From IMG/VR virus record IMGVR_UViG_3300008266_000037, positions 1 through 64,000 of that record: a DNA stretch of 64,000 nt, one strand, 5' to 3'. Numbering within the stretch: position 1 is the first letter of the stretch; each line of letters opens with the position of its first letter. The notes below the pieces were generated by a model. The model searched no databases, was not told the origin of the DNA, and saw only the letters and a list, made by a program, of their open reading frames with translations. Position numbers and translations under genes: made by a program. Shown here piece by piece: positions 1 through 64,000 of this stretch. The DNA is from a virus.

Positions 1-441
1 ATGAGTCACCTCAAAGAGGGTGACTTCATCGTCTGCCAGCTTCCTCTGGAAGCCGTGGATGAGGATGCCGAACCGACGCCGATTGAAAAGCTGGACCTTA
101 TAGGTCCAAAGGTCAAGCGGTCTGCTGGTTGGGCCAGAGCCAAAGGCGGCAAGGTCGCCGAGGTCATCAGCTTTGCTGATCGGACGCCTCTCTCTGAGAG
201 GCAGCGCATGGCGACCCATGACCAGCGTGTCATGAGACACTCTCTCGCTGAAAAGACCCCTTCGGGTCTTTGGGAGAAGCTGGAAGCCGAACGGCGCTCT
301 CTTATAGAGGCCAACAAAACGGCTCTCCGCTGGGAACGGCTCTCTTGCCTTCCCTCCCCTAAAGGGGAAATCACAGCTGCTGATTTCCGCTTCGGCTCCC
401 TTCGGGGTGATCGGGAAGCCTTGCCGGTGAAGGCCGCATAG
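1..441 (+). CDS. hypothetical protein (possibly 5'-truncated at window edge)
   Basis: 146-aa ORF beginning at window position 1. No recognisable motif. Region also contains several short GC hairpins, so coding status is uncertain. Confidence 0.3.
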   Translation: MSHLKEGDFIVCQLPLEAVDEDAEPTPIEKLDLIGPKVKRSAGWARAKGGKVAEVISFADRTPLSERQRMATHDQRVMRHSLAEKTPSGLWEKLEAERRSLIEANKTALRWERLSCLPSPKGEITAADFRFGSLRGDREALPVKAA

Positions 442-525
442 AAAGCCCTGTAGGGGCTGAATGCGAAGAACCCCCAAAGGGGGTCGGGATTGTCCTGACC
501 CCCATTTTTCCGAAGGAAACAGCCC

Positions 526-699
526 GTGGATAACACGTTCAAGGCAAAGCCTCTCCCGAATATCAGGCGTGAGATGGACCTATGGTCCAAGGGATGGGAC
601 GCCAGATTTGCCGGAAAGCCTATCCCCTTCGGGGATTCCTGCGAGGATGCCCGTAAGGGATGGGATGACGCTGACCAGTGGCTTAAAGAATATGGCTAA
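526..699 (+). CDS. small hypothetical protein (57 aa, GTG start)
   Basis: Short ORF (VDNTFKAKPLPNIRREMDLWSKGWDARFAGKPIPFGDSCEDARKGWDDADQWLKEYG) preceded by AAGGA. Followed directly by an intrinsic terminator. Composition looks more protein-like than the overlapping 81-aa ORF 461..706. Confidence 0.25.
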   Translation: MDNTFKAKPLPNIRREMDLWSKGWDARFAGKPIPFGDSCEDARKGWDDADQWLKEYG

Positions 700-727
700 C
701 CCCTAAAGGGGTCCACCCCGTCAACCT

Positions 728-767
728 AAAAAGCCCGTGCGGTCCTCTGGACTGTGCGGGTTTTTTT
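728..767 (+). terminator. rho-independent terminator
   Basis: A-tract, then a GC hairpin (gcccgtgcggtcc tct ggactgtgcggg), then a TTTTTTT run at 761-767. Confidence 0.7.
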
Positions 768-951
768 ATGCCTGTCACGCGGACGGGCTGTCACGCCCCT
801 GAAGGTGACGCAGGTGTGACCTCGATAGCGGTTCTTTGAACGGCGCGGAGAGGTTAGGTGCCGGTAGGGAGCCCCTGTCGGGCCGTTCGCCTTTGTGGGC
901 GACCGACCCTGTGTAACGGGTCTGTGGAACCGATATACCATATCGGAGGGC

Positions 952-1036
952 TTGACAGAAATCGGGGCGGAATCTTGCCGTGATGGGGCATGATAGGGGT
1001 AGAATCTTGCGCCGTTTCCCCTAATCGAGCAATAAT
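952..1036 (+). promoter_or_regulatory. two tandem sigma70-like promoter candidates, each carrying a GAATCTTGC box
   Basis: TTGCCG(975-980), 19 bp, TAGAAT(1000-1005). Then TTGCGC(1007-1012), 18 bp, AATAAT(1031-1036). The GAATCTTG motif recurs a third time at 1789-1798. Confidence 0.35.
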
Positions 1037-1151
1037 CTACCCCTGACCGGCGGAACAGACCGGAAACAGACCGAGAACAAGCGCAGCACAAAAGGGGTCC
1101 ATAGAGGGAACAACCCACCCTCCTGCTGGCTCTTGCTCACCCCTCCTTACG

Positions 1152-1209
1152 TGCGGACACTCAGGTGTCGGCGTTACCCGCGTTACCCGGACACTCAGGT
1201 GTCCACGCG
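1152..1209. promoter_or_regulatory. pair of 14-bp perfect palindromes GACACTCAGGTGTC (operator-like sites)
   Basis: Copies at 1156-1169 and 1190-1203, 34 bp centre to centre. They are separated by the direct repeat GCGTTACCC x2. Confidence 0.45.
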
Positions 1210-1239
1210 CGCCTGTCACGCAGAGAATCTTCTCTCTCT

Positions 1240-1500
1240 TTAACCTTAAAGCCTAGAGGGCGAAGGGTTTATAACTGTTCTCTTTTTCCTGCGGGCGCGG
1301 GCGCATCTTTCCTTTCTCCTTGAGGCGAAGGGTCTAAGACTTACTCTCTCCGCCTAGAAGGGAACGAAACCGGAACAAAACCGGAACAAAACAGGGCCTC
1401 TCTTTTCTTCCCCTCTTTAGAGGGGAAAATAAGTCAACCCATTTTGTTCTGGAAAATCTTCCCTTCCTTCTTAGGAAGGGAAAGAAAGTCAACCCCCTCG
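1240..1500. repeat. iteron-like direct repeats and short hairpins in non-coding DNA
   Basis: CCTNGAGGGCGAAGGGT repeated ~65 bp apart. AAGTCAACCC repeated ~58 bp apart. CCGGAACAAAA x2. Palindromes cctctttagagg and ccttccttcttaggaagg. No credible ORF on either strand. Confidence 0.4.
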
Positions 1501-1511
1501 GTTTTTCGGTT

Positions 1512-1537
1512 AAACCCCTTCGGGGTTTATTTTTTTG
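1512..1537 (+). terminator. rho-independent terminator
   Basis: aaacccc ttcg gggttt hairpin followed by a TATTTTTTT run. An AT-rich tract with GATTTT repeats lies downstream (1538-1560). Confidence 0.6.
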
Positions 1538-2071
1538 TTGATTTCAGATTTTCGATTTTGACGTGTTGAGGAGGTCGAAACGGCGGCGACGGCTTCAAAC
1601 AGAGCCTTTACCCCTTCGGGGGGCGACACGTTAGACCGGCGTTTTCCACTAGCGCCGTCATCTTGCCCTATCAGCACGGTTGACCGCCGTATTTGGGCCG
1701 TCCCCTTTGGGGATGAATGAGTGGGACCGTGGCTTGGGCTAACTCTCCCGCCTCATAAGGGCATCCTCGACGTGCTGACCTCTGGTCAGAATCTTGGGTG
1801 GCTCCCTTCTAGGGACCGTGAATCCACCTGTTGCGGTTGTGTATCTGACACATGCACAATCGCTGGGCGACAGCCACGAACGCACCTCGCATTACGCGAC
1901 CAGCACGACGGCTGGCGGGGGATTTGCAAAGCAAGGTCAAGGATACTGGGCTTCCCGGTTTCCGCTTCCCGTCATCGCATGAGCGAGCGGTCGAGGCGAG
2001 GCTGGGAAGCCGTGTCCTTTCGCTTGAACCGCTGGGATTGTCCCGGCGGCTCCACTGAAGGGATATTTGTT

Positions 2072-2284
2072 ATGGGTTCCGTCACCAGAGCGATCATCGT
2101 TACTGGCGCGAAGCGCGCTCCCGCTATGGCGAGGCGCGAGACCGTGGGCATGAGGGCGCGTCGCCTGTTTCGTGACCACGCCGCGACGCTGAACCGCGTC
2201 CATACTCCCCATTGGGAGGATGCTAGCCCTGCCGTCCGTAACTTCTGGATGGAAACCGCCACGCACATGACGGACATGGGCTGA
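2072..2284 (+). CDS. hypothetical small protein
   Basis: In-frame ATG within the longer ORF 1721..2284. The upstream part of that ORF is Arg/Trp/Cys-rich and looks like off-frame noise. Confidence 0.3.
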   Translation: MGSVTRAIIVTGAKRAPAMARRETVGMRARRLFRDHAATLNRVHTPHWEDASPAVRNFWMETATHMTDMG

Positions 2285-2285
2285 C

Positions 2286-2516
2286 ATGAGCGTCGCACCA
2301 TACGGATGGGCGACAGTGTGTGCAGGCGGCAAGGCCCGCAACGCTACGCACAAGGCGATCATGCGAGGGGCTGACCCGCGCTCTCGCCCGAATGACGCGC
2401 CGCCCAAGATGGGGTGGGAGTACAGGTTCATGGGCCTGCCCGGCACGCGTGGGCGGGCTCGCATGGAAAAATCCATGAAGCGGCTGCAAGACAAGGGCGG
2501 GCTGATTTCCAGCTAA
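2286..2516 (+). CDS. hypothetical small basic protein
   Basis: 76-aa ORF with an ATGA-type junction to the upstream ORF. Followed by a conserved CGCAATCGCACAAC box and a GC hairpin. Confidence 0.35.
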   Translation: MSVAPYGWATVCAGGKARNATHKAIMRGADPRSRPNDAPPKMGWEYRFMGLPGTRGRARMEKSMKRLQDKGGLISS

Positions 2517-2569
2517 CCCCTCGCAATCGCACAACAATCCCCCTCGGGGGTATATGTGGGTGGCTATCC

Positions 2570-2608
2570 GCGCCACAATCATGCGGGTATAATACAGGAG
2601 GTCATCAC
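2570..2608 (+). promoter_or_regulatory. early promoter candidate with strong RBS
   Basis: Perfect TATAAT at 2587-2592. AGGAGG lies 7 nt upstream of the ATG at 2609. Confidence 0.4.
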
Positions 2609-3001
2609 ATGACCAACACTTCGCGCTCCATCGGTCTCACCAACGCTCTGGTTTCCAGCCCGCGCTTCGAGATCGAGGCTGTCGGTCTCAAGACGGTCAG
2701 GTTCACCGTCGCGGACGGCACCGGCAACGAGATCACCCTGCTGATCCCGCGCTCCGAGGCCAAGAAGATCGGCTCCAACACGAACGGCGTCGTCGGCCAG
2801 CAGGAGTTCACCGAGCTGGAGAACCTCGAAGCCGCTGGCACGATCACCCTCGCTCAGGCCAACAGCCTGAAGCGTCGGCGTGACACCCGCGACCGCACCG
2901 CCACGCTCAACGCCGAGCGTTCGGCTGCTGCGGCCGCCCGTCGGGAGGCTGCCGACAAGGCCGCCAAGCCCGGCAAGGCCAGCCTGAAGGCCGTGGCCTA
3001 A
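2609..3001 (+). CDS. hypothetical early protein with basic Arg/Ala-rich C-terminal tail
   Basis: 130-aa ORF with strong RBS. Start chosen at the internal ATG of ORF 2414..3001. C-terminus reads KRRRDTRDRTATLNAERSAAAAARREAADKAAKPGK. Confidence 0.6.
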   Translation: MTNTSRSIGLTNALVSSPRFEIEAVGLKTVRFTVADGTGNEITLLIPRSEAKKIGSNTNGVVGQQEFTELENLEAAGTITLAQANSLKRRRDTRDRTATLNAERSAAAAARREAADKAAKPGKASLKAVA

Positions 3002-3051
3002 CCCTCACGGGCAGGCTGCAATCCGGCCAAGAGTAAGGCCTGAGTAGAAAC

Positions 3052-3082
3052 AGGAGGGGAGGGGCTGTAGTGGTCCCTCCTT
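3052..3082 (+). terminator. GC hairpin (AGGAGGG...CCCTCCT), possible attenuator/terminator
   Basis: 7-bp stem with a U-rich trailing sequence. Member of the recurrent G-rich hairpin family. Confidence 0.35.
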
Positions 3083-3137
3083 TCCTGTGTTCTCCTCACT
3101 CCCTTGCGAGGGGGTTAGGTGAGCACAGGAGGATTAC

Positions 3138-3398
3138 ATGACCACGCTAGAGCGTGTTGCCCGCGCAATCCACGAGGAGCAGCGCGAGGCTGGTGAAGAG
3201 ATGTTCGATAGGCTCTCGCCCGTAGAGCAAGCGCGGTATCTGCGTATAGCAGGCGCGGGATTGTGGGCGGCAAGAAGCCCCGGCGAGGCGATCATCAGCG
3301 ACAACATGGATTATTTCGCTGACCCGTGTTACGCAAAGGACGCGAACGCTGGCTTCAACGCAATCATCCAAAGCATCATCAATGAGGCTGACGCATGA
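3138..3398 (+). CDS. hypothetical protein
   Basis: 86-aa ORF with GGAGGA RBS. Confidence 0.55.
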   Translation: MTTLERVARAIHEEQREAGEEMFDRLSPVEQARYLRIAGAGLWAARSPGEAIISDNMDYFADPCYAKDANAGFNAIIQSIINEADA

Positions 3399-3562
3399 CC
3401 GAGCCCGCGATCAAGAAGCTGCAATCAGAGATCGCCCGGCTGCGTAAGTGCATCGCCGAGTACGAAAAGGCGGTGCCTATCGGCGGTATCGTGTGGGCGC
3501 TGAGCATCAACCCGGACGATGAGTACCCGATGATTCCTTACATCAAGCGTGAAGGGGACTGA
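3395..3562 (+). CDS. small hypothetical protein (55 aa)
   Basis: ATGA overlap with the upstream stop. Sequence is coiled-coil-like: MTEPAIKKLQSEIARLRKCIAEYEKAV... Below the ORF-track length cutoff. Confidence 0.4.
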   Translation: MTEPAIKKLQSEIARLRKCIAEYEKAVPIGGIVWALSINPDDEYPMIPYIKREGD

Positions 3563-3563
3563 C

Positions 3564-3884
3564 ATGAACGGCCAGTACATTCTCGTCAATGATGTGCCGA
3601 CGCCCGAACCAGACCTCAAGAAATGGGGGATGTGGTTTGAGACCGCTGATCGGCGCGTGGCTCTCACTCAGGTGGGCGACAGCACCGTCTCGACTGTGTT
3701 CTTGGCGCTCGACCACAACTTCGGCGGCGGCACACCCATTCTCTACGAGACCATGGTTTTCGGGGCAGACGATCGTGACGAACTTATGCGGCGCTATGCG
3801 ACTGTCGAGGAAGCGCAGGAAGGCCACGAGAGCGTTGTGAAGGCGCTCATCGCATCGCAAGGAGAGGTTGATGCTGCCCTTTAA
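3564..3884 (+). CDS. hypothetical protein
   Basis: 106 aa from the internal ATG of ORF 3549..3884, with an AAGGGGA RBS. Confidence 0.5.
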   Translation: MNGQYILVNDVPTPEPDLKKWGMWFETADRRVALTQVGDSTVSTVFLALDHNFGGGTPILYETMVFGADDRDELMRRYATVEEAQEGHESVVKALIASQGEVDAAL

Positions 3885-4188
3885 GTATCTGGTTGCTGGA
3901 GTCACGCCCGACCACCTCGGGTTCATCCCGCACTTCATGGACGCAAACGACCCGCGCCCTGCTGTGGTGCAGTTGAACGAGGGCTACAATCGCCTGTCCG
4001 GGTGCAGCTGGAGCCCGCAGCCTGAGTTCACAATCAGACCGGACGGCGGACTGAAATACCCCGGCGACCCGGTGATGAAGCCCATCGCTGAGGCTCACCT
4101 GCGTGATGAGGTCATCCGCATGTATGAATACGGGTACGTGAGTGTGCAACAGCCGGACGGTTCGTTTGAGGCTGCAAGGATGGACTGA
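3868..4188 (+). CDS. hypothetical protein
   Basis: 106-aa ORF overlapping the upstream gene end (operon-like). Confidence 0.5.
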   Translation: MMLPFKYLVAGVTPDHLGFIPHFMDANDPRPAVVQLNEGYNRLSGCSWSPQPEFTIRPDGGLKYPGDPVMKPIAEAHLRDEVIRMYEYGYVSVQQPDGSFEAARMD

Positions 4189-4198
4189 GGAGAATGGT

Positions 4199-4591
4199 GT
4201 GCCTATCGTAATGGTGCAAAGCAATGAACTTGGCGCAGGCCGGGTTCCCCGATACGGGCAATGCCCCATCCCGTACTACCCCACGCACTGCTCTCTTGAG
4301 ATGACTGAGGCCGGACTGGCCGCGCTTAAGAAACTGCGCGCCGAACAGGCCACGCTTCAGCAAGATTTTATTGCGCTGCAAAAAGAGTGCGGTCGTGACA
4401 ACCCGGAAGGGGCACGACTCATGAAGGGGTACGCAAAGGACGCCCTTCGCATGGTGACCGCGTGTAATCTGTGGATCAAGCGGTACGAACAGGGACCGGG
4501 CAAGCCCGGTATATCGACCGCCACGTTCCCTGTCGAACTGGCATTTGAGTTGGACCTCGCGGCCTCAATCGCTTCGCTTGCTGAGATATGA
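4199..4591 (+). CDS. hypothetical protein
   Basis: In-frame GTG (4199) after GAGGAG, or ATG at 4211, within ORF 4142..4591. Confidence 0.45.
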   Translation: MPIVMVQSNELGAGRVPRYGQCPIPYYPTHCSLEMTEAGLAALKKLRAEQATLQQDFIALQKECGRDNPEGARLMKGYAKDALRMVTACNLWIKRYEQGPGKPGISTATFPVELAFELDLAASIASLAEI

Positions 4592-4830
4592 CCGAGACCA
4601 CAGAGGAGGCGACAATGAACACGCGGGGTAATGCCCGCATCAGGGTACACAATCATCAACCACCAAAGGGAGCCATTGACATGGCCGACACGAAACCGAC
4701 CACCACCCCGGCCAAAGCGCCGGACCTGCATCCCATCACCGGCGAAACGCCCGAAATCCGGGACCGCTTCCCGACCGGCTGTGCTCCGGGCGAGACGGAG
4801 GCGCAGCGCAATCAGCGGCTGGGCCGCTAA
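4588..4830 (+). CDS. hypothetical protein
   Basis: 80-aa ORF with ATGA overlap. Followed by the CGCAATCACACAAC box and a GAGGGGGAG hairpin. Confidence 0.45.
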   Translation: MTETTEEATMNTRGNARIRVHNHQPPKGAIDMADTKPTTTPAKAPDLHPITGETPEIRDRFPTGCAPGETEAQRNQRLGR

Positions 4831-4878
4831 CCGCAATCACACAACGAGTGCGAGGGGGAGGGTAACGCCTTCCCCCTC
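4829..4878 (+). terminator. conserved box + GAGGGGGAG...CTCCCCCTC hairpin
   Basis: 9-bp G/C stem at 4852-4878. The same box+hairpin architecture occurs at 2514-2550. Confidence 0.4.
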
Positions 4879-4990
4879 TGTGCTCACCTGAATCCCTGCC
4901 CTCCTTGACGAGAAGGTAATGTGGCACTGGGTCTCGCTCACCTATCAGGGTCGAACCTGACGGGGGTTCTGGTGAACACAGGAGAGTGAA

Positions 4991-5287
4991 GTGAAAACGC
5001 CCCGTGATTTGATTGTCCCCTTCGAGGATGAGCCTAGCCAAGGGCTCATGGATATTGCGTGCAACGCGGGCACTATCAGGGTGTCGGCCAGAACGGGCGG
5101 TAAGGTTAGACTGCTGGTCGCGGATGACCATTGTGAGGCCGGTGGCCGATGGATTGATGGAAACGGCAAATGGTTGGGGGCGTCTCTGTCCAAAAATCAG
5201 GCCCTCGCCCTAATCCTCGCCCTGTCTGCTGCCACGCGTGAAGAGCCCATCATCAACAAGGCTGAAGAATGTCCCCTCGAAAGCTAA
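4991..5287 (+). CDS. small protein, member of multi-copy paralog family (C-terminal WxGxxLSKNQAxxLxxxL helix)
   Basis: 98 aa with GTG start after GGAGAG. Paralogous to the next gene. Confidence 0.5.
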   Translation: MKTPRDLIVPFEDEPSQGLMDIACNAGTIRVSARTGGKVRLLVADDHCEAGGRWIDGNGKWLGASLSKNQALALILALSAATREEPIINKAEECPLES

Positions 5288-5556
5288 TCGTTCCTTACGA
5301 AAGTCGTTCCGACTACCCGTCACTAGGCACGGTCGCTGGCAGAGACGGAATGGTCAGGGTCTATACCGCTAAATCGCTCCTCGGCGGAGGGCTTAAGCTG
5401 ACCATAACACGAAACCTCGACAACAAGGCAGCTCACGGGTGGAGCGGAGAGACCCCGGTCACCCTGAGCCGAGAGCAAGGACTGGCCTTTGTCCTCGCTA
5501 TTGTCAACGCGATTGCCCTCATGGACGAGAACGGAAATCAGAAAGAACCGGCATGA
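5269..5556 (+). CDS. small protein, paralog of 4991..5287
   Basis: 95 aa. Shares the LIVP(F/Y)E, G.VRV and C-terminal GW.G....LS(K/R)(N/E)Q(A/G)LA motifs. Confidence 0.5.
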   Translation: MSPRKLIVPYESRSDYPSLGTVAGRDGMVRVYTAKSLLGGGLKLTITRNLDNKAAHGWSGETPVTLSREQGLAFVLAIVNAIALMDENGNQKEPA

Positions 5557-6014
5557 ACCACTCCATCTACGACCTGATTGAAGAAAACATCGCCAGTCAT
5601 GGCCGCCATTTGATGGCTGTGTTTGGTGATGAGACAGCCATGGTACATCCCTTTGTGTACACAATCGGCAACCACACCAAGGGGCTTCCCGAACTGCTGA
5701 TGATCGGCAGCTGCGACAACGCAATCGGGCACATCCTCAACAACCTGTCCGAACAGATGATCAGTCAGGGCGGGGCGTTCAGCAACGGCGAGATCGTGCA
5801 TCCCTTTCCCGGCAACGAGAAGGTGTTCGGCTTGAAGATCATCAAGGCCAACCCCGAGGTGAAGGAAATCTACACCGTGCAGGCAGGGCAAGCCCTCCAA
5901 ACCGAGGACTACGCTGTCTTGCAGGTGGTGGCTCCCGGCACCAACGGTAAGTTTCCCGGCGAGGAAGGGGCTGACGATTCTTGGGGCGCTGTCCCCCTGT
6001 ATCCGGTTCAGTAA
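5553..6014 (+). CDS. DUF4262-like protein
   Basis: 153 aa from the ATGA-coupled internal ATG. Motif FVYTIGNHTKGLPELLMIG resembles the DUF4262 core (recalled from memory). Confidence 0.5.
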   Translation: MNHSIYDLIEENIASHGRHLMAVFGDETAMVHPFVYTIGNHTKGLPELLMIGSCDNAIGHILNNLSEQMISQGGAFSNGEIVHPFPGNEKVFGLKIIKANPEVKEIYTVQAGQALQTEDYAVLQVVAPGTNGKFPGEEGADDSWGAVPLYPVQ

Positions 6015-6026
6015 GGACCAAAACCA

Positions 6027-6473
6027 ATGACCACCCCTGACATAGCCGGTCTGTGCGAGAGGCTGCGGGCTGCGCGGGAAGGCGTCACGCCGGGCGTCGG
6101 GTATGCGCCTCATCCAGACGACAACCCTTCGGCCATTAAAGCCGATCAAGGGTGTCGCGCCGTCTATATCGCGGACATAATGCAACAGGAAGACCGAGCC
6201 TTCATCGCCCTGTCCCGCGAGGCCGTCCCCGCGCTTCTCGACACCATTGAACGCCAAACCGCTGAGATCAAACGACTGAACGCCACCTGCTATCTCGACA
6301 GCTTCATGGCGTCAGAGCGCAAGGTTGAACGCCAAGCCGCTGAGATAGAGAGGCTGCGGGGGGCTTTGAAACGGTCACGGCGCTATGTCGCAGACCTTCC
6401 CATCGTCGGGGACGCGGACCTAGCAGTAATCGACGCCGCCCTTACAGGAGAAGACGCTGGGGGGAAGGGATAA
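6027..6473 (+). CDS. hypothetical protein (possibly Ead/Ea22-like)
   Basis: 148 aa with a central coiled-coil. Confidence 0.5.
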   Translation: MTTPDIAGLCERLRAAREGVTPGVGYAPHPDDNPSAIKADQGCRAVYIADIMQQEDRAFIALSREAVPALLDTIERQTAEIKRLNATCYLDSFMASERKVERQAAEIERLRGALKRSRRYVADLPIVGDADLAVIDAALTGEDAGGKG

Positions 6474-6679
6474 TGGTTCACTCCGCGCAAGGGCGCTCCG
6501 TACCCACCGAGGAGCAACATCCGCCGGTTCTCGCGCGGATGGATATGATCGTGGCGCAACTCCAGGGACTGCCGCACGTCGTCGCCACCTGTCGGGAAGC
6601 GGCCAACCTCATTCGGGAAATGGACGCGCACCTTCACGCCATCCTTTCTCTCATTCAGTCAGAAGGAAAATCAAAATGA
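6473..6679 (+). CDS. hypothetical protein
   Basis: 68-aa ORF, translationally coupled. Confidence 0.4.
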   Translation: MVHSAQGRSVPTEEQHPPVLARMDMIVAQLQGLPHVVATCREAANLIREMDAHLHAILSLIQSEGKSK

Positions 6680-7257
6680 CCGACACCACCGACGACCGGG
6701 AGTATGGCCCGGACGAGAACTATGCCGACAAGATGCTGGAACGCAGAGAAGCCAGCATGAATGTGTGCAAGGCGCTCGCTGAGAACAGCCCGCTCGAAAA
6801 GTTCACGCCCGCCCAGATGCACGAGGTCAACAACAAGGGCCGCATCCTTCAGGACGGTCTGCGTGGCGCGCTGATGGTGTCAATGTCTAAGGGCGGCGAT
6901 CCGATCCTGTGTTTCTATGCGGCGCTGGAGGCGCTGATCACGGTGTTCAGCACCATGGAGCAGACGACCGAGAATCAGGAGGCCGTCGCCTACCTCATGG
7001 CTATCGCCAATGGGGTGCGGATTTCCCCTGAGGGCCCGCTCTCCATCCTCAACGGCGAACTGTATCTGGCCGCTGTCGTTGACACCAAGGTCGATGTTCC
7101 CAAGGATGTCCGCGCTCGCTTTGGCCTGCCCGAGGAGGGCGAGATCAAGCCGGGCGGGGTCATCAAGCCCTTCTTCCCCGGACAGAAGGACGGCGGCAAT
7201 GTGATCGACGCCTCCGAACTGTTCCGCTCGGCGGGCAAACCCACCACCGTTCACTGA
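6676..7257 (+). CDS. hypothetical protein
   Basis: 193-aa ORF. Confidence 0.55.
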   Translation: MTDTTDDREYGPDENYADKMLERREASMNVCKALAENSPLEKFTPAQMHEVNNKGRILQDGLRGALMVSMSKGGDPILCFYAALEALITVFSTMEQTTENQEAVAYLMAIANGVRISPEGPLSILNGELYLAAVVDTKVDVPKDVRARFGLPEEGEIKPGGVIKPFFPGQKDGGNVIDASELFRSAGKPTTVH

Positions 7258-7281
7258 TCACAACCCAACAGGGAGGCCAGC

Positions 7282-7614
7282 ATGGCCAAGAAGAAACTGA
7301 CTGCGCTCCAGTATTGGCGCAGGGAATACGCCGAGATGTCGTTCGCCAATCGGTGCGCCAAGAAGGCCGCTCGCATGAGTCCGTTCGCCAAACAGGTGAT
7401 CAACGGCCACGTCTGGGGCAGCTTCAAGCAACCAGCCGCTCAGCGCATGGCTGCAACCATGAAGCGGGTGTGTCGTGAGTGGATGGAGGCTCGACCCATC
7501 GCTGCCGAGAACACCGCCAAGCAATGGGCAGCCGACGCTGCCAAGCGGGCGGCTAAGCTGGGCCATCCCATCCCGAACACTACCGCCCCCGAGAACAAGG
7601 TGAAGGAAGACTGA
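7282..7614 (+). CDS. hypothetical basic helical protein
   Basis: 110-aa ORF with GGGAGG RBS. Confidence 0.5.
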   Translation: MAKKKLTALQYWRREYAEMSFANRCAKKAARMSPFAKQVINGHVWGSFKQPAAQRMAATMKRVCREWMEARPIAAENTAKQWAADAAKRAAKLGHPIPNTTAPENKVKED

Positions 7615-7615
7615 C

Positions 7616-7858
7616 ATGAACCAACAGCCAATGAGCAAGGCAATGAAGGTTTACCTTGGCATTGCTGGGTGGGTTCTCAGCATTATCGCCCTGACGCAGT
7701 CGGCGCTGATGATGCTGAGCATCAAGGGGTCTTGGGGAGACATCGCCGTTCTGGCTGGCGTCCTCCTCATCATCATGGCCGGAGCGCTCACGCTCTTCGG
7801 CATCAACAAGGGGGCTGAACTCCTCATGCCTCCGCAATCGAAGGACGACGAAGAATGA
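7616..7858 (+). CDS. small membrane protein (2 TM) coupled to SPFH gene
   Basis: Two hydrophobic helices and an acidic C-terminus. Its stop overlaps the start of the next gene. Confidence 0.55.
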   Translation: MNQQPMSKAMKVYLGIAGWVLSIIALTQSALMMLSIKGSWGDIAVLAGVLLIIMAGALTLFGINKGAELLMPPQSKDDEE

Positions 7859-8718
7859 AGAAGACTCTCCTGAGGCTCGGCCTCATTGCTGCCCTGTCTC
7901 TGTCAGCTATCGGCCTTGTCGGCTGTGGTCAGCCCGTCAAGCAGGGTGAAGTCGGCGTGAAGGTGGTCGAAGTCGGCGGCAACGCTGGTGTTCGCAACAC
8001 CGAACTGGGCACCGGTCGCTACTGGAACGCCATCGGCGAACGAATCATCGTGTTCCCCACCACCACGCAGACCTACAACTGGACCGGCGGCGCTTCCATC
8101 CGGTTCCTCAACAAGGACGGTGTTCAGACCACCGCCCCCGTGTCCGTGACGTTCCGCGTTTCGCCGTCCAAGGCCAGCGATCTGGTCCAGACCTACAAGC
8201 TGGGCATGGAAGACATCGTCAACGGTCCGCTGCAACGCTACCTCCAGAACGCCTTCGTCGTGCGGGGTGTGGGGTACACCAGCGAACAGCTCTACGGCGC
8301 TGGCGCTCAGCAACTCTCAGCAGACGTGACCGAGATGCTCCGGCGTGGTTCACGAGATGCCTCTGGCCGGGTGGTTCAGCCCGGTCTGGAATCTCAGGGC
8401 ATCATCATCGAGTCGGTCAACTGGGCCGGAAGCCCGGTGCTTCCTGACTCCATCGTGGCCCGCATCAACGAGGCGACGGCGGAACGGCAGCTGGCATCCC
8501 GTGCCCGTGAACGTCTGGCGACCGCTCAGGCCAACGAGGCCGTGACCATCACCAACTCCAGAGCAAGGGCCGGTGCTCTTGATCTGGAAGGTGCCGCCAT
8601 CCGCCGCAATCCCGAGGTGCTTCGCCTTCGTGAAGTCGAGCGCAGCAAGGGCCTGTGTCCGTTGTCGGCCACCACCTGTGTGCTGGGCGGCGACGTGGCG
8701 GCGATGATCGGCAACTAA
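7855..8718 (+). CDS. SPFH/band-7 (HflK/C-stomatin-like) lipoprotein
   Basis: Lipoprotein signal MKKTLLRLGLIAALSLSAIGLVGC. SPFH-like beta-rich core followed by a long Ala/Arg/Glu coiled-coil. Confidence 0.65.
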   Translation: MKKTLLRLGLIAALSLSAIGLVGCGQPVKQGEVGVKVVEVGGNAGVRNTELGTGRYWNAIGERIIVFPTTTQTYNWTGGASIRFLNKDGVQTTAPVSVTFRVSPSKASDLVQTYKLGMEDIVNGPLQRYLQNAFVVRGVGYTSEQLYGAGAQQLSADVTEMLRRGSRDASGRVVQPGLESQGIIIESVNWAGSPVLPDSIVARINEATAERQLASRARERLATAQANEAVTITNSRARAGALDLEGAAIRRNPEVLRLREVERSKGLCPLSATTCVLGGDVAAMIGN

Positions 8719-8723
8719 CCCGG

Positions 8724-8752
8724 TGAGGGGGAGGCTTCGGTCTCCCCCGTCA
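8724..8752 (+). terminator. GAGGGGGAG...CTCCCCC hairpin after SPFH gene
   Basis: G/C stem with a gcttcgg loop and no U-tract. Part of the recurrent motif family. Confidence 0.3.
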
Positions 8753-8809
8753 TCCCAATGGAAGACGCATCTGATGGGTGCGCCTTCTCTTTGGATGAAG
8801 GAAAACGAG

Positions 8810-9292
8810 ATGTCTAACATCAACGTCAATGACCCCAATGCCCTGACAATCCTGCATGACAAGCTGATCGCAGCGCACCGGGCTTTCTATACCGCTGACC
8901 CGAAAGAACAGCTCAGCCCGATGATCATCTTCTACACCCCGGACGGGACGGGCACCGCTGTGTCGTTTCATATGGACGGGGGCGAAGATAACAAGGCCTA
9001 CATAGCGCAGAAGATGAAGGCCATGTTCGCTGAGCAGAACGTGCAGATGTACGCCTTCTTCGCTGAAGCGTGGGCCGCTGCCTATGACAAGGGCAAGGTG
9101 GATGTGATGCCCTCCAAGCGAGAGGACAGGAAGGAGATCGTGTGCACGTTGGTGGTCCACCGAGACGGGCGCAAGATGTGCTCTGCCACTGAGATCAACA
9201 GGGACTGGGAGTCGGGCGGCGCTGTTCTTGGCAAGGTCGAGAACAGCGGAGACTCATTCGGCGGCAGGTTTGCGGAGTTGTTTGATGAGTAA
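8810..9292 (+). CDS. hypothetical protein
   Basis: 160 aa from the internal ATG, with AAGGAAAACGAG RBS. Confidence 0.5.
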   Translation: MSNINVNDPNALTILHDKLIAAHRAFYTADPKEQLSPMIIFYTPDGTGTAVSFHMDGGEDNKAYIAQKMKAMFAEQNVQMYAFFAEAWAAAYDKGKVDVMPSKREDRKEIVCTLVVHRDGRKMCSATEINRDWESGGAVLGKVENSGDSFGGRFAELFDE

Positions 9293-9557
9293 GTTTGAAG
9301 AAGCCAAGATGTCCGTCCATAGTTTTAACGGAAGCCCCGGACGGATTCTACTGTTTGTGTTGAGCAACGGAACAGGAATAAGGCTAGGGTGTTGGGACGC
9401 TGACTCCGCAGGCCTTGATGGAGAGCTTGCTTCTCGTGAAGACGGCATGGGATACACGGCCCTTAACCTTTCGTTTGATGACGCAAAGCAGCTGGCCATG
9501 CACCTTATGCGGATGGTCAGGGACGAAAAACTTTCTGGCGACCAAGATGATTCCTGA
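9285..9557 (+). CDS. small protein, member of multi-copy paralog family
   Basis: 90 aa. C-terminal YTALNLSFDDAKQLAMHLMRMV matches the family helix motif. Confidence 0.45.
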   Translation: MSKFEEAKMSVHSFNGSPGRILLFVLSNGTGIRLGCWDADSAGLDGELASREDGMGYTALNLSFDDAKQLAMHLMRMVRDEKLSGDQDDS

Positions 9558-9750
9558 GTGGTGGCAGACTGGAGCGCAGCACCAGCTACGCAGCCATGAT
9601 GGCAAGGTCACATGGGCCACCATAGAAAGGATCGCTCCCTACTACAGGGTCAGGCTTCTCCGTGGTCCCTGCTCTCAGCTTAAGAAGGCCGGTTCACTAA
9701 GAGTGGCAAAGCAGATTGCCACTGACTGGTTCACCCAGAGGACAACATGA
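9547..9750 (+). CDS. hypothetical small protein
   Basis: 67 aa from the internal ATG, overlapping the upstream stop. Confidence 0.35.
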   Translation: MIPEWWQTGAQHQLRSHDGKVTWATIERIAPYYRVRLLRGPCSQLKKAGSLRVAKQIATDWFTQRTT

Positions 9751-10439
9751 GCAACATCCCGTATTGGTATGACGGCGAACAAGGCCGACACAGAAACGAC
9801 ATCTACCCGTTTCAGGTCCCCAGCAAAAGGGAAGTGAGGGCAGAGAGCAAGAGGCGCCTTACCCTTAACGTCTTGAATGCAATGAGGGCGGTGCCGAAGG
9901 GTTGGTCTATCAAATGGAAGGCATCTCGCCGTCGCACCTTCCGGGTCAACCACACCACCAAAACCATCAGCGTTCCCATGCCCGCTCAATACGCTGGTCT
10001 TCCAGCCCTTGGTAGCGCCATTCATTTGGCCGTCCAGATTAGTAAGGCCATGAATAATGCCGAACAAACCGGCATGGTGCCAGCATTGATGGTCAAGGCG
10101 TGGCCGTTTCTGTTCGGCAAATACTTCAGCCTCCATTACAGGAACGTCATTCCATGTGGGGGGTATGTAGCCAACAGGCACGCCCTAAAGACGGCTGGTA
10201 TTCAGGCTGTGAGAGAAGTTCTCCGGTTTTACCAGTCGCCTGATGCGTGGCGCATTCCCCGGCGCAAGGCTGGCAGCCCCATTCAATGGCAGCGGCATAA
10301 TGTTAACACCAACACCCTGTCCGCTATCGCTCATCGCAAGGTCATGATGGACTACCTTAAGGTCAATGACCCTGCCTACCCCCTTCCAGCTATCGCCAAG
10401 GCGAGGCTGAAGAAGATCAACCAACCCCAACAGCCATAA
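9747..10439 (+). CDS. hypothetical protein upstream of MoxR-VWA pair
   Basis: 230-aa ORF with ATGA coupling. Confidence 0.55.
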   Translation: MSNIPYWYDGEQGRHRNDIYPFQVPSKREVRAESKRRLTLNVLNAMRAVPKGWSIKWKASRRRTFRVNHTTKTISVPMPAQYAGLPALGSAIHLAVQISKAMNNAEQTGMVPALMVKAWPFLFGKYFSLHYRNVIPCGGYVANRHALKTAGIQAVREVLRFYQSPDAWRIPRRKAGSPIQWQRHNVNTNTLSAIAHRKVMMDYLKVNDPAYPLPAIAKARLKKINQPQQP

Positions 10440-10450
10440 AGGAGACCAAC

Positions 10451-11506
10451 ATGGCTCAACAAAAGACTTCGGACATCCCCGTTGTTTCGCCGATGGTGGC
10501 CAAGCAATGCGTCCGCGAGATGCTCAATGCTGGCTCCGCTGCGGTGCCGCCGTTCCTCTGGGGACCGCCCGGTGTCGGCAAGTCCGCCATCGTGAAGGGA
10601 GTGGCTGAAGAAGAAGGTGTCGGCTTCATCGACCTGCGTCTGGTTCAGCTCGATCAGGTGGACCTGCGCGGCCTGCCCTATCTGCTCGACGACAAGGTCA
10701 ACGAGGGCCTGCGCGAGATGCACTTCGCTGCCCCCGGCGGCCTGCCGCGCGAGGGTCGGGGCATCCTGTTCCTCGACGAGTTCCCGCAAGCCACCTCGCT
10801 TGTCCAGAACGCTGCCTCTGAGCTGGTCCTCGACCGTCGCTGCGGCGAGTACCGTCTGCCCGACGGCTGGATCGTCGTTGCTGCCGGCAACCGTCGTCAA
10901 GACCGTGCAGCCACGCAGGAACTGCCCAGCCACCTGAAGAATCGCTTCACCCATCTGGAAATCGACGCCAAGTTCGCCGACTGGGAAGCGTGGGCTCAGC
11001 TGCCGAACGCCACCAAGTGCGGCCCCATCGAGCCCCGGCTGCTCGCCTTCCTCCAGAGCAACCAGTCCCGCCTCAACAACTTCAACCCCGACACCGTGGC
11101 GTCGCCGACCTCCCGCAGCTGGGAGTTCGTCAGCCGTATCCTGCACACCGTCAAGGACAAGCGCGCTCGCAACGCCTTGATCGGCGGCGCAGTCGGCAAG
11201 GGGATGCAGGCCGAGGTCATGGCCTTCCTCTCCGACTCCGAGGACATGCCGACGATGGCGCAGATCATCGCCGACCCGATGACGGCACCCATCCCGGAGA
11301 CCCTGTCCGGCTGCAACGCCGCGCTGGACAATCTGGCCCTGACCGGCCGCCCTGAAAATGCTGAGCCCATTGCTCAGTACATCAGCCGCCACGTCGCCGA
11401 CAGCCAGATGGTCGCTCTGGTCCAGATCATGGCCCGCAAGGACATCACCTCGTGGATGTCTTCGCCCACTCTGGACAAGCTGATGAAGGCCAACGGCCTC
11501 TCCTAA
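10451..11506 (+). CDS. MoxR-family AAA+ ATPase
   Basis: Walker A GPPGVGKS. Walker B ILFLDEF. Sensor-1-like VVAAGNRR. AAA_5/CbbQ-NorQ-like layout. Confidence 0.8.
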   Translation: MAQQKTSDIPVVSPMVAKQCVREMLNAGSAAVPPFLWGPPGVGKSAIVKGVAEEEGVGFIDLRLVQLDQVDLRGLPYLLDDKVNEGLREMHFAAPGGLPREGRGILFLDEFPQATSLVQNAASELVLDRRCGEYRLPDGWIVVAAGNRRQDRAATQELPSHLKNRFTHLEIDAKFADWEAWAQLPNATKCGPIEPRLLAFLQSNQSRLNNFNPDTVASPTSRSWEFVSRILHTVKDKRARNALIGGAVGKGMQAEVMAFLSDSEDMPTMAQIIADPMTAPIPETLSGCNAALDNLALTGRPENAEPIAQYISRHVADSQMVALVQIMARKDITSWMSSPTLDKLMKANGLS

Positions 11507-11528
11507 TCGGGCGGCACATCCAACCAGC

Positions 11529-11565
11529 GGGGGAGGGGAGCAATCCTCTCCCCCATTTCTTTTCG
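11529..11565 (+). terminator. GGGGGAG...CTCCCCC hairpin + U-rich tract between MoxR and VWA genes
   Basis: 7-bp G/C stem followed by ATTTCTTTTCG. Possible attenuator setting the ATPase:VWA ratio. Confidence 0.4.
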
Positions 11566-11573
11566 AGGGACCG

Positions 11574-12800
11574 ATGAGCAAACAAGAACAGCAGTACAAG
11601 GCCACGCAGTATGTGCGTGAAGCGATCGAGTCCATGATCGAGCGAGACCCCTTCTTCGGTCACATCACCGACCAGATGCGTCTGTGCCCCGACGCCAAGA
11701 AGGAGATCAAGACCATCGGCACCAACGGTCGTCTCCTCGTGTACGACAGCGAATGGGTGGTTCGTTATCGTGAGGTTTATGGCCCCGCCAAGTTCGCCAC
11801 CATCCTCGCTCACGAGGCGGCACACGTTGCGTTCGGCCACCCCTACCGCATGGGCGACAAGCGCCCCGAGATCTACGACAAGGCGTGTGACGCCGTCATC
11901 AACGGCAACCTTCGTCGCAAGGGCTATGACATGCCCAACGAAAGCTTCTTCTTTCCCGGCGCTGAGGACATGACGGTCGAGGAGTGCTACCGCAAGCTGG
12001 TGGAAACCAGCGGCGAGGGGCAGGACAAGAACAACCAGCGCACCCGACAGGCTCAGAGTAGCGGCAAGTGTTTCTCCCCTGATGTCGGCACGGATGCTGA
12101 AGAAGAAGCCAAGGCCAAGGGCGAAAGCGAAGGTCAGGGCCAAGGTCAGGGCGACGAGGACGAGGACGCCGAGGACAAGATCCGCGAGGGCGTTGCCCGT
12201 GCTGCTCAGCGTGCCCGCAAGGCTGGCAAGATGCCCGGCGAGTGGGAGCAGATGATCACCGACTCATTCCTCAGCAAGAAAAGCTGGAAGGATGAGCTGC
12301 GTCAGTTCCTCGGTGGCGGCGAGCAGAAGGAACCTTCTTGGTCCAAACCCAACCGTCGCTATGTCCATCAGGGCGAGTACCTCCCCGGTCCCTCGAAGTT
12401 CGGCCCCGGTCGTATCGTGCTGGCCGTTGACGTTTCCGGCTCTGTCTCCGGCTCTCTGGTCGAGAAGTTCTGCGCTGAGGTGCGCAAGATCAACATCGAC
12501 CTTCAGCCCGAAGCCATCGACGTTATGACCTGCGACACCCGTGTTGCATGGCAGGAGGAGTTCGGACCTTATGATGATGTCCAGATCCCTGCTAGGGCCA
12601 TCACCGGTGGCGGCACCAACTTCTCTCCTGTGTTCAGGAAGGTCAAGGAGATGGGCGTCCAGCCCAAGGCTCTGGTGTACTTCACCGATCTGCAATGCCA
12701 CGACTTCGGCGAGAGGCCTGACTACCCTGTTCTCTGGGTTGTCTGGCCCGGCGGCTGGAACAAGGCACCGTTCGGCAACATCGTTCACATGGATGACTAA
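11574..12800 (+). CDS. VWA-domain protein with N-terminal zincin-like metallopeptidase domain (DUF2201-type MoxR partner)
   Basis: HEAAHVAFGH HExxH motif. Acidic GQGQGDEDEDAED linker. MIDAS-like DVSGSVSGS in the C-terminal VWA domain. Confidence 0.8.
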   Translation: MSKQEQQYKATQYVREAIESMIERDPFFGHITDQMRLCPDAKKEIKTIGTNGRLLVYDSEWVVRYREVYGPAKFATILAHEAAHVAFGHPYRMGDKRPEIYDKACDAVINGNLRRKGYDMPNESFFFPGAEDMTVEECYRKLVETSGEGQDKNNQRTRQAQSSGKCFSPDVGTDAEEEAKAKGESEGQGQGQGDEDEDAEDKIREGVARAAQRARKAGKMPGEWEQMITDSFLSKKSWKDELRQFLGGGEQKEPSWSKPNRRYVHQGEYLPGPSKFGPGRIVLAVDVSGSVSGSLVEKFCAEVRKINIDLQPEAIDVMTCDTRVAWQEEFGPYDDVQIPARAITGGGTNFSPVFRKVKEMGVQPKALVYFTDLQCHDFGERPDYPVLWVVWPGGWNKAPFGNIVHMDD

Positions 12801-12802
12801 CC

Positions 12803-13057
12803 ATGAAGACCATCTACATAGACGACCTCAACTCCGGATACGGTAACGGGTTTGTCTTTGCCACTCCCTCACCCAATCAATCATTTGAAGACGGAGACGC
12901 GATGATCATCCGCACGCCGTACTACGTCGAGCGGGACCACATCATTCTCTCCACCCTCGACGATGGCGAGGAAGCCCGCTTCCGCAGGCTGAACAAGAGA
13001 GACGCTCTTGAGCTTGCCAAGTGGCTCATGATCGCAGCAAGGGACATGGCAGAATGA
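12803..13057 (+). CDS. small protein, multi-copy paralog family
   Basis: 84 aa. C-terminus RRLNKRDALELAKWLMIAA. Confidence 0.5.
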   Translation: MKTIYIDDLNSGYGNGFVFATPSPNQSFEDGDAMIIRTPYYVERDHIILSTLDDGEEARFRRLNKRDALELAKWLMIAARDMAE

Positions 13058-13329
13058 ACGAGATGGACAAGGACAAAATCCACGAAACCGAAACCATCTT
13101 CACGGTGGAAGTTGGACCGACCAAACACGACGACAGTTACTTTACTGTCGGTGTTGGTCGCGGAAATCTTCCTTGGGCAGGGAAGCAAGGAAGCTTTGGG
13201 TGTGTCGGAACTGATTTGGCCATCTTCCAGACGGGGTCACATGACTACGTTTACCTGTCGAAACGTGAGTGCCTAGAGATGGCGGTTGCTTTTGCCAAGG
13301 CGGCGGCAAGGATGAAGGACAGGAAATGA
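13054..13329 (+). CDS. small protein, multi-copy paralog family
   Basis: 91 aa from the ATGA-coupled ATG. C-terminus YLSKRECLEMAVAFAKAA. Confidence 0.5.
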   Translation: MNEMDKDKIHETETIFTVEVGPTKHDDSYFTVGVGRGNLPWAGKQGSFGCVGTDLAIFQTGSHDYVYLSKRECLEMAVAFAKAAARMKDRK

Positions 13330-13628
13330 ACGAACACCACGCAGGTTATTACGGCTGGGCTGAAGCCAAACACGACGGCGTGCCCACCTCTTATGGCTGG
13401 TCCATCCAGACCATGAACCTGAACACAGTATTCCTTCCTCCATGTCCGGGCAAGAAACACGCTATGGATTTGCGAGGCCGTCCGGGTGACGGCGAAGACG
13501 TTCTTTCCCTACAGTACATCGCTGACGGCAGGTCCAGCTGGATGCCGATCACAGAGGAGCAGGCTATGGCCTTCGCTCGTCACTTGATCTTTGCTGTTCG
13601 TGCCAACCGGGAAGCGCGCGGGTCATAG
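13326..13628 (+). CDS. small protein, multi-copy paralog family
   Basis: 100 aa from the ATGA-coupled ATG. C-terminus WMPITEEQAMAFARHLIFAV. Confidence 0.5.
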   Translation: MNEHHAGYYGWAEAKHDGVPTSYGWSIQTMNLNTVFLPPCPGKKHAMDLRGRPGDGEDVLSLQYIADGRSSWMPITEEQAMAFARHLIFAVRANREARGS

Positions 13629-14095
13629 AAGTCGGCGAGAACATCGGCCGCATACTTCATGAGCCCCTCGTTTTTAGGGCTCACCTTCCGGTCATCAGTC
13701 AGCGCGCTCATCACAATCATCCTAGCCGCATCGTTCATACCGCCAGCCAAGATCTCCATCTGACGGCTGACTCTTTTGACCCGGCGGAAAGCATGGTCTG
13801 CGATGAACTGAGCGTGACCGGAGGTGCCTGACTGAACAAGGCCAGCCTTAGGGCAGAACACAAGACCCGCTTCATACAGGTCTTGGGTGAACTCCTGAAG
13901 GGTAGTGTGCTGGTCCTGCGTTAGGGAGCCTCTCATGTACAGCCTGTCGATTTCCGATGCGTCCAGCCTGCGCATACGGGTCTTAGCCCCCGCCGCTGCG
14001 GACACAGGCTCTTCTCGATAACCTTCGTAGTGCTGCATCGCCTCATCAGTGGGGCGGTCCGGCTTCTCATTGTTCTGGTCCATAGGGAATATCAT
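13580..14095 (-). CDS. hypothetical protein on opposite strand (start may be the internal Met at ~14038)
   Basis: 171-aa ORF filling a gap that has no plus-strand ORF. The annotated start abuts the next plus-strand gene. The internal ATG with GAGG RBS is more plausible. Confidence 0.4.
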   Translation of the reverse strand: MIFPMDQNNEKPDRPTDEAMQHYEGYREEPVSAAAGAKTRMRRLDASEIDRLYMRGSLTQDQHTTLQEFTQDLYEAGLVFCPKAGLVQSGTSGHAQFIADHAFRRVKRVSRQMEILAGGMNDAARMIVMSALTDDRKVSPKNEGLMKYAADVLADFYDPRASRLARTAKIK

Positions 14096-14096
14096 A

Positions 14097-14312
14097 ATGC
14101 CTAAACTGTCCGACCTGAAGGCGCTCCTTGAGTCTCAAATCAAGCAGCCAGCCACCCTAATCCTTGAGGTGGTGTTTGACAACAAGAGCGCCAACGCCTT
14201 CGACGCCATTCAGGAAACCGAAGACCTGATCGACGACCTCAAGAAGGCCTGCCCCGGCGCAGCTGTTCGCGGCAAGCTGGTCTACAACGGCAAGGACTAT
14301 GAGGTGAAGTGA
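14097..14312 (+). CDS. hypothetical small protein
   Basis: 71 aa from the internal ATG (MPKLSDLK...). Confidence 0.4.
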   Translation: MPKLSDLKALLESQIKQPATLILEVVFDNKSANAFDAIQETEDLIDDLKKACPGAAVRGKLVYNGKDYEVK

Positions 14313-14500
14313 TGATCAGCGGCCTTATTATCTGGACCCTAGTCCTCCTCACTGGGGGGCTGTTCGGCTTCTGTTCCTTCAGCGCCTTCTGGTATTGGAG
14401 GGCAATCAAGGCAACCAAGACGGTGGGGGAGTGGGGGTTTCTTTGCGCGACCACCTTCTCGCTGTTCCTGGTCACCCTCCTCCTGTTCCGTTTCAACTAA
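14309..14500 (+). CDS. small 2-TM membrane protein
   Basis: 63 aa with two hydrophobic helices. Confidence 0.5.
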   Translation: MMISGLIIWTLVLLTGGLFGFCSFSAFWYWRAIKATKTVGEWGFLCATTFSLFLVTLLLFRFN

Positions 14501-14510
14501 GGAGAACGTC

Positions 14511-14774
14511 ATGAAACCCATGACCATCGCCTTCTTCATCACACTGGGGACTGGCGCGTACATCATCATGACATCGCCGCATCTGTGGTTCTTCGCCATG
14601 CTCACCACCCTGTACTCAGGCGTGGCAATGGTTCAGGCCGACCTTATCTCTCTCCTTGTCAACAAGATCAGGCACAAGGATATGCTGCTGATGGCCGCAA
14701 AGAGTATTCTTGAGCTGTCGAATAAGGCGATTGAAGCTCAGGCAAAACAGCACAACGAGAAAGAGAGCGCCTAA
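14511..14774 (+). CDS. small 2-TM membrane protein
   Basis: 87 aa with two hydrophobic helices and a charged C-terminal helix. Confidence 0.5.
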   Translation: MKPMTIAFFITLGTGAYIIMTSPHLWFFAMLTTLYSGVAMVQADLISLLVNKIRHKDMLLMAAKSILELSNKAIEAQAKQHNEKESA

Positions 14775-14778
14775 TCCA

Positions 14779-15009
14779 ATGATCCTTGAATACTTCATCA
14801 ACTTCATGGTTGTGGCGGCGTGGGCCTACGTGGCCTGCGGCATCATCGCCGCCTCTGGGTACGCCATTCTTCGCGCTCACTTTCTGAAGCAATCCCTGTT
14901 TCAAGGAAAGATGGCTGTGATGATGATCATCCTGACGGGACTGATCTGGCCTTTGGTTGTGTTGTTCCTGATCAACAGGTTCTTTCCGCCACGCAATCCG
15001 GAGGAATAG
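14779..15009 (+). CDS. small 2-TM membrane protein
   Basis: 76 aa from the internal ATG (MILEYFINFMVVAAWAYVACGIIA...). Confidence 0.5.
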   Translation: MILEYFINFMVVAAWAYVACGIIAASGYAILRAHFLKQSLFQGKMAVMMIILTGLIWPLVVLFLINRFFPPRNPEE

Positions 15010-15010
15010 C

Positions 15011-15253
15011 ATGGACGCGAGTACCGACAGGAGTGTCGTGCTGAGGCATCTATCCCTCCTAACCAAGGAGTATGTCGCCACACTACGCCACACCCAGAAC
15101 GGGCACACTTCTTACACAGCCCAGTCAGTTAGGGGTGGAAGGGTTGGAGACGCCATCTGTCGAGACCGTCTCCACAGGATAAAGAAGACCCTCAACCTAG
15201 ATCCCACGGGTCCGCCATTTTATTCCCCCCCTGATCAAGAACAGAGAAAATAA
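15011..15253 (+). CDS. hypothetical protein (overlaps primase 3' end)
   Basis: 80-aa ORF overlapping the convergent primase gene by ~60 nt. Confidence 0.3.
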   Translation: MDASTDRSVVLRHLSLLTKEYVATLRHTQNGHTSYTAQSVRGGRVGDAICRDRLHRIKKTLNLDPTGPPFYSPPDQEQRK

Positions 15254-17018
15254 CCTTCCGTCCCTGATGGGCGAATGGCTGGTCTGAGTACCGCCCCGTC
15301 TCTCTGTCATGGTGAAGGTCAGCCTTTCCCTCTGAGCCCGTCCATGCAAAGCGGGTCTTCCAGTTGTGGACTTCCGTTATGCGTCGGTCTTCCACTGGGC
15401 GGTGGATAGTCAGGCCAAAGTCCGGCCGGTTGTACCAGCTAGCTGAGCCGCTGATCTCGTACCCCTTCGGAACCACAGTGCTCCCATCGACGTTTGGTCT
15501 GAGCTTGTAGGGGTGGGCAATCAACCAGAGAGCCACGTCATGAGACACAGCGAACCCCTTGAACGCCTCCAGCATGTGGCCAACAGGGTCGGACGAACCA
15601 TCGCCGTCAGCCTTAGGTCTGGCAAGGTAGGATGCAGGGTCAACAACAGCGCCCCTCACGCCATACCTGAGGACAGAAGTCTTAAGCCTGTCGATCACGC
15701 TGTCCGGGCTGGTGCTCCCCCCGTCTCCGGTCAGGAACACGAAGTGATCATTGACCCACTCAAGCGCCGCATCCAGTTCCGTATCCGTGATGCGTGGGAG
15801 ATCTCCTCCACCGAAGAAGGGTTTCTCCACATAGAGCGCCGCAAGGCATGAGATCTGCACCTCTGGTGTGGTTTCCGTTGACCAGATAGCGAAACGCCAG
15901 TCGTGTTCACGGGCCATGTTGACCATCACGGCGTTGAGGAATGTCGTTTTGCCCGAGCCGGGCGCTCCGGTGATCACACACAGATGCCCCGGAACCACCG
16001 TGTAAAGGTCATCAAGGGCGGTGAACCCCGTTGTCATGCCTTTGCCAAGGCCGCCCGTGTAAAGGGCCCTGACGCCCTGTTCGTAATGGGATGCGCCATA
16101 CACACCAGCGATGGGCCACGGCTCAGGGTTAGCAAGGCAATGCTTCAGCTTCTCGACGCCCTCTTTCACGAGAACATCGTTGGCGTCCTTGCATCCCTCA
16201 GGCCAGACAATCCGCCACGCTCTAGCCTTACCAATGCGGCGAGCAAGCTCCTCCCCTAGGGCCTTACCAGGCTCATCGTTATCAACGGCGATGATGATGC
16301 GGCTGGCGTTGGCGAGGATGTCCTTACCAGACCAGACGTACTTGAAGCGCTTGTCCTCCTCCGGCGTGATCTTACCATCACTCACCTTAAGAGGCGCCCC
16401 GTTCGGAACGGACACCACGTTACCTTCACCAACCTCTACCAGAGAGAGGGCATCCATCTCTCCCTCAACGATGTAGAGATCCTTCTCTGGCTCAATCTTC
16501 TCCGACCTCCAGAAAGTTCCTGCACCACCAGCCTGCACAAACAGCTTGCTGTCCCCTGTGCGGATCTTGTGTGCGTAGGGTTTGCCCTTCTCGTCGATGT
16601 AGGGGAACCACACGCCCTCATGCCTGCCGTTGCCGGGAAAGCCATAGACAGAACTGAACACGCCCTCTGCCTCTGCGGTGCTGGCTGAGATCGCCCTTCT
16701 CGCTAGCCACCCAAGGGCTGCGTCGGACAGGGTCTTGGGACCAACCACATCGACAGCGTCCTCAACGGCTGACAGAAACACTTCAGTGGTTGGGAAGGGG
16801 GTAGGGGTCATTCTGTAGGGTTCCGTTTTGTTTGAGTGGACGCCAGCCCAGTTGCAGTTGTGGCAAAACCATCGCCACTCACCACGGTCAACCGTGACCG
16901 AGAGGCACCTCTCAGTCCTTTTCTTCCTGCCCTCTGAGCACTCAGGACAGGTGATGCGATGGGAGCCGGCGCCAAGGGACGTGATCTGGAAAGGCGCTTC
17001 CGCAGCTAGCTGTCTCAA
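15192..17018 (-). CDS. bifunctional DNA primase/helicase (zinc finger-TOPRIM-DnaB-like SF4 helicase)
   Basis: CPEC...CHNC zinc ribbon. TOPRIM IVEGEMDALSL. C-terminal RecA-fold with Walker A GAPGSGKTT. TTG start. Confidence 0.85.
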   Translation of the reverse strand: MRQLAAEAPFQITSLGAGSHRITCPECSEGRKKRTERCLSVTVDRGEWRWFCHNCNWAGVHSNKTEPYRMTPTPFPTTEVFLSAVEDAVDVVGPKTLSDAALGWLARRAISASTAEAEGVFSSVYGFPGNGRHEGVWFPYIDEKGKPYAHKIRTGDSKLFVQAGGAGTFWRSEKIEPEKDLYIVEGEMDALSLVEVGEGNVVSVPNGAPLKVSDGKITPEEDKRFKYVWSGKDILANASRIIIAVDNDEPGKALGEELARRIGKARAWRIVWPEGCKDANDVLVKEGVEKLKHCLANPEPWPIAGVYGASHYEQGVRALYTGGLGKGMTTGFTALDDLYTVVPGHLCVITGAPGSGKTTFLNAVMVNMAREHDWRFAIWSTETTPEVQISCLAALYVEKPFFGGGDLPRITDTELDAALEWVNDHFVFLTGDGGSTSPDSVIDRLKTSVLRYGVRGAVVDPASYLARPKADGDGSSDPVGHMLEAFKGFAVSHDVALWLIAHPYKLRPNVDGSTVVPKGYEISGSASWYNRPDFGLTIHRPVEDRRITEVHNWKTRFAWTGSEGKADLHHDRETGRYSDQPFAHQGRKVIFSVLDQGGNKMADPWDLG

Positions 17019-17081
17019 CCCACCTCTCCATGCTTCTCACTTCAAAAAACACAGGGCTAAAACCCTGTCAAGGAGATCTTC
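17019..17081 (-). terminator. hairpin CAGGG-TTTTAG-CCCTG + T-run on minus strand directly upstream of primase start
   Basis: Read on the minus strand: cagggttttagccctg tgtttttt. The region also contains a TTGACA. Confidence 0.35.
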
Positions 17082-17354
17082 ATGCCCATCGTTGAAGCGA
17101 TCAAAACCAAAACCAATCTGGGTGACTCTGTCGTCGTTCAATCGAATAACCCGTTCGACGAACACGGCATCGGCGGTTCGATAACGCTGAGGCTGGAAAA
17201 AGAAGAGGGGAAAATCCTCGTCAGGTCAACCGCTGATTACCGCCCTGAAGCAGATCCATCTGGATTCAGAAGGGGGTGGCAATGCGGCCTAACCAAAGAT
17301 CAGGTTATCTGCCTGGCCCGTGAACTCATCAAGATGTCCAGAGACCTGCCATGA
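17082..17354 (+). CDS. small protein, multi-copy paralog family
   Basis: 90 aa. C-terminus RRGWQCGLTKDQVICLARELIKM. Confidence 0.5.
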   Translation: MPIVEAIKTKTNLGDSVVVQSNNPFDEHGIGGSITLRLEKEEGKILVRSTADYRPEADPSGFRRGWQCGLTKDQVICLARELIKMSRDLP

Positions 17355-17572
17355 CGAAGAAGAAAATGCCTGATTTGCTGATTGAGACCAAGACTATGTG
17401 CGGAGGTCAAATCACATTTGACCAAAGACACACGGAGGAGGGTGACGACATTGCGGCCGTCAACACGATGGACGGTGCCGGTGGTCGCGGCTGGTACGTT
17501 GGGCTGAACAAGGAACAATGCCGTGAGGTTATTATTTACCTTGCTAAATGTATGGCTGGAAGAACTGAATAA
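17351..17572 (+). CDS. small protein, paralog of 17082..17354
   Basis: 73 aa. C-terminus GRGWYVGLNKEQCREVIIYLAKCM. Shares the GG.IT.....EEGD core. Confidence 0.5.
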   Translation: MTKKKMPDLLIETKTMCGGQITFDQRHTEEGDDIAAVNTMDGAGGRGWYVGLNKEQCREVIIYLAKCMAGRTE

Positions 17573-17589
17573 TCAATACCCATAGCCCT

Positions 17590-17625
17590 CCATTACCTTA
17601 AGGAACCTGTAACCTTAAGGAACCC
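17590..17625. repeat. direct repeat of palindromic CCTTAAGGAACC in non-coding region
   Basis: Sequence ccttaaggaacctgtaaccttaaggaaccc. Confidence 0.4.
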
Positions 17626-18001
17626 TAATAGGGTTGTAACGATGGTGAAGGAGGTATGAAGTGGACCCGGACGAATAGAAGAACTACCCGGTCCAGAAGC
17701 ATAGCCTCTGGGTGACGGGCGTTCCCATTCCGGGGCCACTTGCGCCGTAACGACGGAGCCAGTCGGCACTTGCGGACAGCGGGCCTCAGGAAGAGAGACA
17801 CGCCTTGACAGCTACAGTCAGGTGAACCTCCCACCTGCCGAACGGGCTTCTGTCTTTGGACTGCCCTTGGGTTATGTTCGGTCCCACGCTACCCTACAAC
17901 CATCGCCGCGCCGGTTTCCGAAAGCGATGGAGGAACCGGCCTGTTGCCACGAACCGTTGGCCAACAGCCAATCACATTTTCGTGATCGAGGAGATTAACC
18001 A

Positions 18002-18412
18002 ATGCCGAAGAAGCCGCAGGTCGTTGTGCCAGAAGGCGATGGAACTGCCCGCCGCCTTATGGTCAAGGCCAAGAAGGGCTCTAAGTGGGGCAAGCACCGC
18101 CGTACAGTTCTGGTCATCGAGCACGGCAAGTATGTCCGTGATGAGAAGGGAAACCACAAGACCACGGTGCAGCTTGGCGAGCCCGTCAACGGCTGCTATC
18201 GGGGAACGAAGAAGGTGCCTTCGGCTAACGCCGTGAAGCATCCTGAAACCGATGCACCCCAACTATCTGAGGTGCTGGTCCAGATAGGGCAAGAGCTTGC
18301 CAGCTTGCCCTTGAGTGAAGCTGAGTTCTACTGGGAGAAGGGAGAACTCAGGCCGGGCAACCGCTTTGTTCCCTACAAGGCCGTGGCCAAGAAAGATCAG
18401 GCTGGTTCTTGA
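18002..18412 (+). CDS. hypothetical basic protein
   Basis: 136-aa ORF after a ~430-bp non-coding region. Confidence 0.55.
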   Translation: MPKKPQVVVPEGDGTARRLMVKAKKGSKWGKHRRTVLVIEHGKYVRDEKGNHKTTVQLGEPVNGCYRGTKKVPSANAVKHPETDAPQLSEVLVQIGQELASLPLSEAEFYWEKGELRPGNRFVPYKAVAKKDQAGS

Positions 18413-18741
18413 TCCTGACTGGCCGGTCCATCCCAAGAGGTAATCATGTCTGACAGCTGGCAGGTCAGAACCTTTCGGTAGATGGGGTTGTCTGATTCCA
18501 TTGCCTCTCGAATGGCGGTGCTGAGCGATACCGGCTCTAGCAAAGCCAGCTCACAGACCTGACGGTAGTCGTTGGTGTCCAGCCATACAGCGGCCTCAAG
18601 AGCCACAGCTGCATCCACGCTTGCCATGTCGCGTATGCTCTGTGAGATGACCGCTCTCCACATCATAACATACTTCTTGTCTTCGTGGTCCAGCCTGTCC
18701 CACGCCCCGTCCAGATCTTCTGGGTCCATCCAGTCGGTCAT
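18397..18741 (-). CDS. hypothetical protein
   Basis: 114-aa ORF, coupled downstream of rusA. Confidence 0.5.
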   Translation of the reverse strand: MTDWMDPEDLDGAWDRLDHEDKKYVMMWRAVISQSIRDMASVDAAVALEAAVWLDTNDYRQVCELALLEPVSLSTAIREAMESDNPIYRKVLTCQLSDMITSWDGPASQDQEPA

Positions 18742-19148
18742 TCTGTCCCTCCTGCGTAGTCTGCCGATGTCATCAGGCGAACCGTAACCAGAATCCCCGG
18801 CTTGATGGCGCTAAGCCCCCACCTGACCCGCCTTGATTTGACCTGCCTGTCGTTGGCGTAGATGGTCCCTTGCATCAGATCTAGGACAAGGCTTTCGTCT
18901 AGGTCCCTTCGCCGGTCTGGGTAGTAGATGTCCATATCAAGGTGAACGTCCTCGGTGAACAGGAGCGGAAGCACCGGGCACTGAGCGAGAAAGGCATTTG
19001 AGAATGCCAGAGCGTTTTCACTTTTGATTGATCGAAGCCGACTTCCGCTTGGCGTTTTCACGTTGACAAGTCGGCGGCTGTTCGCCTTACTATAGGGAGC
19101 GCCGTCGATCCAGAAGGTGAACGGTTCCGTTCGTCCGACAGGAGACAT
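18738..19148 (-). CDS. rusA: RusA-family Holliday junction resolvase
   Basis: PDRRRDLDESLVLDLMQGTIYANDRQV matches E. coli RusA PDRRRRDLDNL...DDAQV. Start chosen at the internal ATG with AAAGGA RBS. The ORF extends to 19208. Confidence 0.7.
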   Translation of the reverse strand: MSPVGRTEPFTFWIDGAPYSKANSRRLVNVKTPSGSRLRSIKSENALAFSNAFLAQCPVLPLLFTEDVHLDMDIYYPDRRRDLDESLVLDLMQGTIYANDRQVKSRRVRWGLSAIKPGILVTVRLMTSADYAGGTE

Positions 19149-19250
19149 GGCCAGTCCTTTCGTGAGTAGGCTGGACACAACCCATAGACCACGATCTACC
19201 ACGGTCAACTATATGTTGATTTCGTTCTCTCTTTGTCCACAGGAGTTACT

Positions 19251-19532
19251 GTGCATACCGATTGGCAACCGCCACATTCCTACCCAGTCGCCCTTCTGGA
19301 TGGGGTGATTTACGTTCCAGACTTTCAGCACTCCATGAAAGATGTGTCTGTGTCTGATGTTGCGGCCTACATTCATGCAGACCTGAGGCATCGTAAGCTC
19401 AAAAAGATGGCTCAGCCGTTTGCGTCCTCACCCGCTTCTGTTCTTAAGATGCATCCGGGTGCAGACATCATCATCATCCCCACTCTTGGGTGGGAAAACC
19501 CCGGCCCGTTGGCCGTCGAACCTGAGGAGTAA
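19251..19532 (+). CDS. hypothetical protein
   Basis: GTG after AGGAG within ORF 19233..19532. Confidence 0.4.
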   Translation: MHTDWQPPHSYPVALLDGVIYVPDFQHSMKDVSVSDVAAYIHADLRHRKLKKMAQPFASSPASVLKMHPGADIIIIPTLGWENPGPLAVEPEE

Positions 19533-19536
19533 AGCA

Positions 19537-19974
19537 ATGCCGTGGAAAAACAAAGGACTGCCCCCCGGTGTGACCGCGAACCCGGTCGAAGCTGGCCTTC
19601 TGCGGAGGCTTCAGCAGGCCGCCCGCATGGCCCGGTACAACGCTGACGAAGCGGAAGACATCTCTCGGGCTGGAGTTGAGGCCGCTTCTCGCCACATCGA
19701 GACGACTTGCCCGGACATGGACTTCATTGTCATCGGGTCGGTTCCCTTCGGCGCCGACGCTCGGGCTGGCAAAGGCCCCGGCAACGCCATCTCCCAACGC
19801 ATCACGGGAGGCCCTCTGCTGGGCGCCAGCATGAGGGAGGACGTGATCCCCCAACAAGCCCGCTATTTCACGGAGTCTGGCAGCGCATGGACGACCTTCA
19901 CATCCCGGCTGTTGATCTGCTGGAAGATCCTCTTCGGAGCGAACCCGGAGGGGTACAGCCGAAAGGACCTGTGA
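19537..19974 (+). CDS. hypothetical protein
   Basis: 145 aa from the internal ATG with GGAGTAAAGCA RBS. Confidence 0.5.
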   Translation: MPWKNKGLPPGVTANPVEAGLLRRLQQAARMARYNADEAEDISRAGVEAASRHIETTCPDMDFIVIGSVPFGADARAGKGPGNAISQRITGGPLLGASMREDVIPQQARYFTESGSAWTTFTSRLLICWKILFGANPEGYSRKDL

Positions 19975-20576
19975 TCAAAACAGAATGGACGGAGGAGGAG
20001 GACCAGTACCTTATTGACATGATCAATATGGGCTGGACCTACCGACAGGTTGCTAGCGGCCTTAATGTTACAAGGCCGATAGGGGGTAAGCTAACCCGAA
20101 ACGCAATCGCCGGAAGAAAGTCCCGCCTCATACTCAAGGGCAGGGACATCAAAAAACCCAACCACAAGATACTCACCGCCCACGCAAACAGGCAGAAGCC
20201 TAAGCCCAAACCAAGAAAGGAGAGGGTCGTGACCAGTAAGATCAAGACTGTGGCCCCCGCTCCGGAACCAGTTCGGGTGAGGAGCGCAGCGACCGGGCAA
20301 CTTAAGCCCGTCCGTCCCGGCGTCCTGCCGATGGTGGAGGGTGCCAAGACCATAACTGAACTGGGCTATCGGCAATGCAGGGCAGCTGTGGGTGAAGCTC
20401 CTCGTATGCATGACGGGGTAAACAACCCGTTTATGTTCTGTGCTGCGCCCACCAGAGAGGGTGAGACCTACTGCGATGAGCACGCCGGTCTCATGTACGC
20501 TGCGCCAAAGCCAAAAGCTGAAGGAGACAGGGGCTTTATCCTGTCTCGCATTGGAACCAACAAGGGAGCCGCATGA
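19971..20576 (+). CDS. gcrA: GcrA-family cell-cycle regulator homolog
   Basis: N-terminus WTEEEDQYLIDMINMGWTYRQVA...LTRNAIAGRKSRL. C-terminus FMFCAAPTREGETYCDEHAGLMYAAPKPK. Both GcrA-signature regions present. GTG start after AAGGA. Confidence 0.7.
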   Translation: MIKTEWTEEEDQYLIDMINMGWTYRQVASGLNVTRPIGGKLTRNAIAGRKSRLILKGRDIKKPNHKILTAHANRQKPKPKPRKERVVTSKIKTVAPAPEPVRVRSAATGQLKPVRPGVLPMVEGAKTITELGYRQCRAAVGEAPRMHDGVNNPFMFCAAPTREGETYCDEHAGLMYAAPKPKAEGDRGFILSRIGTNKGAA

Positions 20577-20800
20577 TGGCCGACAACACAGACTACAAGC
20601 GGGAGATCTTTGAGAAGGCGGTCGTTCTGGCCAACCTCATTGAGGACAACGCCGACAACGAAATCATCGGCCTGACCGTGAAGCTGCTGGCGATTGACTA
20701 TCTCCAGTTCTGCAAGCAGGTTGGGATGAACCCGGTCAATCCGATGAGTGCCGAAAAGGTCGGCCTCGACGCCACCACCGCAGAAGGCCCGCTTAACTGA
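20573..20800 (+). CDS. hypothetical protein
   Basis: 75-aa ORF with ATGA coupling. Confidence 0.45.
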   Translation: MMADNTDYKREIFEKAVVLANLIEDNADNEIIGLTVKLLAIDYLQFCKQVGMNPVNPMSAEKVGLDATTAEGPLN

Positions 20801-21027
20801 TGCCGTGGAACTACAGGCGCATGAGACACAAGGACGGGGAAGATTATGTTTTCTCTGTCCATGAGGTCTATTACGATAACGAGGGCAAAGTTAACAACTG
20901 GTCTGCCATGCCCTCTGGCATTATCTCAGACACTGAAGACTTCACACAGGTGATGGTTCAGATGACGAGATGTTTCATGGAGCCCATCCTAGACGGCGAG
21001 ACGGGCGAGGAGCTTGCGGAAGCGTGA
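20800..21027 (+). CDS. hypothetical protein
   Basis: 75-aa ORF. Confidence 0.45.
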   Translation: MPWNYRRMRHKDGEDYVFSVHEVYYDNEGKVNNWSAMPSGIISDTEDFTQVMVQMTRCFMEPILDGETGEELAEA

Positions 21028-21275
21028 AGTACATCCACATCAATAGACAGGTCATCGACAACAACCGCAAGCGCGGTAGGAGCGACCCTGCCTTGACGGC
21101 GCGTGTGGGAAAGCGAGGCAAGGGGGTGTACAGCAATGACATTCAGGTGGTGAAGGACGGTATTGTTGTTGCCCGGTTCCGGGCTGACTTTGCCAACCCC
21201 ATCCTGCCCTGCGGCGCCCGCGTGGTGGTGGAGACTGACTGTGAAGTGTGGGCTGACGGGAAGGAAGTGAAGTGA
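21024..21275 (+). CDS. hypothetical protein
   Basis: GTG overlapping the upstream stop. 83 aa. Confidence 0.35.
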   Translation: MKYIHINRQVIDNNRKRGRSDPALTARVGKRGKGVYSNDIQVVKDGIVVARFRADFANPILPCGARVVVETDCEVWADGKEVK

Positions 21276-21466
21276 TGGACAGGATTGATTTGGATGACGA
21301 TGGCCAGCTTGACGATCTGGTTCTCAACGATGTGTCCATGGTTCGGGTTGAGAGGATGGACGATGCCGCTCTCTGGATGAAGTTCTATGGCGCAGACGGG
21401 AGGGAACACGCGGTCAGGGTTGGTATTGTCGAAAAGAAGCTGAGGATTTTGTACGAGGAAGAGTAG
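21272..21466 (+). CDS. hypothetical protein
   Basis: 64-aa ORF. Confidence 0.4.
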   Translation: MMDRIDLDDDGQLDDLVLNDVSMVRVERMDDAALWMKFYGADGREHAVRVGIVEKKLRILYEEE

Positions 21467-22353
21467 TGAAGTTCACCAACAAGCACCGTCTGCCTGAGCC
21501 CCTTGTCCGCGCCCTGTCGGCTGACAAGTACTCGAAGGGGGATGCGCGCATCTCGATCACGGGACTGATGGGGTCTCCGCGCGTTAACGTCCTGCGCTCG
21601 AAACACCATGCCGACATTGAGACCGACGTGATGGACCGGCTCTGGTCTGTGTTCGGCACCACCGTTCACAACATGCTGGAGGAGGGCAGCGCGGGTCTGG
21701 ATGACTACATTGCCGAGGAGCGCATCGACACCGTTCTTGACGGCTGGAAGATCTCTGGCGGCATCGACGTTCAGCACTTCACCGATGGTCAGGTCGGTAT
21801 CCGAGACTGGAAGGTCACGGGCGCATGGGCGGTTATGAACAACAAGCCCGACTGGGAACGGCAGCTCAACTCCTATGCCTATCTGGTCGAGAAGGAGAAC
21901 GGTCACACCGTCAAGGACATTCAGATCGGTGCCATCATCAGGGACTGGAAACGGTTTGAGGCCGACAGAAATCCTGACTACCCAAGAACCCCAGTGGTCA
22001 TGGTGGACATTCCCTTGTGGGGCTTCAAGGCAAGGGAGCAGTACCTGCTGAGCAGGATAGCCCTGCACAAGGAGGCTTACCGGAAGGCTGAATGGGGTGA
22101 ACCGCTACCGCCCTGCACTCCAGATGAAATGTGGGAGAAGCCCACTGTGTACGCTGTGAAGAAGCCGGGAAGTTCGAGGGCAATCTCCCTGCACTCCAGC
22201 AAGGATGAGGCGCTAGACAAGGCGATCAAGACCAAGAACAGCATGGAAACAAGGCTGGGCGAAAGAACGAAGTGCGAGGGCGGGTATTGCGAAGTGTCGG
22301 CCTTCTGTGATCAGTTCGCGGAGTACAAGAGGCTGAAGGCGGAGAGACAATGA
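21466..22353 (+). CDS. PD-(D/E)XK nuclease, Cas4/RecB-exonuclease-like with C-terminal Cys cluster
   Basis: Motifs GGIDVQHF, IRDWKVT and QLNSYAYL. Cys cluster C(PPC)...CEGGYCEVSAFC, four Cys in all. Confidence 0.65.
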   Translation: MKFTNKHRLPEPLVRALSADKYSKGDARISITGLMGSPRVNVLRSKHHADIETDVMDRLWSVFGTTVHNMLEEGSAGLDDYIAEERIDTVLDGWKISGGIDVQHFTDGQVGIRDWKVTGAWAVMNNKPDWERQLNSYAYLVEKENGHTVKDIQIGAIIRDWKRFEADRNPDYPRTPVVMVDIPLWGFKAREQYLLSRIALHKEAYRKAEWGEPLPPCTPDEMWEKPTVYAVKKPGSSRAISLHSSKDEALDKAIKTKNSMETRLGERTKCEGGYCEVSAFCDQFAEYKRLKAERQ

Positions 22354-22865
22354 GTGAGGTTTGGCTTCCGGTTCCGGGTTTCTACCTTGAGGCCAGCAGC
22401 GAGGGGCGGGTTCGTTCCACGCCGAGAACGATTGTCCGAAAGAACGGCGCGCCGCAGTTCTGTCCCGGCAAGGTGTTGACGCCCAATCCCGGCAACAAGT
22501 ACGGCCACCTTTATGTGACGGCAAGGGCCATCGGTTCCGAGAAGCAGAACTACCACGCAGTCCACGCCCTTGTGGCTCTGGCCTTCCATGGCCCTAGGCC
22601 AGACGGTCAGATCACCAGACATGAGGATGGGGACCTGACGAACAACCGGCCTTCCAATCTCAAGTACGGGACCTACACCGACAACAAGGCGGACGAGGCC
22701 ATTCACGGAAGGGGAAGGGCGAGATTGCTCCGGCATGAAGTAGACACTATGCGTGTGCTGAAGCTATACGGCGTGAAGAACAAAGACCTGAGCAGGATGT
22801 TTTCCATCGACCCCGGACAGGTCAGCAAGATCTGTTCTGGCAAGTCGTGGGTATTTGAAGAGTAG
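22350..22865 (+). CDS. HNH homing endonuclease (HNH_3/NUMOD4-type)
   Basis: Motif VHALVALAFHG...RHEDGDLTNNRPSNL. Confidence 0.7.
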   Translation: MSEVWLPVPGFYLEASSEGRVRSTPRTIVRKNGAPQFCPGKVLTPNPGNKYGHLYVTARAIGSEKQNYHAVHALVALAFHGPRPDGQITRHEDGDLTNNRPSNLKYGTYTDNKADEAIHGRGRARLLRHEVDTMRVLKLYGVKNKDLSRMFSIDPGQVSKICSGKSWVFEE

Positions 22866-22875
22866 GGAATGAGTA

Positions 22876-23193
22876 ATGTTTACACCCATCCGTATCGGAG
22901 GGCAGGATGTTGACCCCGTTCATGGCGGGGTTCTGCTGGATGTTGTCGCCGACTATGGGCTGCCAGATCCAGACGTAATGTATGGCGCCGGTCGAAAGAC
23001 CGCGAACCTTTCATCCGCCCGTATAGATGCGTGGCGGAGGCTAGACGCTATGGGCGTTAAGCGATCTCACATTGCTAGGATGTTTGGTGTGAACAAGGCC
23101 GCCATCACGGTCGGCATTCAACGGGCTGAAGCTAAGGACATTGGCCTGTGCCCATGCTGCGGTCGCCCATTGGGTGACAGACGGGGAGGATAG
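22876..23193 (+). CDS. hypothetical protein with HTH-like segment
   Basis: KRSHIARMFGVNKAAITVGIQRAE resembles a sigma-region-4-type HTH. Confidence 0.45.
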   Translation: MFTPIRIGGQDVDPVHGGVLLDVVADYGLPDPDVMYGAGRKTANLSSARIDAWRRLDAMGVKRSHIARMFGVNKAAITVGIQRAEAKDIGLCPCCGRPLGDRRGG

Positions 23194-23194
23194 G

Positions 23195-23413
23195 ATGCAC
23201 AACCCGAAGGGCTGCTGGTGCCTGACCTGCGTTGACGAGTGGGTCAAGGAAGAACTGTTCGTTCCGTCGGTCGAGGAGATTTTCGATCCTCGTGTGGTGC
23301 GCTTTAATGTTTGCGCCACCTGCGGGAACAAGCGGTGCCCCCATGCCACCGACCATCGCCACGCCTGCACCAACTCCAACGAACCCGGACAGAGGGGAAG
23401 TATCTATGAGTGA
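23195..23413 (+). CDS. Cys-rich zinc-ribbon protein
   Basis: 72 aa from the internal ATG after GGAGG. Cys/His ligands CWCLTC...CATCGNKRCPH. Confidence 0.45.
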   Translation: MHNPKGCWCLTCVDEWVKEELFVPSVEEIFDPRVVRFNVCATCGNKRCPHATDHRHACTNSNEPGQRGSIYE

Positions 23414-23606
23414 TGAAAAGGTCGACTACGCCATTGAGTGGAACGATTTGGTTGCCTTCATCAGGGCTATTGCAGATGTTGACGGAACTTTGTCTTCGAC
23501 CGATCCGCTTAACGCCCCCATGTTGAGGCTTATCCGAAGAATGCGCGCGGCCATAGATGAATACGACGCGCAAGAGCTGATCGCAAAAGGAGATAGCGAT
23601 GAATGA
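23406..23606 (+). CDS. hypothetical protein
   Basis: 66 aa from the internal ATG. Confidence 0.4.
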   Translation: MSDEKVDYAIEWNDLVAFIRAIADVDGTLSSTDPLNAPMLRLIRRMRAAIDEYDAQELIAKGDSDE

Positions 23607-23928
23607 AGAAGACAAACCTATCCCTGAGGGCATGAAGAGATACACCATGCTGGGCCTCAGCATTGTGGCTCCCGACGGTATCCCTGAAGAACTGATTGGT
23701 GCCATCATCGAGGGCATGGTTCAGTCTGGTCATGCCGTGTTTGACCCTGTAACCAACACGCTCAAGAGCAATCCGGATATCATTGACGGGGAAATCCAAG
23801 GCCTGTCCATGCAGGTCGATGGTCTGGGCAACGTGGTCAACTCTCGGGCGCTCAGCCGCAATGAGATCAAGGACGATCTCGGCATCGACGAAATCAACTT
23901 CAACAAACCGCCTCGCCGCAAACTGTGA
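23599..23928 (+). CDS. hypothetical protein
   Basis: 109-aa ORF. Confidence 0.45.
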   Translation: MNEEDKPIPEGMKRYTMLGLSIVAPDGIPEELIGAIIEGMVQSGHAVFDPVTNTLKSNPDIIDGEIQGLSMQVDGLGNVVNSRALSRNEIKDDLGIDEINFNKPPRRKL

Positions 23929-24308
23929 AGCCGACCGGCTGGAAAATCGAGGAAGTCCAGCCGGAAAAGCGGCGTTCGCTTTCAGCGAAAGAAAAGCTTG
24001 ACGTTCTAAAATCCCACCCCCATTGTCCGATCTGCCGATCAGAGGTCAGTGTCAGCGATGCCGAATGGGATCACTGGATACCGCTCGAACTGGGAGGCTC
24101 CAATGAGGTGGACAACTTTCGAGGACTGCATCCGCCCTGTCATAAGGAAAAGACCCGACAGGACGTGAAGGCAATCGCCAAGGCTAGACGGCTTCGCAAG
24201 AAACGTCTCGGCCTGACGAAACCCAAGAAGGCCATTCCTTCTCGTCCATTCGCAAAGAGGAAGAACAGCTTTGAGACCCGCAATAGAAAGGCTCCTCGAA
24301 AGGATTGA
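23925..24308 (+). CDS. HNH endonuclease
   Basis: Motif CPICRS...EWDHWIPLELGGSNEVDNFRGLHPPCHKEKT. Confidence 0.7.
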   Translation: MKPTGWKIEEVQPEKRRSLSAKEKLDVLKSHPHCPICRSEVSVSDAEWDHWIPLELGGSNEVDNFRGLHPPCHKEKTRQDVKAIAKARRLRKKRLGLTKPKKAIPSRPFAKRKNSFETRNRKAPRKD

Positions 24309-24738
24309 GCCTGACACGAACGGGGGGTGCTGGCTTTGGTCGGGCTCTCCCGGCCAGAACGGCTATTCCCAGATACAGGTTGGTACAACAAGAGGAAACC
24401 AGCGACCGCACCCAGGCCACCGTATTTCGTACGAACACTTCAAGGGGGAGATCCCCGAAGGGTTGGTTGTCCGTCATAAATGCGACGTAAGATTGTGTGT
24501 GAACCCAGACCATCTTGTGGTTGGAACCCGCCGGGAGAATGTTCAGGACGCAAAAGACCGAGATCGTCATGCTCGCGGCGAGCGATTTAACCGAGCCAAG
24601 CTGACCGACGCCGGGGTTATGGAAATCCGTCGTCGATACGCTGACGGAGAAACACAGCCCTCCTTGGCCAAGGAGTATGGCGTATCACAGACTACAATCA
24701 ACTCGGTGTGTCAGAGAAAGTCCTGGTCTCATGTCTAA
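24271..24738 (+). CDS. HNH homing endonuclease (HNH_3-type) with C-terminal HTH
   Basis: Motif GCWLWSG...HRISYE...VRHKCDVRLCVNPDHLVVGTRRENVQD. TTG start after AAGAGG. Confidence 0.65.
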   Translation: MRPAIERLLERIEPDTNGGCWLWSGSPGQNGYSQIQVGTTRGNQRPHPGHRISYEHFKGEIPEGLVVRHKCDVRLCVNPDHLVVGTRRENVQDAKDRDRHARGERFNRAKLTDAGVMEIRRRYADGETQPSLAKEYGVSQTTINSVCQRKSWSHV

Positions 24739-25507
24739 AAAAATCCATACAGCTCTGGTGGCCGCCGCCAAAGAGATCCCCCATCTTCGCAAGGGAGAGC
24801 AAAACGCCCACGGCAACTATGCGTACGTCCCGATTGATGGGTTTTACGAACAGGTTGCTCCGATCGTTCTGAAGCACGGGCTCACATGGAGAGTGAGGGA
24901 GGTGTCGTGCGAGACCTTTGAGGTGCAAGGGCGCTCCCGAATGGAGACCGCCGTCAGGACCACCTACGAGGTAGATGTAATGCACGAGGAGGGAGATATC
25001 ATCTCCTCCTTCTTCAGGGCCACGATCACCCACCCCCTGCAAGGGGCACAGACCGCTGGTTCCAGTATGTCCTATCTGGACAAGCTGTTTCTTCGCACCA
25101 CCTTCCACGTCGTCACGGGAGAGAAGGATGCCGACGCAACCGACAATGCCGTTTTCGACGCTGGACCAGCTAATGCTGGAGGTGGGCAGGGACGGGGCAA
25201 GGGTGCGGCAAAGCCGAAAGGCCAAGGCGCTGAACCGGATGCGTTCGACCTTGGGGGAACAGCACACCCATCCCCAGCTTCAGTACGCCCTGCTGACACA
25301 GGAGCCTTTGCGGCAGACGCCAAGGCCTTCACGGAACTGTCCGTTGCCTTCATCGGCTCCGCCTCCACCGAGGAAGAGCTGACCAAATACTGGACGGACA
25401 ACGAGAGCACGTTCAACCAGCTTAAGACAGCAGACCCAGAGGGTTACAAATCCCTGATCGCTGGCTTTAAGACCCGCAAGACCCAGCTGAAAGGAGCTGA
25501 TGCGTGA
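24731..25507 (+). CDS. erf: ERF-family single-strand annealing protein
   Basis: NAHGNYAYVPIDGFYEQVAPIVLKHGL and MSYLDKLFLRTTFHVVTGEKDADATDN resemble P22 Erf core blocks. Confidence 0.65.
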   Translation: MSKKIHTALVAAAKEIPHLRKGEQNAHGNYAYVPIDGFYEQVAPIVLKHGLTWRVREVSCETFEVQGRSRMETAVRTTYEVDVMHEEGDIISSFFRATITHPLQGAQTAGSSMSYLDKLFLRTTFHVVTGEKDADATDNAVFDAGPANAGGGQGRGKGAAKPKGQGAEPDAFDLGGTAHPSPASVRPADTGAFAADAKAFTELSVAFIGSASTEEELTKYWTDNESTFNQLKTADPEGYKSLIAGFKTRKTQLKGADA

Positions 25508-25824
25508 CGACCTTCGACAATACCAACAAGGGTGTTCTGTTCACCAACGACAGGAAGACAGCGCCCAACCAACCGGACTTCACCGGCAACGTGGTGCTCA
25601 GCAGGGAACTGATCCTGTACGTCACCAAGGAAATCGCTGAAGGACGTGAGCCCAAGATTGCGGTCAAGGGCTGGCGTAAGACCTCCGGCGCTGGGAAGAC
25701 CTTTGTCAGCCTGTCTGTCGAGGAGCCTTGGGACCCCAACAAGGCACAGACCCCGAGACCGAGAGCCCAAGTCCAAGCCGCACCACCACCGGCCTACGAC
25801 GTTAACGACGATATTCCATTTTAA
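25504..25824 (+). CDS. putative short ssDNA-binding protein with SSB-like C-terminal DDIPF tip
   Basis: 106 aa ending ...PPPAYDVNDDIPF. Sits immediately after erf. GTG start. Confidence 0.5.
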   Translation: MTTFDNTNKGVLFTNDRKTAPNQPDFTGNVVLSRELILYVTKEIAEGREPKIAVKGWRKTSGAGKTFVSLSVEEPWDPNKAQTPRPRAQVQAAPPPAYDVNDDIPF

Positions 25825-25844
25825 GGAAATCCGAGGAGAGAGAC

Positions 25845-26720
25845 ATGAGCGTGCAACGTGTGAGAGACAACACCGCCTACCGGCCGCAGCGTGAAAAGCG
25901 GCGTGGTAAGTCCGGCAACTACCACCGGGTCCACGAAGAAATCCTGAAGCGCGCCAACAAGGACGGCGTGTTTCAGACTACCGAAACCATGAAGGCTATC
26001 CGTGAGGATCTGGGTCTTCCGCATTCCTCTGTGTCGTCAACCACCTTCCAGTGGTCCGACCCCACTGGGCTGCGCGGTTTCCGCCGGGTTCGACTTCTGT
26101 CGCCCCGGTTCTCCAAAAGCGACCCTGCCGAAATGGTGGACAGCCCCGCCGAAAGCCCTCAGGTCAAGGTGAAGCCTGTCGGCAGCTTCCCACCCCCCAT
26201 CCACCCGAACAAGAATGGGCCGTTCTATATGGCTGTCGGACAAAAGCCGAGAGGCCTCAGCCGCTCTGAACAGATCGTTGAGCAAGTCATTCTTATGGCG
26301 CCCAAGATCTCTGACAGTCGTGGTCGCTGGCCTCTTCGCACTATGGTCGAGAAGCTCGCCGACCTTGGCTTCAGTGCTGTCAGCATCTACCGGGCGGTGA
26401 AGAGCGAAGTCATTGCCGGTCGCATCAAGCGTCACGGCCTGACCCGCTGGCTCGTGGAGCAAGCACCGGCTCCTGTGCGGATCGACCCCCTTGTTACGCC
26501 CAACAGCTTCAAGGGTCCGAAGACGCAGACCATGATCGACGAAGAGCGCGCGGTCATTAAGCCTGAAGGTATTCCGACCGGTGAGAAGGCGGCGGCTCTG
26601 GATGGGCTGATCACTCAGCTGATCCAGAAGAAGCTGGAGCAACCCGAAACCCTTTCTCTGATCGACGGCTTCGTTAAAGCCCGGATGGAGGAAGTTATTC
26701 GTCGGCAGCTGGGCCTGTAA
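25845..26720 (+). CDS. hypothetical protein with two wHTH-like segments (possible replication/regulatory protein)
   Basis: 291-aa ORF with GAGGAG RBS. Confidence 0.5.
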   Translation: MSVQRVRDNTAYRPQREKRRGKSGNYHRVHEEILKRANKDGVFQTTETMKAIREDLGLPHSSVSSTTFQWSDPTGLRGFRRVRLLSPRFSKSDPAEMVDSPAESPQVKVKPVGSFPPPIHPNKNGPFYMAVGQKPRGLSRSEQIVEQVILMAPKISDSRGRWPLRTMVEKLADLGFSAVSIYRAVKSEVIAGRIKRHGLTRWLVEQAPAPVRIDPLVTPNSFKGPKTQTMIDEERAVIKPEGIPTGEKAAALDGLITQLIQKKLEQPETLSLIDGFVKARMEEVIRRQLGL

Positions 26721-26724
26721 CCTG

Positions 26725-27150
26725 ATGGCGGATTTGCCTAGCAAACACGCCGTTCACTTCGAGGCGGTGAAGATCGCCATGAACCAGACCAAGGATGGGT
26801 GGAAGCTCATCCTTGCGGTTCACCCTAACGATGCACCCGAGGAAGTTCTTCGGGCGCTCGTTGGGGCGAGGTACATGATCGCCGCCGTTGAGTTGGATGA
26901 GCATGAGCAGCCGAAGCCCCTGTTGAGCGATGCCGAGAAGGATGTTCGGTATGCTGGTCAGCTGTGCCGCACACCCGCCTTTGCCACTTGGATGTGGAGC
27001 AGGGGCTGGGCTCAGGAGATGACAGAGGCGTCTGCTGCCGATGGCCTTAGGCTAGTGCTGGGGATCGCTTCTCGATCAGAGATCGCCACCAATGAAGATG
27101 TAAGAAGGAGATTCCGTGAGCTTGCCCAATCCTACTTGGACGATAGCTGA
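26725..27150 (+). CDS. hypothetical protein overlapping integrase start
   Basis: 141 aa. 35-nt overlap with int, in the position an xis-like gene would occupy. No clear HTH. Confidence 0.45.
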   Translation: MADLPSKHAVHFEAVKIAMNQTKDGWKLILAVHPNDAPEEVLRALVGARYMIAAVELDEHEQPKPLLSDAEKDVRYAGQLCRTPAFATWMWSRGWAQEMTEASAADGLRLVLGIASRSEIATNEDVRRRFRELAQSYLDDS

Positions 27151-27952
27151 CCTGATCAGCTCATACCGGGGCAGTCGGCACAACCGGCTTCTTGCTCCGG
27201 CCACCCGAAGAAATACCGAGAAGACCTACCGATGGCTGGAACCGTTCAAGGACCGGCTTCTGGACACCATCACCAAGGCTGAGATAAGCACGGTTATCGA
27301 CGGCCTGCCTGCTGGCAACGCTCACATCTTTCTGTCCCGCGTTCGCGCTTTGTTCAGCTACGCTCGCTCGCTGGAAGAGATGACCAAGGACCCCTGTGTA
27401 GGCCTCACCACGCCTGCTACTGGTGAGTACCGACCTTGGACCCAGAAGGAAGTAGACGCCTTCCTGAAGGGCTCCAGCGACACTGTGGGCATGGCTGTGA
27501 AGCTGGCCTATTACACCGGCCAGCGGATGAGTGATGTCCTGACCATGAAGTGGAACGACATCCGGGACGGCGGTCTGGATGTTGTGCAGATGAAGACGAA
27601 GCAGCCGCTTCACATTCCCCTGCACCCTAAGCTGAAGGCCGCCCTGAAGAAGCACTCTCAGGGCAGCAAGTCCGATTACATCATTGCCATGAAAGACGGC
27701 AGGCCCTACACCCCGCATGAGTTTCGTGGTCGTTTTCGGGACACCCGCATCGCTCTTGGTTTGCCCGACGATATGGTGTTCCATGGGCTTCGCAAACTGA
27801 CGGCGGTCAACCTCGCCGAGAAGGGCGCCTCTACGCAGGAGATCATGGCTGTTGGTGGGTGGAAGTCCTCTCGCCAAGTGGACCACTACTGCAAGGGGTC
27901 TAATCAACGTAAGCTGGCCAAGCAGGCCATTGGAAGACTGGGAGCCCTGTGA
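27116..27952 (+). CDS. int: tyrosine integrase/recombinase
   Basis: R in YYTGQRMSDV. HxxR in FHGLRK. Catalytic Y in VDHYCK. GTG start after AAGGAG. Confidence 0.8.
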   Translation: MSLPNPTWTIADLISSYRGSRHNRLLAPATRRNTEKTYRWLEPFKDRLLDTITKAEISTVIDGLPAGNAHIFLSRVRALFSYARSLEEMTKDPCVGLTTPATGEYRPWTQKEVDAFLKGSSDTVGMAVKLAYYTGQRMSDVLTMKWNDIRDGGLDVVQMKTKQPLHIPLHPKLKAALKKHSQGSKSDYIIAMKDGRPYTPHEFRGRFRDTRIALGLPDDMVFHGLRKLTAVNLAEKGASTQEIMAVGGWKSSRQVDHYCKGSNQRKLAKQAIGRLGAL

Positions 27953-28140
27953 CTGATACCAGATACAACAAGGAGCTGGCAGAACGCCTGTGCGCCGCCG
28001 TGTTGGCGTTTGAGGGTGTGCTGCCCTTCATCAAATCAACTCTTGGTGAACACCATCCAAGGGTATTGACGGCCACCGAAGCTATGGCTACGCTCCGTCA
28101 AGAACTTGAGGCGCAGGGCTACTTCCCTCGCCTCCAATAA
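27949..28140 (+). CDS. hypothetical protein
   Basis: 63-aa ORF coupled to int. Confidence 0.4.
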   Translation: MTDTRYNKELAERLCAAVLAFEGVLPFIKSTLGEHHPRVLTATEAMATLRQELEAQGYFPRLQ

Positions 28141-28526
28141 ATGCGGCCCGTGTGACCTTTAAGGGCGGCCCAGACGGACGGGGCCCTACATCAAGACCCA
28201 CCTGCGCTCGCGTATGTATGAGCGTCAACACCAGTACACGGTTCCCGCTACATTGACGGGCTGGTGAAGGGGGTAAGTCCAGACTATTTAACTTCCTGCC
28301 CGCGAGAGAAAGGAAGGGGTAGGTGAAAGCCTATTCCGTCGAGGCACCACGATTGCGTGTTGCAGCCAAGACAACCCACTTGTCGGGTATATCAACCAGA
28401 CCCAGCCTCTTTGGGATGCACCCTGTGGCGGTCGAACCTATATGTCCAAACAGCAAAGCACAGTCGCGGCGCTCTATGGAATATCAGAAGTAGGCCCATA
28501 CCAGGCGCATCTTTCCGCCAGCACCA

Positions 28527-28549
28527 GATCTGAGAAATCTGGTGTGCGT
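28527..28549. repeat. inverted repeat caccagat-ctgagaa-atctggtg
   Basis: 8-bp perfect arms in the 485-bp int-distal non-coding region. Confidence 0.35.
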
Positions 28550-28626
28550 GTGAACCCCTATCAGTAGGATCAGTGACCTGAAAGCTGGAGAACGTGGACA
28601 AGGGGCAGGAACCTTAGGAGAGAGAA

Positions 28627-28824
28627 ATGATCTTCCGCGCCCGCGTGGTGCTTCAGCACCAAGACTACCCCGACAACAGATACATCACGACTGAGGATGA
28701 GATTGTGGAGGCAGACAGCGAAGATGAGGCGGAAGCCAAGATCATCAAGGCCCTCACTGTTGACGACCCTTATGGCCACGACGTTTACGTGGCGAGCGTG
28801 ACGCTGAAGAAGATGATTGTTTAA
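28627..28824 (+). CDS. hypothetical acidic small protein
   Basis: 65-aa ORF with GGAGAGAGAAATG RBS. Confidence 0.45.
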   Translation: MIFRARVVLQHQDYPDNRYITTEDEIVEADSEDEAEAKIIKALTVDDPYGHDVYVASVTLKKMIV

Positions 28825-29135
28825 TGCCTGTGATTGACGACGATCTCGCCAAGATCATCCGCCCTATCGTGGAAGGGCAGATCAGGTCTTTCATTCATTC
28901 ACACCCCAACATCGTAAAGGGGGTTGACTGGCGCTTCAGTCAGGATACACGAGAAGAAGCATTGGTCGCGTCCATCGCCAAGCGCGTGAACCGTGACCTT
29001 TTGTCGGAGCAAACAAGGCTCCGGCTGGCGGCTGTTCTGGGAACCAACGCACCCAGCAGCCAAACTGGGGTGGATCCTGAACTTGCCCCAGAGACTGTTG
29101 ATCTGCAACCCGGCGGTGGGTCTTCAGCTGAGTAG
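28824..29135 (+). CDS. hypothetical protein
   Basis: 103-aa ORF. Confidence 0.45.
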   Translation: MPVIDDDLAKIIRPIVEGQIRSFIHSHPNIVKGVDWRFSQDTREEALVASIAKRVNRDLLSEQTRLRLAAVLGTNAPSSQTGVDPELAPETVDLQPGGGSSAE

Positions 29136-29200
29136 GAATGTCTGGATGAAGACTGGACAGACCATGGACCGGGGTGGAACGCTTACTGCCCCGGTCTTCT

Positions 29201-29277
29201 GCGCCCTTAGCTCAACTGGATAGAGCACCAGCCTTCTAAGCTGGGGGTTTCAGGTTCAAACCCTGAAGGGCGCGCCA
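29201..29277 (+). tRNA. tRNA-Arg (anticodon TCT), CCA encoded
   Basis: Manual cloverleaf. Acceptor GCGCCCT/AGGGCGC. D-arm GCTC-AACTGGATA-GAGC. Anticodon arm CCAGC-CTTCTAA-GCTGG. T-arm TCAGG-TTCAAAC-CCTGA. Discriminator G + CCA. Confidence 0.85.
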
Positions 29278-29279
29278 AT

Positions 29280-29355
29280 GTGCCGGGTGGTCCAACTGGT
29301 AGGGGCGCCCCGTACGCGGAGGAGGTGGGGGTTCAAGTCCCTCTCCGGCACACCA
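29280..29355 (+). other. tRNA-like element (canonical acceptor, D-loop, T-arm and CCA; anticodon arm does not fold canonically)
   Basis: Acceptor GTGCCGG pairs with CCGGCAC, then A + CCA. D-loop AACTGGTA. T-loop GGTTCAAGTCC. Possible pseudo-tRNA or attP core, 2 nt after the tRNA-Arg. Confidence 0.45.
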
Positions 29356-29368
29356 ATCCACGGAAGCT

Positions 29369-29584
29369 ATGCGAAAGAACTCTGCCCTCCCTAGGCTGAT
29401 TGCCCGCCTCCAAGAAGGCCCTCTAAAGGGAACCGACTGGAGACAATGCTCTCACAGTCAGCACACCCTGTATGAGAACATCCGCAGGCTTCGGTCTATG
29501 GGGTGGGACATACGGACGATAGGGGATTCCGGTAGGCCCGGAGAGTATATCCTTATAGCCCCGCCTGACGTTCCAGTTCCCTGA
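29369..29584 (+). CDS. hypothetical small protein (possible DNA-binding)
   Basis: 71-aa ORF ending convergently against the giant gene. Confidence 0.35.
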   Translation: MRKNSALPRLIARLQEGPLKGTDWRQCSHSQHTLYENIRRLRSMGWDIRTIGDSGRPGEYILIAPPDVPVP

Positions 29585-32500
29585 TTTGCTGGATGGTGAG
29601 GTTCATGAGAACCTGCTCTTCGTCACGCAGCTGCTTAACGATGGCCACCTTAGAGGCGTCGTCCATCTGAGGGTCCGTTTGGACCTCTCTAATCTCTCGC
29701 CTCGTCTTGATGCGTTCGCGCTCCATGTCAGCCGCGAAGTCGTAGATCATCATCCGCTCGGGACTGCGGGCCAGCAGACTGTTCACCGCCTCGTAGTTGC
29801 CTTCACTCTCGAACTGATCGACAGACCTACCGAACTGAAGGTAGGGCGTGATCAGCTTGTCGTAAGAGGTGCGGATAGATGCGCCACTGACATTGCCGCC
29901 AAACGACCTGTAGAGCGGCCAGTCTCTTGCGGCCAGCTCTCTTCCCTCAACGGCCTTGCTTTGCGGATCAATGGCAAAACCCATCAGGTTCCCGACCCTT
30001 CCAACAAACCGGCCCATGCCGCCAAGGTATGCCCCGGCCATGTGGTCAATGTCGTCGGGGTGAACCTCAATAGCGCCGGGGGTGTAGGCACTATCCCCGC
30101 CAGTGAGGCGAGAAGCCACGTCAGCAATGCCTTGGCTGGTCTGAGATGTTGACGGGAAGAACGACTGAGAGGCTGGCTGCTCAAGGCCCGGCATACCGGT
30201 CGGGTGAATGGGCTTGCCAGTGAAGTCAGTATTTACAGCTGTTTCGACCATAGGTCTGAACACAGACGGGAAGATGGCAGACACCCAACTTCCGTTGGTG
30301 CCGAAGGGGTTGAACGCCGACAGGACGGAGGAGCCCGTTTTCATAGCAGCATCCAACGGACCGCTCTTGCCCATCGCTACGCGCGCCATGTTCCGGCCAG
30401 CGGTATGGAAGACATTGTACCCAAGCGGCATGGGGATCTTCAGATAGTTCCCGCCTCCCAGCATGATGACCATGTTCTTCTCAAGGATGTAATCCTCGAT
30501 CTTATCGTACTCGCTGGTGCCGTATTCATCCTCTGGCGAGAGAGCCGACATAAGCACCTCTTGCAGAACGCCAGCGACCATGATTCCCATGATCACCTTT
30601 TGTACGCGAGGACTGGTCGCCGCCTGCATGAGAGTGGCGGTGCCTTGGGTGGCAGCGTTGAAGAACATATAGGCCGCGTTCATGTACGGCCCCCACTCCC
30701 CCTTGCGGTTGAAGTTGACAGTCATGTCCTTAGCCGCCTGAGCCGCGCGCTCCTCGCTCCAGCCCTGCTCCCTGAAAGCCTCAAACACGGCTAGACGGGT
30801 AGCCCCCTCAACGGAATCGTTGAGGTCTTCCAGATACTTAAAGCCCTTGCCTATTGCCTTCATGGATAGCCGGAGAGCCTTGGCCCCGGCGTTCTTGTCC
30901 TGCGGGTCAATGTCGTTCAGCTCTCTGGTGATCTGCTGCATCTGGTCCTCAATGGAGGTGAGACCATACACACCAGTCAGGCCACCAAGCTCAGACAGCC
31001 TGTCCATTTTTGCCTCAAGGACCGGGTCTTTCTTGCCCAGCCTCTCGCCTACCGCTTGACCGGCATAGACCATAGCCTTCTTGCTGATCTTCTGCCACGC
31101 ATCCGGGCTGTACTGACCAGACTGGATCATGGCCGCCTGCACGTCACGCAGGAAGTTGGCGACAAGGAACTCAGGGTTATATGATGTCTGCAACTGAGAC
31201 ATCAGGCGGGTCAGCCTCGCCATGCGGGACAAGATCAGGTCAGGGAGTGAACCCCCAAAGGACTGAATCTTCGACAGGCTGTCGCCCAGCCTCTTGTTCT
31301 TGACCTCAAAGATAACGTCCTTGCCGTTTTCTTTTGTGACGAAGTAGTTGGGGTCTCCCTTTACGTCCTTCGGACTCATCCGGGTCTTACCGTTCACGAC
31401 CACGCGCTGCATGGGGTGAGCGGGAAGTTCAACCAGATAGTCTTTGGTGAGTTCAGGGTTGTCACGGACGAACCGCGCGAGAGACTGACCGACCCTGACC
31501 TTCTCGCTTCTAACGATAGCCTCTTGGTTCTGCATGATCACGTTGGCCAGCATGTCGCCAGCGTAGGTTTGGCGACCCTTCATCGCCCGGTCTTCTTTTC
31601 CTCCGACCTTGTATGCCTTGCCGGTTCTGGCGTGCTCATCTCCAGTGAACCAGTCCTCTGCCGTGTTGCCGACAGCAAACCCTCTCAGTGGCACATAGTG
31701 TTTGAAGCGGGGCACAAGGGGAGACACGATGTCATCCCACTTAGGCGACAGGCCGGAGGTCTCTCTGGTCTTCCTTGTGTAATCCAGAATAGCATCGACC
31801 TTACTGGCAGCTGCCTCGACCTTGCTTTGCTTAGAGTAGCCGTCGAACCAGTCCATGATGGCTGCGGCTTCCTCGTTGGTCATGCCAGAGCCTGCGTCCA
31901 GCATCTCGTCGGTGATCTCTCCTGTGTCAGGGTCAATCTCCTTGGCCTTCCGCACTTCCTCAATGAACTTATTTCTCTCGGGCGCATGGCGGGCGTAGAG
32001 GTACAGGTTTAGAACGGCCTCCGACGGGTGGACGTGGGAGCTTTCCAGCTCTAGTCTGGCGGCGTTTGAAACACTGGACAGCTTTGCAAGGTCAGCCTCG
32101 GTCGCGCCAATCTGGTGGATAGCAAGGTAAGCCGGGCGCCACAGGTTCTCGTGTGCCTTGTCCATCTTATGCTGAGAGCGGCGGGTATAGAGGGTGTCGG
32201 CCAGAACGGGGTCGTTGGTGTCAGTCACCCGACCGCCAAACTTCGCCACCTCGGAAACCATCCTACGAACCGGGAACATCCGGTCTTGCGCCAGCGTCGT
32301 GGCCCTGTCGATAGCATCCCTAGCGTCAGCCTCAGCAACCTTGATCGGGCTGACCCTTGTTCCTTTGGCAAGATAGTCCTGCACAATGGTGTAGCGCGCT
32401 GCCATTTCCGCAGCACCAGACCCACCCATAGCCGCTACCTCAGGGCTTGGGCCTCCGATGGTCTTGCCTGTGGTGGACATTGCCGCATCGAGGGCGTCAA

Positions 32501-35500
32501 GGTCAGCCTCAGTCATCCCGCGAGGAAGGGTCGCTCCCTTGGAGTACAGGCGGAAGCCCTCTCCGTTAACGACCTCCCGCATCTTGGGAGTGATGTGGAA
32601 GGTAGGGGCGTCAAGGGTTCTGGCAGGCATTACCCCGCCTGTAATCGGGTGGTCGCCTTCTGGAATGTCAAACTGTCGATTGTTAATCTGCGCCCCGTAA
32701 GGCTTGATCTCCTTGCCGATTATGGATGTAATCACATCGTCGTAGAACTTGCCGACACCCTTTACAGACTGGTCATTACTGTACCGTTCCACTTGAATGT
32801 GTCCCGGCGTCCAGCTGATCTGGGTAATGCCGTTGTCAATAGCATCCAGAATGATGCGTCTGGTGGCCAGCTTAACCCATGCGTTATTCTTGAAGGGAGC
32901 TTCCGGAGGGGTGTCATACACTTCAAGAAGCTGAATCTTGTCGTATTCCTCTTGGGCTTTACGAAGAGAGAAGCGAATCGCCTCAGCAGCCTCGTGCGTC
33001 TGTCTATCTGGCCAGTACTTATAGTTTGAGGCGCGCGTGAATCTGGACAAGACATTGTGTTCGCCGGTCCGACTAAAGTCTGGGGGCTCGGCCATGTTAT
33101 TTTCGTAGAACTCAATGGCCTTTTCCTTTTCAGCCTGCAAGATCCTTTTAGCCTCAGCGACTTTTACCTCAACAATGTGCGAGCGGCGCAGGCGCTGGTG
33201 CCAGTCAGACTGGATTTCTTCAATGAACAGGGTTGGAACGCCGTTAACGTCATCCCTGATCTTGTAGCGAACGTGAGCCAGCACGTTGTACTCTCTGAAG
33301 TGCTCAGTGGCCCTGAAAGCCACTGGACTCAGCTTCGGGTTTATTGAACCCGGAATAGTGATCAGTAGTTCTGTCTCGGTGTGTCCTCCACGAAGTGTGT
33401 AGTTGCTGTGGTTGGCAACCAACCCGTCGTCTACCGTGTAATCGTTATACGTGTCCCACTCAGCAGCCGATGTCATCTTTTTGGCGACGTAACCTTCAGC
33501 CTGCTCTCGGTCCATTTGGCGACCGTCCATGTCCAGCTCATCCATAAGCTCTTGAACCATGGCGTCGAACATCTCCTTGTCGACAGGGTCTTCGATAGAC
33601 CCCGGACCCCTCTTGATGTCCTCCAAAACAATGTTGTTTTCCTCAAAGAACTCCTTCAACTCCTCAAGGGTCATGACCTTGTCAGGGTTTTCCTTAAGCA
33701 GGTCAGTAAACCCAACCCAATCCATCTCGTCCTTGGTCACGCCCGGCTGTGACTCAAGGGTCTTCAGCCATTGCTGAGCGGTGGCCTTCTTGGTGGTCTG
33801 GGCGTTGATGACCTGACCAAGGCGGGAATGAATACGGGCTCCAGCGTAAGAGAAGCGTCGGTCAGAAATGCGGGGGATGTTGTCCGGACGAATGCCAAAC
33901 GGGTCCACAAAAGACGCCATCTCCAGCATCTCATCGGCCATGTCATTGAGACCAGCCGCCCTGTTCTTCTCGGCCAGAGCCTGAAGGTTTTCGATGGTCT
34001 CCAACGGGGTAAAGCCGTTGCGGGAGTTGTAGTGAGACACGCCAGAAGCGGCAGCCTTCTTGGCAGCGATCTGAGCAAGAAGAGCGTTCTTCTCGTCCAA
34101 AGTCATCGAGATACCAAGGTTCTCGTTCACATCTACCGTGCGCCAAGGGGCATTACGTAGGCGCTCGGCTGGCGTCATGTTAATGCGCGACTCTGTGTTA
34201 CGCGCCTCCATCTCTCCATAGAGAGATTTGTAGACCGCAAAGTTTGTCGCCCGCTTGTATATGTCCGACATGTTGGAGGGGGGAACACCCATGACACTCA
34301 AGGCGCCCATAAGGTGCTCAACACTCTTGATCTGCGATGGGGTGTAGGTGGACCGTTCAGAGCCTACAGCCTTAAAGAAGCCGTCAATGTCCTGATTTTT
34401 TGATAGGGTTACCAGCTCCTTATTGACGGACTCAAACCGACGCCTGACCGCCTCACTCACCGTGGCAAGAGAAGGCATCCTGTTGGGGTTTCCGCCCCCG
34501 GCCATTCCCTCAAATGTCTGGATAGCGTGCTGGATTTCATGCAGCAGGACGGCTCTTATGGTTTCAGCCTCTTGAATGAGAGGCACGCCCCCCTTCCCGA
34601 CGGCAATCAAAATCCTATCAGGCGGCTCTCCGGTGCGAACTGGCGTCATGGCCGCGTTGCCCACAGTGAAGGAGCTGCCATCGTTTGTCTCGTCGGCAAA
34701 CTCAACCGTAACGTTTCTTAGGAAGGGGTAGGCCTCAAACAGCTCAGGATGATCCAGCACCTCTTCAATGGTGGAGTATATGGACGGACTCAGAACGCCT
34801 TGTTTCTGGCGGATGACAGCAAGGTCGCCGCGCAGATCAGAAGCGTTTGCAACAGGCTTAAGTCTGGAGTCATTGTCGCTGATCTCATAGCGAGGTTTCC
34901 CGTCAGGACCACGGAACCAACCGGTGTGCAGATAGATGGTGCCGCGAGAGTCGCCAGCCTTCTCCATCTTGAGGAACTTGGCGTAGTTGTCCCGTGGTGG
35001 GCGCTGGGATTTGGTGCTGGCAAAACTGAAGCGGCGGTCGGAAGGAACGGGAGGTTCCGCAAAGGGAAGCATGACCTCTTCACGGGCGGCAATCTTAAGG
35101 TTAGAGCCGGGAACGTTGTAAGGCTCCCTTCTTCTCACATTCCTGCTATCGAGAGTTCTTCTCCCTTCAGTGCTAAGCGCCTCCGCTTCGGCTTGCTGAG
35201 CATCAGCGGGCCAACCCTCCATCTGTCTGACGGCAAGCTGCGTCTGCCTGAGAATGGCCGAAACAACCATCTCTTCTTCCGGTCGGCTGTCGGCTCTTTT
35301 GGAAACGCCAATAACAATCCTGTCTGGGAGGGTTTGTCCGTCCCCGGAAACCATAAGAGAGCCGTCAGGCTTTTTAAGCGTGAACTCTACGGGAAGTGGA
35401 GCTAGTCCCGGATAGGCCTCAAACAACTCCTTGTGCTTGAGGACATCTTCAAGAACTTCATAAGTAGAGGTGGCGTTGGGACCGGCCTTGGCAATCCTTT

Positions 35501-38500
35501 CCCGGATTTCTTTTGGCCAGTAAGCATGGCGAAGCCGGGACTTAGCATCGCTGATCGAATGGCGAGGCTGACCGTCACCACCTCTATACCACGCCGTCTC
35601 CTGATAAATCTTGCTTGGCCGCTCTCCAGCCTTCTCCATCTTAAGGAACTTGTCGTAGTCCTCTTTCTGGGAGGACATAGATCTTGCCCCAGTAAGCATG
35701 AAGCGACGGTCAGATTTTCGACCGGCCATGTCTTCTTCGCCACTAAGGTAATCCAGGTACGCGCGAGTGGTGCTGTGATCAGCTGCGTCGTAACCGCCCT
35801 CAGAGAACATCTTGTCCGTTTGAGTAAGAACCTCCTTTAGCAGCGTGTTAGCGCTAGGCTTAAGCCCCATCAGTTTCCGGACCCAGTCCACAAACTTATC
35901 CCACATAGACACAGGAGGGGCTCCCCTCTCTGCTCGGCCAAGAGGCTTGCCCTTAGCGTCTATGGTCTTCATGAATGCCTGAGCGTCAGGGTCCGTAAGG
36001 GCCCAAGACACAAACTCATCGGGGTGCCCAAACATTTCAGACGCCCAGATCTGGCCTCTTGGGTCAGCCGCAGGGTGGCTGAGAAGGTGCTTGTGGTCCT
36101 TGTTAATAGCCCCCCCAAAGACATCCCAGAGCCTTTTGATCTCGTCTATGGATTCTTGCGCATTGGACGGAGAAAGGCCAGCCAGCTCTCTGTTTCTCTC
36201 GGTCGCCATCGAGAGCGTGTGATATCTTGACCCGACAAACGCGTGGATCAGCTCATGGAGAATAATATCCTGAGAGTCCTTAGCGGCGGGGTCTAGAGCG
36301 ATCTCAGCGGAAGCCATGCGGTACGAACCAAGAAGCCCGCGCAAAGGTCTGACGCCTATTGTCGTTCGGCTGCCGACACCGCCGTTGTCCAGCATCTTCC
36401 CTGCAAGGGCCTTGAACTCGGGGCTCTCCCCATTAACGGCAATCCAGTTCAGGACTTTGTTGGCTTCTCCGGTTTGGACCGCATCAGAAAGAGACCCCCA
36501 CACCGAGGCCCTCGATTTGGTCGGCAGACCCGCCGCAACGATTGAGGCCCCAAGGCCAACAAGGAACTGCCTGCGAGAGGGGTCGGCGTACATCCTCTGG
36601 TCAGCGCCGCTCTGGTCTTGACGAGTGCGGGCTCCAACTTCTCCGCTCATAACCTTGGTGAGCACGCTGTCAGCTCGCTGCATCTTCAGCAGCTTCTTGA
36701 AGAACTGGACAATCCGGTTCATCAGGCCGGTGTAGCGGGCGCCAATCTTACCGCCGGACTTATACCAGTCCTTGGTCATCTCAGCGACAGCCTCCTCAAC
36801 GATAGCATCCATGTCTGGATTGCCGTCATCGTTAAGGTAGGTGTCTCTATACTTCTCGTTGGCCCACTGGAGGTAGGTGTATTCCTTGCCGTCCATCTTG
36901 CGTGAACGGACTTCCTTGCCAAGGACGTTCCACTCCTGAGAGGTGAACTTACCCAGTCTGCGCAAGGCATGGATAGCCTCGTGATGGAGGGTCTCCATCA
37001 TCTTGGCGAGGTTCTCAGCGTCAGAAAGGTTGGGGTCGTAAGCGTCCCTAGAAAGGGCAATCAGTACCTGTATGGACCGACCTTCGCTGTCCCGATCAGA
37101 GGTCTCAGCGTAGCCAGCCGCGCCTTCGTCAAGCTGCCCTTCCACCTTGAGGATGGTTTCATCACTCAGGCCCAGCTCTTTCAGGGCAGACTTCAGCGCC
37201 TTCTCTTGGCGGGCATCGCGGCCAGCAGTCTTGTTCTCTGGCGTGGTCTGAATATCAGGAGCGGGGGCGGCGGCTGTGCCTTGCTTTGCATCCAGCCATT
37301 CCTGAGCCTTCTGCCGGGTCGGGAACGTGTGAACAACATTCTCTCTCGGGGCACCATCAGTGTCCGCTGTCGTGTCCATGACGGTGCCGTCAACAGGAGA
37401 CAGGCCGGTCCTTACCGGAGCAGCCACCTTTTCCACCACGGCAAACGCAGCGCGGCCAGTCTGGGCCCTAGCGACTTCAAAATCTGCTTGCTGAAGCTGT
37501 GACTCAAGAGCGGCCCTAGCGCTGTCCATCGCCTCCACACGAGAGGCGGGCCAGTCTTCTCCTACTTGAGGGAGGGCAGCCAGCTTTCTCCTGATATCGT
37601 CAGCCCGTACTCTGGCGGCGTCGAATCTGGCTTTGATGGCTTGAGGTGAAGGGCCTTTCGATGCTCCTTCTGCGGTCGGTTCTTGAACCGGGATGGGCTT
37701 GATGTACAGCTCTGTGCCTTCGCCGGGGCCTGCGACCTCTGGCGGTTTGGCGGCTGTACTTTCATAGACCGGTTCCTTGTTTGTTCTGGTCTTGCCGTTC
37801 TTGAGTTTGGTGGTGGTCTCGTTAACGCCAACCTTCTTGATGAAGCCACGGCGCTCAAGGATTTTCAGCGTGTCTGCCGGACGGGGGATGCCCTTGTCCT
37901 TCAGCATCGAAGGAGTCACAGGACCAGCCTCAGCGGACCGAATAAGCTCAGCGCCCATCTCGGGGGTGAACGGATCAGCGGTCAGCTGGCTTTCGGGACG
38001 GGGGCGAACAGGATCGGGAAGCGGCTTCGGCATACGCTTCTTGCCAGCCCTTGCTTTCTCTATCGCTTGAACGCGATCCTGCTGTTCGGCAAGCAATGCC
38101 TCATAGTTGCCCTGAGCCATCTGGTCCAGAACTGGGGCAACCTGTTCCCGCCAAGAAACCTGATCCACCGCAGAACGGGTGGACGCTGGCATGGGGGGAA
38201 TGTTTTGTGGGGGAACTCTGTCGTAACCAATGTACCCGGCTGGCCCGCTATCAACGGGAGAGGGCTGAGGTTGCGCTGCTTGACGCTGACGGCCCCATCT
38301 TCTTTCGTTGATGGCGTCCCGAATCATGTCGTCCCGGAGCTGGGCCTCACCAGCACGAGGAGCATTCAGGCCACCGGCAACACCGCCGATGCCACCGCCC
38401 ATGATGCCGCCAAGGACACCGCCCTGAAGGGCTGCCGTTCCCACACCCTCCATAAGGTTCTGGTTGGAGTCTAGGGTTCTCTCTGCCACGTTAGAGAAGA

Positions 38501-39359
38501 ACTGCTCTCCACCGGATTGGATAGCTTCTTCAACACCCTCAGAGAACACGCCCTTCGCCGCGCCGCCAAGAGCCCCTCGGCTAAAGATGTCTCCAGCAGC
38601 ACCAGACAGAAGGGATCTTTCAAACCCACCCATCAATCCGCCAGTAACCCCAGTAAGGGCGCCAGATGCCATTGATGGCAGAACGGCAGCTCGCTCCGCC
38701 TCTGCTCTGGTATAGCCTTCAGCCATCAGCCTTTCGACTGTGGACTGCTGAGACATAAGGGAGCCTTGAATGCCTTCTGCCGCAGCCATGCTCAAAGCGG
38801 CAGCCTTAGGGGTCAGTCCCATTCCTCTGGCAGCAAGGCCTGCGCCACCGGGGACAATCATGGACGGAAGGGACTCAAGCCCCATACCGATCAGGTTATC
38901 AGCGTCATACCAAGGGGCGTTCTCCCGGTTGTATTGACGGGCTTCTGATTGCTCATTACGGGCCGCGTCTCCAGCGACATCGCCGAGCAGGCCGAGCGCG
39001 TTGAGCTGACCGCTAAGGGTGAGAGGATTGTAGTCGGTTCTGACACCCGACGTGTCCACCCCAAACAGGCCAACAATACCCCTTGCCATAGAAGCTGGGT
39101 CGTTCAGCAGGCCGGGCAAGGCAGCGAGGCCGGACCCAAAGTCCAGCGCTCTGTCGCCAATCAGGTCTCCGATACCACGGTCTGGTCTAGAGCCCGGTCC
39201 TTGAGGGGTGGAGGTTAGATACCCAAGAATCTCGGTATCTGAATAGCCCTGTTCTCGGGCTTGGACAACTTGCGGCCTACCGTTGGCGGCAAGGTACTCT
39301 ACGATCTCTGCGTCGGAATACCCTGCGGCTCTTGCCTGGGCAATCTTAGGATCGGCCAT
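29553..39359 (-). CDS. giant virion-associated polyvalent-type protein (3268 aa) with three zincin-like HExxH motifs
   Basis: Uninterrupted 9.8-kb ORF closing the late operon. N-terminal GYSD(A/T)EI(V/L)(E/G)YL repeat x2, then a Gly/Ala-rich glycine-zipper region. HExxH motifs HHEAIH, HELIH and HEIQH. Internal ~224-aa duplicated module starting SDRRF. Confidence 0.85.
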   Translation of the reverse strand: MADPKIAQARAAGYSDAEIVEYLAANGRPQVVQAREQGYSDTEILGYLTSTPQGPGSRPDRGIGDLIGDRALDFGSGLAALPGLLNDPASMARGIVGLFGVDTSGVRTDYNPLTLSGQLNALGLLGDVAGDAARNEQSEARQYNRENAPWYDADNLIGMGLESLPSMIVPGGAGLAARGMGLTPKAAALSMAAAEGIQGSLMSQQSTVERLMAEGYTRAEAERAAVLPSMASGALTGVTGGLMGGFERSLLSGAAGDIFSRGALGGAAKGVFSEGVEEAIQSGGEQFFSNVAERTLDSNQNLMEGVGTAALQGGVLGGIMGGGIGGVAGGLNAPRAGEAQLRDDMIRDAINERRWGRQRQAAQPQPSPVDSGPAGYIGYDRVPPQNIPPMPASTRSAVDQVSWREQVAPVLDQMAQGNYEALLAEQQDRVQAIEKARAGKKRMPKPLPDPVRPRPESQLTADPFTPEMGAELIRSAEAGPVTPSMLKDKGIPRPADTLKILERRGFIKKVGVNETTTKLKNGKTRTNKEPVYESTAAKPPEVAGPGEGTELYIKPIPVQEPTAEGASKGPSPQAIKARFDAARVRADDIRRKLAALPQVGEDWPASRVEAMDSARAALESQLQQADFEVARAQTGRAAFAVVEKVAAPVRTGLSPVDGTVMDTTADTDGAPRENVVHTFPTRQKAQEWLDAKQGTAAAPAPDIQTTPENKTAGRDARQEKALKSALKELGLSDETILKVEGQLDEGAAGYAETSDRDSEGRSIQVLIALSRDAYDPNLSDAENLAKMMETLHHEAIHALRRLGKFTSQEWNVLGKEVRSRKMDGKEYTYLQWANEKYRDTYLNDDGNPDMDAIVEEAVAEMTKDWYKSGGKIGARYTGLMNRIVQFFKKLLKMQRADSVLTKVMSGEVGARTRQDQSGADQRMYADPSRRQFLVGLGASIVAAGLPTKSRASVWGSLSDAVQTGEANKVLNWIAVNGESPEFKALAGKMLDNGGVGSRTTIGVRPLRGLLGSYRMASAEIALDPAAKDSQDIILHELIHAFVGSRYHTLSMATERNRELAGLSPSNAQESIDEIKRLWDVFGGAINKDHKHLLSHPAADPRGQIWASEMFGHPDEFVSWALTDPDAQAFMKTIDAKGKPLGRAERGAPPVSMWDKFVDWVRKLMGLKPSANTLLKEVLTQTDKMFSEGGYDAADHSTTRAYLDYLSGEEDMAGRKSDRRFMLTGARSMSSQKEDYDKFLKMEKAGERPSKIYQETAWYRGGDGQPRHSISDAKSRLRHAYWPKEIRERIAKAGPNATSTYEVLEDVLKHKELFEAYPGLAPLPVEFTLKKPDGSLMVSGDGQTLPDRIVIGVSKRADSRPEEEMVVSAILRQTQLAVRQMEGWPADAQQAEAEALSTEGRRTLDSRNVRRREPYNVPGSNLKIAAREEVMLPFAEPPVPSDRRFSFASTKSQRPPRDNYAKFLKMEKAGDSRGTIYLHTGWFRGPDGKPRYEISDNDSRLKPVANASDLRGDLAVIRQKQGVLSPSIYSTIEEVLDHPELFEAYPFLRNVTVEFADETNDGSSFTVGNAAMTPVRTGEPPDRILIAVGKGGVPLIQEAETIRAVLLHEIQHAIQTFEGMAGGGNPNRMPSLATVSEAVRRRFESVNKELVTLSKNQDIDGFFKAVGSERSTYTPSQIKSVEHLMGALSVMGVPPSNMSDIYKRATNFAVYKSLYGEMEARNTESRINMTPAERLRNAPWRTVDVNENLGISMTLDEKNALLAQIAAKKAAASGVSHYNSRNGFTPLETIENLQALAEKNRAAGLNDMADEMLEMASFVDPFGIRPDNIPRISDRRFSYAGARIHSRLGQVINAQTTKKATAQQWLKTLESQPGVTKDEMDWVGFTDLLKENPDKVMTLEELKEFFEENNIVLEDIKRGPGSIEDPVDKEMFDAMVQELMDELDMDGRQMDREQAEGYVAKKMTSAAEWDTYNDYTVDDGLVANHSNYTLRGGHTETELLITIPGSINPKLSPVAFRATEHFREYNVLAHVRYKIRDDVNGVPTLFIEEIQSDWHQRLRRSHIVEVKVAEAKRILQAEKEKAIEFYENNMAEPPDFSRTGEHNVLSRFTRASNYKYWPDRQTHEAAEAIRFSLRKAQEEYDKIQLLEVYDTPPEAPFKNNAWVKLATRRIILDAIDNGITQISWTPGHIQVERYSNDQSVKGVGKFYDDVITSIIGKEIKPYGAQINNRQFDIPEGDHPITGGVMPARTLDAPTFHITPKMREVVNGEGFRLYSKGATLPRGMTEADLDALDAAMSTTGKTIGGPSPEVAAMGGSGAAEMAARYTIVQDYLAKGTRVSPIKVAEADARDAIDRATTLAQDRMFPVRRMVSEVAKFGGRVTDTNDPVLADTLYTRRSQHKMDKAHENLWRPAYLAIHQIGATEADLAKLSSVSNAARLELESSHVHPSEAVLNLYLYARHAPERNKFIEEVRKAKEIDPDTGEITDEMLDAGSGMTNEEAAAIMDWFDGYSKQSKVEAAASKVDAILDYTRKTRETSGLSPKWDDIVSPLVPRFKHYVPLRGFAVGNTAEDWFTGDEHARTGKAYKVGGKEDRAMKGRQTYAGDMLANVIMQNQEAIVRSEKVRVGQSLARFVRDNPELTKDYLVELPAHPMQRVVVNGKTRMSPKDVKGDPNYFVTKENGKDVIFEVKNKRLGDSLSKIQSFGGSLPDLILSRMARLTRLMSQLQTSYNPEFLVANFLRDVQAAMIQSGQYSPDAWQKISKKAMVYAGQAVGERLGKKDPVLEAKMDRLSELGGLTGVYGLTSIEDQMQQITRELNDIDPQDKNAGAKALRLSMKAIGKGFKYLEDLNDSVEGATRLAVFEAFREQGWSEERAAQAAKDMTVNFNRKGEWGPYMNAAYMFFNAATQGTATLMQAATSPRVQKVIMGIMVAGVLQEVLMSALSPEDEYGTSEYDKIEDYILEKNMVIMLGGGNYLKIPMPLGYNVFHTAGRNMARVAMGKSGPLDAAMKTGSSVLSAFNPFGTNGSWVSAIFPSVFRPMVETAVNTDFTGKPIHPTGMPGLEQPASQSFFPSTSQTSQGIADVASRLTGGDSAYTPGAIEVHPDDIDHMAGAYLGGMGRFVGRVGNLMGFAIDPQSKAVEGRELAARDWPLYRSFGGNVSGASIRTSYDKLITPYLQFGRSVDQFESEGNYEAVNSLLARSPERMMIYDFAADMERERIKTRREIREVQTDPQMDDASKVAIVKQLRDEEQVLMNLTIQQIRELERQAGL

Positions 39360-39377
39360 GTTGTCCGTTAGTTAGGG

Positions 39378-40820
39378 TTAGTCGCCGAGTATCGAAGAAA
39401 GCGGCGGACGGTTCTCCGTAGATCCTACACGAGCTGGCGCTTGACCTGAAGTCGTGGTGGGCCGAACAGGACCGGCGAGACCAGCCGTTGCAGCTCTTTG
39501 AGCTTGAGCAATGATCTCTTCTTCTGTGGCTGGCCGGTATTCCGTGCCGGGAGACCCGTCCAGCTTAGGACGCTGAGCCCGTTCTTGACCAGCTCTTGAA
39601 GCTGCCGCGTAAGCGCCCTGATACAGGGTTGCGTATCGCTCTTCTTCTGATTTGCTTTCCCAGCGACCAGCGGCGATTTCCTTGTCTCTAAGAGCAGCAG
39701 CTGCTGCCCTTGCCAAAGCAGCTTCGCTTGAGGTGTGTTCTCTGTTGAGCCTGTTCTGCTCAATGTTAACGTTAGCCGCTGCGGCAGCATCCCGAGATCT
39801 GGCACCGCCGAGGGTAAGTTCAGAGGCGTTGCTGAAGGCTCCCGCTCTAGCCGCAAGATCACCCCTGTAGATACCAGAGGCTGCCTCAAGAGAGGCTCGG
39901 GCCTGCTGCTGCTCAGCCTGACTGCGGGCCAGCTGAGCCTGAATGACGCTCTGCATCAAGCCGCGCTCTTCCTCTTGAATGCGGTCACGAGAGCTAAGAC
40001 CCGCAGCCCCACCAGCCGCAAGGGCAGACATGAAGTTCGGGGTTCGGGCAGACATCATTGCAAGGCCAGCATCCATTAGGGCCCGGCCCCTGTTAGAGCC
40101 CCGCTCTCTATCTTCTTCGACCTGAAGGCGAGACAGAATCTTAGCGTAAGGCTCTGTCGCGTCAGGCATCATGTTGGCGATGTTCGCGTAATGGTCCTGA
40201 ATGTTTCCGGCCTCAGCAGGAAGCCCGAGCGCCCCAATGATTCTGTCGCCCAGACCCATAGCGTCGTTAGCAATGTTTTCCGGGTTGGAGAATCCGTTGG
40301 GAAGATCTGGAGCGGGCGGCGGTGCGGGAGTTTCAGGGGGGGCAACCCCGTCAATAGACGCCCCTTCCGGGGAGTAGTGAAAATGCATTCCAGACCCAAC
40401 ATTGTGTCTGAGCAACTCACCGGCAGGGAGCCCTGCTCTGGCAATGCTCGCAGCTGCACTGGCTAGAGTAAGGCCGGGGTCGACAAAGTCCCATGCGTCA
40501 CCGCCATTGCGGGTGTGCCATGAGTTAGGAACCCCGCCGACCTGAGCGTTTCTTTCAGGCGTTCTGTAACCAGAGGTGAACCGGGCTTGCGGAAAGATGC
40601 CGCCAAGTGTTTCCCTAAGCTGCCTTGAGCGCTCGCTTTCCCCCCGAACAGGACCGCCATCAGCAAAGCCTCTAGGCTTACCGCCCCTCAGGGCCGCTCT
40701 CCGCTGAAGTTCATTCATGACAACCTGCAAGGGCGCCATACCGGAGGGACGCTGAAGTTCTTGCACAAGCTGGTCGTCGGTAAGCCTCTCAACCAGAGAG
40801 GAAATCTGCATCATTTCCAT
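39378..40820 (-). CDS. virion protein with peptidase M15 (murein endopeptidase/VanY-like) domain
   Basis: Motif SGYRTPERNAQVGG...SWHTRNGGDAWDF. C-terminal Ala/Arg-rich coiled coil. Confidence 0.7.
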   Translation of the reverse strand: MEMMQISSLVERLTDDQLVQELQRPSGMAPLQVVMNELQRRAALRGGKPRGFADGGPVRGESERSRQLRETLGGIFPQARFTSGYRTPERNAQVGGVPNSWHTRNGGDAWDFVDPGLTLASAAASIARAGLPAGELLRHNVGSGMHFHYSPEGASIDGVAPPETPAPPPAPDLPNGFSNPENIANDAMGLGDRIIGALGLPAEAGNIQDHYANIANMMPDATEPYAKILSRLQVEEDRERGSNRGRALMDAGLAMMSARTPNFMSALAAGGAAGLSSRDRIQEEERGLMQSVIQAQLARSQAEQQQARASLEAASGIYRGDLAARAGAFSNASELTLGGARSRDAAAAANVNIEQNRLNREHTSSEAALARAAAAALRDKEIAAGRWESKSEEERYATLYQGAYAAASRAGQERAQRPKLDGSPGTEYRPATEEEIIAQAQRAATAGLAGPVRPTTTSGQAPARVGSTENRPPLSSILGD

Positions 40821-41806
40821 TAGGTCGTTCTCCCGCCAAGATTTTGAGAACCGCCAAACAGGCCAAGACCAAGGCCGACAGCCTGAGCATAAGGATTCTG
40901 GAACTGAGTGCTGGTAACTTCAGAAGACACCGGCATCGGGGTGCCTCTCAGGACACCCGACAGCATGGCCAGATTTTGGCGTTCGTAGTCACGCTGGTTA
41001 GTGAAGTCGGTGTAGCCAAGGTCCAGCCCGGCTTGCGTCAGTTGTTCTTGGCTCAGCCCCATATTCCGCATAGCCTCAGCATCTGAGTAGCCCATCTGAG
41101 AGCGAAGCTGACCCATGCGAGCGGCTTGCTCAGAGAGCTGCCCCATCTGGTTGGAGCCCGACAACATACGGTCCAGACCAGAGATGTCAGCGGCCTGATT
41201 AGAGCGGTCAGCGTCCAGCATTCTGCCCTGATCGCTAGCCCAGATACCTTGACCTTGCCGGTAGGCATCAGACATAGCGCTGCCTTCGGCCTCCATCATG
41301 CGGCGCTGGAAGTCGTTGCCAGCCAGCTGAGCCATGACGCCGTGGCGAGAGCCGCCAAACGCGCCAGACATTGCAGCTCTCTGGTCCAAGGAGTTCATCT
41401 CCTGACCAAAGGCGTCCATCTGACGAGAGCGCTGTTGGTCAAGGACGGTGTTCAGGTATGGATCCATGTACCGCTGAGCAGCAGCAGTATCCCACTGACC
41501 AGTGCCCACATCTCTGGCAGCGCCGTTAACAGCACCAGCCGTGCCAGCCATGGCGCTGTCCAGACCGCTAGCAGCGGTGTCCATGTAGGGAGACCAAGAC
41601 CCTTGGTTCGCCGTGACCTGACCAAAGGCGGATTGAGTTGGAGCAGAGAAGTCTGCCAGCCTTGCCCCGGTGTAGGCCTCATAAGGTCGGTTAGAAATAC
41701 CTTCAGCCCGTTGAAGGGTGCGTTCAAGGTATGGGTAAAACTCCTCAGGGAGGGAGCTTTGAGTGACCGTCTGGTCCGTTGGTTGGCTGCCGCCGCCCTT
41801 GCTCAT
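40820..41806 (-). CDS. internal virion/ejection protein (Q/G/M-rich)
   Basis: 328-aa low-complexity ORF inside the ejection-protein cluster. Confidence 0.55.
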   Translation of the reverse strand: MSKGGGSQPTDQTVTQSSLPEEFYPYLERTLQRAEGISNRPYEAYTGARLADFSAPTQSAFGQVTANQGSWSPYMDTAASGLDSAMAGTAGAVNGAARDVGTGQWDTAAAQRYMDPYLNTVLDQQRSRQMDAFGQEMNSLDQRAAMSGAFGGSRHGVMAQLAGNDFQRRMMEAEGSAMSDAYRQGQGIWASDQGRMLDADRSNQAADISGLDRMLSGSNQMGQLSEQAARMGQLRSQMGYSDAEAMRNMGLSQEQLTQAGLDLGYTDFTNQRDYERQNLAMLSGVLRGTPMPVSSEVTSTQFQNPYAQAVGLGLGLFGGSQNLGGRTT

Positions 41807-42219
41807 GTGAACCTCTTCTCAACCGTTATGAACGCTTCTCGCCATCCGAACCGTTCCAGCTTTCTGACCCAGCCCCTTCTGCCGATAAGCTCAAGCCCAT
41901 CGCAGTTGTTTTCATGGGCAAACTTCTCAAGGAGAGAATGCATATCCTCAATCCATTCAGAGAAGAAATCCCCAGCCAGCATTCTGACCTGTAGCAACTT
42001 CACTTCGTCGTACTCAACAAAGGCGCTTGAGCAGAAGCCAATAACCTTGCCGTCATCTCCAGCAACAACCCAAAGCATTTCTTGGTTGTTCATCAGATCA
42101 AAGAGAAACCTTGTCGCGCATCTGCGCTTACGGGTAAGGGGCAGAACCCTTTCCGCATACTCTTTGAACATCGGCCAGCAAGCCCCGATGTTGCTAGGGC
42201 TGACGTACATTATCTTCAT
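41803..42219 (-). CDS. GNAT-family N-acetyltransferase
   Basis: 138 aa. VVAGDDGKVIGFCSS...LLQVRMLAGDFFSEW resembles the acetyl-CoA binding core. Confidence 0.55.
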   Translation of the reverse strand: MKIMYVSPSNIGACWPMFKEYAERVLPLTRKRRCATRFLFDLMNNQEMLWVVAGDDGKVIGFCSSAFVEYDEVKLLQVRMLAGDFFSEWIEDMHSLLEKFAHENNCDGLELIGRRGWVRKLERFGWREAFITVEKRFT

Positions 42220-43613
42220 TGAGCCGCCAGAAGACTATCGACCATCTGCTGAAGTTTCTCAGCTCCAGCCTTGGAAGAACCATTGCCCAGCTTAGCAACG
42301 GCCATGGCAGGAATCACGAACTCCCCATCCGACAGAGCCGCAGGTTCTGCTCCATTGATCATTGCCGGAACACTGTCTGAAACGCCGTCACCCGGGCCCA
42401 TCACCATACCCCCTTCAGCAAACTGCTGGACTCCAGAATCTCTTCTGAAGATGAGGGGGGCGCTACCGACGCCGCCAAGGTTAGACATCTGAGAGAACCC
42501 AAGACCGCTCATGGGATTGTAGCCGCCAGTATATTCCGACCCAGCCCCGTCGCCAAGCGTTCCGCCCCCACCACTAAGTCTGCGACCCCCGGCGTTGGCC
42601 ATAGGATCATAAGGCGTTGGCGTTTGCCTAGGGGGCAGCTGCAACCCACCCCATACACCAAGGTTCTGATTGGCGGGGGCCATAGGCATCCTGCCGCCGA
42701 TAGGGCGCGGGACCGGCATCATTGGGTTCGGTCGCTGCATTCCAGTGGGCAGGGGCATTACTTGAGGCCCAACCATACCGCCTGCGGCATAACCCCTTGT
42801 GGTGGTAACCGGGGTCAGCGTTCCGCCGGGGCCGAAGAAGTTGAACTCTCTATCCATGCCGTGCCTGTAACCACCGGGAGCAGCATTAAGGGTGCGGGCT
42901 CCCATGAAGTTCTCATGCTGGGCTCTTTCGATGGCGGCCTTGCGGCGAAGATCCCTATCCGACTCACCCACATCCATCTGATCTTCTGCGGTCAGGTAAG
43001 CACCGGGAGCCCCAACAATCATGGGAGCAATGGTGTTGCCAAGGCCAGCCATCATGCCGCCGAGACCTTTACCAGCAGCCTGATTAACAGCCTGACTACC
43101 CATGTTCTGGGCACCCTTTGCCACAGTGTTGGCTATCGCAGCTTTAGCGGCTTCTCCACCAGCCTGACCTGCGGCCTGACCAACCGCACTACCGATTGCG
43201 GGTTTAGCAGCCTGACCTAGGGCACCAGCAGCGGCACCGCCGAGAAGCTTACCCCCAAGACCACCAAGAGCCGCACCACCCAGCCCGGCCAGCACGCCCT
43301 TGCCGAGGTCTCCAGTTTCTGCCCATGTACCAAGACCGGACCCAAGAGCGCCCAGCATGAGCGGGCTTGCCATCGCGCCAGACAGACCAAGAGAAGCCCC
43401 AAGGGTTGGGAACAGGGTCGGGAGCATAGACAGAAGAAACGGAAGAAACGCCTCCCTCTCTCCCGTCTGGGGATTGATGGTGAGACCATGACCACCAGTC
43501 ATGTTCTCCAGCATCTTCACCTCTACGGGATTGAGGTGAACCAGCTCGCTATCACCCAGTCGGCCAGCTTTTCTGGCTTCACCAAGGGTGGTGGAGGCGG
43601 GGAGTTTCTTCAT
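42216..43613 (-). CDS. internal virion/ejection protein, Gly/Ala-rich membrane-active
   Basis: 465 aa with long GxxxG/Ala hydrophobic stretches. Confidence 0.55.
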   Translation of the reverse strand: MKKLPASTTLGEARKAGRLGDSELVHLNPVEVKMLENMTGGHGLTINPQTGEREAFLPFLLSMLPTLFPTLGASLGLSGAMASPLMLGALGSGLGTWAETGDLGKGVLAGLGGAALGGLGGKLLGGAAAGALGQAAKPAIGSAVGQAAGQAGGEAAKAAIANTVAKGAQNMGSQAVNQAAGKGLGGMMAGLGNTIAPMIVGAPGAYLTAEDQMDVGESDRDLRRKAAIERAQHENFMGARTLNAAPGGYRHGMDREFNFFGPGGTLTPVTTTRGYAAGGMVGPQVMPLPTGMQRPNPMMPVPRPIGGRMPMAPANQNLGVWGGLQLPPRQTPTPYDPMANAGGRRLSGGGGTLGDGAGSEYTGGYNPMSGLGFSQMSNLGGVGSAPLIFRRDSGVQQFAEGGMVMGPGDGVSDSVPAMINGAEPAALSDGEFVIPAMAVAKLGNGSSKAGAEKLQQMVDSLLAAQ

Positions 43614-44071
43614 CGCGTTGATTCCAAGTACGAGATTGCTTTCCGAAGCATCTCTGGATCGTCCTTCAGTTTTCCGATGGCGGTATTGCAGGGGCTACAC
43701 AGTATACCGCGTATCTTGCCGGTGGAATGACAGTGGTCAACCGCAAGTCGTCTTCCAGACGCACACTTCATAGTTCCGCAGATATTGCAACCGTTCTTCG
43801 CCATTTCTTCGTATTGCTCTACTGTCAGCCCATAGTCTCTGCGAAGGTTTCTAGCCCTGATTGCTTCGGGATTCCTTTTCTTGGGGGCTGTCTTTGCCTT
43901 ATACCGAACCGGCCTTCCGTCTTCAGTCCTTTTCTTTCGCCATCGCCGGGCGTACTCAGCCCTGCCCTCAAGCCACTCCTTCAGCTGGTCTGGAGAGAGG
44001 CTGGCCTTTCTGGCCGCCTTCCAGTTTCGCTGATATTCTGCTTCGTGTTCTTTGTTCGCCAAACCCATCAA
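43610..44071 (-). CDS. recombination endonuclease VII-family (HNH-like) homing nuclease
   Basis: Motif CNICG...LAVDHCHSTGKIRGILCSPCNTAIG. Confidence 0.7.
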   Translation of the reverse strand: MMGLANKEHEAEYQRNWKAARKASLSPDQLKEWLEGRAEYARRWRKKRTEDGRPVRYKAKTAPKKRNPEAIRARNLRRDYGLTVEQYEEMAKNGCNICGTMKCASGRRLAVDHCHSTGKIRGILCSPCNTAIGKLKDDPEMLRKAISYLESTR

Positions 44072-44301
44072 GAGATCACTTTCAGCGTACCCGCATCATT
44101 CCAAACGTCGCCTGCGCGAAGTCCGGTAGCGGAAGTGGGGAGCATTGAGAGGTTCATCGTTGTTCCGAGGATCTTGTGTCTTGCGTTGGTCTGACTTACA
44201 TACTGGTCAATCAGGCCGATAAACCGCGCCATGAACTCAGGGTCGTATTCAGCTGGTGCCGATGGTAGTCGGCTAGGCCCTTGGATTCTTGGTTCGGTCA
44301 T
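44068..44301 (-). CDS. hypothetical protein
   Basis: 77-aa ORF, coupled. Confidence 0.4.
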   Translation of the reverse strand: MTEPRIQGPSRLPSAPAEYDPEFMARFIGLIDQYVSQTNARHKILGTTMNLSMLPTSATGLRAGDVWNDAGTLKVIS

Positions 44302-46409
44302 CTTCTTCCGTCAGGTCTTACGTCAAAGCGCTGCTTACCAAGGCGCCATTTAACGCCAGTCTTTGTGTCAGACAGGACCTTGAGGGAGAACTGTCTCCCC
44401 CTCATCCTGACATCCATCTTCTCGGTCCACTCCTCCACCGGCAGAGCGGCGGTCCTTGTGGTGGTTCCTTCGTCTTCGGCCCCCCTAGGTCCACCCGGCC
44501 AGTTGCTTGGCGTGATGGAATAGGTAACCGAAGGGGACGATGCCGTGGACTCACCGAAGGTAATGTCCGGGATAATCCTCCTGACGAAACTAAAGTGTTC
44601 ACCATCTTCCAGTTCAATGGGAGAGCTTTCCACATAAGCCTCTAGGGCGGAGGTTGGGTTTGTTGAGCCGTCGTCCCAGCCAAACTCATGATAGTAGATG
44701 TAGCCATCAGGAGACGCGGCGATTGGGTAGTTGGTGATGCCAGCGTCAGACCAAGCGGTCCTTTCCATCGTTCCAAAATACCACACATTCTCGGCGTAGT
44801 TAAAGACGACGTATCTGTCGTTCTCAACACTTCCTGAGCTGGGGTAATCCCACCTCACTTCTCTAAACAACCTGTTGGAAGAGGCCGTAACCTTGAAGGC
44901 CTGATCGAGGTTGATATCGCCAAACACGTACTGGCGCACAGCGCAGGGCATAACCTGAACCCGCCCGTTGTAGATGAAGAAGTTTTCACGACCCATCCAG
45001 AAGACAGAGTCGTCAACAGACATGACCGTGTTGGGGCCGAGGATGTCGATGTTGGGGGATAGCAGCGTCAGGCTGAAGATCAGGTCTTCAACAAATCGCA
45101 GGGCACTCAAGGTCCCCTCTGTCCAGACCAGAATCTCTTGCCTTGATTTTGCTGCGCAGACAATCTCAGAACCAGACGAAAGCCGGATGAACCCAGCAGT
45201 TGCCGAGATGTCGGCGGGGTCCCAGTTCCCAAGATCTTCGTTGTCGCACCAGCGGATAAGCAGCGGGTCGAACAGCCCAGTGTTGGGGTCCGTGCAGCCG
45301 AAGGCAACAACCCTGCGGTCTTCCGGCGTCACGACAATGTAGTTGGCCGCAGTTGGCGCTTCAGCCGCTGTAGAAAGCAAACGGATGTTGTAGGCCCTGT
45401 CGGCCTCTGACGTGTCGTAAAAGTAGATGGCCCCGCCACGCGGGTTAATAACCAGATCCTCCCCGAAGGAGGCCACAGACCAAAGCCTGATCTGGTTTCC
45501 GAAGCCCGAGCTGGTGCTTTCGCCCCAGCCGCCAACGCCCCAGCCACCAGAGCCCCAACCGATAGAAGTGGTAAAGTTCGCTAGACCAATAGAGAGATAG
45601 TACTCAGCCGTGACGGCTGCGCCGCCACCCGTGGTGGTGGAGGTAGCCGCTGAAGAATGTGTAACCACGTATTCGTCAACCGACGTAACGCTGGTGACGG
45701 AGTACTCTCCGTCGATGGTGATTCCGCCAACAGCCGATGCACCGTCAAAGGTGACAAAGTCCCCAGCCTTACAGCCGTGGTTGACGTGGTTCACCACAAC
45801 ATCAGCGGACAGGTCTGTAGTCTCAAACGGGTTGTTGCCCATTGGAGAAGTGAACGGGCTGCTGTACAGGGCGGTGACAAGGGCGCCGCCACCAGTAACG
45901 GTGGACGAGGCTGCGGCAGGAAGGGTTACCGTGTAAGTGTCAACAGTGGGTGTTGACGCAATAACGAAGGTGTCGTTCAGTTGAGCAGCGGTCAGGCCGC
46001 CGGTGTCTTCGGCTCCAGCAAGAATAACCCTGTCGCCAACAGCCTGCCCATGAGCCCTGTGGGCCACAGTCATGGTTGTGCTGGCGTTGGTCACCGAAAG
46101 CGGGTTGGACCCCAGCGGGGCTGCCCTGAGAGGTGTCTTGTCTGCTAGTACCGCACCTGAGCTTTCGATGTAGTATTTGCTGTTGGTCCCGACCCCGATG
46201 TGCCTGACCCCCGAGAGGTCAACCCATTGGATCAGAGACCGGCAAACGCCATCGAACACCGATGTGGTTAGCTTAGTCCAGCCGCCGATCTTTTCCGGAA
46301 ACCCACCCCTGAACCTGACCTTGTCGGCAGCAAACCACACACCCTTGGTGGAGTAAGCAGTTCCGTCGTTGAACAGGCCCGGAGGTGGGCTAAAGGTGAA
46401 GAGGCTCAT
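44298..46409 (-). CDS. large tail/structural protein
   Basis: 703 aa with beta-rich, Thr/Ser/Gly-rich segments. Lies between the lysis cassette and the ejection proteins. Confidence 0.55.
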   Translation of the reverse strand: MSLFTFSPPPGLFNDGTAYSTKGVWFAADKVRFRGGFPEKIGGWTKLTTSVFDGVCRSLIQWVDLSGVRHIGVGTNSKYYIESSGAVLADKTPLRAAPLGSNPLSVTNASTTMTVAHRAHGQAVGDRVILAGAEDTGGLTAAQLNDTFVIASTPTVDTYTVTLPAAASSTVTGGGALVTALYSSPFTSPMGNNPFETTDLSADVVVNHVNHGCKAGDFVTFDGASAVGGITIDGEYSVTSVTSVDEYVVTHSSAATSTTTGGGAAVTAEYYLSIGLANFTTSIGWGSGGWGVGGWGESTSSGFGNQIRLWSVASFGEDLVINPRGGAIYFYDTSEADRAYNIRLLSTAAEAPTAANYIVVTPEDRRVVAFGCTDPNTGLFDPLLIRWCDNEDLGNWDPADISATAGFIRLSSGSEIVCAAKSRQEILVWTEGTLSALRFVEDLIFSLTLLSPNIDILGPNTVMSVDDSVFWMGRENFFIYNGRVQVMPCAVRQYVFGDINLDQAFKVTASSNRLFREVRWDYPSSGSVENDRYVVFNYAENVWYFGTMERTAWSDAGITNYPIAASPDGYIYYHEFGWDDGSTNPTSALEAYVESSPIELEDGEHFSFVRRIIPDITFGESTASSPSVTYSITPSNWPGGPRGAEDEGTTTRTAALPVEEWTEKMDVRMRGRQFSLKVLSDTKTGVKWRLGKQRFDVRPDGRR

Positions 46410-46702
46410 TCCAACTCAATGCAGGTCATCTTCGCTTTGATGGCATCAACCATGAAGTTGATGTCAGCGAGTCGACTCAGGGAGCTGCAAAGGACCATCC
46501 CACCCTCGTAGCTTTCCCCAATCAAAACAACGTTACGCAGCTTGCCGATCTGGTTCTCAAGAACCTCATCGGGCGGACAGAGTTGGGACTCATCCCTCGT
46601 GTCAACTCTAGTGATCTCAACCCAGCTATCTCCCGGTTGCTCACCAAAGAGGTGGACCACCTTGTCTTCAGGTTCTTCGCTCAAAACAATCTCCTGTACC
46701 AA
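46406..46702 (-). CDS. hypothetical protein
   Basis: 98-aa ORF. Confidence 0.4.
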   Translation of the reverse strand: MVQEIVLSEEPEDKVVHLFGEQPGDSWVEITRVDTRDESQLCPPDEVLENQIGKLRNVVLIGESYEGGMVLCSSLSRLADINFMVDAIKAKMTCIELE

Positions 46703-47031
46703 GGGAGGTCTAGCGCCCTTGCCCGCCTGTTATGATCTTCAATCAGATTGACCAAGACCCGATTCTTTCCTTCGCAGTCCAGCCTCGCCATGCTCTCTCT
46801 AAGAGAGTGGACCTGAGCATCAGTAAGAAGCTCAAGGATGTCTGCCATCTCGTCCTTAGGGGGGAGCTTAGTTCCCGGGCAGCCCTTCAGCTCTTCCGCT
46901 ACCGGGATCTCCCACGTCGTCAGGCGCACACTCTGGGCACAACCCGACAATCCCGCGACGCCAAGCATCATCACTCCTATGAGCACGAACAAGAGCCCCG
47001 TCGCTCCCAGAATCGTCCGGAGCAGCTGCAT
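46681..47031 (-). CDS. putative o-spanin (lipoprotein), overlapping i-spanin frame
   Basis: From the internal Met: MQLLRTILGATGLLFVLIGVMMLGVAGLSGC lipobox signal. Periplasmic domain carries further Cys. The ORF extends to 47088. Confidence 0.4.
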   Translation of the reverse strand: MQLLRTILGATGLLFVLIGVMMLGVAGLSGCAQSVRLTTWEIPVAEELKGCPGTKLPPKDEMADILELLTDAQVHSLRESMARLDCEGKNRVLVNLIEDHNRRARALDLPWYRRLF

Positions 47032-47281
47032 CGAGGACTTCAGAAACTGCTCTATCCACGCGCGTGCGTCGGCTAGAAACTTCTTCATGGTACTCTCCTA
47101 GGTCTTCCACCAACCCCTCCGAGAGCCCCTTCTCTTGGGTTGTTTCCGTGTGCTCTACACGTTCGTTGTTGAACCGGACCTCGAACCATTTCGCTCTCCA
47201 TCCAATACCACCAACAATCAGGATGAGCACAAGGAGCGCCCCCAGTCCGATCAGAAGGCGGTACTCCTTCAATGTTGACAC
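46868..47281 (-). CDS. putative i-spanin (N-terminal TM)
   Basis: GTG start. TM helix LLIGLGALLVLILIVGGIGW followed by a charged helical region. 3' part overlaps the o-spanin ORF in another frame. Confidence 0.35.
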   Translation of the reverse strand: MSTLKEYRLLIGLGALLVLILIVGGIGWRAKWFEVRFNNERVEHTETTQEKGLSEGLVEDLGEYHEEVSSRRTRVDRAVSEVLDAAAPDDSGSDGALVRAHRSDDAWRRGIVGLCPECAPDDVGDPGSGRAEGLPGN

Positions 47282-47425
47282 GCTCCATAAGGGGCGGCCT
47301 CCGCTGGCTGAGCCGTGTGAGAAAGGAAGGCGTAGATGATCTGCACGCGGCCCATGAAGTCCGACATTTCCTCACCCTCAGGAGAGGTCGCTGTAGCGGA
47401 CTGAACAGCCTCCATACGCAGAACA

Positions 47426-47815
47426 CTATCGGGGATCATCTGATGGTCCATCTGGTTCTTTCCGCTCATCTTCTTGGTTGTGGGTTTCTAGTTCGACTTC
47501 AGCCGCCCCCATTTGAAGGCTAACCTTCTTGATTACATTGGCGACAAGAAAGAAGGTGGCAAGAACGCCACCAATAACAATCCATGAGCCAACGCCTACA
47601 TACTTAAGCTGCTCACCCCTAAGCTCTTCCGGCCAATGAAGTGATAGAAGAGCCGCAAGTTGAGCGCCGTAAAGAACCAGCAAGACAGGTCCAGCAGCCC
47701 AAAGGGCCCAGACCTGAAACTTCGCATGGATGAAAATCCCCCGGACATTACGGTAAACAGACATCCATGTCTTGCTGATTAGTCCGGCCATATCTTGCTT
47801 GCCCTGAGAAGCCAT
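47426..47815 (-). CDS. holin candidate (2 TM)
   Basis: 129 aa. Two TM helices and a charged C-terminus. Immediately downstream of the endolysin. Confidence 0.5.
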   Translation of the reverse strand: MASQGKQDMAGLISKTWMSVYRNVRGIFIHAKFQVWALWAAGPVLLVLYGAQLAALLSLHWPEELRGEQLKYVGVGSWIVIGGVLATFFLVANVIKKVSLQMGAAEVELETHNQEDERKEPDGPSDDPR

Positions 47816-48405
47816 TGCTTCCTGTCCTCAAAGTTTGCCAAGGCCGGTCCGTTAACCAGTCTTGTCACGCCAGCAAGGTCTCCTTCATCAGCCTCGCTAT
47901 TGATGTTTCTGTAGTTCCAGTATTTGGCCGCAATGATGCCGGACTCTTTTGCTCGACCAGCTAGACCGGGCTCCTTAACCAGAGGAAGCCCAGACCACTT
48001 CTCAGCCGCCTCGTAGTTGTCCTTGCCTGTAAGCATAATCAGGCCGCGACCTCTATACTTATAACCATCTCCAGAGGCTTCGTCACCGTTTCCCAGACGA
48101 TTTGCGTACACCCGGTTTCCAATAGCGACCGGCCCCTTGCGGATAAGTTCTGCCGCGTCTGCCCGACCCCTGACCGAACGGAACATGTCGTCCAGCCTAG
48201 CCGGGTCCTTGTAGTTCAGGTTCTCAATGAGTCTGGTGAACCCTGAGCTTTCATGACCCAGCTGAGCAATGAAGTGCCTAAGGCGGCGAGGACTGTTGAT
48301 GTTAGCAATCGTTGTCGCGTTGGTCAGGCTTTCCGCCATCTCTTGAGCGCGATCTGGCCGAAGCCAGCGATTGAGTTTGATTAGCTGATCGGCGGTAACT
48401 CTCAC
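47779..48405 (-). CDS. endolysin, glycoside hydrolase family 19
   Basis: Motif FIAQLGHESSGF...GRGLIMLTGKDNY. Confidence 0.75.
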   Translation of the reverse strand: MRVTADQLIKLNRWLRPDRAQEMAESLTNATTIANINSPRRLRHFIAQLGHESSGFTRLIENLNYKDPARLDDMFRSVRGRADAAELIRKGPVAIGNRVYANRLGNGDEASGDGYKYRGRGLIMLTGKDNYEAAEKWSGLPLVKEPGLAGRAKESGIIAAKYWNYRNINSEADEGDLAGVTRLVNGPALANFEDRKQWLLRASKIWPD

Positions 48406-49511
48406 GCCGCTCTCCTTACATCTGCCCCGTCATCTGAATATTCAGAGCGAAGGGTTTTCATCGACACCGCATTCCAGTCTGTGATTTCCGAACCGCGAAG
48501 CGTCAGCTCCACTACTCCCCACCACCAGCCAGTCATGCTGTGCTTTGCGTAGTCCTCAACCTCCCCCCATGGAAGGGCGCACCCAGCCTCTACAACCATA
48601 ACAGAATCTCTAGGCCCAATCTTGGGGACCCTTGTTGTTGAGAACCTGTGTGTGTGACCGTGTACTAGGTCCGTAGTCAGTTCGTTGGCAGTTCTAGGGC
48701 CAGCCGTTTTACCGCTAATCGGCTTGCCCATCATCCCAATAGGCGCATGGGAAAAGGCCACTCCGTTGATGTAGAGAATCTCCCCAAACGGGGAAGTTCT
48801 CCAGCCGCCCTGCCTCCACAGCTGCTTCATCTGATCTGTCATCACCCCCCATGTTTCCGGGTTGGCGTTTTCGAAATCACACAGCCGCTGTTCGTGGTTG
48901 CCAAGGGTAACCCAGAGCTTCGGTTTCCAAGAGGGGTCTCTCCCGTCTTCCCAAGCCGCAAGGCTTTCCCTCAAGACATCCATGTCATCAGAGATCAGGG
49001 GCTTACTTCTTCCCCTGTATGTGTCGTTGCGTTCATGGCGTGAGCAGCTGTCCATAGACAGCCAGTCGCCCAACTGTACCACCCGAGGGAACTTGTGTTG
49101 AGAACCGTGACGGGCAATCCACCTCATCACTTCCAGTCTGTGGAGATTTCTTGGGCATTGATGAAGGTCCGGAATAACCAGAACCTTCTCTTCCTCGTCG
49201 TGGGTAAACTCAGCGGGCAGCGTTGGTCTAACGATTGCGCCGGGGTATCTGGCGGGTGATTGCTGGTATCTGGCCGGTCTCCACAGATCCCAGTCAGGCT
49301 TCAGGCCGTGGTGCTTCTCCGCTGCTTCAAGGCGGTGCCTGACGGCTCGGCTATCCTTGATGACTCCTTCAGAGATCATCTCCTCAGCCACAATCTCAAT
49401 GGCCGACTTACCGGGGCCGTAAGTGTCGGGCGGCTTTCCTCCTGATTGAAGGGAGGCCTCAATGCGCGCGATAAGTTTGCGTGCAACGCTTTCTGGTATG
49501 CTGGCCGCCAT
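48402..49511 (-). CDS. calcineurin-like metallophosphoesterase
   Basis: Motifs VIPDLHQ, QLGDW, LGNHE and VHGHTHR. ~110-aa N-terminal extension. Confidence 0.65.
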   Translation of the reverse strand: MAASIPESVARKLIARIEASLQSGGKPPDTYGPGKSAIEIVAEEMISEGVIKDSRAVRHRLEAAEKHHGLKPDWDLWRPARYQQSPARYPGAIVRPTLPAEFTHDEEEKVLVIPDLHQCPRNLHRLEVMRWIARHGSQHKFPRVVQLGDWLSMDSCSRHERNDTYRGRSKPLISDDMDVLRESLAAWEDGRDPSWKPKLWVTLGNHEQRLCDFENANPETWGVMTDQMKQLWRQGGWRTSPFGEILYINGVAFSHAPIGMMGKPISGKTAGPRTANELTTDLVHGHTHRFSTTRVPKIGPRDSVMVVEAGCALPWGEVEDYAKHSMTGWWWGVVELTLRGSEITDWNAVSMKTLRSEYSDDGADVRRAA

Positions 49512-49525
49512 TGGCCCTCCAGTGG

Positions 49526-49969
49526 TTAAGATATGTTCTCTAGGGTCGTAGAAACGTTGTTGGTTGTTTCTGAGATGCCCGTAGTTGTGTCTGTCACAAC
49601 ACAGCTAAACACGGCTGACCTGATCTCTCCGACAGCCATTCCGGTCGCACGAAAGACTGTGGTTGACGATGTCGGGGACACAATGGAGATTGTTGCGTCT
49701 CCAGACACATATGCCCACGCATAGGTGAAAGGCCCAACTCCACCAGTCGGTGTTGCTGTACAAAAAACGCTGTCTACTGTGGAGCTAAGAGCGGTTCCGT
49801 CTGCTGGGTTTGGGGCGGCTGACGCGGTAAAGCCTGTAAAGGCAAGAGACCAGCTCCCCCCGTTCCGTACCCAAATGTTTAGCACCGGAACCCAAGAGCC
49901 GGAGCTTTTGATGTATGGCTGAAGGACTGGAGAAAACGAACCACCGGTCTTGACATAAGTAGCAGGCAT
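49526..49969 (-). CDS. hypothetical tail-associated protein
   Basis: 147-aa beta-rich ORF. Confidence 0.45.
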   Translation of the reverse strand: MPATYVKTGGSFSPVLQPYIKSSGSWVPVLNIWVRNGGSWSLAFTGFTASAAPNPADGTALSSTVDSVFCTATPTGGVGPFTYAWAYVSGDATISIVSPTSSTTVFRATGMAVGEIRSAVFSCVVTDTTTGISETTNNVSTTLENIS

Positions 49970-51210
49970 CAGATCTGAAACCAGATGTCCCCGTTCGATC
50001 CCCCCGATGGGGACGATGCGGAAACCGTGATCACTCCCGAAGTATGCGCTGAAGACCCATGGCTTATGAAGGACCCTGCCCCACTTTTTGTAAGGGTCGT
50101 TGAAGCGCCAACGGTCGTGTTGCCAGTCACCGTGATTGCATCTCCTGTAGCGTTGCCAAGAGTGACCGCGCCATTGAAGGCGGCGGCGCCGTTAAAGGTG
50201 GCGGTTCCGGAGAAGGTAGAGGTCGTCGTGGTGAAGCCAGCGCTGAAGGTGGCAGCCCCGCCGAACGTGTTGGTTCCGTTGAAGGTGGCGTTGCCGGTAA
50301 AGGTGGAGGTCGAAACAACGCTGAGCGTGTCAGCCCCGGAATCGCCAATCACCACATTCCCAGTAAAGGTTGGGACGCCAGCGAAGGTGACCGGTCCATT
50401 GAAGGTGGATGTGGCGTTAACCGTTAGGGTGTCAGTCGCGTCGCTGCCAACGGTGGTGTTGCCGGAAAATGTGACCGCTCCGGAGACCGAAAGGGTGTTG
50501 TTGACCACAACGGGACTTGCTGCGGTTAGCGGACCGTTCGCTACAATATCCCCGGTAAAAGTCGAGACGCCGGTGAAGGCGCTGGTTCCGGTAACGGAAA
50601 AGTTACCGCCAACAGCTGTTGAGGTGGAGCTAACGGTGAGCCTGTCCGCCCCTCCGGTAACAACCGTAATGGTGTCCGTGGTAGATCTGCGGATGCCCGT
50701 GTTGGTGTCGGCGGAGAAGTTTATGGCCGGGGTTCCGACCGTTCCGTCGGTTAGGGACAGGGCACCCGTCATGGTCCCGCCAGCCAGCGGGAGAAGGGTA
50801 GAGATGTGGTTGACGGCCTCGGTCACATTTGTGGCGTCGCAGTACACCGCCATCTTTCTGCCGTTCGGAACCGACACGCCCGTGCCTGCGGCGGTAATGA
50901 CCGTGTGGGCAAATCCGCCAGAGGTGTTGTTCCAAACGATGTAGTGCTTTTCAGCGTTGGGAACGATGACGTTTCTAGACCCAGTGGAGGTCCCGGTCAG
51001 CTCAATGACTGCGTGCCTAGACTGATCGTCTGCGCCATTGTTAGCCGTCAACGTCACGTTAGAAGCGGTGACAGCAACCTGAGCCTTGCCAGCAATAGCG
51101 CTCTCGATGAGAACGCAGATGTTGGTGTCGGTGATTGCGCCCCACGTACCGGCTTGCTCGCCGTCACCAATGTCTGAAAGCCTGAGGCTGGGGGAATAGG
51201 TAGTAGGCAT
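49969..51210 (-). CDS. tail fibre-like protein with beta-helical TFTG/TFSG repeats
   Basis: 413 aa. C-terminal periodic repeats T(F/L)(T/S)G(N)xxF.G. Confidence 0.55.
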   Translation of the reverse strand: MPTTYSPSLRLSDIGDGEQAGTWGAITDTNICVLIESAIAGKAQVAVTASNVTLTANNGADDQSRHAVIELTGTSTGSRNVIVPNAEKHYIVWNNTSGGFAHTVITAAGTGVSVPNGRKMAVYCDATNVTEAVNHISTLLPLAGGTMTGALSLTDGTVGTPAINFSADTNTGIRRSTTDTITVVTGGADRLTVSSTSTAVGGNFSVTGTSAFTGVSTFTGDIVANGPLTAASPVVVNNTLSVSGAVTFSGNTTVGSDATDTLTVNATSTFNGPVTFAGVPTFTGNVVIGDSGADTLSVVSTSTFTGNATFNGTNTFGGAATFSAGFTTTTSTFSGTATFNGAAAFNGAVTLGNATGDAITVTGNTTVGASTTLTKSGAGSFISHGSSAHTSGVITVSASSPSGGSNGDIWFQI

Positions 51211-51218
51211 GATCTATC

Positions 51219-51842
51219 TCACAGCGCCAGAGGCGGCGCATTTCTCCATTCATCCGTGCGAACCTTGCCGTCACCAAGGCGCTTAGCCTGACCAATCGCT
51301 TCCATAAAGCGCTGTTCGTAAAGGCCCAGAAGGTCTGCCTCGCCTTTCATGTACGTGTAGGCTTCAACCAGAGTGCCATACAGAAGGGCTTCCTCGGCAT
51401 TGTCGCCAACCCATGTAGTACCGGCGTCAACGATGCTCTCCGGCTTCTTGGTGTACGTCAGTCTGGTTGTGTAGGCGGTTCCGGGGGTGGGGGCCACAAT
51501 GATGGTGGCGTTGTCGTATTGAGCGTAATAGCCGGGCTCGCCCTGAGCGGAGGTCGGATAAGCCTGACTCAGGAAGTCAAAATCCTTTGGCATCAAATGA
51601 ACCCAAGACCCACTGACCAAGATCTCCAGAGAGTCTGCCGAAACGAAATCGCTAGGCAGCGTCAGATCCCTGCTTGCCACAGTCATGGTGGGGGCGGCAG
51701 AATCCCGCAGGCCGGGGACCTTGACGTAACGGTAGATGCGCTCTTCAGCCAACTTCACAAAGTTAGGGATGTTGTCAACGAAGGACGTTTCCTCGTTCTC
51801 GGCATACTGCTGGGTCAAGGAAAGGAGAGTTGCGTAGTTCAT
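51219..51842 (-). CDS. tail structural protein
   Basis: 207-aa ORF. Confidence 0.5.
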   Translation of the reverse strand: MNYATLLSLTQQYAENEETSFVDNIPNFVKLAEERIYRYVKVPGLRDSAAPTMTVASRDLTLPSDFVSADSLEILVSGSWVHLMPKDFDFLSQAYPTSAQGEPGYYAQYDNATIIVAPTPGTAYTTRLTYTKKPESIVDAGTTWVGDNAEEALLYGTLVEAYTYMKGEADLLGLYEQRFMEAIGQAKRLGDGKVRTDEWRNAPPLAL

Positions 51843-52231
51843 GTGAGGATTGCTGACCCATCTTCTTGGGTTATTAGTTCGTCGTTTTCCGTCACAAGGA
51901 AATCCGTACTGATCGTGACAAGAAGCCTGTCTTCAAGGTCGTGGTCGTAAGAAAGGCTGTTGGTCATGAAGACCCCCATTCCGCCTACAGGCCCCCACCC
52001 AAACCCACTAGCCAGTTCCGCTTCAGACGGGTCTGGTCTCGCATTCGGAATGGGCGTTGGGTCTCCTCCCACAATCCTAGCAGGAAACCATTGGGGCTGA
52101 TCTTCATCCAGACACACTGAACACACCAGAGTGTTTGTGACCTTTCTAGCAACGACCTGCTTAACAAGAGAGTTGAGTTTGTATTCAAACCCACACCTGT
52201 CGCATAGGCCGATTGTGCGGAAGTTCTTCAT
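51839..52231 (-). CDS. hypothetical structural protein
   Basis: 130-aa ORF. Confidence 0.45.
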   Translation of the reverse strand: MKNFRTIGLCDRCGFEYKLNSLVKQVVARKVTNTLVCSVCLDEDQPQWFPARIVGGDPTPIPNARPDPSEAELASGFGWGPVGGMGVFMTNSLSYDHDLEDRLLVTISTDFLVTENDELITQEDGSAILT

Positions 52232-52896
52232 GACACATCCGGCAAGAAGAACACGGAAGAGCGGTCTCTGTCTTCGTCTGCCGCCAGCCTGAACTGCTCT
52301 TCATACTCCTGCTTCAGGAAGGGAACCCTCTGCATAGCGGCGGGCTTTTTGGTGGCGATGTGGTAAGCAAGCCCCGATACCAGCGCCGGGATAAACCGGT
52401 AGGGCATGTCGGCGGTGTTTGTCGCTGCTCCCGCATCATCCATGCGGGACAGGGCCCAGTACACCAGCGTGTAGTCCTGAGACGGAACAGGCCACACCTT
52501 GATTCTGGTAGTGTCTGTCAGGCGCTCAACATAGATCTGAACAGGCCTGCCGGTCATGTTCTTGTTAGTGATAGCGGCCCATTGGGACACACCGACACGC
52601 TCAATGCGGTAGTCAGTTTGGTTTGACCCGCTTCCAGTTCTGATGGCGTAGTCGATAAGGTCAACAATGTTGTTGATGTCGGCGGTGTTGTCTCCCGACG
52701 CCAGAGACACAGTGCCTTCGGTTATGGTCCAAAGATTAAGGCCCCTGTTCGCCCATTCAGCCATCAGGAAGTTAAAGGACCGAATGCCTGTTTTCAGGTC
52801 GTAACCAGACCTAAGCTCAAGGCCAGCTCTCTCATAAGCCTCCTCAAGAAGCTCAATGATGTTTGGGTTGAAGGTCGTCGTTCCGCTGGTGGTCAT
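52228..52896 (-). CDS. tail structural protein
   Basis: 222-aa ORF. Confidence 0.5.
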   Translation of the reverse strand: MTTSGTTTFNPNIIELLEEAYERAGLELRSGYDLKTGIRSFNFLMAEWANRGLNLWTITEGTVSLASGDNTADINNIVDLIDYAIRTGSGSNQTDYRIERVGVSQWAAITNKNMTGRPVQIYVERLTDTTRIKVWPVPSQDYTLVYWALSRMDDAGAATNTADMPYRFIPALVSGLAYHIATKKPAAMQRVPFLKQEYEEQFRLAADEDRDRSSVFFLPDVS

Positions 52897-55400
52897 TCCG
52901 GAAGATCCCCAAAGACGGTCAAGTAAGCCACCGAAGTGGTCAGCACTGACGTTGAGAGGTCCAGTTTTGTGGACACATCAGAGTACCACGGATCATACCC
53001 CTTATTGCCCCACGTTTCGCACTTGTAGAACATGGGTGCTGTCCGGGCGACGCGGTTTGCGTCAATGACTGCGCCGACCCAGTGAGTGTATCCGGCTCCC
53101 GCGTTGTTAACGTATCTAGACCGCGCGACCTGACCGCCAATGACCTGCCTATGATCCCACATCTCAAGGCCATTCCAGTTTTCATCGGCCCACGTAGGGG
53201 TGGTAATGTTGTACTGAGCGTTGTCCTGAAGGTTGATGTTTGCAATGGCTCCGTACTCTGTTACAGCGCCTGTGGCTGGGTCGACCTTAATAGGTCTAAG
53301 GCGGGTGGCATTTCGGATCGGGAACATGCCTGCATACCCGCCGTCTCGCACACCCCATGGCGCATCTAGGCCGCCAACCGTTGGGTCAAAAACATTGGTC
53401 ACCTTGCAGGTGTGCGTGGCGGCACTCTCAAAGGTGTGGACCATAGTCCTCTGGGTTAGTCTTTCACCGGTCGGGCTTTCGTCGTAGTAAACCCCGGTGG
53501 AAACTATCTTCTTGCCATAGAAGGTTGTGTTAATCGGGTAGTTCTTCAGGTCGGCAGATTGCACCGGAAGGTTGCCCGTAGAGGCGTCTTCCGTTGTTCC
53601 GTAAAGGGTCCACGACACGCTTTCGAGGTGGCCGTGGCCGATGCCTGAGAGCTGATAGTTGGTCGTGTTTCCTGTGTCGTTAAAGTCGCCCGACATGGCG
53701 ACCGCCTCATAGGTTGAGGGAACGTGGCCAACGTCGGTAATGATGCCAGAGATCAGATCAAAAAAGCGGTGGTGAGCAAAGCGGTACTCATGATCCAGGC
53801 GACGGCACCCATGTGAGTTCAGTGCTGGGGCGTAGGTGTCTCCCTGAAACGCCCCCATGTCGAACAAGAAGTAGAAGTCGTAGTCTGTTTGACATCTGTC
53901 TGTGATGCCGTTTTCGTAGTGGTCAACAGGCTTATAGACCCTGATCTCCCACGTATAGGGCCCGACCTTAGTCATCTGCACGGGACGGAGAATGGAGGGA
54001 AGAAACCCTTGGGGCGCGTTGGAGGAGGTTGCCTTCGACGCCACTAGCGTGATTTTATCCGGCGGCTCAATCAGGTGCCATACGTTTACCGCTCCGGGAA
54101 AATCAGACCCGCTTGATGGGTTTCTCTGCATCCACAAGATGCTGTACTGAGACACCTCTCCGGGGCCAATCTGAGACACCCCGTCTGCCGCCCTGACATT
54201 AACCTGCGAAGAAAAGATGGCTCCCGTGTACTGTAGAATCTCTACGTTGTAAGACCCAGTAATGTTGGCAAGCGGTGCTGCCCACCTAAAGCGATACTGA
54301 GTGGCACCACCAGTTAGGGTTACATCCGACCTGATTGGTCTCAAGAAGTAGTTGTTTGCAGTGGTCGCAATCAGGCTTGTGGAAAGGGTGCATCCAGCAC
54401 CAGTCAGGCCAGCTGAAGCGGCAAACGACAGGGTGGGGGCGACGGGAGAGGCCCCAACATAACGGCCACGGGTGGCCAGAGTAACGGTGGTGAGGACGCC
54501 GCCAGAAACCACAAATGTCCCGGTCGGGTTGGAGGCAAAGTTGCCGCCAGAAAACGCCAAGGCAAAGGTACCGTCAGTTCCACCCGAACCGGCGGTTACT
54601 GAGCCAGCAGTACACCCGTACGGCGTTACAACCTCCAGCCAAATATCCGTGAAGGTGGAAAGCTGTGTCTTAGGGAGGGTGATGTCTGTAGAGATTGTGG
54701 CTACGTTTGCCACATTTCTAAAGTGCTGGATTTTGGTGGTGTCTGACGCGTGATCCGTCCAGTAGCCGTTTCCAGACGTGACAACAAACCCCGGAACAAG
54801 GGTGACGGATGCGCCAGTAAGACCGGTAGAGTTAGTGAAGGTCGCTGTTGGAGCCGTAGGAGATGCCCCTACATACAGCCCCGGACCAGTAATGGATACG
54901 GAGGTCAGCGCTCCACCGGATACGGTGAAAGTGCCTGTTGGATTTACCGAGAAGTTTCCGCCTGAAAAGGTCAGGTCGAAAGTGCCGTCGGTTCCGCCAG
55001 ATCCAGCGGTAAGCCCAGACGTGGAGGTAATCCCTCTGGGAACATTGGATGTTGCGGCGGGATAATAGTCTGAAGCAAGAACAGAGAACGCGGCTTCTGT
55101 TGCAGAGGCCTCAGCCTCGGCAGCAAGGTCCTCAACGACAGACCTGTCTGCTGCTGTCGCCACCGCGTCAATGGCGGACTGACCGCTGATTTCAGATACC
55201 TCAACCTCAAGAGCTGCAATCTCGTCAAGCGCTTGTTGGGCAAGTTCGGTTGGGGCTGTGGCGATGTAATCTTTAATCTGGCCAAGCAGAACCTTAACGG
55301 TGGTGTCGGTTCCAACCAGATTTACGCCAGCAATGGGGAGGCTGTCGCTCAGATCAACATCTGAAATGGTGGGCAACTCAGTGATTTTTCTTCGGGCCAT
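52893..55400 (-). CDS. tail fibre/receptor-binding protein with internal ~80-aa tandem duplication
   Basis: 835 aa. TAGSGGTDGTF(D/A)L(T/A)FSGGNF(S/A)(V/S)NPTGTF(T/V)VSGG module occurs twice. Confidence 0.6.
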   Translation of the reverse strand: MARRKITELPTISDVDLSDSLPIAGVNLVGTDTTVKVLLGQIKDYIATAPTELAQQALDEIAALEVEVSEISGQSAIDAVATAADRSVVEDLAAEAEASATEAAFSVLASDYYPAATSNVPRGITSTSGLTAGSGGTDGTFDLTFSGGNFSVNPTGTFTVSGGALTSVSITGPGLYVGASPTAPTATFTNSTGLTGASVTLVPGFVVTSGNGYWTDHASDTTKIQHFRNVANVATISTDITLPKTQLSTFTDIWLEVVTPYGCTAGSVTAGSGGTDGTFALAFSGGNFASNPTGTFVVSGGVLTTVTLATRGRYVGASPVAPTLSFAASAGLTGAGCTLSTSLIATTANNYFLRPIRSDVTLTGGATQYRFRWAAPLANITGSYNVEILQYTGAIFSSQVNVRAADGVSQIGPGEVSQYSILWMQRNPSSGSDFPGAVNVWHLIEPPDKITLVASKATSSNAPQGFLPSILRPVQMTKVGPYTWEIRVYKPVDHYENGITDRCQTDYDFYFLFDMGAFQGDTYAPALNSHGCRRLDHEYRFAHHRFFDLISGIITDVGHVPSTYEAVAMSGDFNDTGNTTNYQLSGIGHGHLESVSWTLYGTTEDASTGNLPVQSADLKNYPINTTFYGKKIVSTGVYYDESPTGERLTQRTMVHTFESAATHTCKVTNVFDPTVGGLDAPWGVRDGGYAGMFPIRNATRLRPIKVDPATGAVTEYGAIANINLQDNAQYNITTPTWADENWNGLEMWDHRQVIGGQVARSRYVNNAGAGYTHWVGAVIDANRVARTAPMFYKCETWGNKGYDPWYSDVSTKLDLSTSVLTTSVAYLTVFGDLPE

Positions 55401-55819
55401 TAGGTCAGCCTCATGAGTGCGTTGTACGCGTCACCGATAGGAAACTGAACGGTGTTTCCGGTTGGGGTAAACAAGCGGCTGCTGCCAAAGTTAAGAATCA
55501 TTATTGCCTTGTTGCCAGCTGACGCATTGTACAGCATGGCGCCGGAGGCGTAGAAACTGGCGCCGGGCCAAGACGGGTTATCCCAGTCAATCCATGCAGA
55601 GCCGTTAGAGTTTTGAAGGGTTTGGCCAGTAAGCAGCTTTCCTCCAGCCGTGTATCCAGTCCCGGTTACTTCACCGGCGGTAGTGTACACGGTTGTGTCT
55701 GGGCCTAGGTTTGCTGAGTTTGAGTATAGCGCAATGTAGATTGCGTCAAACTCAAGGTCATGAGCGCCCTGAAGAAGCTCCACCTTGCAGCTGGTTGGGA
55801 TGCATTGAATGATAGCCAT
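55400..55819 (-). CDS. hypothetical structural protein
   Basis: 139-aa ORF. Confidence 0.45.
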   Translation of the reverse strand: MAIIQCIPTSCKVELLQGAHDLEFDAIYIALYSNSANLGPDTTVYTTAGEVTGTGYTAGGKLLTGQTLQNSNGSAWIDWDNPSWPGASFYASGAMLYNASAGNKAIMILNFGSSRLFTPTGNTVQFPIGDAYNALMRLT

Positions 55820-55825
55820 TTAACC

Positions 55826-56182
55826 TCACGCGGCAACCGCCCTTGCCCTCACTGGCCTAGGGGGGACAATGTGCCCGTTCTTGACCAGTTCTTCTTCAAG
55901 GCGGCCCATGTGTTGAGAGAGGATCTGGATCTCTTGCTTCATCTCCTCCATCTCTTTTTTGGTCTCTGCCCTGTCGTCATGAAGGGCCTGAATCAGGATT
56001 TGGAAAGACTCATTAACAACCCTTTGGCTTTCCTCTGTCGCTCTCTTGGCAGCGTCTTTCGCCGCTATGTCAGCGGCGCGCTTTCCAACCCTATCAGTAA
56101 CCAACCATGTTAGAGTGCTGGAGAATAGAATGCCGACGAGGCCGATGACAGCAATGATGATTTCAGCTGGCACAGCATTCAC
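55826..56182 (-). CDS. membrane-anchored coiled-coil protein
   Basis: N-terminal TM helix followed by a coiled coil. Confidence 0.45.
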   Translation of the reverse strand: MNAVPAEIIIAVIGLVGILFSSTLTWLVTDRVGKRAADIAAKDAAKRATEESQRVVNESFQILIQALHDDRAETKKEMEEMKQEIQILSQHMGRLEEELVKNGHIVPPRPVRARAVAA

Positions 56183-56185
56183 AAC

Positions 56186-56965
56186 TCACGCCCCGGTCCA
56201 TTCAATAAGCACACACCCAGACATGCCAGCCCCACCGGCTGCGTTCAAGCCACCTCCGCCTCCGCCTCCGCCATATTGCCCTGCGGCTGCCGCCGTGCCC
56301 GCTACGTTTGCAGCGCCCCCAACGCCACCGCTACCCATGATGGAACATCCGCCACCGCCACCGCTGACGCCAGACTGGCCGCCAATAACGCCGCTTGGCG
56401 AAAAGAACGAGCGGGCTGCGCCGCCAGTGGTGCCCGATGAACCCGCACCGGAACCGCCACCGGTACCAGTTAGGTGAAACCCTACAGCGCCCGGAACGCC
56501 GCCAGCGGCGGCTGTACTGCCGGTGCCTGTGCCGCCAAGGCCCAGCGACGTTAGAGGAAACCCGGTTGACCCGGAAGCGCCCCCGTTACCCCCAGTTCCC
56601 GCGCCGCCAGCTGTCCCCGCCCCACCCGGAAACGCAACAGGGACAGCAACAAGCGCGCCCGTGATGCTGGAAGCTGTGGCCGCGCCGCTGCCGGGCGAAC
56701 CAATGGCACCACCAGCCGAACCCGCGCCAACAGTGATAGTCAGAGTAGAGCCGGGTGTAACGGATACAGGGAAGCGATACACCGCTGCGCCACCTCCACC
56801 GCCGCCACCAGCAGCGCCCGTGGCATGACCTCCGCCTCCGCCAGAGCCGCCGCCAACCAGAGTGGCAATGACCTGAGACACACCATCCGGGACAACAAAC
56901 GACCCGGAGTTGGTGAACAGCTGAGAGCGAGATCTCGATGAGGCAGAAGAGAAGTTGGGAATCAT
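56186..56965 (-). CDS. glycine-rich structural protein
   Basis: 259 aa with poly-Gly/Ala tracts. Confidence 0.5.
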   Translation of the reverse strand: MIPNFSSASSRSRSQLFTNSGSFVVPDGVSQVIATLVGGGSGGGGGHATGAAGGGGGGGAAVYRFPVSVTPGSTLTITVGAGSAGGAIGSPGSGAATASSITGALVAVPVAFPGGAGTAGGAGTGGNGGASGSTGFPLTSLGLGGTGTGSTAAAGGVPGAVGFHLTGTGGGSGAGSSGTTGGAARSFFSPSGVIGGQSGVSGGGGGCSIMGSGGVGGAANVAGTAAAAGQYGGGGGGGGLNAAGGAGMSGCVLIEWTGA

Positions 56966-56966
56966 C

Positions 56967-57389
56967 TTAGTTGCCCATCACATATACAACGTCGTTGAGC
57001 GTGCCGATGATGTGGACGGCGTTGGCGTTTGAGACGCTAATGGATAGGGCCTCTCCCGGAAGGAGAGAGAAGCCGTTTCCAGTGCCGTCATTAGTTGCCG
57101 TAACAGTAGGGCCACCAACAAATACCGCCCCAGCGTTGGTGTTTTTGGCCTTGATGGTCAGGCCATTCTTTAGGGCGCGAGCGGTGAGATTCGCCGCGCT
57201 GGCGGTGACCACCTGCTGGTCGGCATAGATGGAGGACTGAGCCCCGGTGGACTCACCATCTTGGTCAACAATGGTCACGACCTTTGCCACAGCGGTGGTG
57301 GTGGCGCCGGTCTTGGCCTGATACTTTCCGGAAGCTGGAATCTCAACGCCAGCCCAGTAGTTAGGGCCGTAGATCTGGTTAATCGCCAT
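56967..57389 (-). CDS. small structural protein
   Basis: 140-aa beta-rich ORF. Confidence 0.45.
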   Translation of the reverse strand: MAINQIYGPNYWAGVEIPASGKYQAKTGATTTAVAKVVTIVDQDGESTGAQSSIYADQQVVTASAANLTARALKNGLTIKAKNTNAGAVFVGGPTVTATNDGTGNGFSLLPGEALSISVSNANAVHIIGTLNDVVYVMGN

Positions 57390-57413
57390 GAGCTATCTCC
57401 TTTCGATAGCTGC

Positions 57414-57851
57414 TTAAGCGCCCAGCAGCAGGGACCAAACAGCGGCAGTTCCGGTGGTCATGGCGATGTACAGACCAGTCGTGCCAGCGGCTTGCGAAAT
57501 GCCAGTCCCGGTAGCGACGCCGTCAATGGTGTCGGTGCCTTGACCGAAGACCTGACAGGCGTTTGCGCCACGGTTGTCAATGATCAGGATCTGGCCGACC
57601 GCAGTCGGGGCGGGAAGTAGGACCGAATCGGCGGCGGTAGCCACGGTCGTGACGCGGTTAACCACAGCAGTAAGGGCTGTGGCAGAGCCTTTGCCGCCAC
57701 CAGCGCGAGCGGTGATCGCTCCAGAAACGCCAGTAAGGGCAAGGGTGGAGGCAGAGACTGCTCCGGTAACTTCGCCAGTCACATTGCCAGTCACATTGCC
57801 GACAAAGCCGTTGGTCGAGGTAACCGGTCCGGAGAAGGTGGTGTTAGCCAT
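57414..57851 (-). CDS. small structural protein (Thr/Gly/Ala-rich)
   Basis: 145-aa ORF. Confidence 0.45.
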   Translation of the reverse strand: MANTTFSGPVTSTNGFVGNVTGNVTGEVTGAVSASTLALTGVSGAITARAGGGKGSATALTAVVNRVTTVATAADSVLLPAPTAVGQILIIDNRGANACQVFGQGTDTIDGVATGTGISQAAGTTGLYIAMTTGTAAVWSLLLGA

Positions 57852-57980
57852 CGAATATATTCCTAATGCGAAGAAGCCCGTCCGTCTGCATTAGCGTCAG
57901 CGGAGATCACGCGCTGTCTGACGGGCCGAAAGATCCATCTCTACTCTACAGGCTAGGGTTCCTTTGTTGAAGCGGACAAC

Positions 57981-58006
57981 AAAAAAGGCGGGGCCGAAGC
58001 CCCGCC
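57981..58006 (-). terminator. strong rho-independent terminator after capsid gene
   Basis: Minus strand: GGCGGGGC-TTCG-GCCCCGCC hairpin followed by TTTTTT. Confidence 0.8.
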
Positions 58007-58033
58007 CTTCTGTCAAGTCCCAAATGGAACCTG

Positions 58034-58942
58034 TTAGGCGCCTGCCGAACCCCACATGGAGAGCGGATCGGTCCAGCCGAACGAATATCGCTCGCGCGCC
58101 TTGTACTTGAAGTTGCCGGTTTCGAAGTCGCCTTCGTCTGCGGTCTTCAGGGGAGCACGAACGAAGTGCTTCAGGCCGTTCGGCACATCGGTCTTGACGA
58201 ACCACGCATCCGCGTCAGTCAGGCGGTGCAGGACCGCATAACCTTCCGGGAACACGCCCATCGAGTTCATCGCCGAGATGTCGTTGTCAGCGGTGCCGAC
58301 CCGCATTTGCGTCTTCAGCAGACGCTCAGCGGTAAAGCTCAGATCCACAGGGATCATCAGCTTCTTCGGACGGCAGGCAATCAGAAGGCCACGTTCATCA
58401 ACCCACTTCTGGATTTGGATGCTCATGTCTTCAATCGCCGTCTCGTTCAGATCGACCGCAACAGCAGGCTTGTTGGCGTTCTGCATACCCGAAACAGTCG
58501 GGTGGTCAGTGTCCAGCAGGGGCTGGCCGTCACCGCCGAGGTAGGACGTGGAGAAGGCGTTGTTCAGGACCGAAGCGGCCTTGATTTCCTTCGTGTCCGA
58601 CATCGACTTAGCCAGAGCCTTGGTGTAGCGAGCGGCAAGCGCGTCGTACAGGTTGTCTTCAATCGCCTCTTCGGTGATTGCAAAGCCGAGCGCCACAACC
58701 TCGTGGGTGTAGCGGGCCGACCAGACTTCCTGAGCATTGTCGTAAACAATGCCAGCGCCTTCCGCCTTAGTCTGAGCGAGACCGAAGCCCGAGAGCTTCA
58801 GTTCCTCTTCCCAAGCACGGTCAGAGTTCTCGATGTCAAAGACCATCTTATACTCTTCGGGGTACTTGGCGTACTCCAGACCGAACAGCTTGTTCAGGCC
58901 CGGGACCAGCTCTTTTTGAAGCTGGGCGCGTGAAATAGCCAT
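58034..58942 (-). CDS. major capsid protein candidate
   Basis: 302 aa. Followed by the strong terminator. Sits downstream of scaffold-like and portal genes. Confidence 0.5.
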   Translation of the reverse strand: MAISRAQLQKELVPGLNKLFGLEYAKYPEEYKMVFDIENSDRAWEEELKLSGFGLAQTKAEGAGIVYDNAQEVWSARYTHEVVALGFAITEEAIEDNLYDALAARYTKALAKSMSDTKEIKAASVLNNAFSTSYLGGDGQPLLDTDHPTVSGMQNANKPAVAVDLNETAIEDMSIQIQKWVDERGLLIACRPKKLMIPVDLSFTAERLLKTQMRVGTADNDISAMNSMGVFPEGYAVLHRLTDADAWFVKTDVPNGLKHFVRAPLKTADEGDFETGNFKYKARERYSFGWTDPLSMWGSAGA

Positions 58943-58959
58943 CTTCTATTTGCTCCCTA

Positions 58960-59568
58960 TTAGCCGTTGTTAGAGGCGAGGATGTGGAAGGGACGGCTGA
59001 TAGTGACGAGTACGTCAGTGTACTGGCCGGTGGCCGCGTTGATGTTGTCCGGGGGAGTCGGCAGGCCAACCACCTTGAAGGGCAACGTGTTTCCAGCGGC
59101 AGGAGTGCCGTCGGTGTCCAGAGCAATCGAGCTGTTGCCAGTGGCTGCCGAACCGGCGGTGACGCCGTTCAGGGCATAGCACTTGCCGATGTTGGCGAGG
59201 GCATTGTAGGCCGTGGAGTTGGCCTGAATCTGGTAAACAATGTTGGGATCGTCGGCGATGTAGGCTTCAATGTCAGAAGCCGTCACCGAACCGGGGTAGT
59301 ATTGTTTCCAGATCTTATACCCAGTGTTGGGGTCCGTGTAGGAGCAACCCATGAACACGCCGATGAACTCATCGGGCGAGGACGTGGTGCCAAGATCGGC
59401 GGCAGAGCAGTTAACGATGTAGCCAGCAGAATACTGAACAGGCTGACCGAAGTAGAACACATCGGCTTCGCCAGACTCAATACGGTACAGGTTGGTCTGA
59501 CCCGAGCACGGGCTGCCGTTAAGCAGCCGAACCGGACGCAGGCCATAGGGGGCGGCAGTGAGCGCCAT
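58960..59568 (-). CDS. head protein (decoration/second capsid component?)
   Basis: 202-aa ORF. Confidence 0.45.
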   Translation of the reverse strand: MALTAAPYGLRPVRLLNGSPCSGQTNLYRIESGEADVFYFGQPVQYSAGYIVNCSAADLGTTSSPDEFIGVFMGCSYTDPNTGYKIWKQYYPGSVTASDIEAYIADDPNIVYQIQANSTAYNALANIGKCYALNGVTAGSAATGNSSIALDTDGTPAAGNTLPFKVVGLPTPPDNINAATGQYTDVLVTISRPFHILASNNG

Positions 59569-59609
59569 TTATGTCTCCGTGAGTTTAGGGGTTTGGCGCT
59601 GGTGCGCCG

Positions 59610-60044
59610 TCAGTCGGGTGAACGCGTGACTTTCGTCTCGCGGTTCTCAAAGATAGGCATTCGTTGATCCGGCGACGCATCCGAGGAGAACTGACGGTTC
59701 AGTCCGTCCACCTGAGAACGCGCCTTGTCTGCGAAGTACTTGTCCCGCGAACGGGCTCTCTCTTCGGGCATACGACACAGAACGAGACCACCGATCTCAA
59801 TGACGCCCGGCGTGTCGGTGTAGTCTGCGAGGTCGGGCTGCTCTTCAGCAGGAACCGGCTCCCATCCTTCACGTCTCCGCTTGGACATATTCATGATGTC
59901 GGTCTCGCCGAGGGACATCCTGCGAACCCATTTGAATCTCCAGCCGTCCATAGCTGCCGGTTGGGGCAGGGTGGCGGCGGGAGCCCAAGGCGTGGAACGA
60001 AGGGTTTCTTCTCGACTCTCGCTGTCTCTTGAGGCGCGGGTCAT
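59610..60044 (-). CDS. hypothetical head-module protein
   Basis: 144-aa ORF. Confidence 0.45.
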   Translation of the reverse strand: MTRASRDSESREETLRSTPWAPAATLPQPAAMDGWRFKWVRRMSLGETDIMNMSKRRREGWEPVPAEEQPDLADYTDTPGVIEIGGLVLCRMPEERARSRDKYFADKARSQVDGLNRQFSSDASPDQRMPIFENRETKVTRSPD

Positions 60045-60934
60045 TGTTTGTTCTCCATTTCGAGAAGGCTTTCCGCGTATTGTTTAGGCGTCAGCCCCAG
60101 TCTGCTGGCAAGGCGAACCTGACTAGCCGTTAGGGTGACTTGTTTGCGAGCCGGATTGCTCGATGTGCCCCTTGTTACGGGACTGACGGGGGAAGCACCC
60201 CTTCTTGGGGCCTCTCCCTTTGTCGGGAAGGCTTTCTTAACCCTCTCCGAAATACTTCTGTAGTACTCAGGCGTTCCCACGCTTTCCGGGTCATTCATCG
60301 CAGCTTGCTGATGAAGACCAACCGCATACGCCGTCATGTCTGGGTCCGTCCGGAACCAAGGGTTGGCGTCCATAAACGCCATCAGGTTCTGGTCAGACTC
60401 CGGATTATACGACTGACGCTGAGGAACCTGCTGAGGCGGGGGAGCCTCTTGCGGAACCGGCGCTTTGTAGCGGGAGTACTGTTCATGTTGTGGGCCAAGG
60501 CGGGACAGTTTGTCCGACGCTTCTGCCATCGCATCAGCATCACCAGTCTCAAAGGCCGCCTTAAACTCTTGCTTTGCCTGAAGGATCTCAGCCTCAACCC
60601 GGCCCTTTGCCTGATTGACGAACCCGCCTTCATACTGAATCAGCTGAGCCTGATACTGTCTATCGCGCTCAAGAAGGGCCTGAACAACCTTTGCGGCCTC
60701 TGCGGCTTCCCGTTCTGCGGCTTCCCGCTTACGGCGCTGGTCGTTCTTTTCCGCCGTTAGACGGTCGATTCTCTTCTTGGCGCGGGCACCAAGATCAGGA
60801 ATCTCAGCATCATCATCCAGCTTATCCTCATCACCATCCTCGATGGGTGAGAAGCCCCTGTCAGAATCTGGGGTATCGTCCTCGATGACAACCTCAAGGT
60901 CGTCTTCGGTGTTCTTGTCAGGTCTCTCGGTCAT
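60041..60934 (-). CDS. scaffolding-like protein
   Basis: 297 aa. Acidic N-terminus and a long charged coiled-coil (KKRIDRLTAEKNDQRRKREAAEREAAEAAK...). Confidence 0.5.
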   Translation of the reverse strand: MTERPDKNTEDDLEVVIEDDTPDSDRGFSPIEDGDEDKLDDDAEIPDLGARAKKRIDRLTAEKNDQRRKREAAEREAAEAAKVVQALLERDRQYQAQLIQYEGGFVNQAKGRVEAEILQAKQEFKAAFETGDADAMAEASDKLSRLGPQHEQYSRYKAPVPQEAPPPQQVPQRQSYNPESDQNLMAFMDANPWFRTDPDMTAYAVGLHQQAAMNDPESVGTPEYYRSISERVKKAFPTKGEAPRRGASPVSPVTRGTSSNPARKQVTLTASQVRLASRLGLTPKQYAESLLEMENKQ

Positions 60935-61302
60935 GCTCTGCTCACTTCCTCAGGATTGGTAACAACGGCGATAACACTGTCGTCGTTAATGAGGCGGTAT
61001 TCCCGCTCACCGATCTTGATGCGGCGGCCCGTGTAGGCGGCCATCATGATGGTGTCTCCCTCTTGGCAGTAGGATGAACCAGAGAATCTGGTCTCGTCCT
61101 TGTAGCAATCGGGGCCCATGCTAACGACGACGCCAAGAATACTGGCCACGTCTTCATCAGCCTTGCGGGAGTCAGGGATATACAGAGAGCCGACCTTGTC
61201 GGACACTTTTGCGAGGGCGATCAGAAGACGGAATCCTGTCGGCCTAATGGCCGATACTGCCTTCTCTCTTTCCTCGGGTGTGAGGCTTAGTTCGTATTTC
61301 AT
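60931..61302 (-). CDS. GroES/Cpn10-like co-chaperonin
   Basis: Cpn10 pattern: IRPTGFRLLIALAKV...GSLYIPDS...ILGVVVSMGPD...GDTIMMAAYTGRRIKIGEREYRLINDDSVIAVV. Confidence 0.5.
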   Translation of the reverse strand: MKYELSLTPEEREKAVSAIRPTGFRLLIALAKVSDKVGSLYIPDSRKADEDVASILGVVVSMGPDCYKDETRFSGSSYCQEGDTIMMAAYTGRRIKIGEREYRLINDDSVIAVVTNPEEVSRA

Positions 61303-61357
61303 CAGATCTCAGCAGGAGAAGAAACCGTCTCCAGATCGGTCGCCCCTTTATGGGGTA

Positions 61358-61570
61358 TTATGCGTCCTTCTCACTTCTAGCGAGTGAGTCGGCGAGGATC
61401 CGTTCTGCCTTCATCAGACCCTTTATCTCGCCCACCAACTCCCGGTAGGCGGCAAGGTCTTGAGGCGTTCCTTTAACGAGGGAAGCTGAATAGAGAGTGA
61501 TCAGGTCCCTGATGTCTTTAAGAGACCGCTCAAGCACCTTCATTTCCCTTATCTCTGGCGAGGGCCGCAA
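61358..61570 (-). CDS. hypothetical protein
   Basis: 70-aa ORF. Confidence 0.35.
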   Translation of the reverse strand: MRPSPEIREMKVLERSLKDIRDLITLYSASLVKGTPQDLAAYRELVGEIKGLMKAERILADSLARSEKDA

Positions 61571-63953
61571 TGCGCTGCCCCTCCAGTCTCAACTCTTCCG
61601 CAGATCTGGCTGCCTCAAGCAGAGCAGACCTTTCGGTATTGGTCTGTGTGGCGGCGATACGTGCCACCTCCACCATCGCCCGCACCTCGCCTTGCTTTGC
61701 AGAAAGCTCCAGTTTCGCGGCGTCGTTCGCTGCCTTGTTCTCGATCTTGGCTTGTTCGAGGGCCAGCTCTTTGGCCTGAAGCTGCACAAGGGGGTCCTGC
61801 GCAACGGCAGCAGCCTCTTGCTGGGCCTGTTCTTGTTGGTGCTTCTGGAGAAGGGCCTGAGCCGCAGGAACAGCAGCTCTGGCAATCTGAGCCTCCGCCT
61901 CCGGGGGAAGAGGTTCCCCCGGAGGCGGAAGGGCAGAGCCCATCTGTTGTTCGATTTGGGACCTGTAAAGGAACCCAAGGTGTTCGGCGATATGCGCCTG
62001 CATCGCGGAGCCAATCACGGCAGCCTGCGGGCTTTGCCCGATCAGCTGCTGCATCTTCGGATCCTGAGCCGCCGCCATGTGGACCGCGAGGTGTGCTTCG
62101 TGGTCTTGAGAAATGAACGCCTTGACCGGCTTGCCTTGAAGAACCGCCATGTTTTCCGAAACGGGATCGGCTGGCGTCATCTCTTGAGCAGACGGCACAA
62201 GCTCATCGGCGTCCTTGATCCCTAGGATCTCTAGCCCAATGCGGTGCAGTTTAGGCATATCATAGAGTTGCGGCGCCTGTGAAGCCATCTGAATAGCCGC
62301 TTGGTGTTGCACGACCCTTTGAGACATGGTTGTCGCGCCGGGGTCGGACACCGGGACGATTTCAACAGACGCCTGAGAGAAGTCCTTCTGCCTGTCGTAG
62401 CGTTGCTTATCGTTGCCGGGGTTATAGTCATATTCAGGCGGCATATCATCGCGGATGATGCAGGCGATCATCTTCAGTTCTTTGGCGAGCGACGCATGGA
62501 GGCGGGCCTGAACCGCGCTCATTACCTTCTGCGCCCGCTCCAGCAGGGCAAGCGTGGTTCCGACTGGTGCCTCGCCAGACATGTCGCCAACGTCGATCTC
62601 AGCAATCGACCCAACTCTTCGCCCTTCTTCCACCAGCTGCTGCATGAGTTGATACAGGACACCGGACGGTTCCTTATAGGGAAGGAAGGTAATGGCGTCA
62701 GACACCTTACCGGACGGGACATCCACATCCCTGAACTCTCCGGGACGGATAGGGGTGTCATCGCCCTTGATGCGGAGGTCTCTGGACTTCAGGCCGCCCG
62801 GAAGGTTTGACAGGGTGCCTGCGTCGATAAGCTGCCTCTGGATTGAGGTCACGGACTTGGCGATGCCCCCGATCAGGTGGATCAGGCCGAGACCATAGAA
62901 GCCCAGCCCCGGAACATACTCATAGGAAACAAACCAAGAACAGCGCTCCTTGGCCGGGTCTTCCTCTTTCCAGTTACGGCGGATGGACAGAACGGTTTCC
63001 GTCGATTCATCTATGCACACGACATAGGGGAGGCACACCTCTCCCTCGCCGAGGTCAAGATCCATGTGCGCTTCATAGACCGTGTAGCGGTCGCTGCCGG
63101 GGGAGTTCGGCTCCACGCCCGTGATCTGGGCCTTCTTGTCCTCGATCTCGTCAGCAATGAAGGTTGGGTCAGACATCTCCACTTCGCGGTACAGGCCGGA
63201 AGCCTGCATCTTCTTCATCTCGTTTTTGGAGAGGCGAAGGATGTGGGTGAAGCGCTCAGCCCCAGCCAGATCACTCTCCCCGAACGGCACAAGGAAGTCC
63301 TCGGCCGGAACAAACATGCTGCGCGGTCTTTGCTTCAGCGGGTCATAGTAGATCTTGCGGAAGCAGGAGCCAACCAGCGCCAGTCTGAACAGGAGGCGCT
63401 CTGTTTCGCCCCTGTATTCAGGCATTTTCTGGGTCAGCTGGTAGTTGAGTTCATCCTGAACCCGAATGGCCAACGACCTGTTCTGGGCGGTGTCCTTGCC
63501 GAGGATGCGGGTTTTTGCGGGACCTGCGGGAGGATAGATCTCTTGCATGGCCTGAGACTGAAACCTCACCACCGCCTCCATCAGAAGCGGGTGGAACACG
63601 CCGGACGCCCCGTTCCACGGCTTAGTCCGCTTTTCCTCTTTCACGCCGAGGTAATCCAGACCGGAAGTATAGGCGTCCTCCCACTCCCTGCGCCCCGCCT
63701 TATCGCTATCGACCGCCTCAATGACCTCGCGGGCAATCTCGGCCAGCCTGTCTTTGCCCATCTTCACGGCAAGGTTGGCGTCGTGGACCGGGTCCAGTTC
63801 CTCGTCTTCTTCATCTTCCCCGAAGTTGAATGTGATCGACCCATCGGGCGCCTCCTCTCCGTCACCCTCCAAGAGGACGGGCTCTACTTCAACCTCGGTC
63901 TCCTCCTCAAGGAGGCCGAAGGGGTCGTCGCCGGGAATGGAGCGTTCAATCAT
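61530..63953 (-). CDS. portal protein
   Basis: 807 aa. First gene of the late operon in the window. Acidic N-terminus and a long C-terminal Q/A-rich helical region. Confidence 0.7.
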   Translation of the reverse strand: MIERSIPGDDPFGLLEEETEVEVEPVLLEGDGEEAPDGSITFNFGEDEEDEELDPVHDANLAVKMGKDRLAEIAREVIEAVDSDKAGRREWEDAYTSGLDYLGVKEEKRTKPWNGASGVFHPLLMEAVVRFQSQAMQEIYPPAGPAKTRILGKDTAQNRSLAIRVQDELNYQLTQKMPEYRGETERLLFRLALVGSCFRKIYYDPLKQRPRSMFVPAEDFLVPFGESDLAGAERFTHILRLSKNEMKKMQASGLYREVEMSDPTFIADEIEDKKAQITGVEPNSPGSDRYTVYEAHMDLDLGEGEVCLPYVVCIDESTETVLSIRRNWKEEDPAKERCSWFVSYEYVPGLGFYGLGLIHLIGGIAKSVTSIQRQLIDAGTLSNLPGGLKSRDLRIKGDDTPIRPGEFRDVDVPSGKVSDAITFLPYKEPSGVLYQLMQQLVEEGRRVGSIAEIDVGDMSGEAPVGTTLALLERAQKVMSAVQARLHASLAKELKMIACIIRDDMPPEYDYNPGNDKQRYDRQKDFSQASVEIVPVSDPGATTMSQRVVQHQAAIQMASQAPQLYDMPKLHRIGLEILGIKDADELVPSAQEMTPADPVSENMAVLQGKPVKAFISQDHEAHLAVHMAAAQDPKMQQLIGQSPQAAVIGSAMQAHIAEHLGFLYRSQIEQQMGSALPPPGEPLPPEAEAQIARAAVPAAQALLQKHQQEQAQQEAAAVAQDPLVQLQAKELALEQAKIENKAANDAAKLELSAKQGEVRAMVEVARIAATQTNTERSALLEAARSAEELRLEGQRIAALARDKGNEGA

Positions 63954-63961
63954 CAGGGCTC

Positions 63962-64000
63962 TCAGTAATAGTCGGCGGTCAGGCCGGAGTCGAAGTCGCT
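63962..64000 (-). CDS. 3' end of upstream late gene (possibly terminase large subunit), partial
   Basis: In-frame minus-strand codons ...SDFDSGLTADYY, then TGA, 8 nt before the portal start. The rest lies outside the window. Confidence 0.3.
   Translation of the reverse strand, partial: SDFDSGLTADYY

Follow-up and report, generated by a model that had tools for sequence, protein, structure and literature searches.

An internal twin-arginine signal before a zincin module of a giant phage protein that probably belongs to the polyvalent class

We found that a 3268-aa protein encoded in the window, which is the whole 64,000-nucleotide stretch of viral DNA analyzed here, contains an internal twin-arginine (Tat) signal peptide immediately before the second of its three zincin modules. 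An internal Tat signal before a zincin module in giant polyvalent proteins is previously undescribed. The protein itself is, with a probability of roughly 0.8, a genuine member of the known phage-type polyvalent class, that is, an effector which is packed in the virion and ejected with the DNA. We tentatively propose, as a possibility with the odds against it, that self-processing exposes the cryptic Tat signal and that the host Tat system re-exports a lethal-factor-like protease to the periplasm. The features considered below are listed in Table 1.

Table 1. Features of the giant gene and of its upstream neighbors
Feature	Residues	Position	Strand	Basis
Whole gene, 3268-aa probable phage-type polyvalent (giant ejected virion) protein		29553..39359	-	ORF list and translation; Pfam LPD38, LPD23 twice; PHROG giant-protein families
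Two GYSDxEIxxYL repeats	1-60	39180..39359	-	motifs at residues 13 and 38
Gly/Ala-rich glycine-zipper module	60-400	38160..39182	-	composition, GxxxG count, homology
Charged, Pro-rich region, confined to close relatives	400-740	37140..38162	-	matches P0001-P0005 only
Zincin module 1, HEAIH 793-797 and EEAVAE 855-860	740-925	36585..37142	-	homologue conservation
Internal Tat signal peptide PSRRQFLVGLGASIVAAGLPTKSRA, then S952	927-951	36507..36581	-	TIGR01409, Pfam TAT_signal
Zincin module 2, HELIH 1035-1039, conserved PDE with Glu1115	952-1215	35715..36506	-	lethal-factor/MtfA-like fold (model)
LPD23 and degenerate truncated zincin copy	1216-1436	35052..35714	-	Pfam LPD23 E=6.9e-8
LPD23 and zincin module 3, HEIQH 1607-1611, GEMEARN 1715	1437-1829	33873..35051	-	Pfam LPD23 E=2.3e-12
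GNAT-fold domain, invariant EExQSD (EEIQSD at 2047-2052)	1830-2275	32535..33872	-	GNAT alpha/beta fold (model); without Pfam model
Conserved C-terminal module of phage giant virion proteins, including LPD38	2346-3268	29556..32324	-	PHROGs, tblastn
Sole strongly hydrophobic helix VIMGIMVAGVLQEVLMSAL, then acidic patch	2922-2940	30540..30596	-	Kyte-Doolittle scan
Pfam LPD38 domain	2950-3143	29931..30512	-	PF18857, 142.8 bits, cut-off 27
Upstream neighbor, 480 aa, M15-type peptidase/endolysin-like, putative ejection protein, 0 Cys		39378..40820	-	Pfam Peptidase_M15_3, phrog_894
Upstream neighbor, 328 aa, 'DNA ejection protein' family, 0 Cys		40820..41806	-	phrog_4287 E=2.8e-19

Genomic setting and class of the giant protein

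The preliminary description reported one giant ORF of 3268 aa that closes the late operon after the genes for an M15 peptidase and ejection proteins. Our translation, which begins at an ATG start codon, agrees with this ORF, and the gene is indeed the final one of the minus-strand late block. The M15-like gene upstream is separated from it by 18 nt, and the 480-aa product scored 24.1 bits against Peptidase_M15_3 (cut-off, 23.2) and also matched an endolysin PHROG. The same strand block holds virion structural genes and a portal gene; that is, the giant gene is encoded among virion and late genes, which is a feature of the polyvalent class. Two genes for tRNA-Arg, together with an integrase-like ORF, follow on its 3' side on the opposite strand. 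The gene order from the M15-like and ejection genes to the giant gene is syntenic with Bcep22-like genomes and with the P0002 contig, in which the synteny of the 328-aa ejection-protein gene is kept.

The polyvalent reading had been put forward in the preliminary description, and it is supported by the matches to Pfam LPD38 (E=1.8e-41) and, twice, to LPD23 (PF18838; 71.7 bits across the two copies), together with the three conserved zincin modules. Polyvalent proteins are the set on which both domains were defined, and LPD38 is confined to the phage type (PMC5512222). Iyer, Burroughs, Anand, de Souza and Aravind showed in 2017 that zincin MPTases are the commonest domain of the class, with several copies in some proteins; their class includes GNAT domains, and they proposed MPTase-driven processing (PMC5512222). 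In the giant protein at least 8 distinct modules were mapped by homology, namely the GYSD repeats, the glycine zipper, three zincin families, LPD23, the GNAT-fold domain and the LPD38 module. As in the class of Iyer et al., many unrelated domains are fused in one very large polypeptide, with several zincins, LPD38 and a GNAT-fold domain among them. In contrast, the GNAT-fold domain of the giant matches no Pfam model, the PolyVal set included, and the twin-arginine signal, signal peptides and the periplasm are all unmentioned in that paper. The earlier statement that the domain set looks uncharacterised holds only in part; the 2017 catalogue already included MPTase, LPD23, LPD38 and GNAT domains. 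Four features were absent from the preliminary description, namely the internal Tat signal, the degenerate fourth zincin copy, the GNAT-fold domain and the shared C-terminal module of about 900 aa. Among 90 database relatives, LPD38 occurs in nearly all, and the other PolyVal domains are variable.

The C-terminal module is common to 54-76 of these 90 relatives. It matched phrog_14770 (E=3e-131), phrog_616, phrog_10691 and phrog_10089 ('DarB-like'), and tblastn with the module gave 382 phage records, including 933W, VT2-Sakai and Burkholderia, Ralstonia and Vibrio phages. The hydrophobic helix within it was the only 19-mer exceeding 1.3 on the Kyte-Doolittle scale, and its position is conserved in alignment A4. 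This module, shared by phage giants of the class, is likely the part concerned with packaging, ejection and the membrane.

The C-terminal 830 aa or so are homologous to the giant protein of phi24B (gp47), 933W (L0134) and VT2-Sakai (LPD5-LPD1-MuF-C-LPD38), with about 30% identity and E=4e-81. The gene of phi24B gp47/933W L0134 is also the last large one of a podovirus structural block, and this protein too has a metallopeptidase. However, its N-terminal and middle parts are unrelated to those of our giant, in which LPD5, LPD1 and MuF-C gave no Pfam match and three zincins, two LPD23 copies, the GNAT-fold domain and the Tat signal are found instead. By mass spectrometry phi24B gp47 was found in virions and was abundant, yet it is invisible in the cryo-EM map, and it is therefore thought to be inside the capsid and to be ejected. 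JC1 gp69 is virion-associated by mass spectrometry. JC1 gp69 and Bcep22 gp75 (Lessievirus) occupy the same genome position as the giant, at the end of the morphogenesis module and before small reverse-strand genes. When the giant was compared with these proteins, as had been suggested, the LPD38-type C-terminus was common to them but the helicase region was not; that is, they have 4500-4600 aa with a helicase-type region (HepA superfamily match in JC1 gp69), whereas the giant has no detectable helicase or methylase. From these relatives, which have only the C-terminal module in common with it at about 30% identity, we infer that the giant is probably packaged in the virion.

The giant protein contains 0 Cys in 3268 aa, compared to 0.76% for the other ORFs of the window, and the three proteins encoded upstream of it likewise have none. 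Among related giants, 144 of 201 are cysteine-free. The near-absence of Cys in the giant and its class may be regarded as indirect support for packaging and delivery with the DNA.

The N-terminal modules were largely as first described. The duplicated motif reads GYSDAEIVEYL and GYSDTEILGYL; an N-terminus with these repeats recurs in P0004, P0005, P0044 and P0091, and residues 1-60 weakly match DUF7626. In the glycine-zipper region, G and A together make up 29-30% of every 100-aa block from residue 1 to residue 400, and these 400 residues hold 16 GxxxG motifs, compared to 2.2 per 400 aa in the rest of the protein. The module has homologues in 16 other LPD38 proteins, where they make up the N-terminal 100-450 residues, and it is always N-terminal among related giants. 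Residues 400-740 gave no family profile match above threshold.

In the structure model, residues 1830-2275 adopt a GNAT alpha/beta fold which resembles tRNA- and protein-acetylating enzymes, although GNAT Pfam models gave 0 matches among 14 family members. The conserved residues of the family are EExQSD, two His and a Tyr. GNATs carry the acetyl-CoA pyrophosphate-binding motif (P-loop, Q/RxxGxG/A) after strand 4. Past the strand, the family has the consensus QSDWHQxGRKxGY and the giant instead reads QSDWHQRLRRSH; an obvious P-loop is missing. Compared to the TacT/AtaT tRNA-acetylating toxins and other GNATs, sequence similarity is undetectable, an obvious P-loop of the usual kind is lacking and other residues are conserved.

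Zincin modules and the 511-aa cassette

The three HExxH sites noticed earlier could be placed exactly (Table 1), and the reported 'HHEAIH' is explained by H792 preceding the first of them. Only 0.047 such motifs are expected by chance from the composition of the protein. Judging from the alignments, all three sites sit in conserved zincin modules in which HExxH and a downstream Glu are invariant within each family. The zincin fold was confirmed by the structure model for module 2, and modules 1 and 3 were assigned from sequence. In module 1, HExxH is retained in 19/19 homologous segments, H, E, H and EEAxA are invariant in alignment A1 (14 sequences), and the sub-threshold matches were to zincin families throughout (Tox-MPTase2, M13, SprT, M1 and BSP). 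In module 3, a weak SprT-like match was found at 1594-1614, and HExQHxIQxxE..A.G and GE..R are invariant across 12 homologues.

The model of module 2 shows a predicted gluzincin, that is, a zincin fold with the HExxH helix and a downstream Glu ligand. It resembles MtfA, the Pro-Pro endopeptidases (PPEP) and anthrax lethal factor, although the sequence identity to these is only 6-16% and, unlike the lethal-factor type, module 2 has an additional N-terminal helical subdomain. The model also matches the zincins of N4-like virion RNA polymerases and T7-like core proteins. The core of module 2 is contained in phiKMV-like internal virion (gp16-type) proteins, namely phiNV3 gp38, the phikF77 protein and the PJNP013 'DNA ejectosome component'. 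The phiNV3 core has HELTH and 26% identity to module 2 (E=8e-6), and the protein that carries it is known to be ejected. In contrast to the giant, these proteins have about 1300 aa, no Tat-like segment before the zincin and no LPD domains.

Module 2 is followed by a dead zincin copy with RQTQL where HEIQH would be expected. When it was aligned with the intact LPD23-zincin copy and homologues, 3/3 catalytic residues were found to be replaced and about 100 aa to be missing. Residues 926-1436 form a clean insertion relative to P0002, which is 62-72% identical. The comparison indicates that the Tat signal, zincin 2 and the dead LPD23-zincin copy are one 511-aa cassette missing from the closest relative. 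Between close relatives, the middle array is freely swapped and both ends are fixed.

The internal Tat signal

The segment scored 17.2 bits against NCBIfam TIGR01409 (cut-off, 16.7), and 18.4 bits with E=0.002 against Pfam TAT_signal (PF10518), under the cut-off of 22.7. No Tat-model match was found in the other 9 tiles of the protein. The motif SRRQFL agrees with the S/T-R-R-x-F-L-K type; the h-region, FLVGLGASIVAAGLPT, is uncharged, moderately hydrophobic and at least 12-13 residues long, and it is followed by SRA, a small-x-small sequence, and then by S. These features, namely S-R-R-x-F-L, an h-region rich in Ala and Gly that runs for about 16 residues without charge, and SRA, are like those of bacterial Tat signal peptides (TIGR01409/PF10518). 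Unlike them, the signal of the giant begins far inside the polypeptide, at residue 927 of 3268. Tat signals normally work from the N-terminus, and proteolytic exposure would therefore be needed. To our knowledge, internal Tat motifs occur only in multi-spanning actinobacterial Rieske proteins and in two-part thylakoid transit peptides.

The segment is conserved among relatives. TIGR01409 matched 18/23 homologous segments, and a strict AxA follows the signal in 16/23. In alignment A2, whose mean column identity is 38%, RR is invariant, as is HExxH. Furthermore, RR and an uncharged run precede zincin 2 in 60/104 related giants, with the consensus [TSG]-R-R-x-F-L-x-G. When a strict filter was applied, 30 sites were found at the expected place, whereas the other giants, with 309,557 residues, gave 3 and shuffles gave 3.0. 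In the structure model, the segment is a predicted helix of low pLDDT which is not packed against the domain.

Possible function and alternative explanations

A temperate 933W/Bcep22-like podovirus probably packs the giant in its capsid and ejects it into the cell alongside the DNA. The protein consists of three layers, namely the N-terminal GYSD/glycine-zipper part, a swappable middle enzyme array and the C-terminal LPD38 module; the array runs from zincin 1 through the Tat signal with zincin 2, the dead LPD23-zincin and LPD23 with zincin 3 to the GNAT-fold domain. We speculate as follows on the action of the protein. The active zincins may cut the polypeptide at the linkers between modules, in line with the proposal of Iyer et al. 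for such proteins, and the cleavage would free a fragment of about 32 kDa starting at the Tat signal. Host TatABC would then carry the folded, zinc-loaded fragment to the periplasm, where signal peptidase would cut after SRA(951), and the remaining modules would work in the cytoplasm.

There is a nearly even chance that the Tat-like segment is unused for export, being an ejectosome helix that anchors in the membrane or serves as a linker, or a relic left by the capture of zincin 2 from a bacterial protein that was exported by Tat. The segment is 926 residues away from the N-terminus, and it is lacking in 44/104 zincin 2 relatives and in the cultured-phage homologues phiNV3 and phikF77. We found no credible internal start codon upstream of it; GAGG abuts ATG923, which has no usable ribosome-binding site, and the Val at -2 is encoded by GTC, GTT or GTA at three other loci. 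The homologue searches gave no free-standing bacterial or short Tat-led homologue of zincin 2 that would show export directly. On the other hand, RR varies as little as the catalytic HExxH among sequences only 23-30% identical, and the conserved features are those that TatC reads, [ST]-R-R-x-F-L, together with a weakly hydrophobic Ala/Gly h-region and AxA. A membrane anchor would require hydrophobicity alone, and a relic would be expected to have decayed; moreover, a bacterial donor family was not found, nearly all of the 111 homologues of zincin 2 being giant phage proteins. It is also conceivable, if rather unlikely, that the giant is a conduit only, that is, an ejectosome structure extending the short tail across the periplasm, with zincins that act on the wall or envelope during penetration and serve neither processing nor as cytoplasmic effectors. 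A preprint on phi24B proposes gp47 as a transperiplasmic conduit whose metallopeptidase helps peptidoglycan degradation; the fold of zincin 2 occurs also in T7-like internal core proteins and in a PhiM1 ejection protein, the C-terminal module carries the conserved hydrophobic helix, and the avoidance of Cys suits passage through the periplasm. However, a swapped middle array with fixed ends is the pattern of an effector, not of a fixed structure, the GNAT-fold domain has no obvious role in a conduit, and a domain already in the periplasm needs no Tat signal. We also know of no lethal-factor/MtfA-type zincin that is a peptidoglycan hydrolase.

JC1 gp69 and Bcep22 gp75 are annotated as DarB-like antirestriction proteins, the database name for related giants, and phrog_10089 matches residues 2832-3120 of our protein. 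A helicase-methylase that guards the DNA against type I restriction as it enters the cell, like that of phage P1, is nevertheless very improbable, because the match is confined to the common LPD38 region, and in 3268 aa neither SNF2-type or other helicase families nor DNA methyltransferase families, the N6-adenine type included, gave any match in Pfam, NCBIfam or PHROGs. Other relatives do carry domains of this kind (PF04851, PF13871/13872 and PF00271), and thus such domains would be detectable in the giant. The large size might suggest a structural fibre, a tape-measure protein or an N4-type virion RNA polymerase, which we consider the most improbable of all. Podoviruses require no tape measure, and the setting of portal, adaptor and ejection genes is podoviral; no tape-measure or fibre family matched the giant ORF, and the weak tape-measure PHROG matches belong to a 465-aa neighbor. 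N4-like virion RNA polymerases are among the BFVD matches to the model of zincin 2, but these matches concern only the zincin domain, which virion RNA polymerases also carry (PMC5512222). The earlier observation that T7-like RNA-polymerase motifs are lacking was borne out, with zero matches to RNA-polymerase families, the T7-like single-subunit family included, in Pfam, NCBIfam and PHROGs.

The Tat cassette appears to be mobile between giants, and uncultured phages carry it in 60 or more sequence clusters. If the proposed re-export is true, an effector delivered by the virion would take an 'inside-out' route to the envelope of the cell and arrive there early in infection, and the re-exported protease might serve to block superinfection, to disarm periplasmic defences or to remodel the wall.

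Class membership and genomic setting

The giant ORF was confirmed as a single frame encoding 3268 aa, and its gene is, as the preliminary description had stated, the last of the minus-strand late block, after the M15-like and ejection-protein genes (Table). Pfam matched LPD38 at residues 2950-3143 with 142.8 bits, and LPD23 was matched twice. In PHROGs, residues 2346-3253 aligned with the C-terminal parts of several families of giant proteins, among them a family named 'DarB-like'. By tblastn, the C-terminal region of about 830 aa was found in 382 phage records, including those of 933W, VT2-Sakai, and Burkholderia, Ralstonia, Vibrio and Pseudomonas phages. Ninety relatives of 1800-5500 aa were obtained from the protein database; LPD38 was present in nearly all of them, and their other PolyVal domains differed. 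In the survey of 'polyvalent proteins' by Iyer et al. (2017), LPD38 is confined to the phage type and zincin MPTases are the commonest domain (PMC5512222).

Two homologues have been examined in virions. Gp47 of phi24B was detected by mass spectrometry, is abundant, is missing from the cryo-EM map and was proposed to be an ejection protein. Gp69 of JC1, a homologue of Bcep22 gp75, is virion-associated by mass spectrometry and is likewise encoded by the final gene of its morphogenesis module. By analogy with these homologues, the giant protein is probably packaged in the virion. The polyvalent-protein reading is thus supported by LPD38 and LPD23, the giant relatives, the virion homologues and the gene context, and the giant protein is a member of the class of Iyer et al.

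The DarB label of some relatives was rejected for the giant protein, since no helicase or methylase was matched in Pfam, NCBIfam or PHROGs. Readings as a virion RNA polymerase, a tape-measure protein or a fibre were also rejected, because the domains that would support them are absent. By sequence alone, solved structures gave nothing meaningful, either with the whole protein in phmmer or in profile searches with the alignments of zincin 1, the GNAT-fold domain and the C-terminal module.

Where the giant gene ends (3' side), a consensus scan gave neither a promoter nor a terminator. The window had no nucleotide similarity to known phages. Its gene order is that of the contig of P0002, the closest full-length relative. 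Inside the ejection-protein block lies an endonuclease VII gene (43610-44071, minus strand; Pfam E=4.5e-25), which may be a mobile nuclease insertion, because an unrelated 97-aa ORF occupies its place in the syntenic P0002 contig. The motifs of the integrase-like ORF suggest a temperate phage or prophage, and the two tRNA-Arg genes beside it may be phage-encoded or mark an attachment site. The best relatives of the portal-like protein (61530-63953, minus strand) are the portals of Planktothrix, Synechococcus, Pelagibacter, Roseobacter and Caulobacter podophages (35-44% identity). The C-terminus of the giant protein is nearest to its counterparts in enterobacterial and Burkholderia phages. The genome looks mosaic.

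Table. Modules and junction motifs of the giant protein and neighbouring genes
Feature	Residues	Window position	Strand	Remark
Giant gene		39359 to 29553	-	ATG start
GYSD repeats	1-60			
Gly-zipper module	60-400			always N-terminal in 16 other giants
Region private to close relatives	400-740			
Zincin 1	740-925			
Junction motif QRMYA	922	~36594		
Predicted Tat signal	927-951			
Zincin 2	952-1215			
LPD23 + apparently dead zincin	1216-1436			
Junction motif DRRFML	1218	~35706		
LPD23 + zincin 3	1437-1829			
Junction motif DRRFSF	1442	~35034		
GNAT-fold domain	1830-2275			invariant EExQSD motif
Junction motif DRRFSY	1834	~33858		
Junction motif FRLYS	2270	~32550		
Shared C-terminal module	2346-3268			
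480-aa protein		ends 18 nt upstream of giant gene	-	Peptidase_M15_3, marginal yet above threshold
328-aa protein		upstream of 480-aa gene	-	member of 'DNA ejection protein' PHROG
465-aa protein, 703-aa virion structural protein, portal		still farther upstream, same block		
tRNA-Arg	 	29201-29277	+	anticodon TCT; between giant 3' end and integrase-like ORF
tRNA-Arg	 	29280-29355	+	anticodon ACG; adjacent to the preceding
278-aa integrase-like ORF		27116-27952	+	tyrosine-recombinase-like motifs HGLRK...GGW...HY

Modules of the giant protein

The module map was obtained by tiling the giant protein against its relatives (Table). The described duplication of GYSDxEIxxYL is present at residues 13 and 38. 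The Gly/Ala-rich glycine-zipper N-terminus was also recovered; that is, residues 1-400 are about 30% Gly+Ala and hold 16 GxxxG motifs, against 2.2 per 400 aa elsewhere in the protein. Within residues 400-740 (window 37140-38162), the segment PFTPEMGAELIRSAEAGPVTPSMLKDKGIPRPADTLKILERRGFIKKVG looks winged-helix-like by eye and is conserved in the relatives P0002-P0005. The sole strongly hydrophobic helix (residues 2922-2940) is in the C-terminal module. Compared with P0002, which is 62-72% identical, residues 926-1436 are a clean insertion of 511 aa; two further relatives, P0003 and P0004, lack the 1830-2275 domain as well. These results indicate that the ends of the protein are fixed and the middle is shuffled.

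Exactly three HExxH sites were found, as described (HEAIH 793-797, HELIH 1035-1039 and HEIQH 1607-1611), where 0.047 sites are expected from the composition. In zincin 1, HExxH was present in all 19 homologous segments, and H, E, H and an EEAxA about 60 residues downstream were invariant in the alignment of 14 sequences; its family matches were all sub-threshold and all to zincin families. In zincin 3, HExQHxIQxxE and GE..R were invariant in 12 homologues, and there was a weak SprT-like match. The preliminary description had proposed AlphaFold models of all three HExxH regions; the zincin 2 model, made from a 23-sequence alignment (pLDDT 85.5), has a zincin fold with three strands followed by the HExxH helix, and zincins 1 and 3 are assigned from sequence. 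In BFVD, the zincin 2 model matched polyvalent-protein fragments, N4-like virion RNA polymerases and T7-like internal core proteins, and by tblastn zincin 2 is related to the phiKMV-like ejectosome proteins of phiNV3 and phikF77. The extra LPD23 copy is followed by a remnant that is shorter by about 100 aa and has R, Q and L in place of H, E and H. The giant protein thus appears to possess three active zincins and one dead copy.

Of about eight modules, two were modelled, zincin 2 and the GNAT-fold domain. The GNAT-fold domain (model pLDDT 80) occurs in more than 25 giant proteins, at times twice per protein, and its family has an invariant Glu, two His, Gln-Ser-Asp and Tyr. No Pfam-A model matched it, and it is uncatalogued in that sense; it could be one of the two GNAT families that Iyer et al. 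listed in polyvalent proteins (PMC5512222). The usual CoA P-loop was not evident in residues 1830-2275, and catalysis by this domain is therefore uncertain.

A candidate internal Tat signal before zincin 2

In the features described so far, the giant protein is one more representative of a class already known. What goes beyond the class is a candidate internal Tat signal and, less strikingly, the GNAT-fold domain and an avoidance of cysteine. Residues 927-951, PSRRQFLVGLGASIVAAGLPTKSRA followed by S, show the complete three-part build of a twin-arginine signal peptide. This segment matched NCBIfam TIGR01409 at the curated cut-off. Its match to Pfam TAT_signal (E=0.002) is below the cut-off of that model, and the remaining nine tiles of the giant protein matched no Tat model.

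An exhaustive HMMER search with residues 925-1215 gave 111 cluster representatives, nearly all of them giants of 1500-6800 aa in which the match lies deep inside. A word-index search with these residues or with the zincin 2 alignment returned nothing, not even the 100% identical database copy P0001, and a null in that search does not mean absence. The zincin 2 alignment has 23 sequences and a mean column identity of 38%. Among its invariant columns are RR, HExxH, a single Arg and, within a PDE motif, the Glu; the L and G of RRxFLxG are nearly invariant. TIGR01409 was matched by 18 of the 23 segments (best E=8e-5). A strict AxA lies 15-35 residues past RR in 16 of them, with small-x-small variants in most others.

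By a loose rule, which asks for RR and a run of 12 or more uncharged residues where the signal is expected, it was found in 60 of 104 proteins, with the consensus [TSG]-R-R-x-F-L-x-G. A strict rule gave 30 sites at the expected place, against 3 in 309,557 residues of other LPD38 giants (one being P0001, the same protein) and 3.0 in shuffled sequences. An independently fetched IMG/VR locus carries the same motif. The 2017 survey (PMC5512222) mentions neither twin-arginine, signal peptides nor the periplasm, and in full-text literature searches no virion or ejection protein of a phage was described as having a Tat signal. Judged from sequence, a conserved internal Tat signal before one zincin family would go beyond the known class.

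Among proteins P0093-P0201, Val was enriched at -2 before RR (21/60) and Lys was frequent at -3 (K-V-S-R-R). The -2 Val codons checked in three loci were GTC, GTT or GTA, so that there are no hidden GTG starts in these loci. ATG at -2 was found in P0094 only, with a weak GGTGG upstream, and in the window GAGG directly abuts ATG923. We rejected an internal translation start before the signal as a general explanation.

The examined zincin 2 relatives are encoded in the structural modules of phages, where capsid and SU10-type adaptor genes precede them, and their C-termini match giant-protein PHROGs. Pattern scans of GTDB representative genomes gave no prophage or cultured host for the Tat-zincin cassette. 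Three loci were found in IMG/VR, ten cassette proteins are all metagenomic, and the cassette family is known from metagenomic contigs only. There were no convincing free-standing short homologues with an N-terminal Tat signal; the short matches look like fragments. In loci L002, L004 and L005, giants of about 2200 aa with the Tat-zincin cassette (P0113, P0117 and P0116) directly follow three genes, for a capsid protein, an SU10-type adaptor and a protein of 277-300 aa, and are themselves followed by a 'Gp80' family gene. These three giants have no LPD38 Pfam match, but their C-termini match giant-protein PHROGs, and they seem to form a second lineage of such proteins.

Possible processing and export

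We infer the following course. The giant protein would be ejected into the cell together with the DNA, and its zincins would cleave it at the polar linkers that join the modules, a kind of processing put forward by Iyer et al. for polyvalent proteins (PMC5512222). The fragment that begins shortly ahead of RR929/930, about 290 aa long, would then be a normal Tat substrate. Its folding and zinc loading would take place in the cytoplasm; TatABC would export it, and trimming would follow after Ala951. The cryptic internal signal would keep the 350-kDa precursor off Tat in the virion-producing cell.

Two observations, one on the module junctions and one on cysteine, are in keeping with this course. 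A motif [RKM][RMLF][FY][SMA] lies at five successive module junctions (Table); in all there are six matches against 1.3 expected, for a pattern picked after the data were seen. The junctions of relatives have it too, such as PLFSK and FYSAL on either side of their GNAT-fold domain, and the insertion point of the 511-aa cassette is exactly between two such motifs. They could be cleavage sites or recombination joints. The main rival to export is that the Tat-like segment may be an anchor or a relic. This explanation stays serious, because the signal lies inside the giant protein and 44 of the 104 zincin 2 relatives are without it. In the zincin 2 model, the segment is a low-confidence helix that is not packed against the domain.

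The giant protein has no Cys in 3268 aa, against an average of 0.76% in 20 other ORFs of the window, and the three putative ejection proteins upstream (480, 328 and 465 aa; 39378-43613) also have none. Among the relatives, 144 of 201 are Cys-free (60/90 LPD38 giants and 84/111 zincin 2 giants), with 0.02-0.04% Cys overall. This avoidance is consistent with unfolded passage through the oxidising periplasm and may be a mark of such proteins; a near-total absence of Cys offers an inexpensive way to spot ejected proteins when phage genomes are searched.

Polyvalent giants make up 15-20% of some podovirus genomes, and we know of none for which a mechanism has been demonstrated. The giant protein supplies a clean modular map, with fixed N- and C-terminal delivery parts and an exchangeable enzyme array between them. 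Its Tat cassette makes two questions experimentally simple: whether giants of this class are processed into several effectors, and to which compartment each part is sent. If the signal is inert, the gene is an ordinary, though well dissected, new member of its class. To our knowledge no protein delivered by a virion is so far known to use the Tat pathway of the host; if the signal works, this would be the first, and the cassette would represent a new family of periplasm-directed phage proteases.

Follow-up and report, generated by a model that had tools for sequence, protein, structure and literature searches.

The window analyzed here is a stretch of 64,000 nucleotides (positions 1 to 64,000) from the virus record IMGVR_UViG_3300008266_000037 of IMG/VR. 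Its minus strand carries a giant ORF of 3,268 amino acids (aa), which is predicted to encode a polyvalent, ejection-type virion protein and to be the last gene of an ejection-protein operon. The protein matches the Pfam domains LPD38 (once) and LPD23 (twice), its last ~900 aa match PHROG families of giant phage proteins, and its final 923 aa have homologs among the giant proteins of Stx-converting, Vibrio, Ralstonia, and Burkholderia phages. The genes adjoining the ORF match DNA-ejection protein, M15 peptidase, and endolysin-like families, and from gene position and homology we infer that the giant protein is present in the virion and ejected into the host. The protein has three zincin domains of its own. 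Its exact sequence has no record in public assemblies, and nothing in the phage collection closely matches the window DNA. The features of the ORF that are discussed below are, in the direction of translation, as follows.

29553..39359, minus strand: giant ORF, 3,268 aa (ORF list and translation)
36969..36983, minus strand: upstream HEAIH, the first zincin motif, aa 793-797, 136 residues ahead of the twin arginine (RR) (sequence)
36495..36581, minus strand: predicted Tat-type signal peptide, aa 927-955, PSRRQFLVGLGASIVAAGLPTKSRASVWG (sequence; profile scores)
36561..36578, minus strand: twin-arginine core S928-R929-R930-Q931-F932-L933 (sequence; fits the family consensus)
36522..36566, minus strand: h-region F932-P946, FLVGLGASIVAAGLP, uncharged and Ala/Gly-rich (hydropathy)
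36507..36521, minus strand: c-region T-K-S-R-A, aa 947-951, with basic K948 and R950 and a predicted signal-peptidase site S-R-A / S952 (sequence)
35712..36494, minus strand: passenger of the signal, aa 956-1216, a zincin-like metallopeptidase domain of gluzincin type (HExxH...E motif; zincin fold)
36243-36257, minus strand: HELIH, aa 1035-1039, the zinc motif of the passenger domain
36015-36017, minus strand: E1115, the third ligand of the passenger zincin, a downstream Glu
30540..30596, minus strand: aa 2922-2940, VIMGIMVAGVLQEVLMSAL, the protein's sole hydrophobic segment of membrane grade, within the conserved C-terminal unit (19-aa Kyte-Doolittle window, 1.99)
29931..30512, minus strand: LPD38 domain, aa 2950-3143, in the conserved C-terminal unit (Pfam PF18857, E = 1.8e-41)

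The initial annotation had placed a complete Tat-type signal peptide ~930 residues into the giant protein, at 36497-36578, which agrees within 3 nucleotides with the position of the quoted peptide at aa 927-955. The S-R-R-x-F-L motif, the hydrophobic h-region, and the AxA-like cleavage site that it described can all be read in the sequence, the site taking the form S-x-A. The two arginines are encoded by CGC AGG at positions 36570-36575, and the core motif is complete, with V next to L933 rather than the K of (S/T)-R-R-x-F-L-K. The uncharged run spans 17 residues (QFLVGLGASIVAAGLPT), within the ~12 to 20 residues expected of an h-region, and aa 933-945 form the most hydrophobic 13-aa window of the entire protein (2.13). 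The 19-aa hydropathy of the signal is only 1.05, which is below the value of 1.6 taken for a membrane span. Small residues occupy the -3 and -1 positions of the cleavage site (S949-x-A951), which is followed by S952. An excised 300-aa segment scores 17.1 bits with the NCBIfam model TIGR01409 against a cutoff of 16.7, a margin of 0.4 bit, and the Pfam model PF10518 (TAT_signal) gives 16.3 to 18.4 bits, under its gathering score of 22.7. The peptide differs from an ordinary Tat signal in its location, with the RR at residue 929 of 3,268 in a continuous ORF. AF2 models the signal as an isolated helix (pLDDT of ~50) outside the folded domain, and the confidently folded domain begins ~5 residues past the predicted cleavage site. 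The second HExxH domain had been described as lying immediately downstream of the signal, which is true of the start of the domain and not of the HELIH motif itself, which lies 106 residues past the RR.

The passenger domain has a zincin fold, which resembles those of polyvalent proteins and of the N4-like vRNAP (BFVD), and its catalytic H, E, H, and E are invariant across the 61 sequences of the domain family. It matches chain G of PDB entry 9sfn (9sfn_G, E = 7.5e-21), and in tblastn it finds phiNV3 gp38 and phiKMV gp37. The gp16-like proteins of T7-/phiKMV-like phages (phiKMV gp37, phiNV3 gp38, PDB 9sfn chain G, and PhiM1 gp48 8vb2) carry the homologous zincin-like domain in their N-terminal third, followed by a long C-terminal region, and their genes stand at the end of the ejection-protein operon, as here. 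In contrast to the window protein, they are 1,300 aa long without long N-terminal additions, and no Tat-like segment lies ahead of the domain. The homology of the window protein to the gp16-like proteins covers the zincin domain only, and the C-terminal region of phiNV3 gp38 has no phmmer match among the 112 relatives of this domain described below. The conserved unit formed by the zincin and the C-terminal region is a probable relative of the gp16-like ejection proteins. A second comparison is offered by the zincin-like metallopeptidase (MPTase) domains of polyvalent proteins, for which roles in autoprocessing or as effectors have been proposed (Iyer, Burroughs, Anand, de Souza, Aravind 2017, PMC5512222). 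These share with the window protein a giant, multidomain, phage-packaged context and the HExxH...E core. Unlike them, the present family has no match to the Pfam MPTase-PolyVal models at E <= 0.1 among its 61 members, and its Pfam matches are weak SprT-like ones only, found in 7 of the 61 with a best E value of 0.0079. Signal peptides, Tat, transmembrane segments, and the periplasm go unmentioned in the same paper.

By itself, the motif in the window protein is only modestly improbable, since a strict rule, which requires RR-x-[FLIVM]-[LIVMA], an uncharged stretch of at least 12 residues, and a hydrophobic window in this order, is satisfied 0.054 times per shuffle of the 3,268-aa protein. A full HMMER search with the downstream domain against 1.84 billion protein representatives recovered 112 relatives of the ~250-aa zincin, nearly all of them in proteins of 1,500 to 6,800 aa. 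An RR followed by an uncharged hydrophobic stretch is found 15 to 75 aa upstream of the domain in 59 of its 106 copies, and the RR dipeptides are Tat-like in 63 of 96 cases in this upstream zone versus 35 of 946 elsewhere (Fisher p = 8e-51). This conservation among homologs confirms, at the level of prediction, the reality of the signal, and the proposal of a Tat-type peptide ~930 residues into the protein is borne out by the Tat hallmarks, all of which are conserved throughout the family. The members share the consensus V-[ST]-R-R-x-F-L-[A/K/R]-G, and the h-region contains 36% Ala and 14% Gly. AxA is present in 44 of the 61 family signals (72%) versus 28% of controls, and in 47 of them (77%) the charged residue that first follows the h-region is basic (K or R). 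TIGR01409 is matched by 27 of the 61 members and PF10518 by 23 (E <= 0.1). In addition, the N-terminal part of the family profile weakly retrieves true Tat signals in the PDB, including the NapA signal peptide, AioB, MelC1, and DyP peroxidase. The signal lies where a variable N-terminal part meets the conserved unit, which comprises the zincin and the ~900-aa C-terminal region. No membrane-grade segment lies upstream of the signal in 51 of 59 homologs, and in the window protein every 19-aa window ahead of residue 929 stays below 1.6. At the position of aa 2922-2940, the homologs have a segment of "ARR + 25-37 uncharged residues", and the hydrophobic segment trails the RR by a median of 1,032 aa in typical homologs and by ~1,990 residues in the window protein.

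Capture of a host gene for a secreted metalloprotease, one of the two origins put forward by the initial annotation, was not upheld as a recent event. The GC and GC3 contents of the signal-zincin module equal the gene average, and this absence of an anomaly speaks against recent capture. The unit is old and widespread in giant phage proteins, and those of its relatives that lack the Tat signal are ejection proteins of phages. The stand-alone Tat-secreted zincins that such an origin would lead one to expect were absent from the 1.84 billion representatives, the word-indexed searches, 185,579 species genomes, and plasmids. The full HMMER search returned giant proteins or truncated pieces only, with no stand-alone secreted form. 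A word-indexed search with the single segment gave no match, and one with the 61-sequence profile gave nine proteins only, mostly fragments from short contigs. Among the 185,579 GTDB species genomes, 12 pattern matches were found, none of which was confirmed as a stand-alone Tat-secreted relative, and no plasmid matched. A metagenome scan yielded three loci only, two of which match the L003 contig and the third the L005 contig. No cultured phage carrying the Tat segment was found by tblastn in 50,697 phage records, which contained Tat-less versions only, in phiKMV-like phages, T7-like phages of Ralstonia and Limnohabitans, and Vibrio phage 1.205.O.

Bacterial Tat signals (TIGR01409 and PF10518; NapA, TorA, SufI, and AmiA/AmiC) resemble the signal described here in the S/T-R-R-x-F-L motif, the short Ala/Gly-rich h-region, the basic "Sec-avoidance" c-region, and the AxA-type site. 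The passenger here is likewise a metal-binding enzyme that could fold before export, and AmiA and AmiC of Escherichia coli, which are Zn-dependent cell wall amidases, are Tat substrates. Unlike bacterial Tat signals, the signal here lies hundreds to thousands of residues into a phage virion protein with a very large C-terminal remainder, and its export is a prediction. To our knowledge, the internal Tat signals known so far belong to membrane proteins, in which preceding Sec helices bring the signal to the membrane. The actinobacterial Rieske protein (Streptomyces Sco2149) is such a dual Sec/Tat substrate, in which an internal twin-arginine signal directs Tat transport of the following domain (PMC13186574). 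Rieske-type proteins thus share with the window protein a twin-arginine signal that is not N-terminal. They differ in having Sec-inserted transmembrane helices ahead of the signal, whereas the ~926 upstream residues here contain no membrane-grade segment. Tail-anchored proteins integrated by Tat (HybO, FdnH, and others) were reportedly described by Hatzixanthis et al. in 2003. Their order of Tat signal, passenger, and hydrophobic segment near the C terminus is common to the typical homologs here. In contrast to HybO and FdnH, 250 to 300 residues trail the hydrophobic segment here, and the segment is hairpin-like with an RR flank.

The same unit of signal plus peptidase in dozens of distant giant phage proteins suggests an injected phage protein that may use the host Tat machine. 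In the reading that we prefer, aa 927-955 would be a genuine Tat-type signal under selection, forming one evolutionary unit with the ~250-aa zincin, and the host Tat system would move the peptidase to the periplasm; we give this close to an even chance. The giant protein would travel in the virion and enter a Gram-negative cell at the onset of infection, and the twin-arginine motif, once cytoplasmic, would be bound by the host TatBC receptor. The N-terminal extension need not bar this binding, since a Tat signal enters the membrane as a loop and keeps its N terminus in the cytoplasm. Precedents for internal Tat signals and for the loop mechanism are the Streptomyces Rieske protein and Fincher et al. 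1998, both as summarized in a review (PMC13186574). The folded, zinc-loaded peptidase domain would be carried to the periplasmic side by host TatABC, and signal peptidase I would cleave past S949-R950-A951. Release in soluble form into the periplasm would need a second cut at ~aa 1216, the likely agent of which would be one of the protein's own three zincin domains. The upstream zincin (HEAIH 793) was rejected as a general processing enzyme, as this motif is not conserved and most homologs have no HExxH ahead of the signal. The other origin suggested by the initial annotation, a processed fragment reexported to the periplasm, fits the evidence and is the favored reading. It is a tenable, if tentative, proposition that the internal signal either drives the reexport of a prefolded zinc peptidase to the periplasm of the just-entered cell or threads the middle of an ejectosome inner-membrane protein across the membrane. 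No paper on an internal Tat signal and zincin reexport by a phage protein was found in the literature.

Several findings speak against export. The signal is 926 residues from the N terminus, and no conserved internal start was found. Its PF10518 score falls short of the gathering threshold, and its margin over the TIGR01409 cutoff is 0.4 bit only. A further ~2,050 residues (~225 kDa) trail the passenger zincin, among which no cleavage site was identified; left uncut, the chain would be larger than any Tat cargo known to us. The upstream zincin, which might have exposed the signal, lacks conservation. Since ejection proteins arrive at the envelope from the outside, a domain in the periplasm would have no obvious need of Tat, and the Tat-less homologs (gp37 of the phiKMV-like phages and the giant protein of Vibrio phage 1.205.O) work without a signal.

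An unlikely alternative is that the segment is a Tat-independent membrane helix or anchor that seats a gp16-like ejectosome part in the cytoplasmic membrane, with its arginines obeying the positive-inside rule. The Tat-less relatives of the domain are indeed gp16-like internal virion proteins assigned to an inner-membrane complex, the signal stands at the start of a conserved C-terminal unit that has another hydrophobic segment, and Tat signals are able to insert unaided into membranes (Hou et al. 2006, as cited in the review PMC13186574). However, the pair ahead of the zincin domain is RR in 59 cases versus 12 for KR (4), RK (7), and KK (1) together; a positive-inside flank would mix K and R, and the preference for RR indicates TatC-type recognition rather than a flank of this general kind. 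The S/T-R-R-x-F-L consensus is moreover complete. Across the family, the median uncharged run is 16 aa long and the median 19-aa hydropathy is 1.09, with only 2 of 61 members reaching the membrane-span value of 1.6. AxA and a basic c-region trail the stretch, and curated Tat-signal HMMs are matched.

It is rather improbable that the signal is a vestige without present function, left by an ancient in-frame fusion of a Tat-secreted zincin preprotein to a virion protein. Such a fusion would agree with the way in which signal and domain shift as one unit to very different positions: the family signals are all internal, with the RR anywhere from residue 55 to residue 5123, and the RR-to-HExxH spacing is constant at 106 to 145 aa. 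It would also agree with the loss or degradation of the signal in several lineages. Yet in 59 of 106 copies all physicochemical features are kept at ~26% identity, and the residues of the h-region themselves vary freely. The decayed relics (RG in place of RR, or charged residues in the h-region) occur in scattered lineages nested within the Tat-positive superclade, indicating that the motif decays when it is not needed and that an unused signal erodes fast. In addition, no stand-alone secreted ancestor or relative was found.

Docking at the Tat receptor without transport is a doubtful explanation. By tethering the injected protein to TatBC, the signal would either exploit this receptor as a landmark in the inner membrane or block host Tat export, and the peptidase would not be exported. 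The sequence evidence for TatC recognition serves this explanation equally well, and the very large C-terminal remainder would hamper full translocation; on the other hand, the enriched AxA and the basic c-region typify cleaved, exported substrates, and docking needs neither.

A separate gene product, made by a translation restart at M923 (MYADPSRRQFL...) as an ordinary preprotein with an N-terminal Tat signal, is very unlikely. An ATG does lie six codons ahead of the RR (36591-36593), and the homolog P0018 is called as a separate 1,143-aa gene with the RR at residue 55, behind a 1,283-aa ORF. However, the GAGG abuts the ATG with zero spacer, no promoter-like site is nearby, and a Met within 8 residues upstream of the RR is found in 14 of 61 homologs versus 19% expected (p = 0.25), which shows no enrichment; an internal start at M923 was rejected on these grounds. 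The split of P0018 occurs on a single contig, its homology to a fused relative (P0024) continues past its first start codon into the upstream sequence, and a good ribosome-binding site is lacking. P0018, at most a candidate stand-alone case, was left out of the evidence. Chance resemblance in a long Ala/Gly/Arg-rich protein, which the shuffle rate and the Pfam score under threshold would allow, is exceedingly improbable and is refuted by the comparative data, with 59 of the 106 domain copies carrying the motif in the equivalent place and Tat features family-wide.

Tat signals are textbook N-terminal devices of cellular preproteins. The family described here conserves a complete predicted Tat signal that lies hundreds to thousands of residues into soluble, putatively virion-packaged phage polyproteins and is always joined to a zinc peptidase. 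If the export reading is true, injected phage proteins would send an enzyme back out to the periplasm via the host export machine, and a Tat signal would act from deep within a soluble polyprotein, providing phage effectors with a route to the periplasm. This would add a new compartment for polyvalent effectors, which have so far been discussed as cytoplasmic only (PMC5512222). The zincin domain of gp16-like ejection proteins, which is enigmatic in function, would be placed on the periplasmic side, and studies of Tat would acquire a natural system in which to test internal-signal recognition and cargo limits.

The giant gene is the last of an operon that includes a member of the "DNA ejection protein" family and an M15 peptidase-domain protein, and its product carries a Tat-type signal far from its N terminus. 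The features concerned are as follows.

29553-39359, minus strand: giant ORF, 9.8 kb, 3268 aa
36495-36581, minus strand: Tat-type peptide, residues 927-955 of the giant protein
39378-40820, minus strand: gene for the 480-aa M15 protein (Peptidase_M15_3 domain; endolysin-like PHROG match), directly upstream of the giant gene

The window is phage DNA throughout, coding for a primase/helicase, an ERF recombinase, an integrase, endonuclease VII, and ejection-type proteins, and the 480-aa M15 protein probably serves this phage as its peptidoglycan-cutting ejection protein. The giant protein contains two LPD23 domains and an LPD38 domain, and the matches of its C-terminal ~900 residues are PHROG families of giant phage proteins and, at ~30% identity, giant proteins of Stx-converting, Vibrio, Ralstonia, and Burkholderia phages. 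The phage collection holds no near DNA match to the window, and public assemblies hold no record of the exact giant protein. Its N terminus matches DUF7626 weakly and bears a tandem repeat (aa 12 to 48; 39216-39326, minus strand; AGYSDAEIVEYLAANGRPQVVQAREQGYSDTEILGYL) in which the motif G-Y-S-D-x-E-I-x-x-Y-L occurs twice. An adjacent pair of tRNA-Arg genes (TCT and ACG anticodons; 29201-29277 and 29280-29355, plus strand) lies ~200 nt past the giant-gene stop codon, near a tyrosine-integrase gene (27116-27952, plus strand), and together these could represent a prophage end or a phage-borne tRNA set. Elsewhere, an AAA ATPase gene (10451-11506, plus strand) is followed by a gene for a DUF2201_N putative metallopeptidase with a VWA-like (DUF2201) domain (11574-12800, plus strand), and an SPFH/Band 7 gene lies at 7855-8718.

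The twin-arginine core of the signal, S928-R-R-Q-F-L933, is followed by 17 uncharged residues (QFLVGLGASIVAAGLPT) and a c-region of K-S-R-A, then S952. No other 13-residue window in the entire giant protein is as hydrophobic as residues 933 to 945. The best 19-residue hydropathy window of the segment reaches only 1.05, and the sole membrane-grade segment of the protein lies at residues 2922 to 2940 (19-residue score, 1.99). Pfam TAT_signal scores the signal at 16.3 to 18.4 bits, under the gathering score of 22.7, and NCBIfam TIGR01409 scores the excised segment at 17.1 bits, barely over the cut-off of 16.7. The Tat-type signal that the initial annotation placed inside the giant protein is real in the sequence; by itself it is only modestly improbable, with the strict rule-based motif occurring 0.054 times per shuffle of the protein.

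A full HMMER search of 1.84 billion representatives with residues 900 to 1230 returned 112 relatives, nearly all 1500 to 6800 aa long, and many alignments start right at the twin-arginine motif. The downstream domain (~250 aa) was located with an iterated local profile, giving 106 copies with sufficient upstream sequence, and in 59 of them RR, with an uncharged hydrophobic stretch after it, lies 15 to 75 residues upstream of the domain. Of the RR dipeptides in this upstream zone, 63/96 are Tat-like, compared with 35/946 in the rest of these proteins (Fisher p = 8e-51); as the basic pair, RR occurs 59 times, KR 4, RK 7, and KK 1. By these sequence counts, the signal is conserved as one unit with the downstream domain. 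Aligning 61 modules (A1; mean column identity, 26%) gives the consensus V-[ST]-R-R-x-F-L-[A/K/R]-G, in which RR is invariant by construction, as members were picked for it; the 59/106 count and the Fisher test are free of this bias. The A1 h-region is 36% Ala and 14% Gly, the uncharged run has a median of 16 residues (range, 9 to 26), the first charge past it is K or R in 47/61 members, and AxA falls within the expected window in 44/61 versus 28% of random windows from the same proteins. TIGR01409 matches 27/61 members and PF10518 matches 23/61 (E <= 0.1), and over its N-terminal portion the A1 profile picks up, though weakly, genuine Tat signals in the PDB (those being the NapA signal peptide, AioB, MelC1, and a DyP peroxidase). 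Four independent viral contigs (L004, L007, L008, and L009) carry ORFs of 2292 to 2672 aa, unbroken at the DNA level, with the signal at residues 949 to 1557. In one subfamily (P0058, P0059, P0063, P0065, P0066, P0068, P0099, and P0104), a motif a few residues past the h-region, [TV]-[LV]-G-[KR]-A-[KQ]-P-[IL], is strongly conserved and could be a mature N terminus or a processing site.

An AlphaFold2 model of the signal and zincin segment, with A1 as input, has a mean pLDDT of 87.7, with residues 929 to 942 as a detached helix (pLDDT, ~50) and the domain starting at about residue 955 (pLDDT, >95). H1035, E1036, H1039, and E1115 are invariant in A1. Structure comparison puts the passenger with the zincins: Foldseek matches the domain to minigluzincins in the PDB, and the fold matches in BFVD are polyvalent proteins, the N4-like vRNAP, and the T7-like internal protein D. 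The sequence profile matches residues 315 to 560 of PDB 9sfn chain G, "Internal virion protein" (E = 7.5e-21), and with tblastn the domain aligns to phiKMV-like gp37 and phiNV3 gp38; these three share the zincin domain but lack the Tat-like segment. In a 2026 preprint on a phiKMV-like phage, gp43, the gp16 homologue, is placed in the ejectosome's inner-membrane complex and termed the most enigmatic ejection protein.

The RR-to-HExxH spacing is 106 to 145 residues in all 61 modules, and the RR itself lies anywhere from residue 55 to residue 5123. Its distance from the C terminus clusters at ~1150 to 1350 residues independently of total length, which places the signal where a variable N-terminal part meets a conserved unit made up of the zincin and ~900 C-terminal residues. 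The tail of the window protein is unusually long (2339 residues) because extra domains are inserted. By sequence, the C-terminal units sort mainly into a family of 60 proteins and one of 24, and the smaller, LPD38-type family includes the window protein. In a rough neighbour-joining tree of 108 domains, a Tat-less basal group, containing phiNV3 gp38 and a group from metagenomic hits, stands beside a large superclade with the signal. Tat-less tips are also nested inside this superclade, several with decayed remnants (e.g., TRGDFLSGVATEAAAK and SRRDDLADVAAR). The retention of all features at such depth, with visible decay where the signal is lost, argues from sequence for purifying selection.

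Other features of these proteins were observed. Some have two zincin copies (P0014, P0019, P0039, P0083, L020, and L041), and P0001 has three matching stretches; the signal precedes only the first copy or stretch in P0014, P0019, and P0001, an RRDFL signal precedes the second copy in P0039, and P0083, L020, and L041 have none. In the C-terminal unit, ~250 to 300 residues from the C terminus, a conserved A-R-R with 25 to 37 uncharged residues, often with a central G-L-P-G (P0003, P0014, P0021, P0022, P0025, and others; window aa 2915 to 2940, about 30540-30617, minus strand), looks like a helical hairpin or re-entrant membrane segment. Downstream of the zincin domain, S-D-R-R-F-[M/S], resembling a twin-arginine core without an h-region, occurs three times at domain starts, two of which open LPD23 domains.

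35700-35714, minus strand: first copy, aa 1216-1220
35028-35042, minus strand: second copy, aa 1440-1444
33852-33866, minus strand: third copy, aa 1832-1836

The exact motif is confined to the window protein among 113 proteins examined and might be a processing or recognition site.

Tentatively, we favor a functional Tat signal. The giant protein would be delivered into a new host, its internal signal would be recognized by TatBC in loop fashion, the folded Zn-peptidase would be transferred to the periplasmic side, and cleavage after S-R-A951 would be the work of signal peptidase I; release of a soluble enzyme would also require cleavage on the C-terminal side of the domain, for which one of the zincins of the giant protein would presumably be responsible. 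AmiA and AmiC, Zn amidases exported by Tat, are precedents. Two more come from the review PMC13186574, namely the Streptomyces Rieske protein, which has an internal Tat signal, and the loop mechanism (Fincher et al. 1998), and MPTase domains have been proposed to autoprocess polyvalent proteins after injection (PMC5512222). The large C-terminal remainder, the lack of a mapped cleavage site, the existence of Tat-less homologues, and the origin of ejection proteins outside the cell weigh against this scheme. Of the re-exported processed fragment initially proposed, the Tat-type signal holds up (59/106 copies); export and processing, like every step beyond a selected Tat-type signal, we infer.

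A Tat-independent membrane helix is unlikely, and a typical membrane span was rejected, since one would call for a longer, more strongly hydrophobic h-region and the basic pair here is specifically RR. Somewhat less probable is a vestigial signal, given that all features are kept at depth and decay is visible where the signal is lost. It is doubtful that the signal instead docks to or blocks TatBC. Internal initiation is highly improbable, and a stand-alone gene was rejected, since a conserved Met and a ribosome-binding site are absent before the signal. Chance resemblance, for which the shuffle frequency alone leaves some room, is practically negligible beside the concentration of Tat-like RR upstream of the domain.

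The captured host secreted-metalloprotease gene of the initial annotation does not stand as a recent event: composition is unremarkable, and none of the collections searched yielded a stand-alone secreted relative. The upstream HExxH domain was also rejected as a conserved partner. On one contig (L002, 3445-11432; ENA ERZ26871208:contig_245583_np1212), a relative of the fused homologue P0024 (2672 aa) is represented by three ORFs (1285, 74, and 1143 aa), the third of which begins ~50 residues ahead of the Tat signal. Either the gene is truly split and its signal lies near an N terminus, or the assembly contains a frameshift.

Neither Tat signals in general nor internal ones are new. The foundational polyvalent-protein paper mentions no signal peptides, Tat, transmembrane segments, or periplasm (PMC5512222), and full-text searches found no paper that mentions twin-arginine together with polyvalent proteins, with internal virion proteins, or with phage ejection proteins. 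No earlier description seems to exist of an internal Tat signal conserved within soluble phage polyproteins that are packaged in virions. Since no cultured phage with the signal-bearing form was found, the window itself is a useful starting point for experiments.
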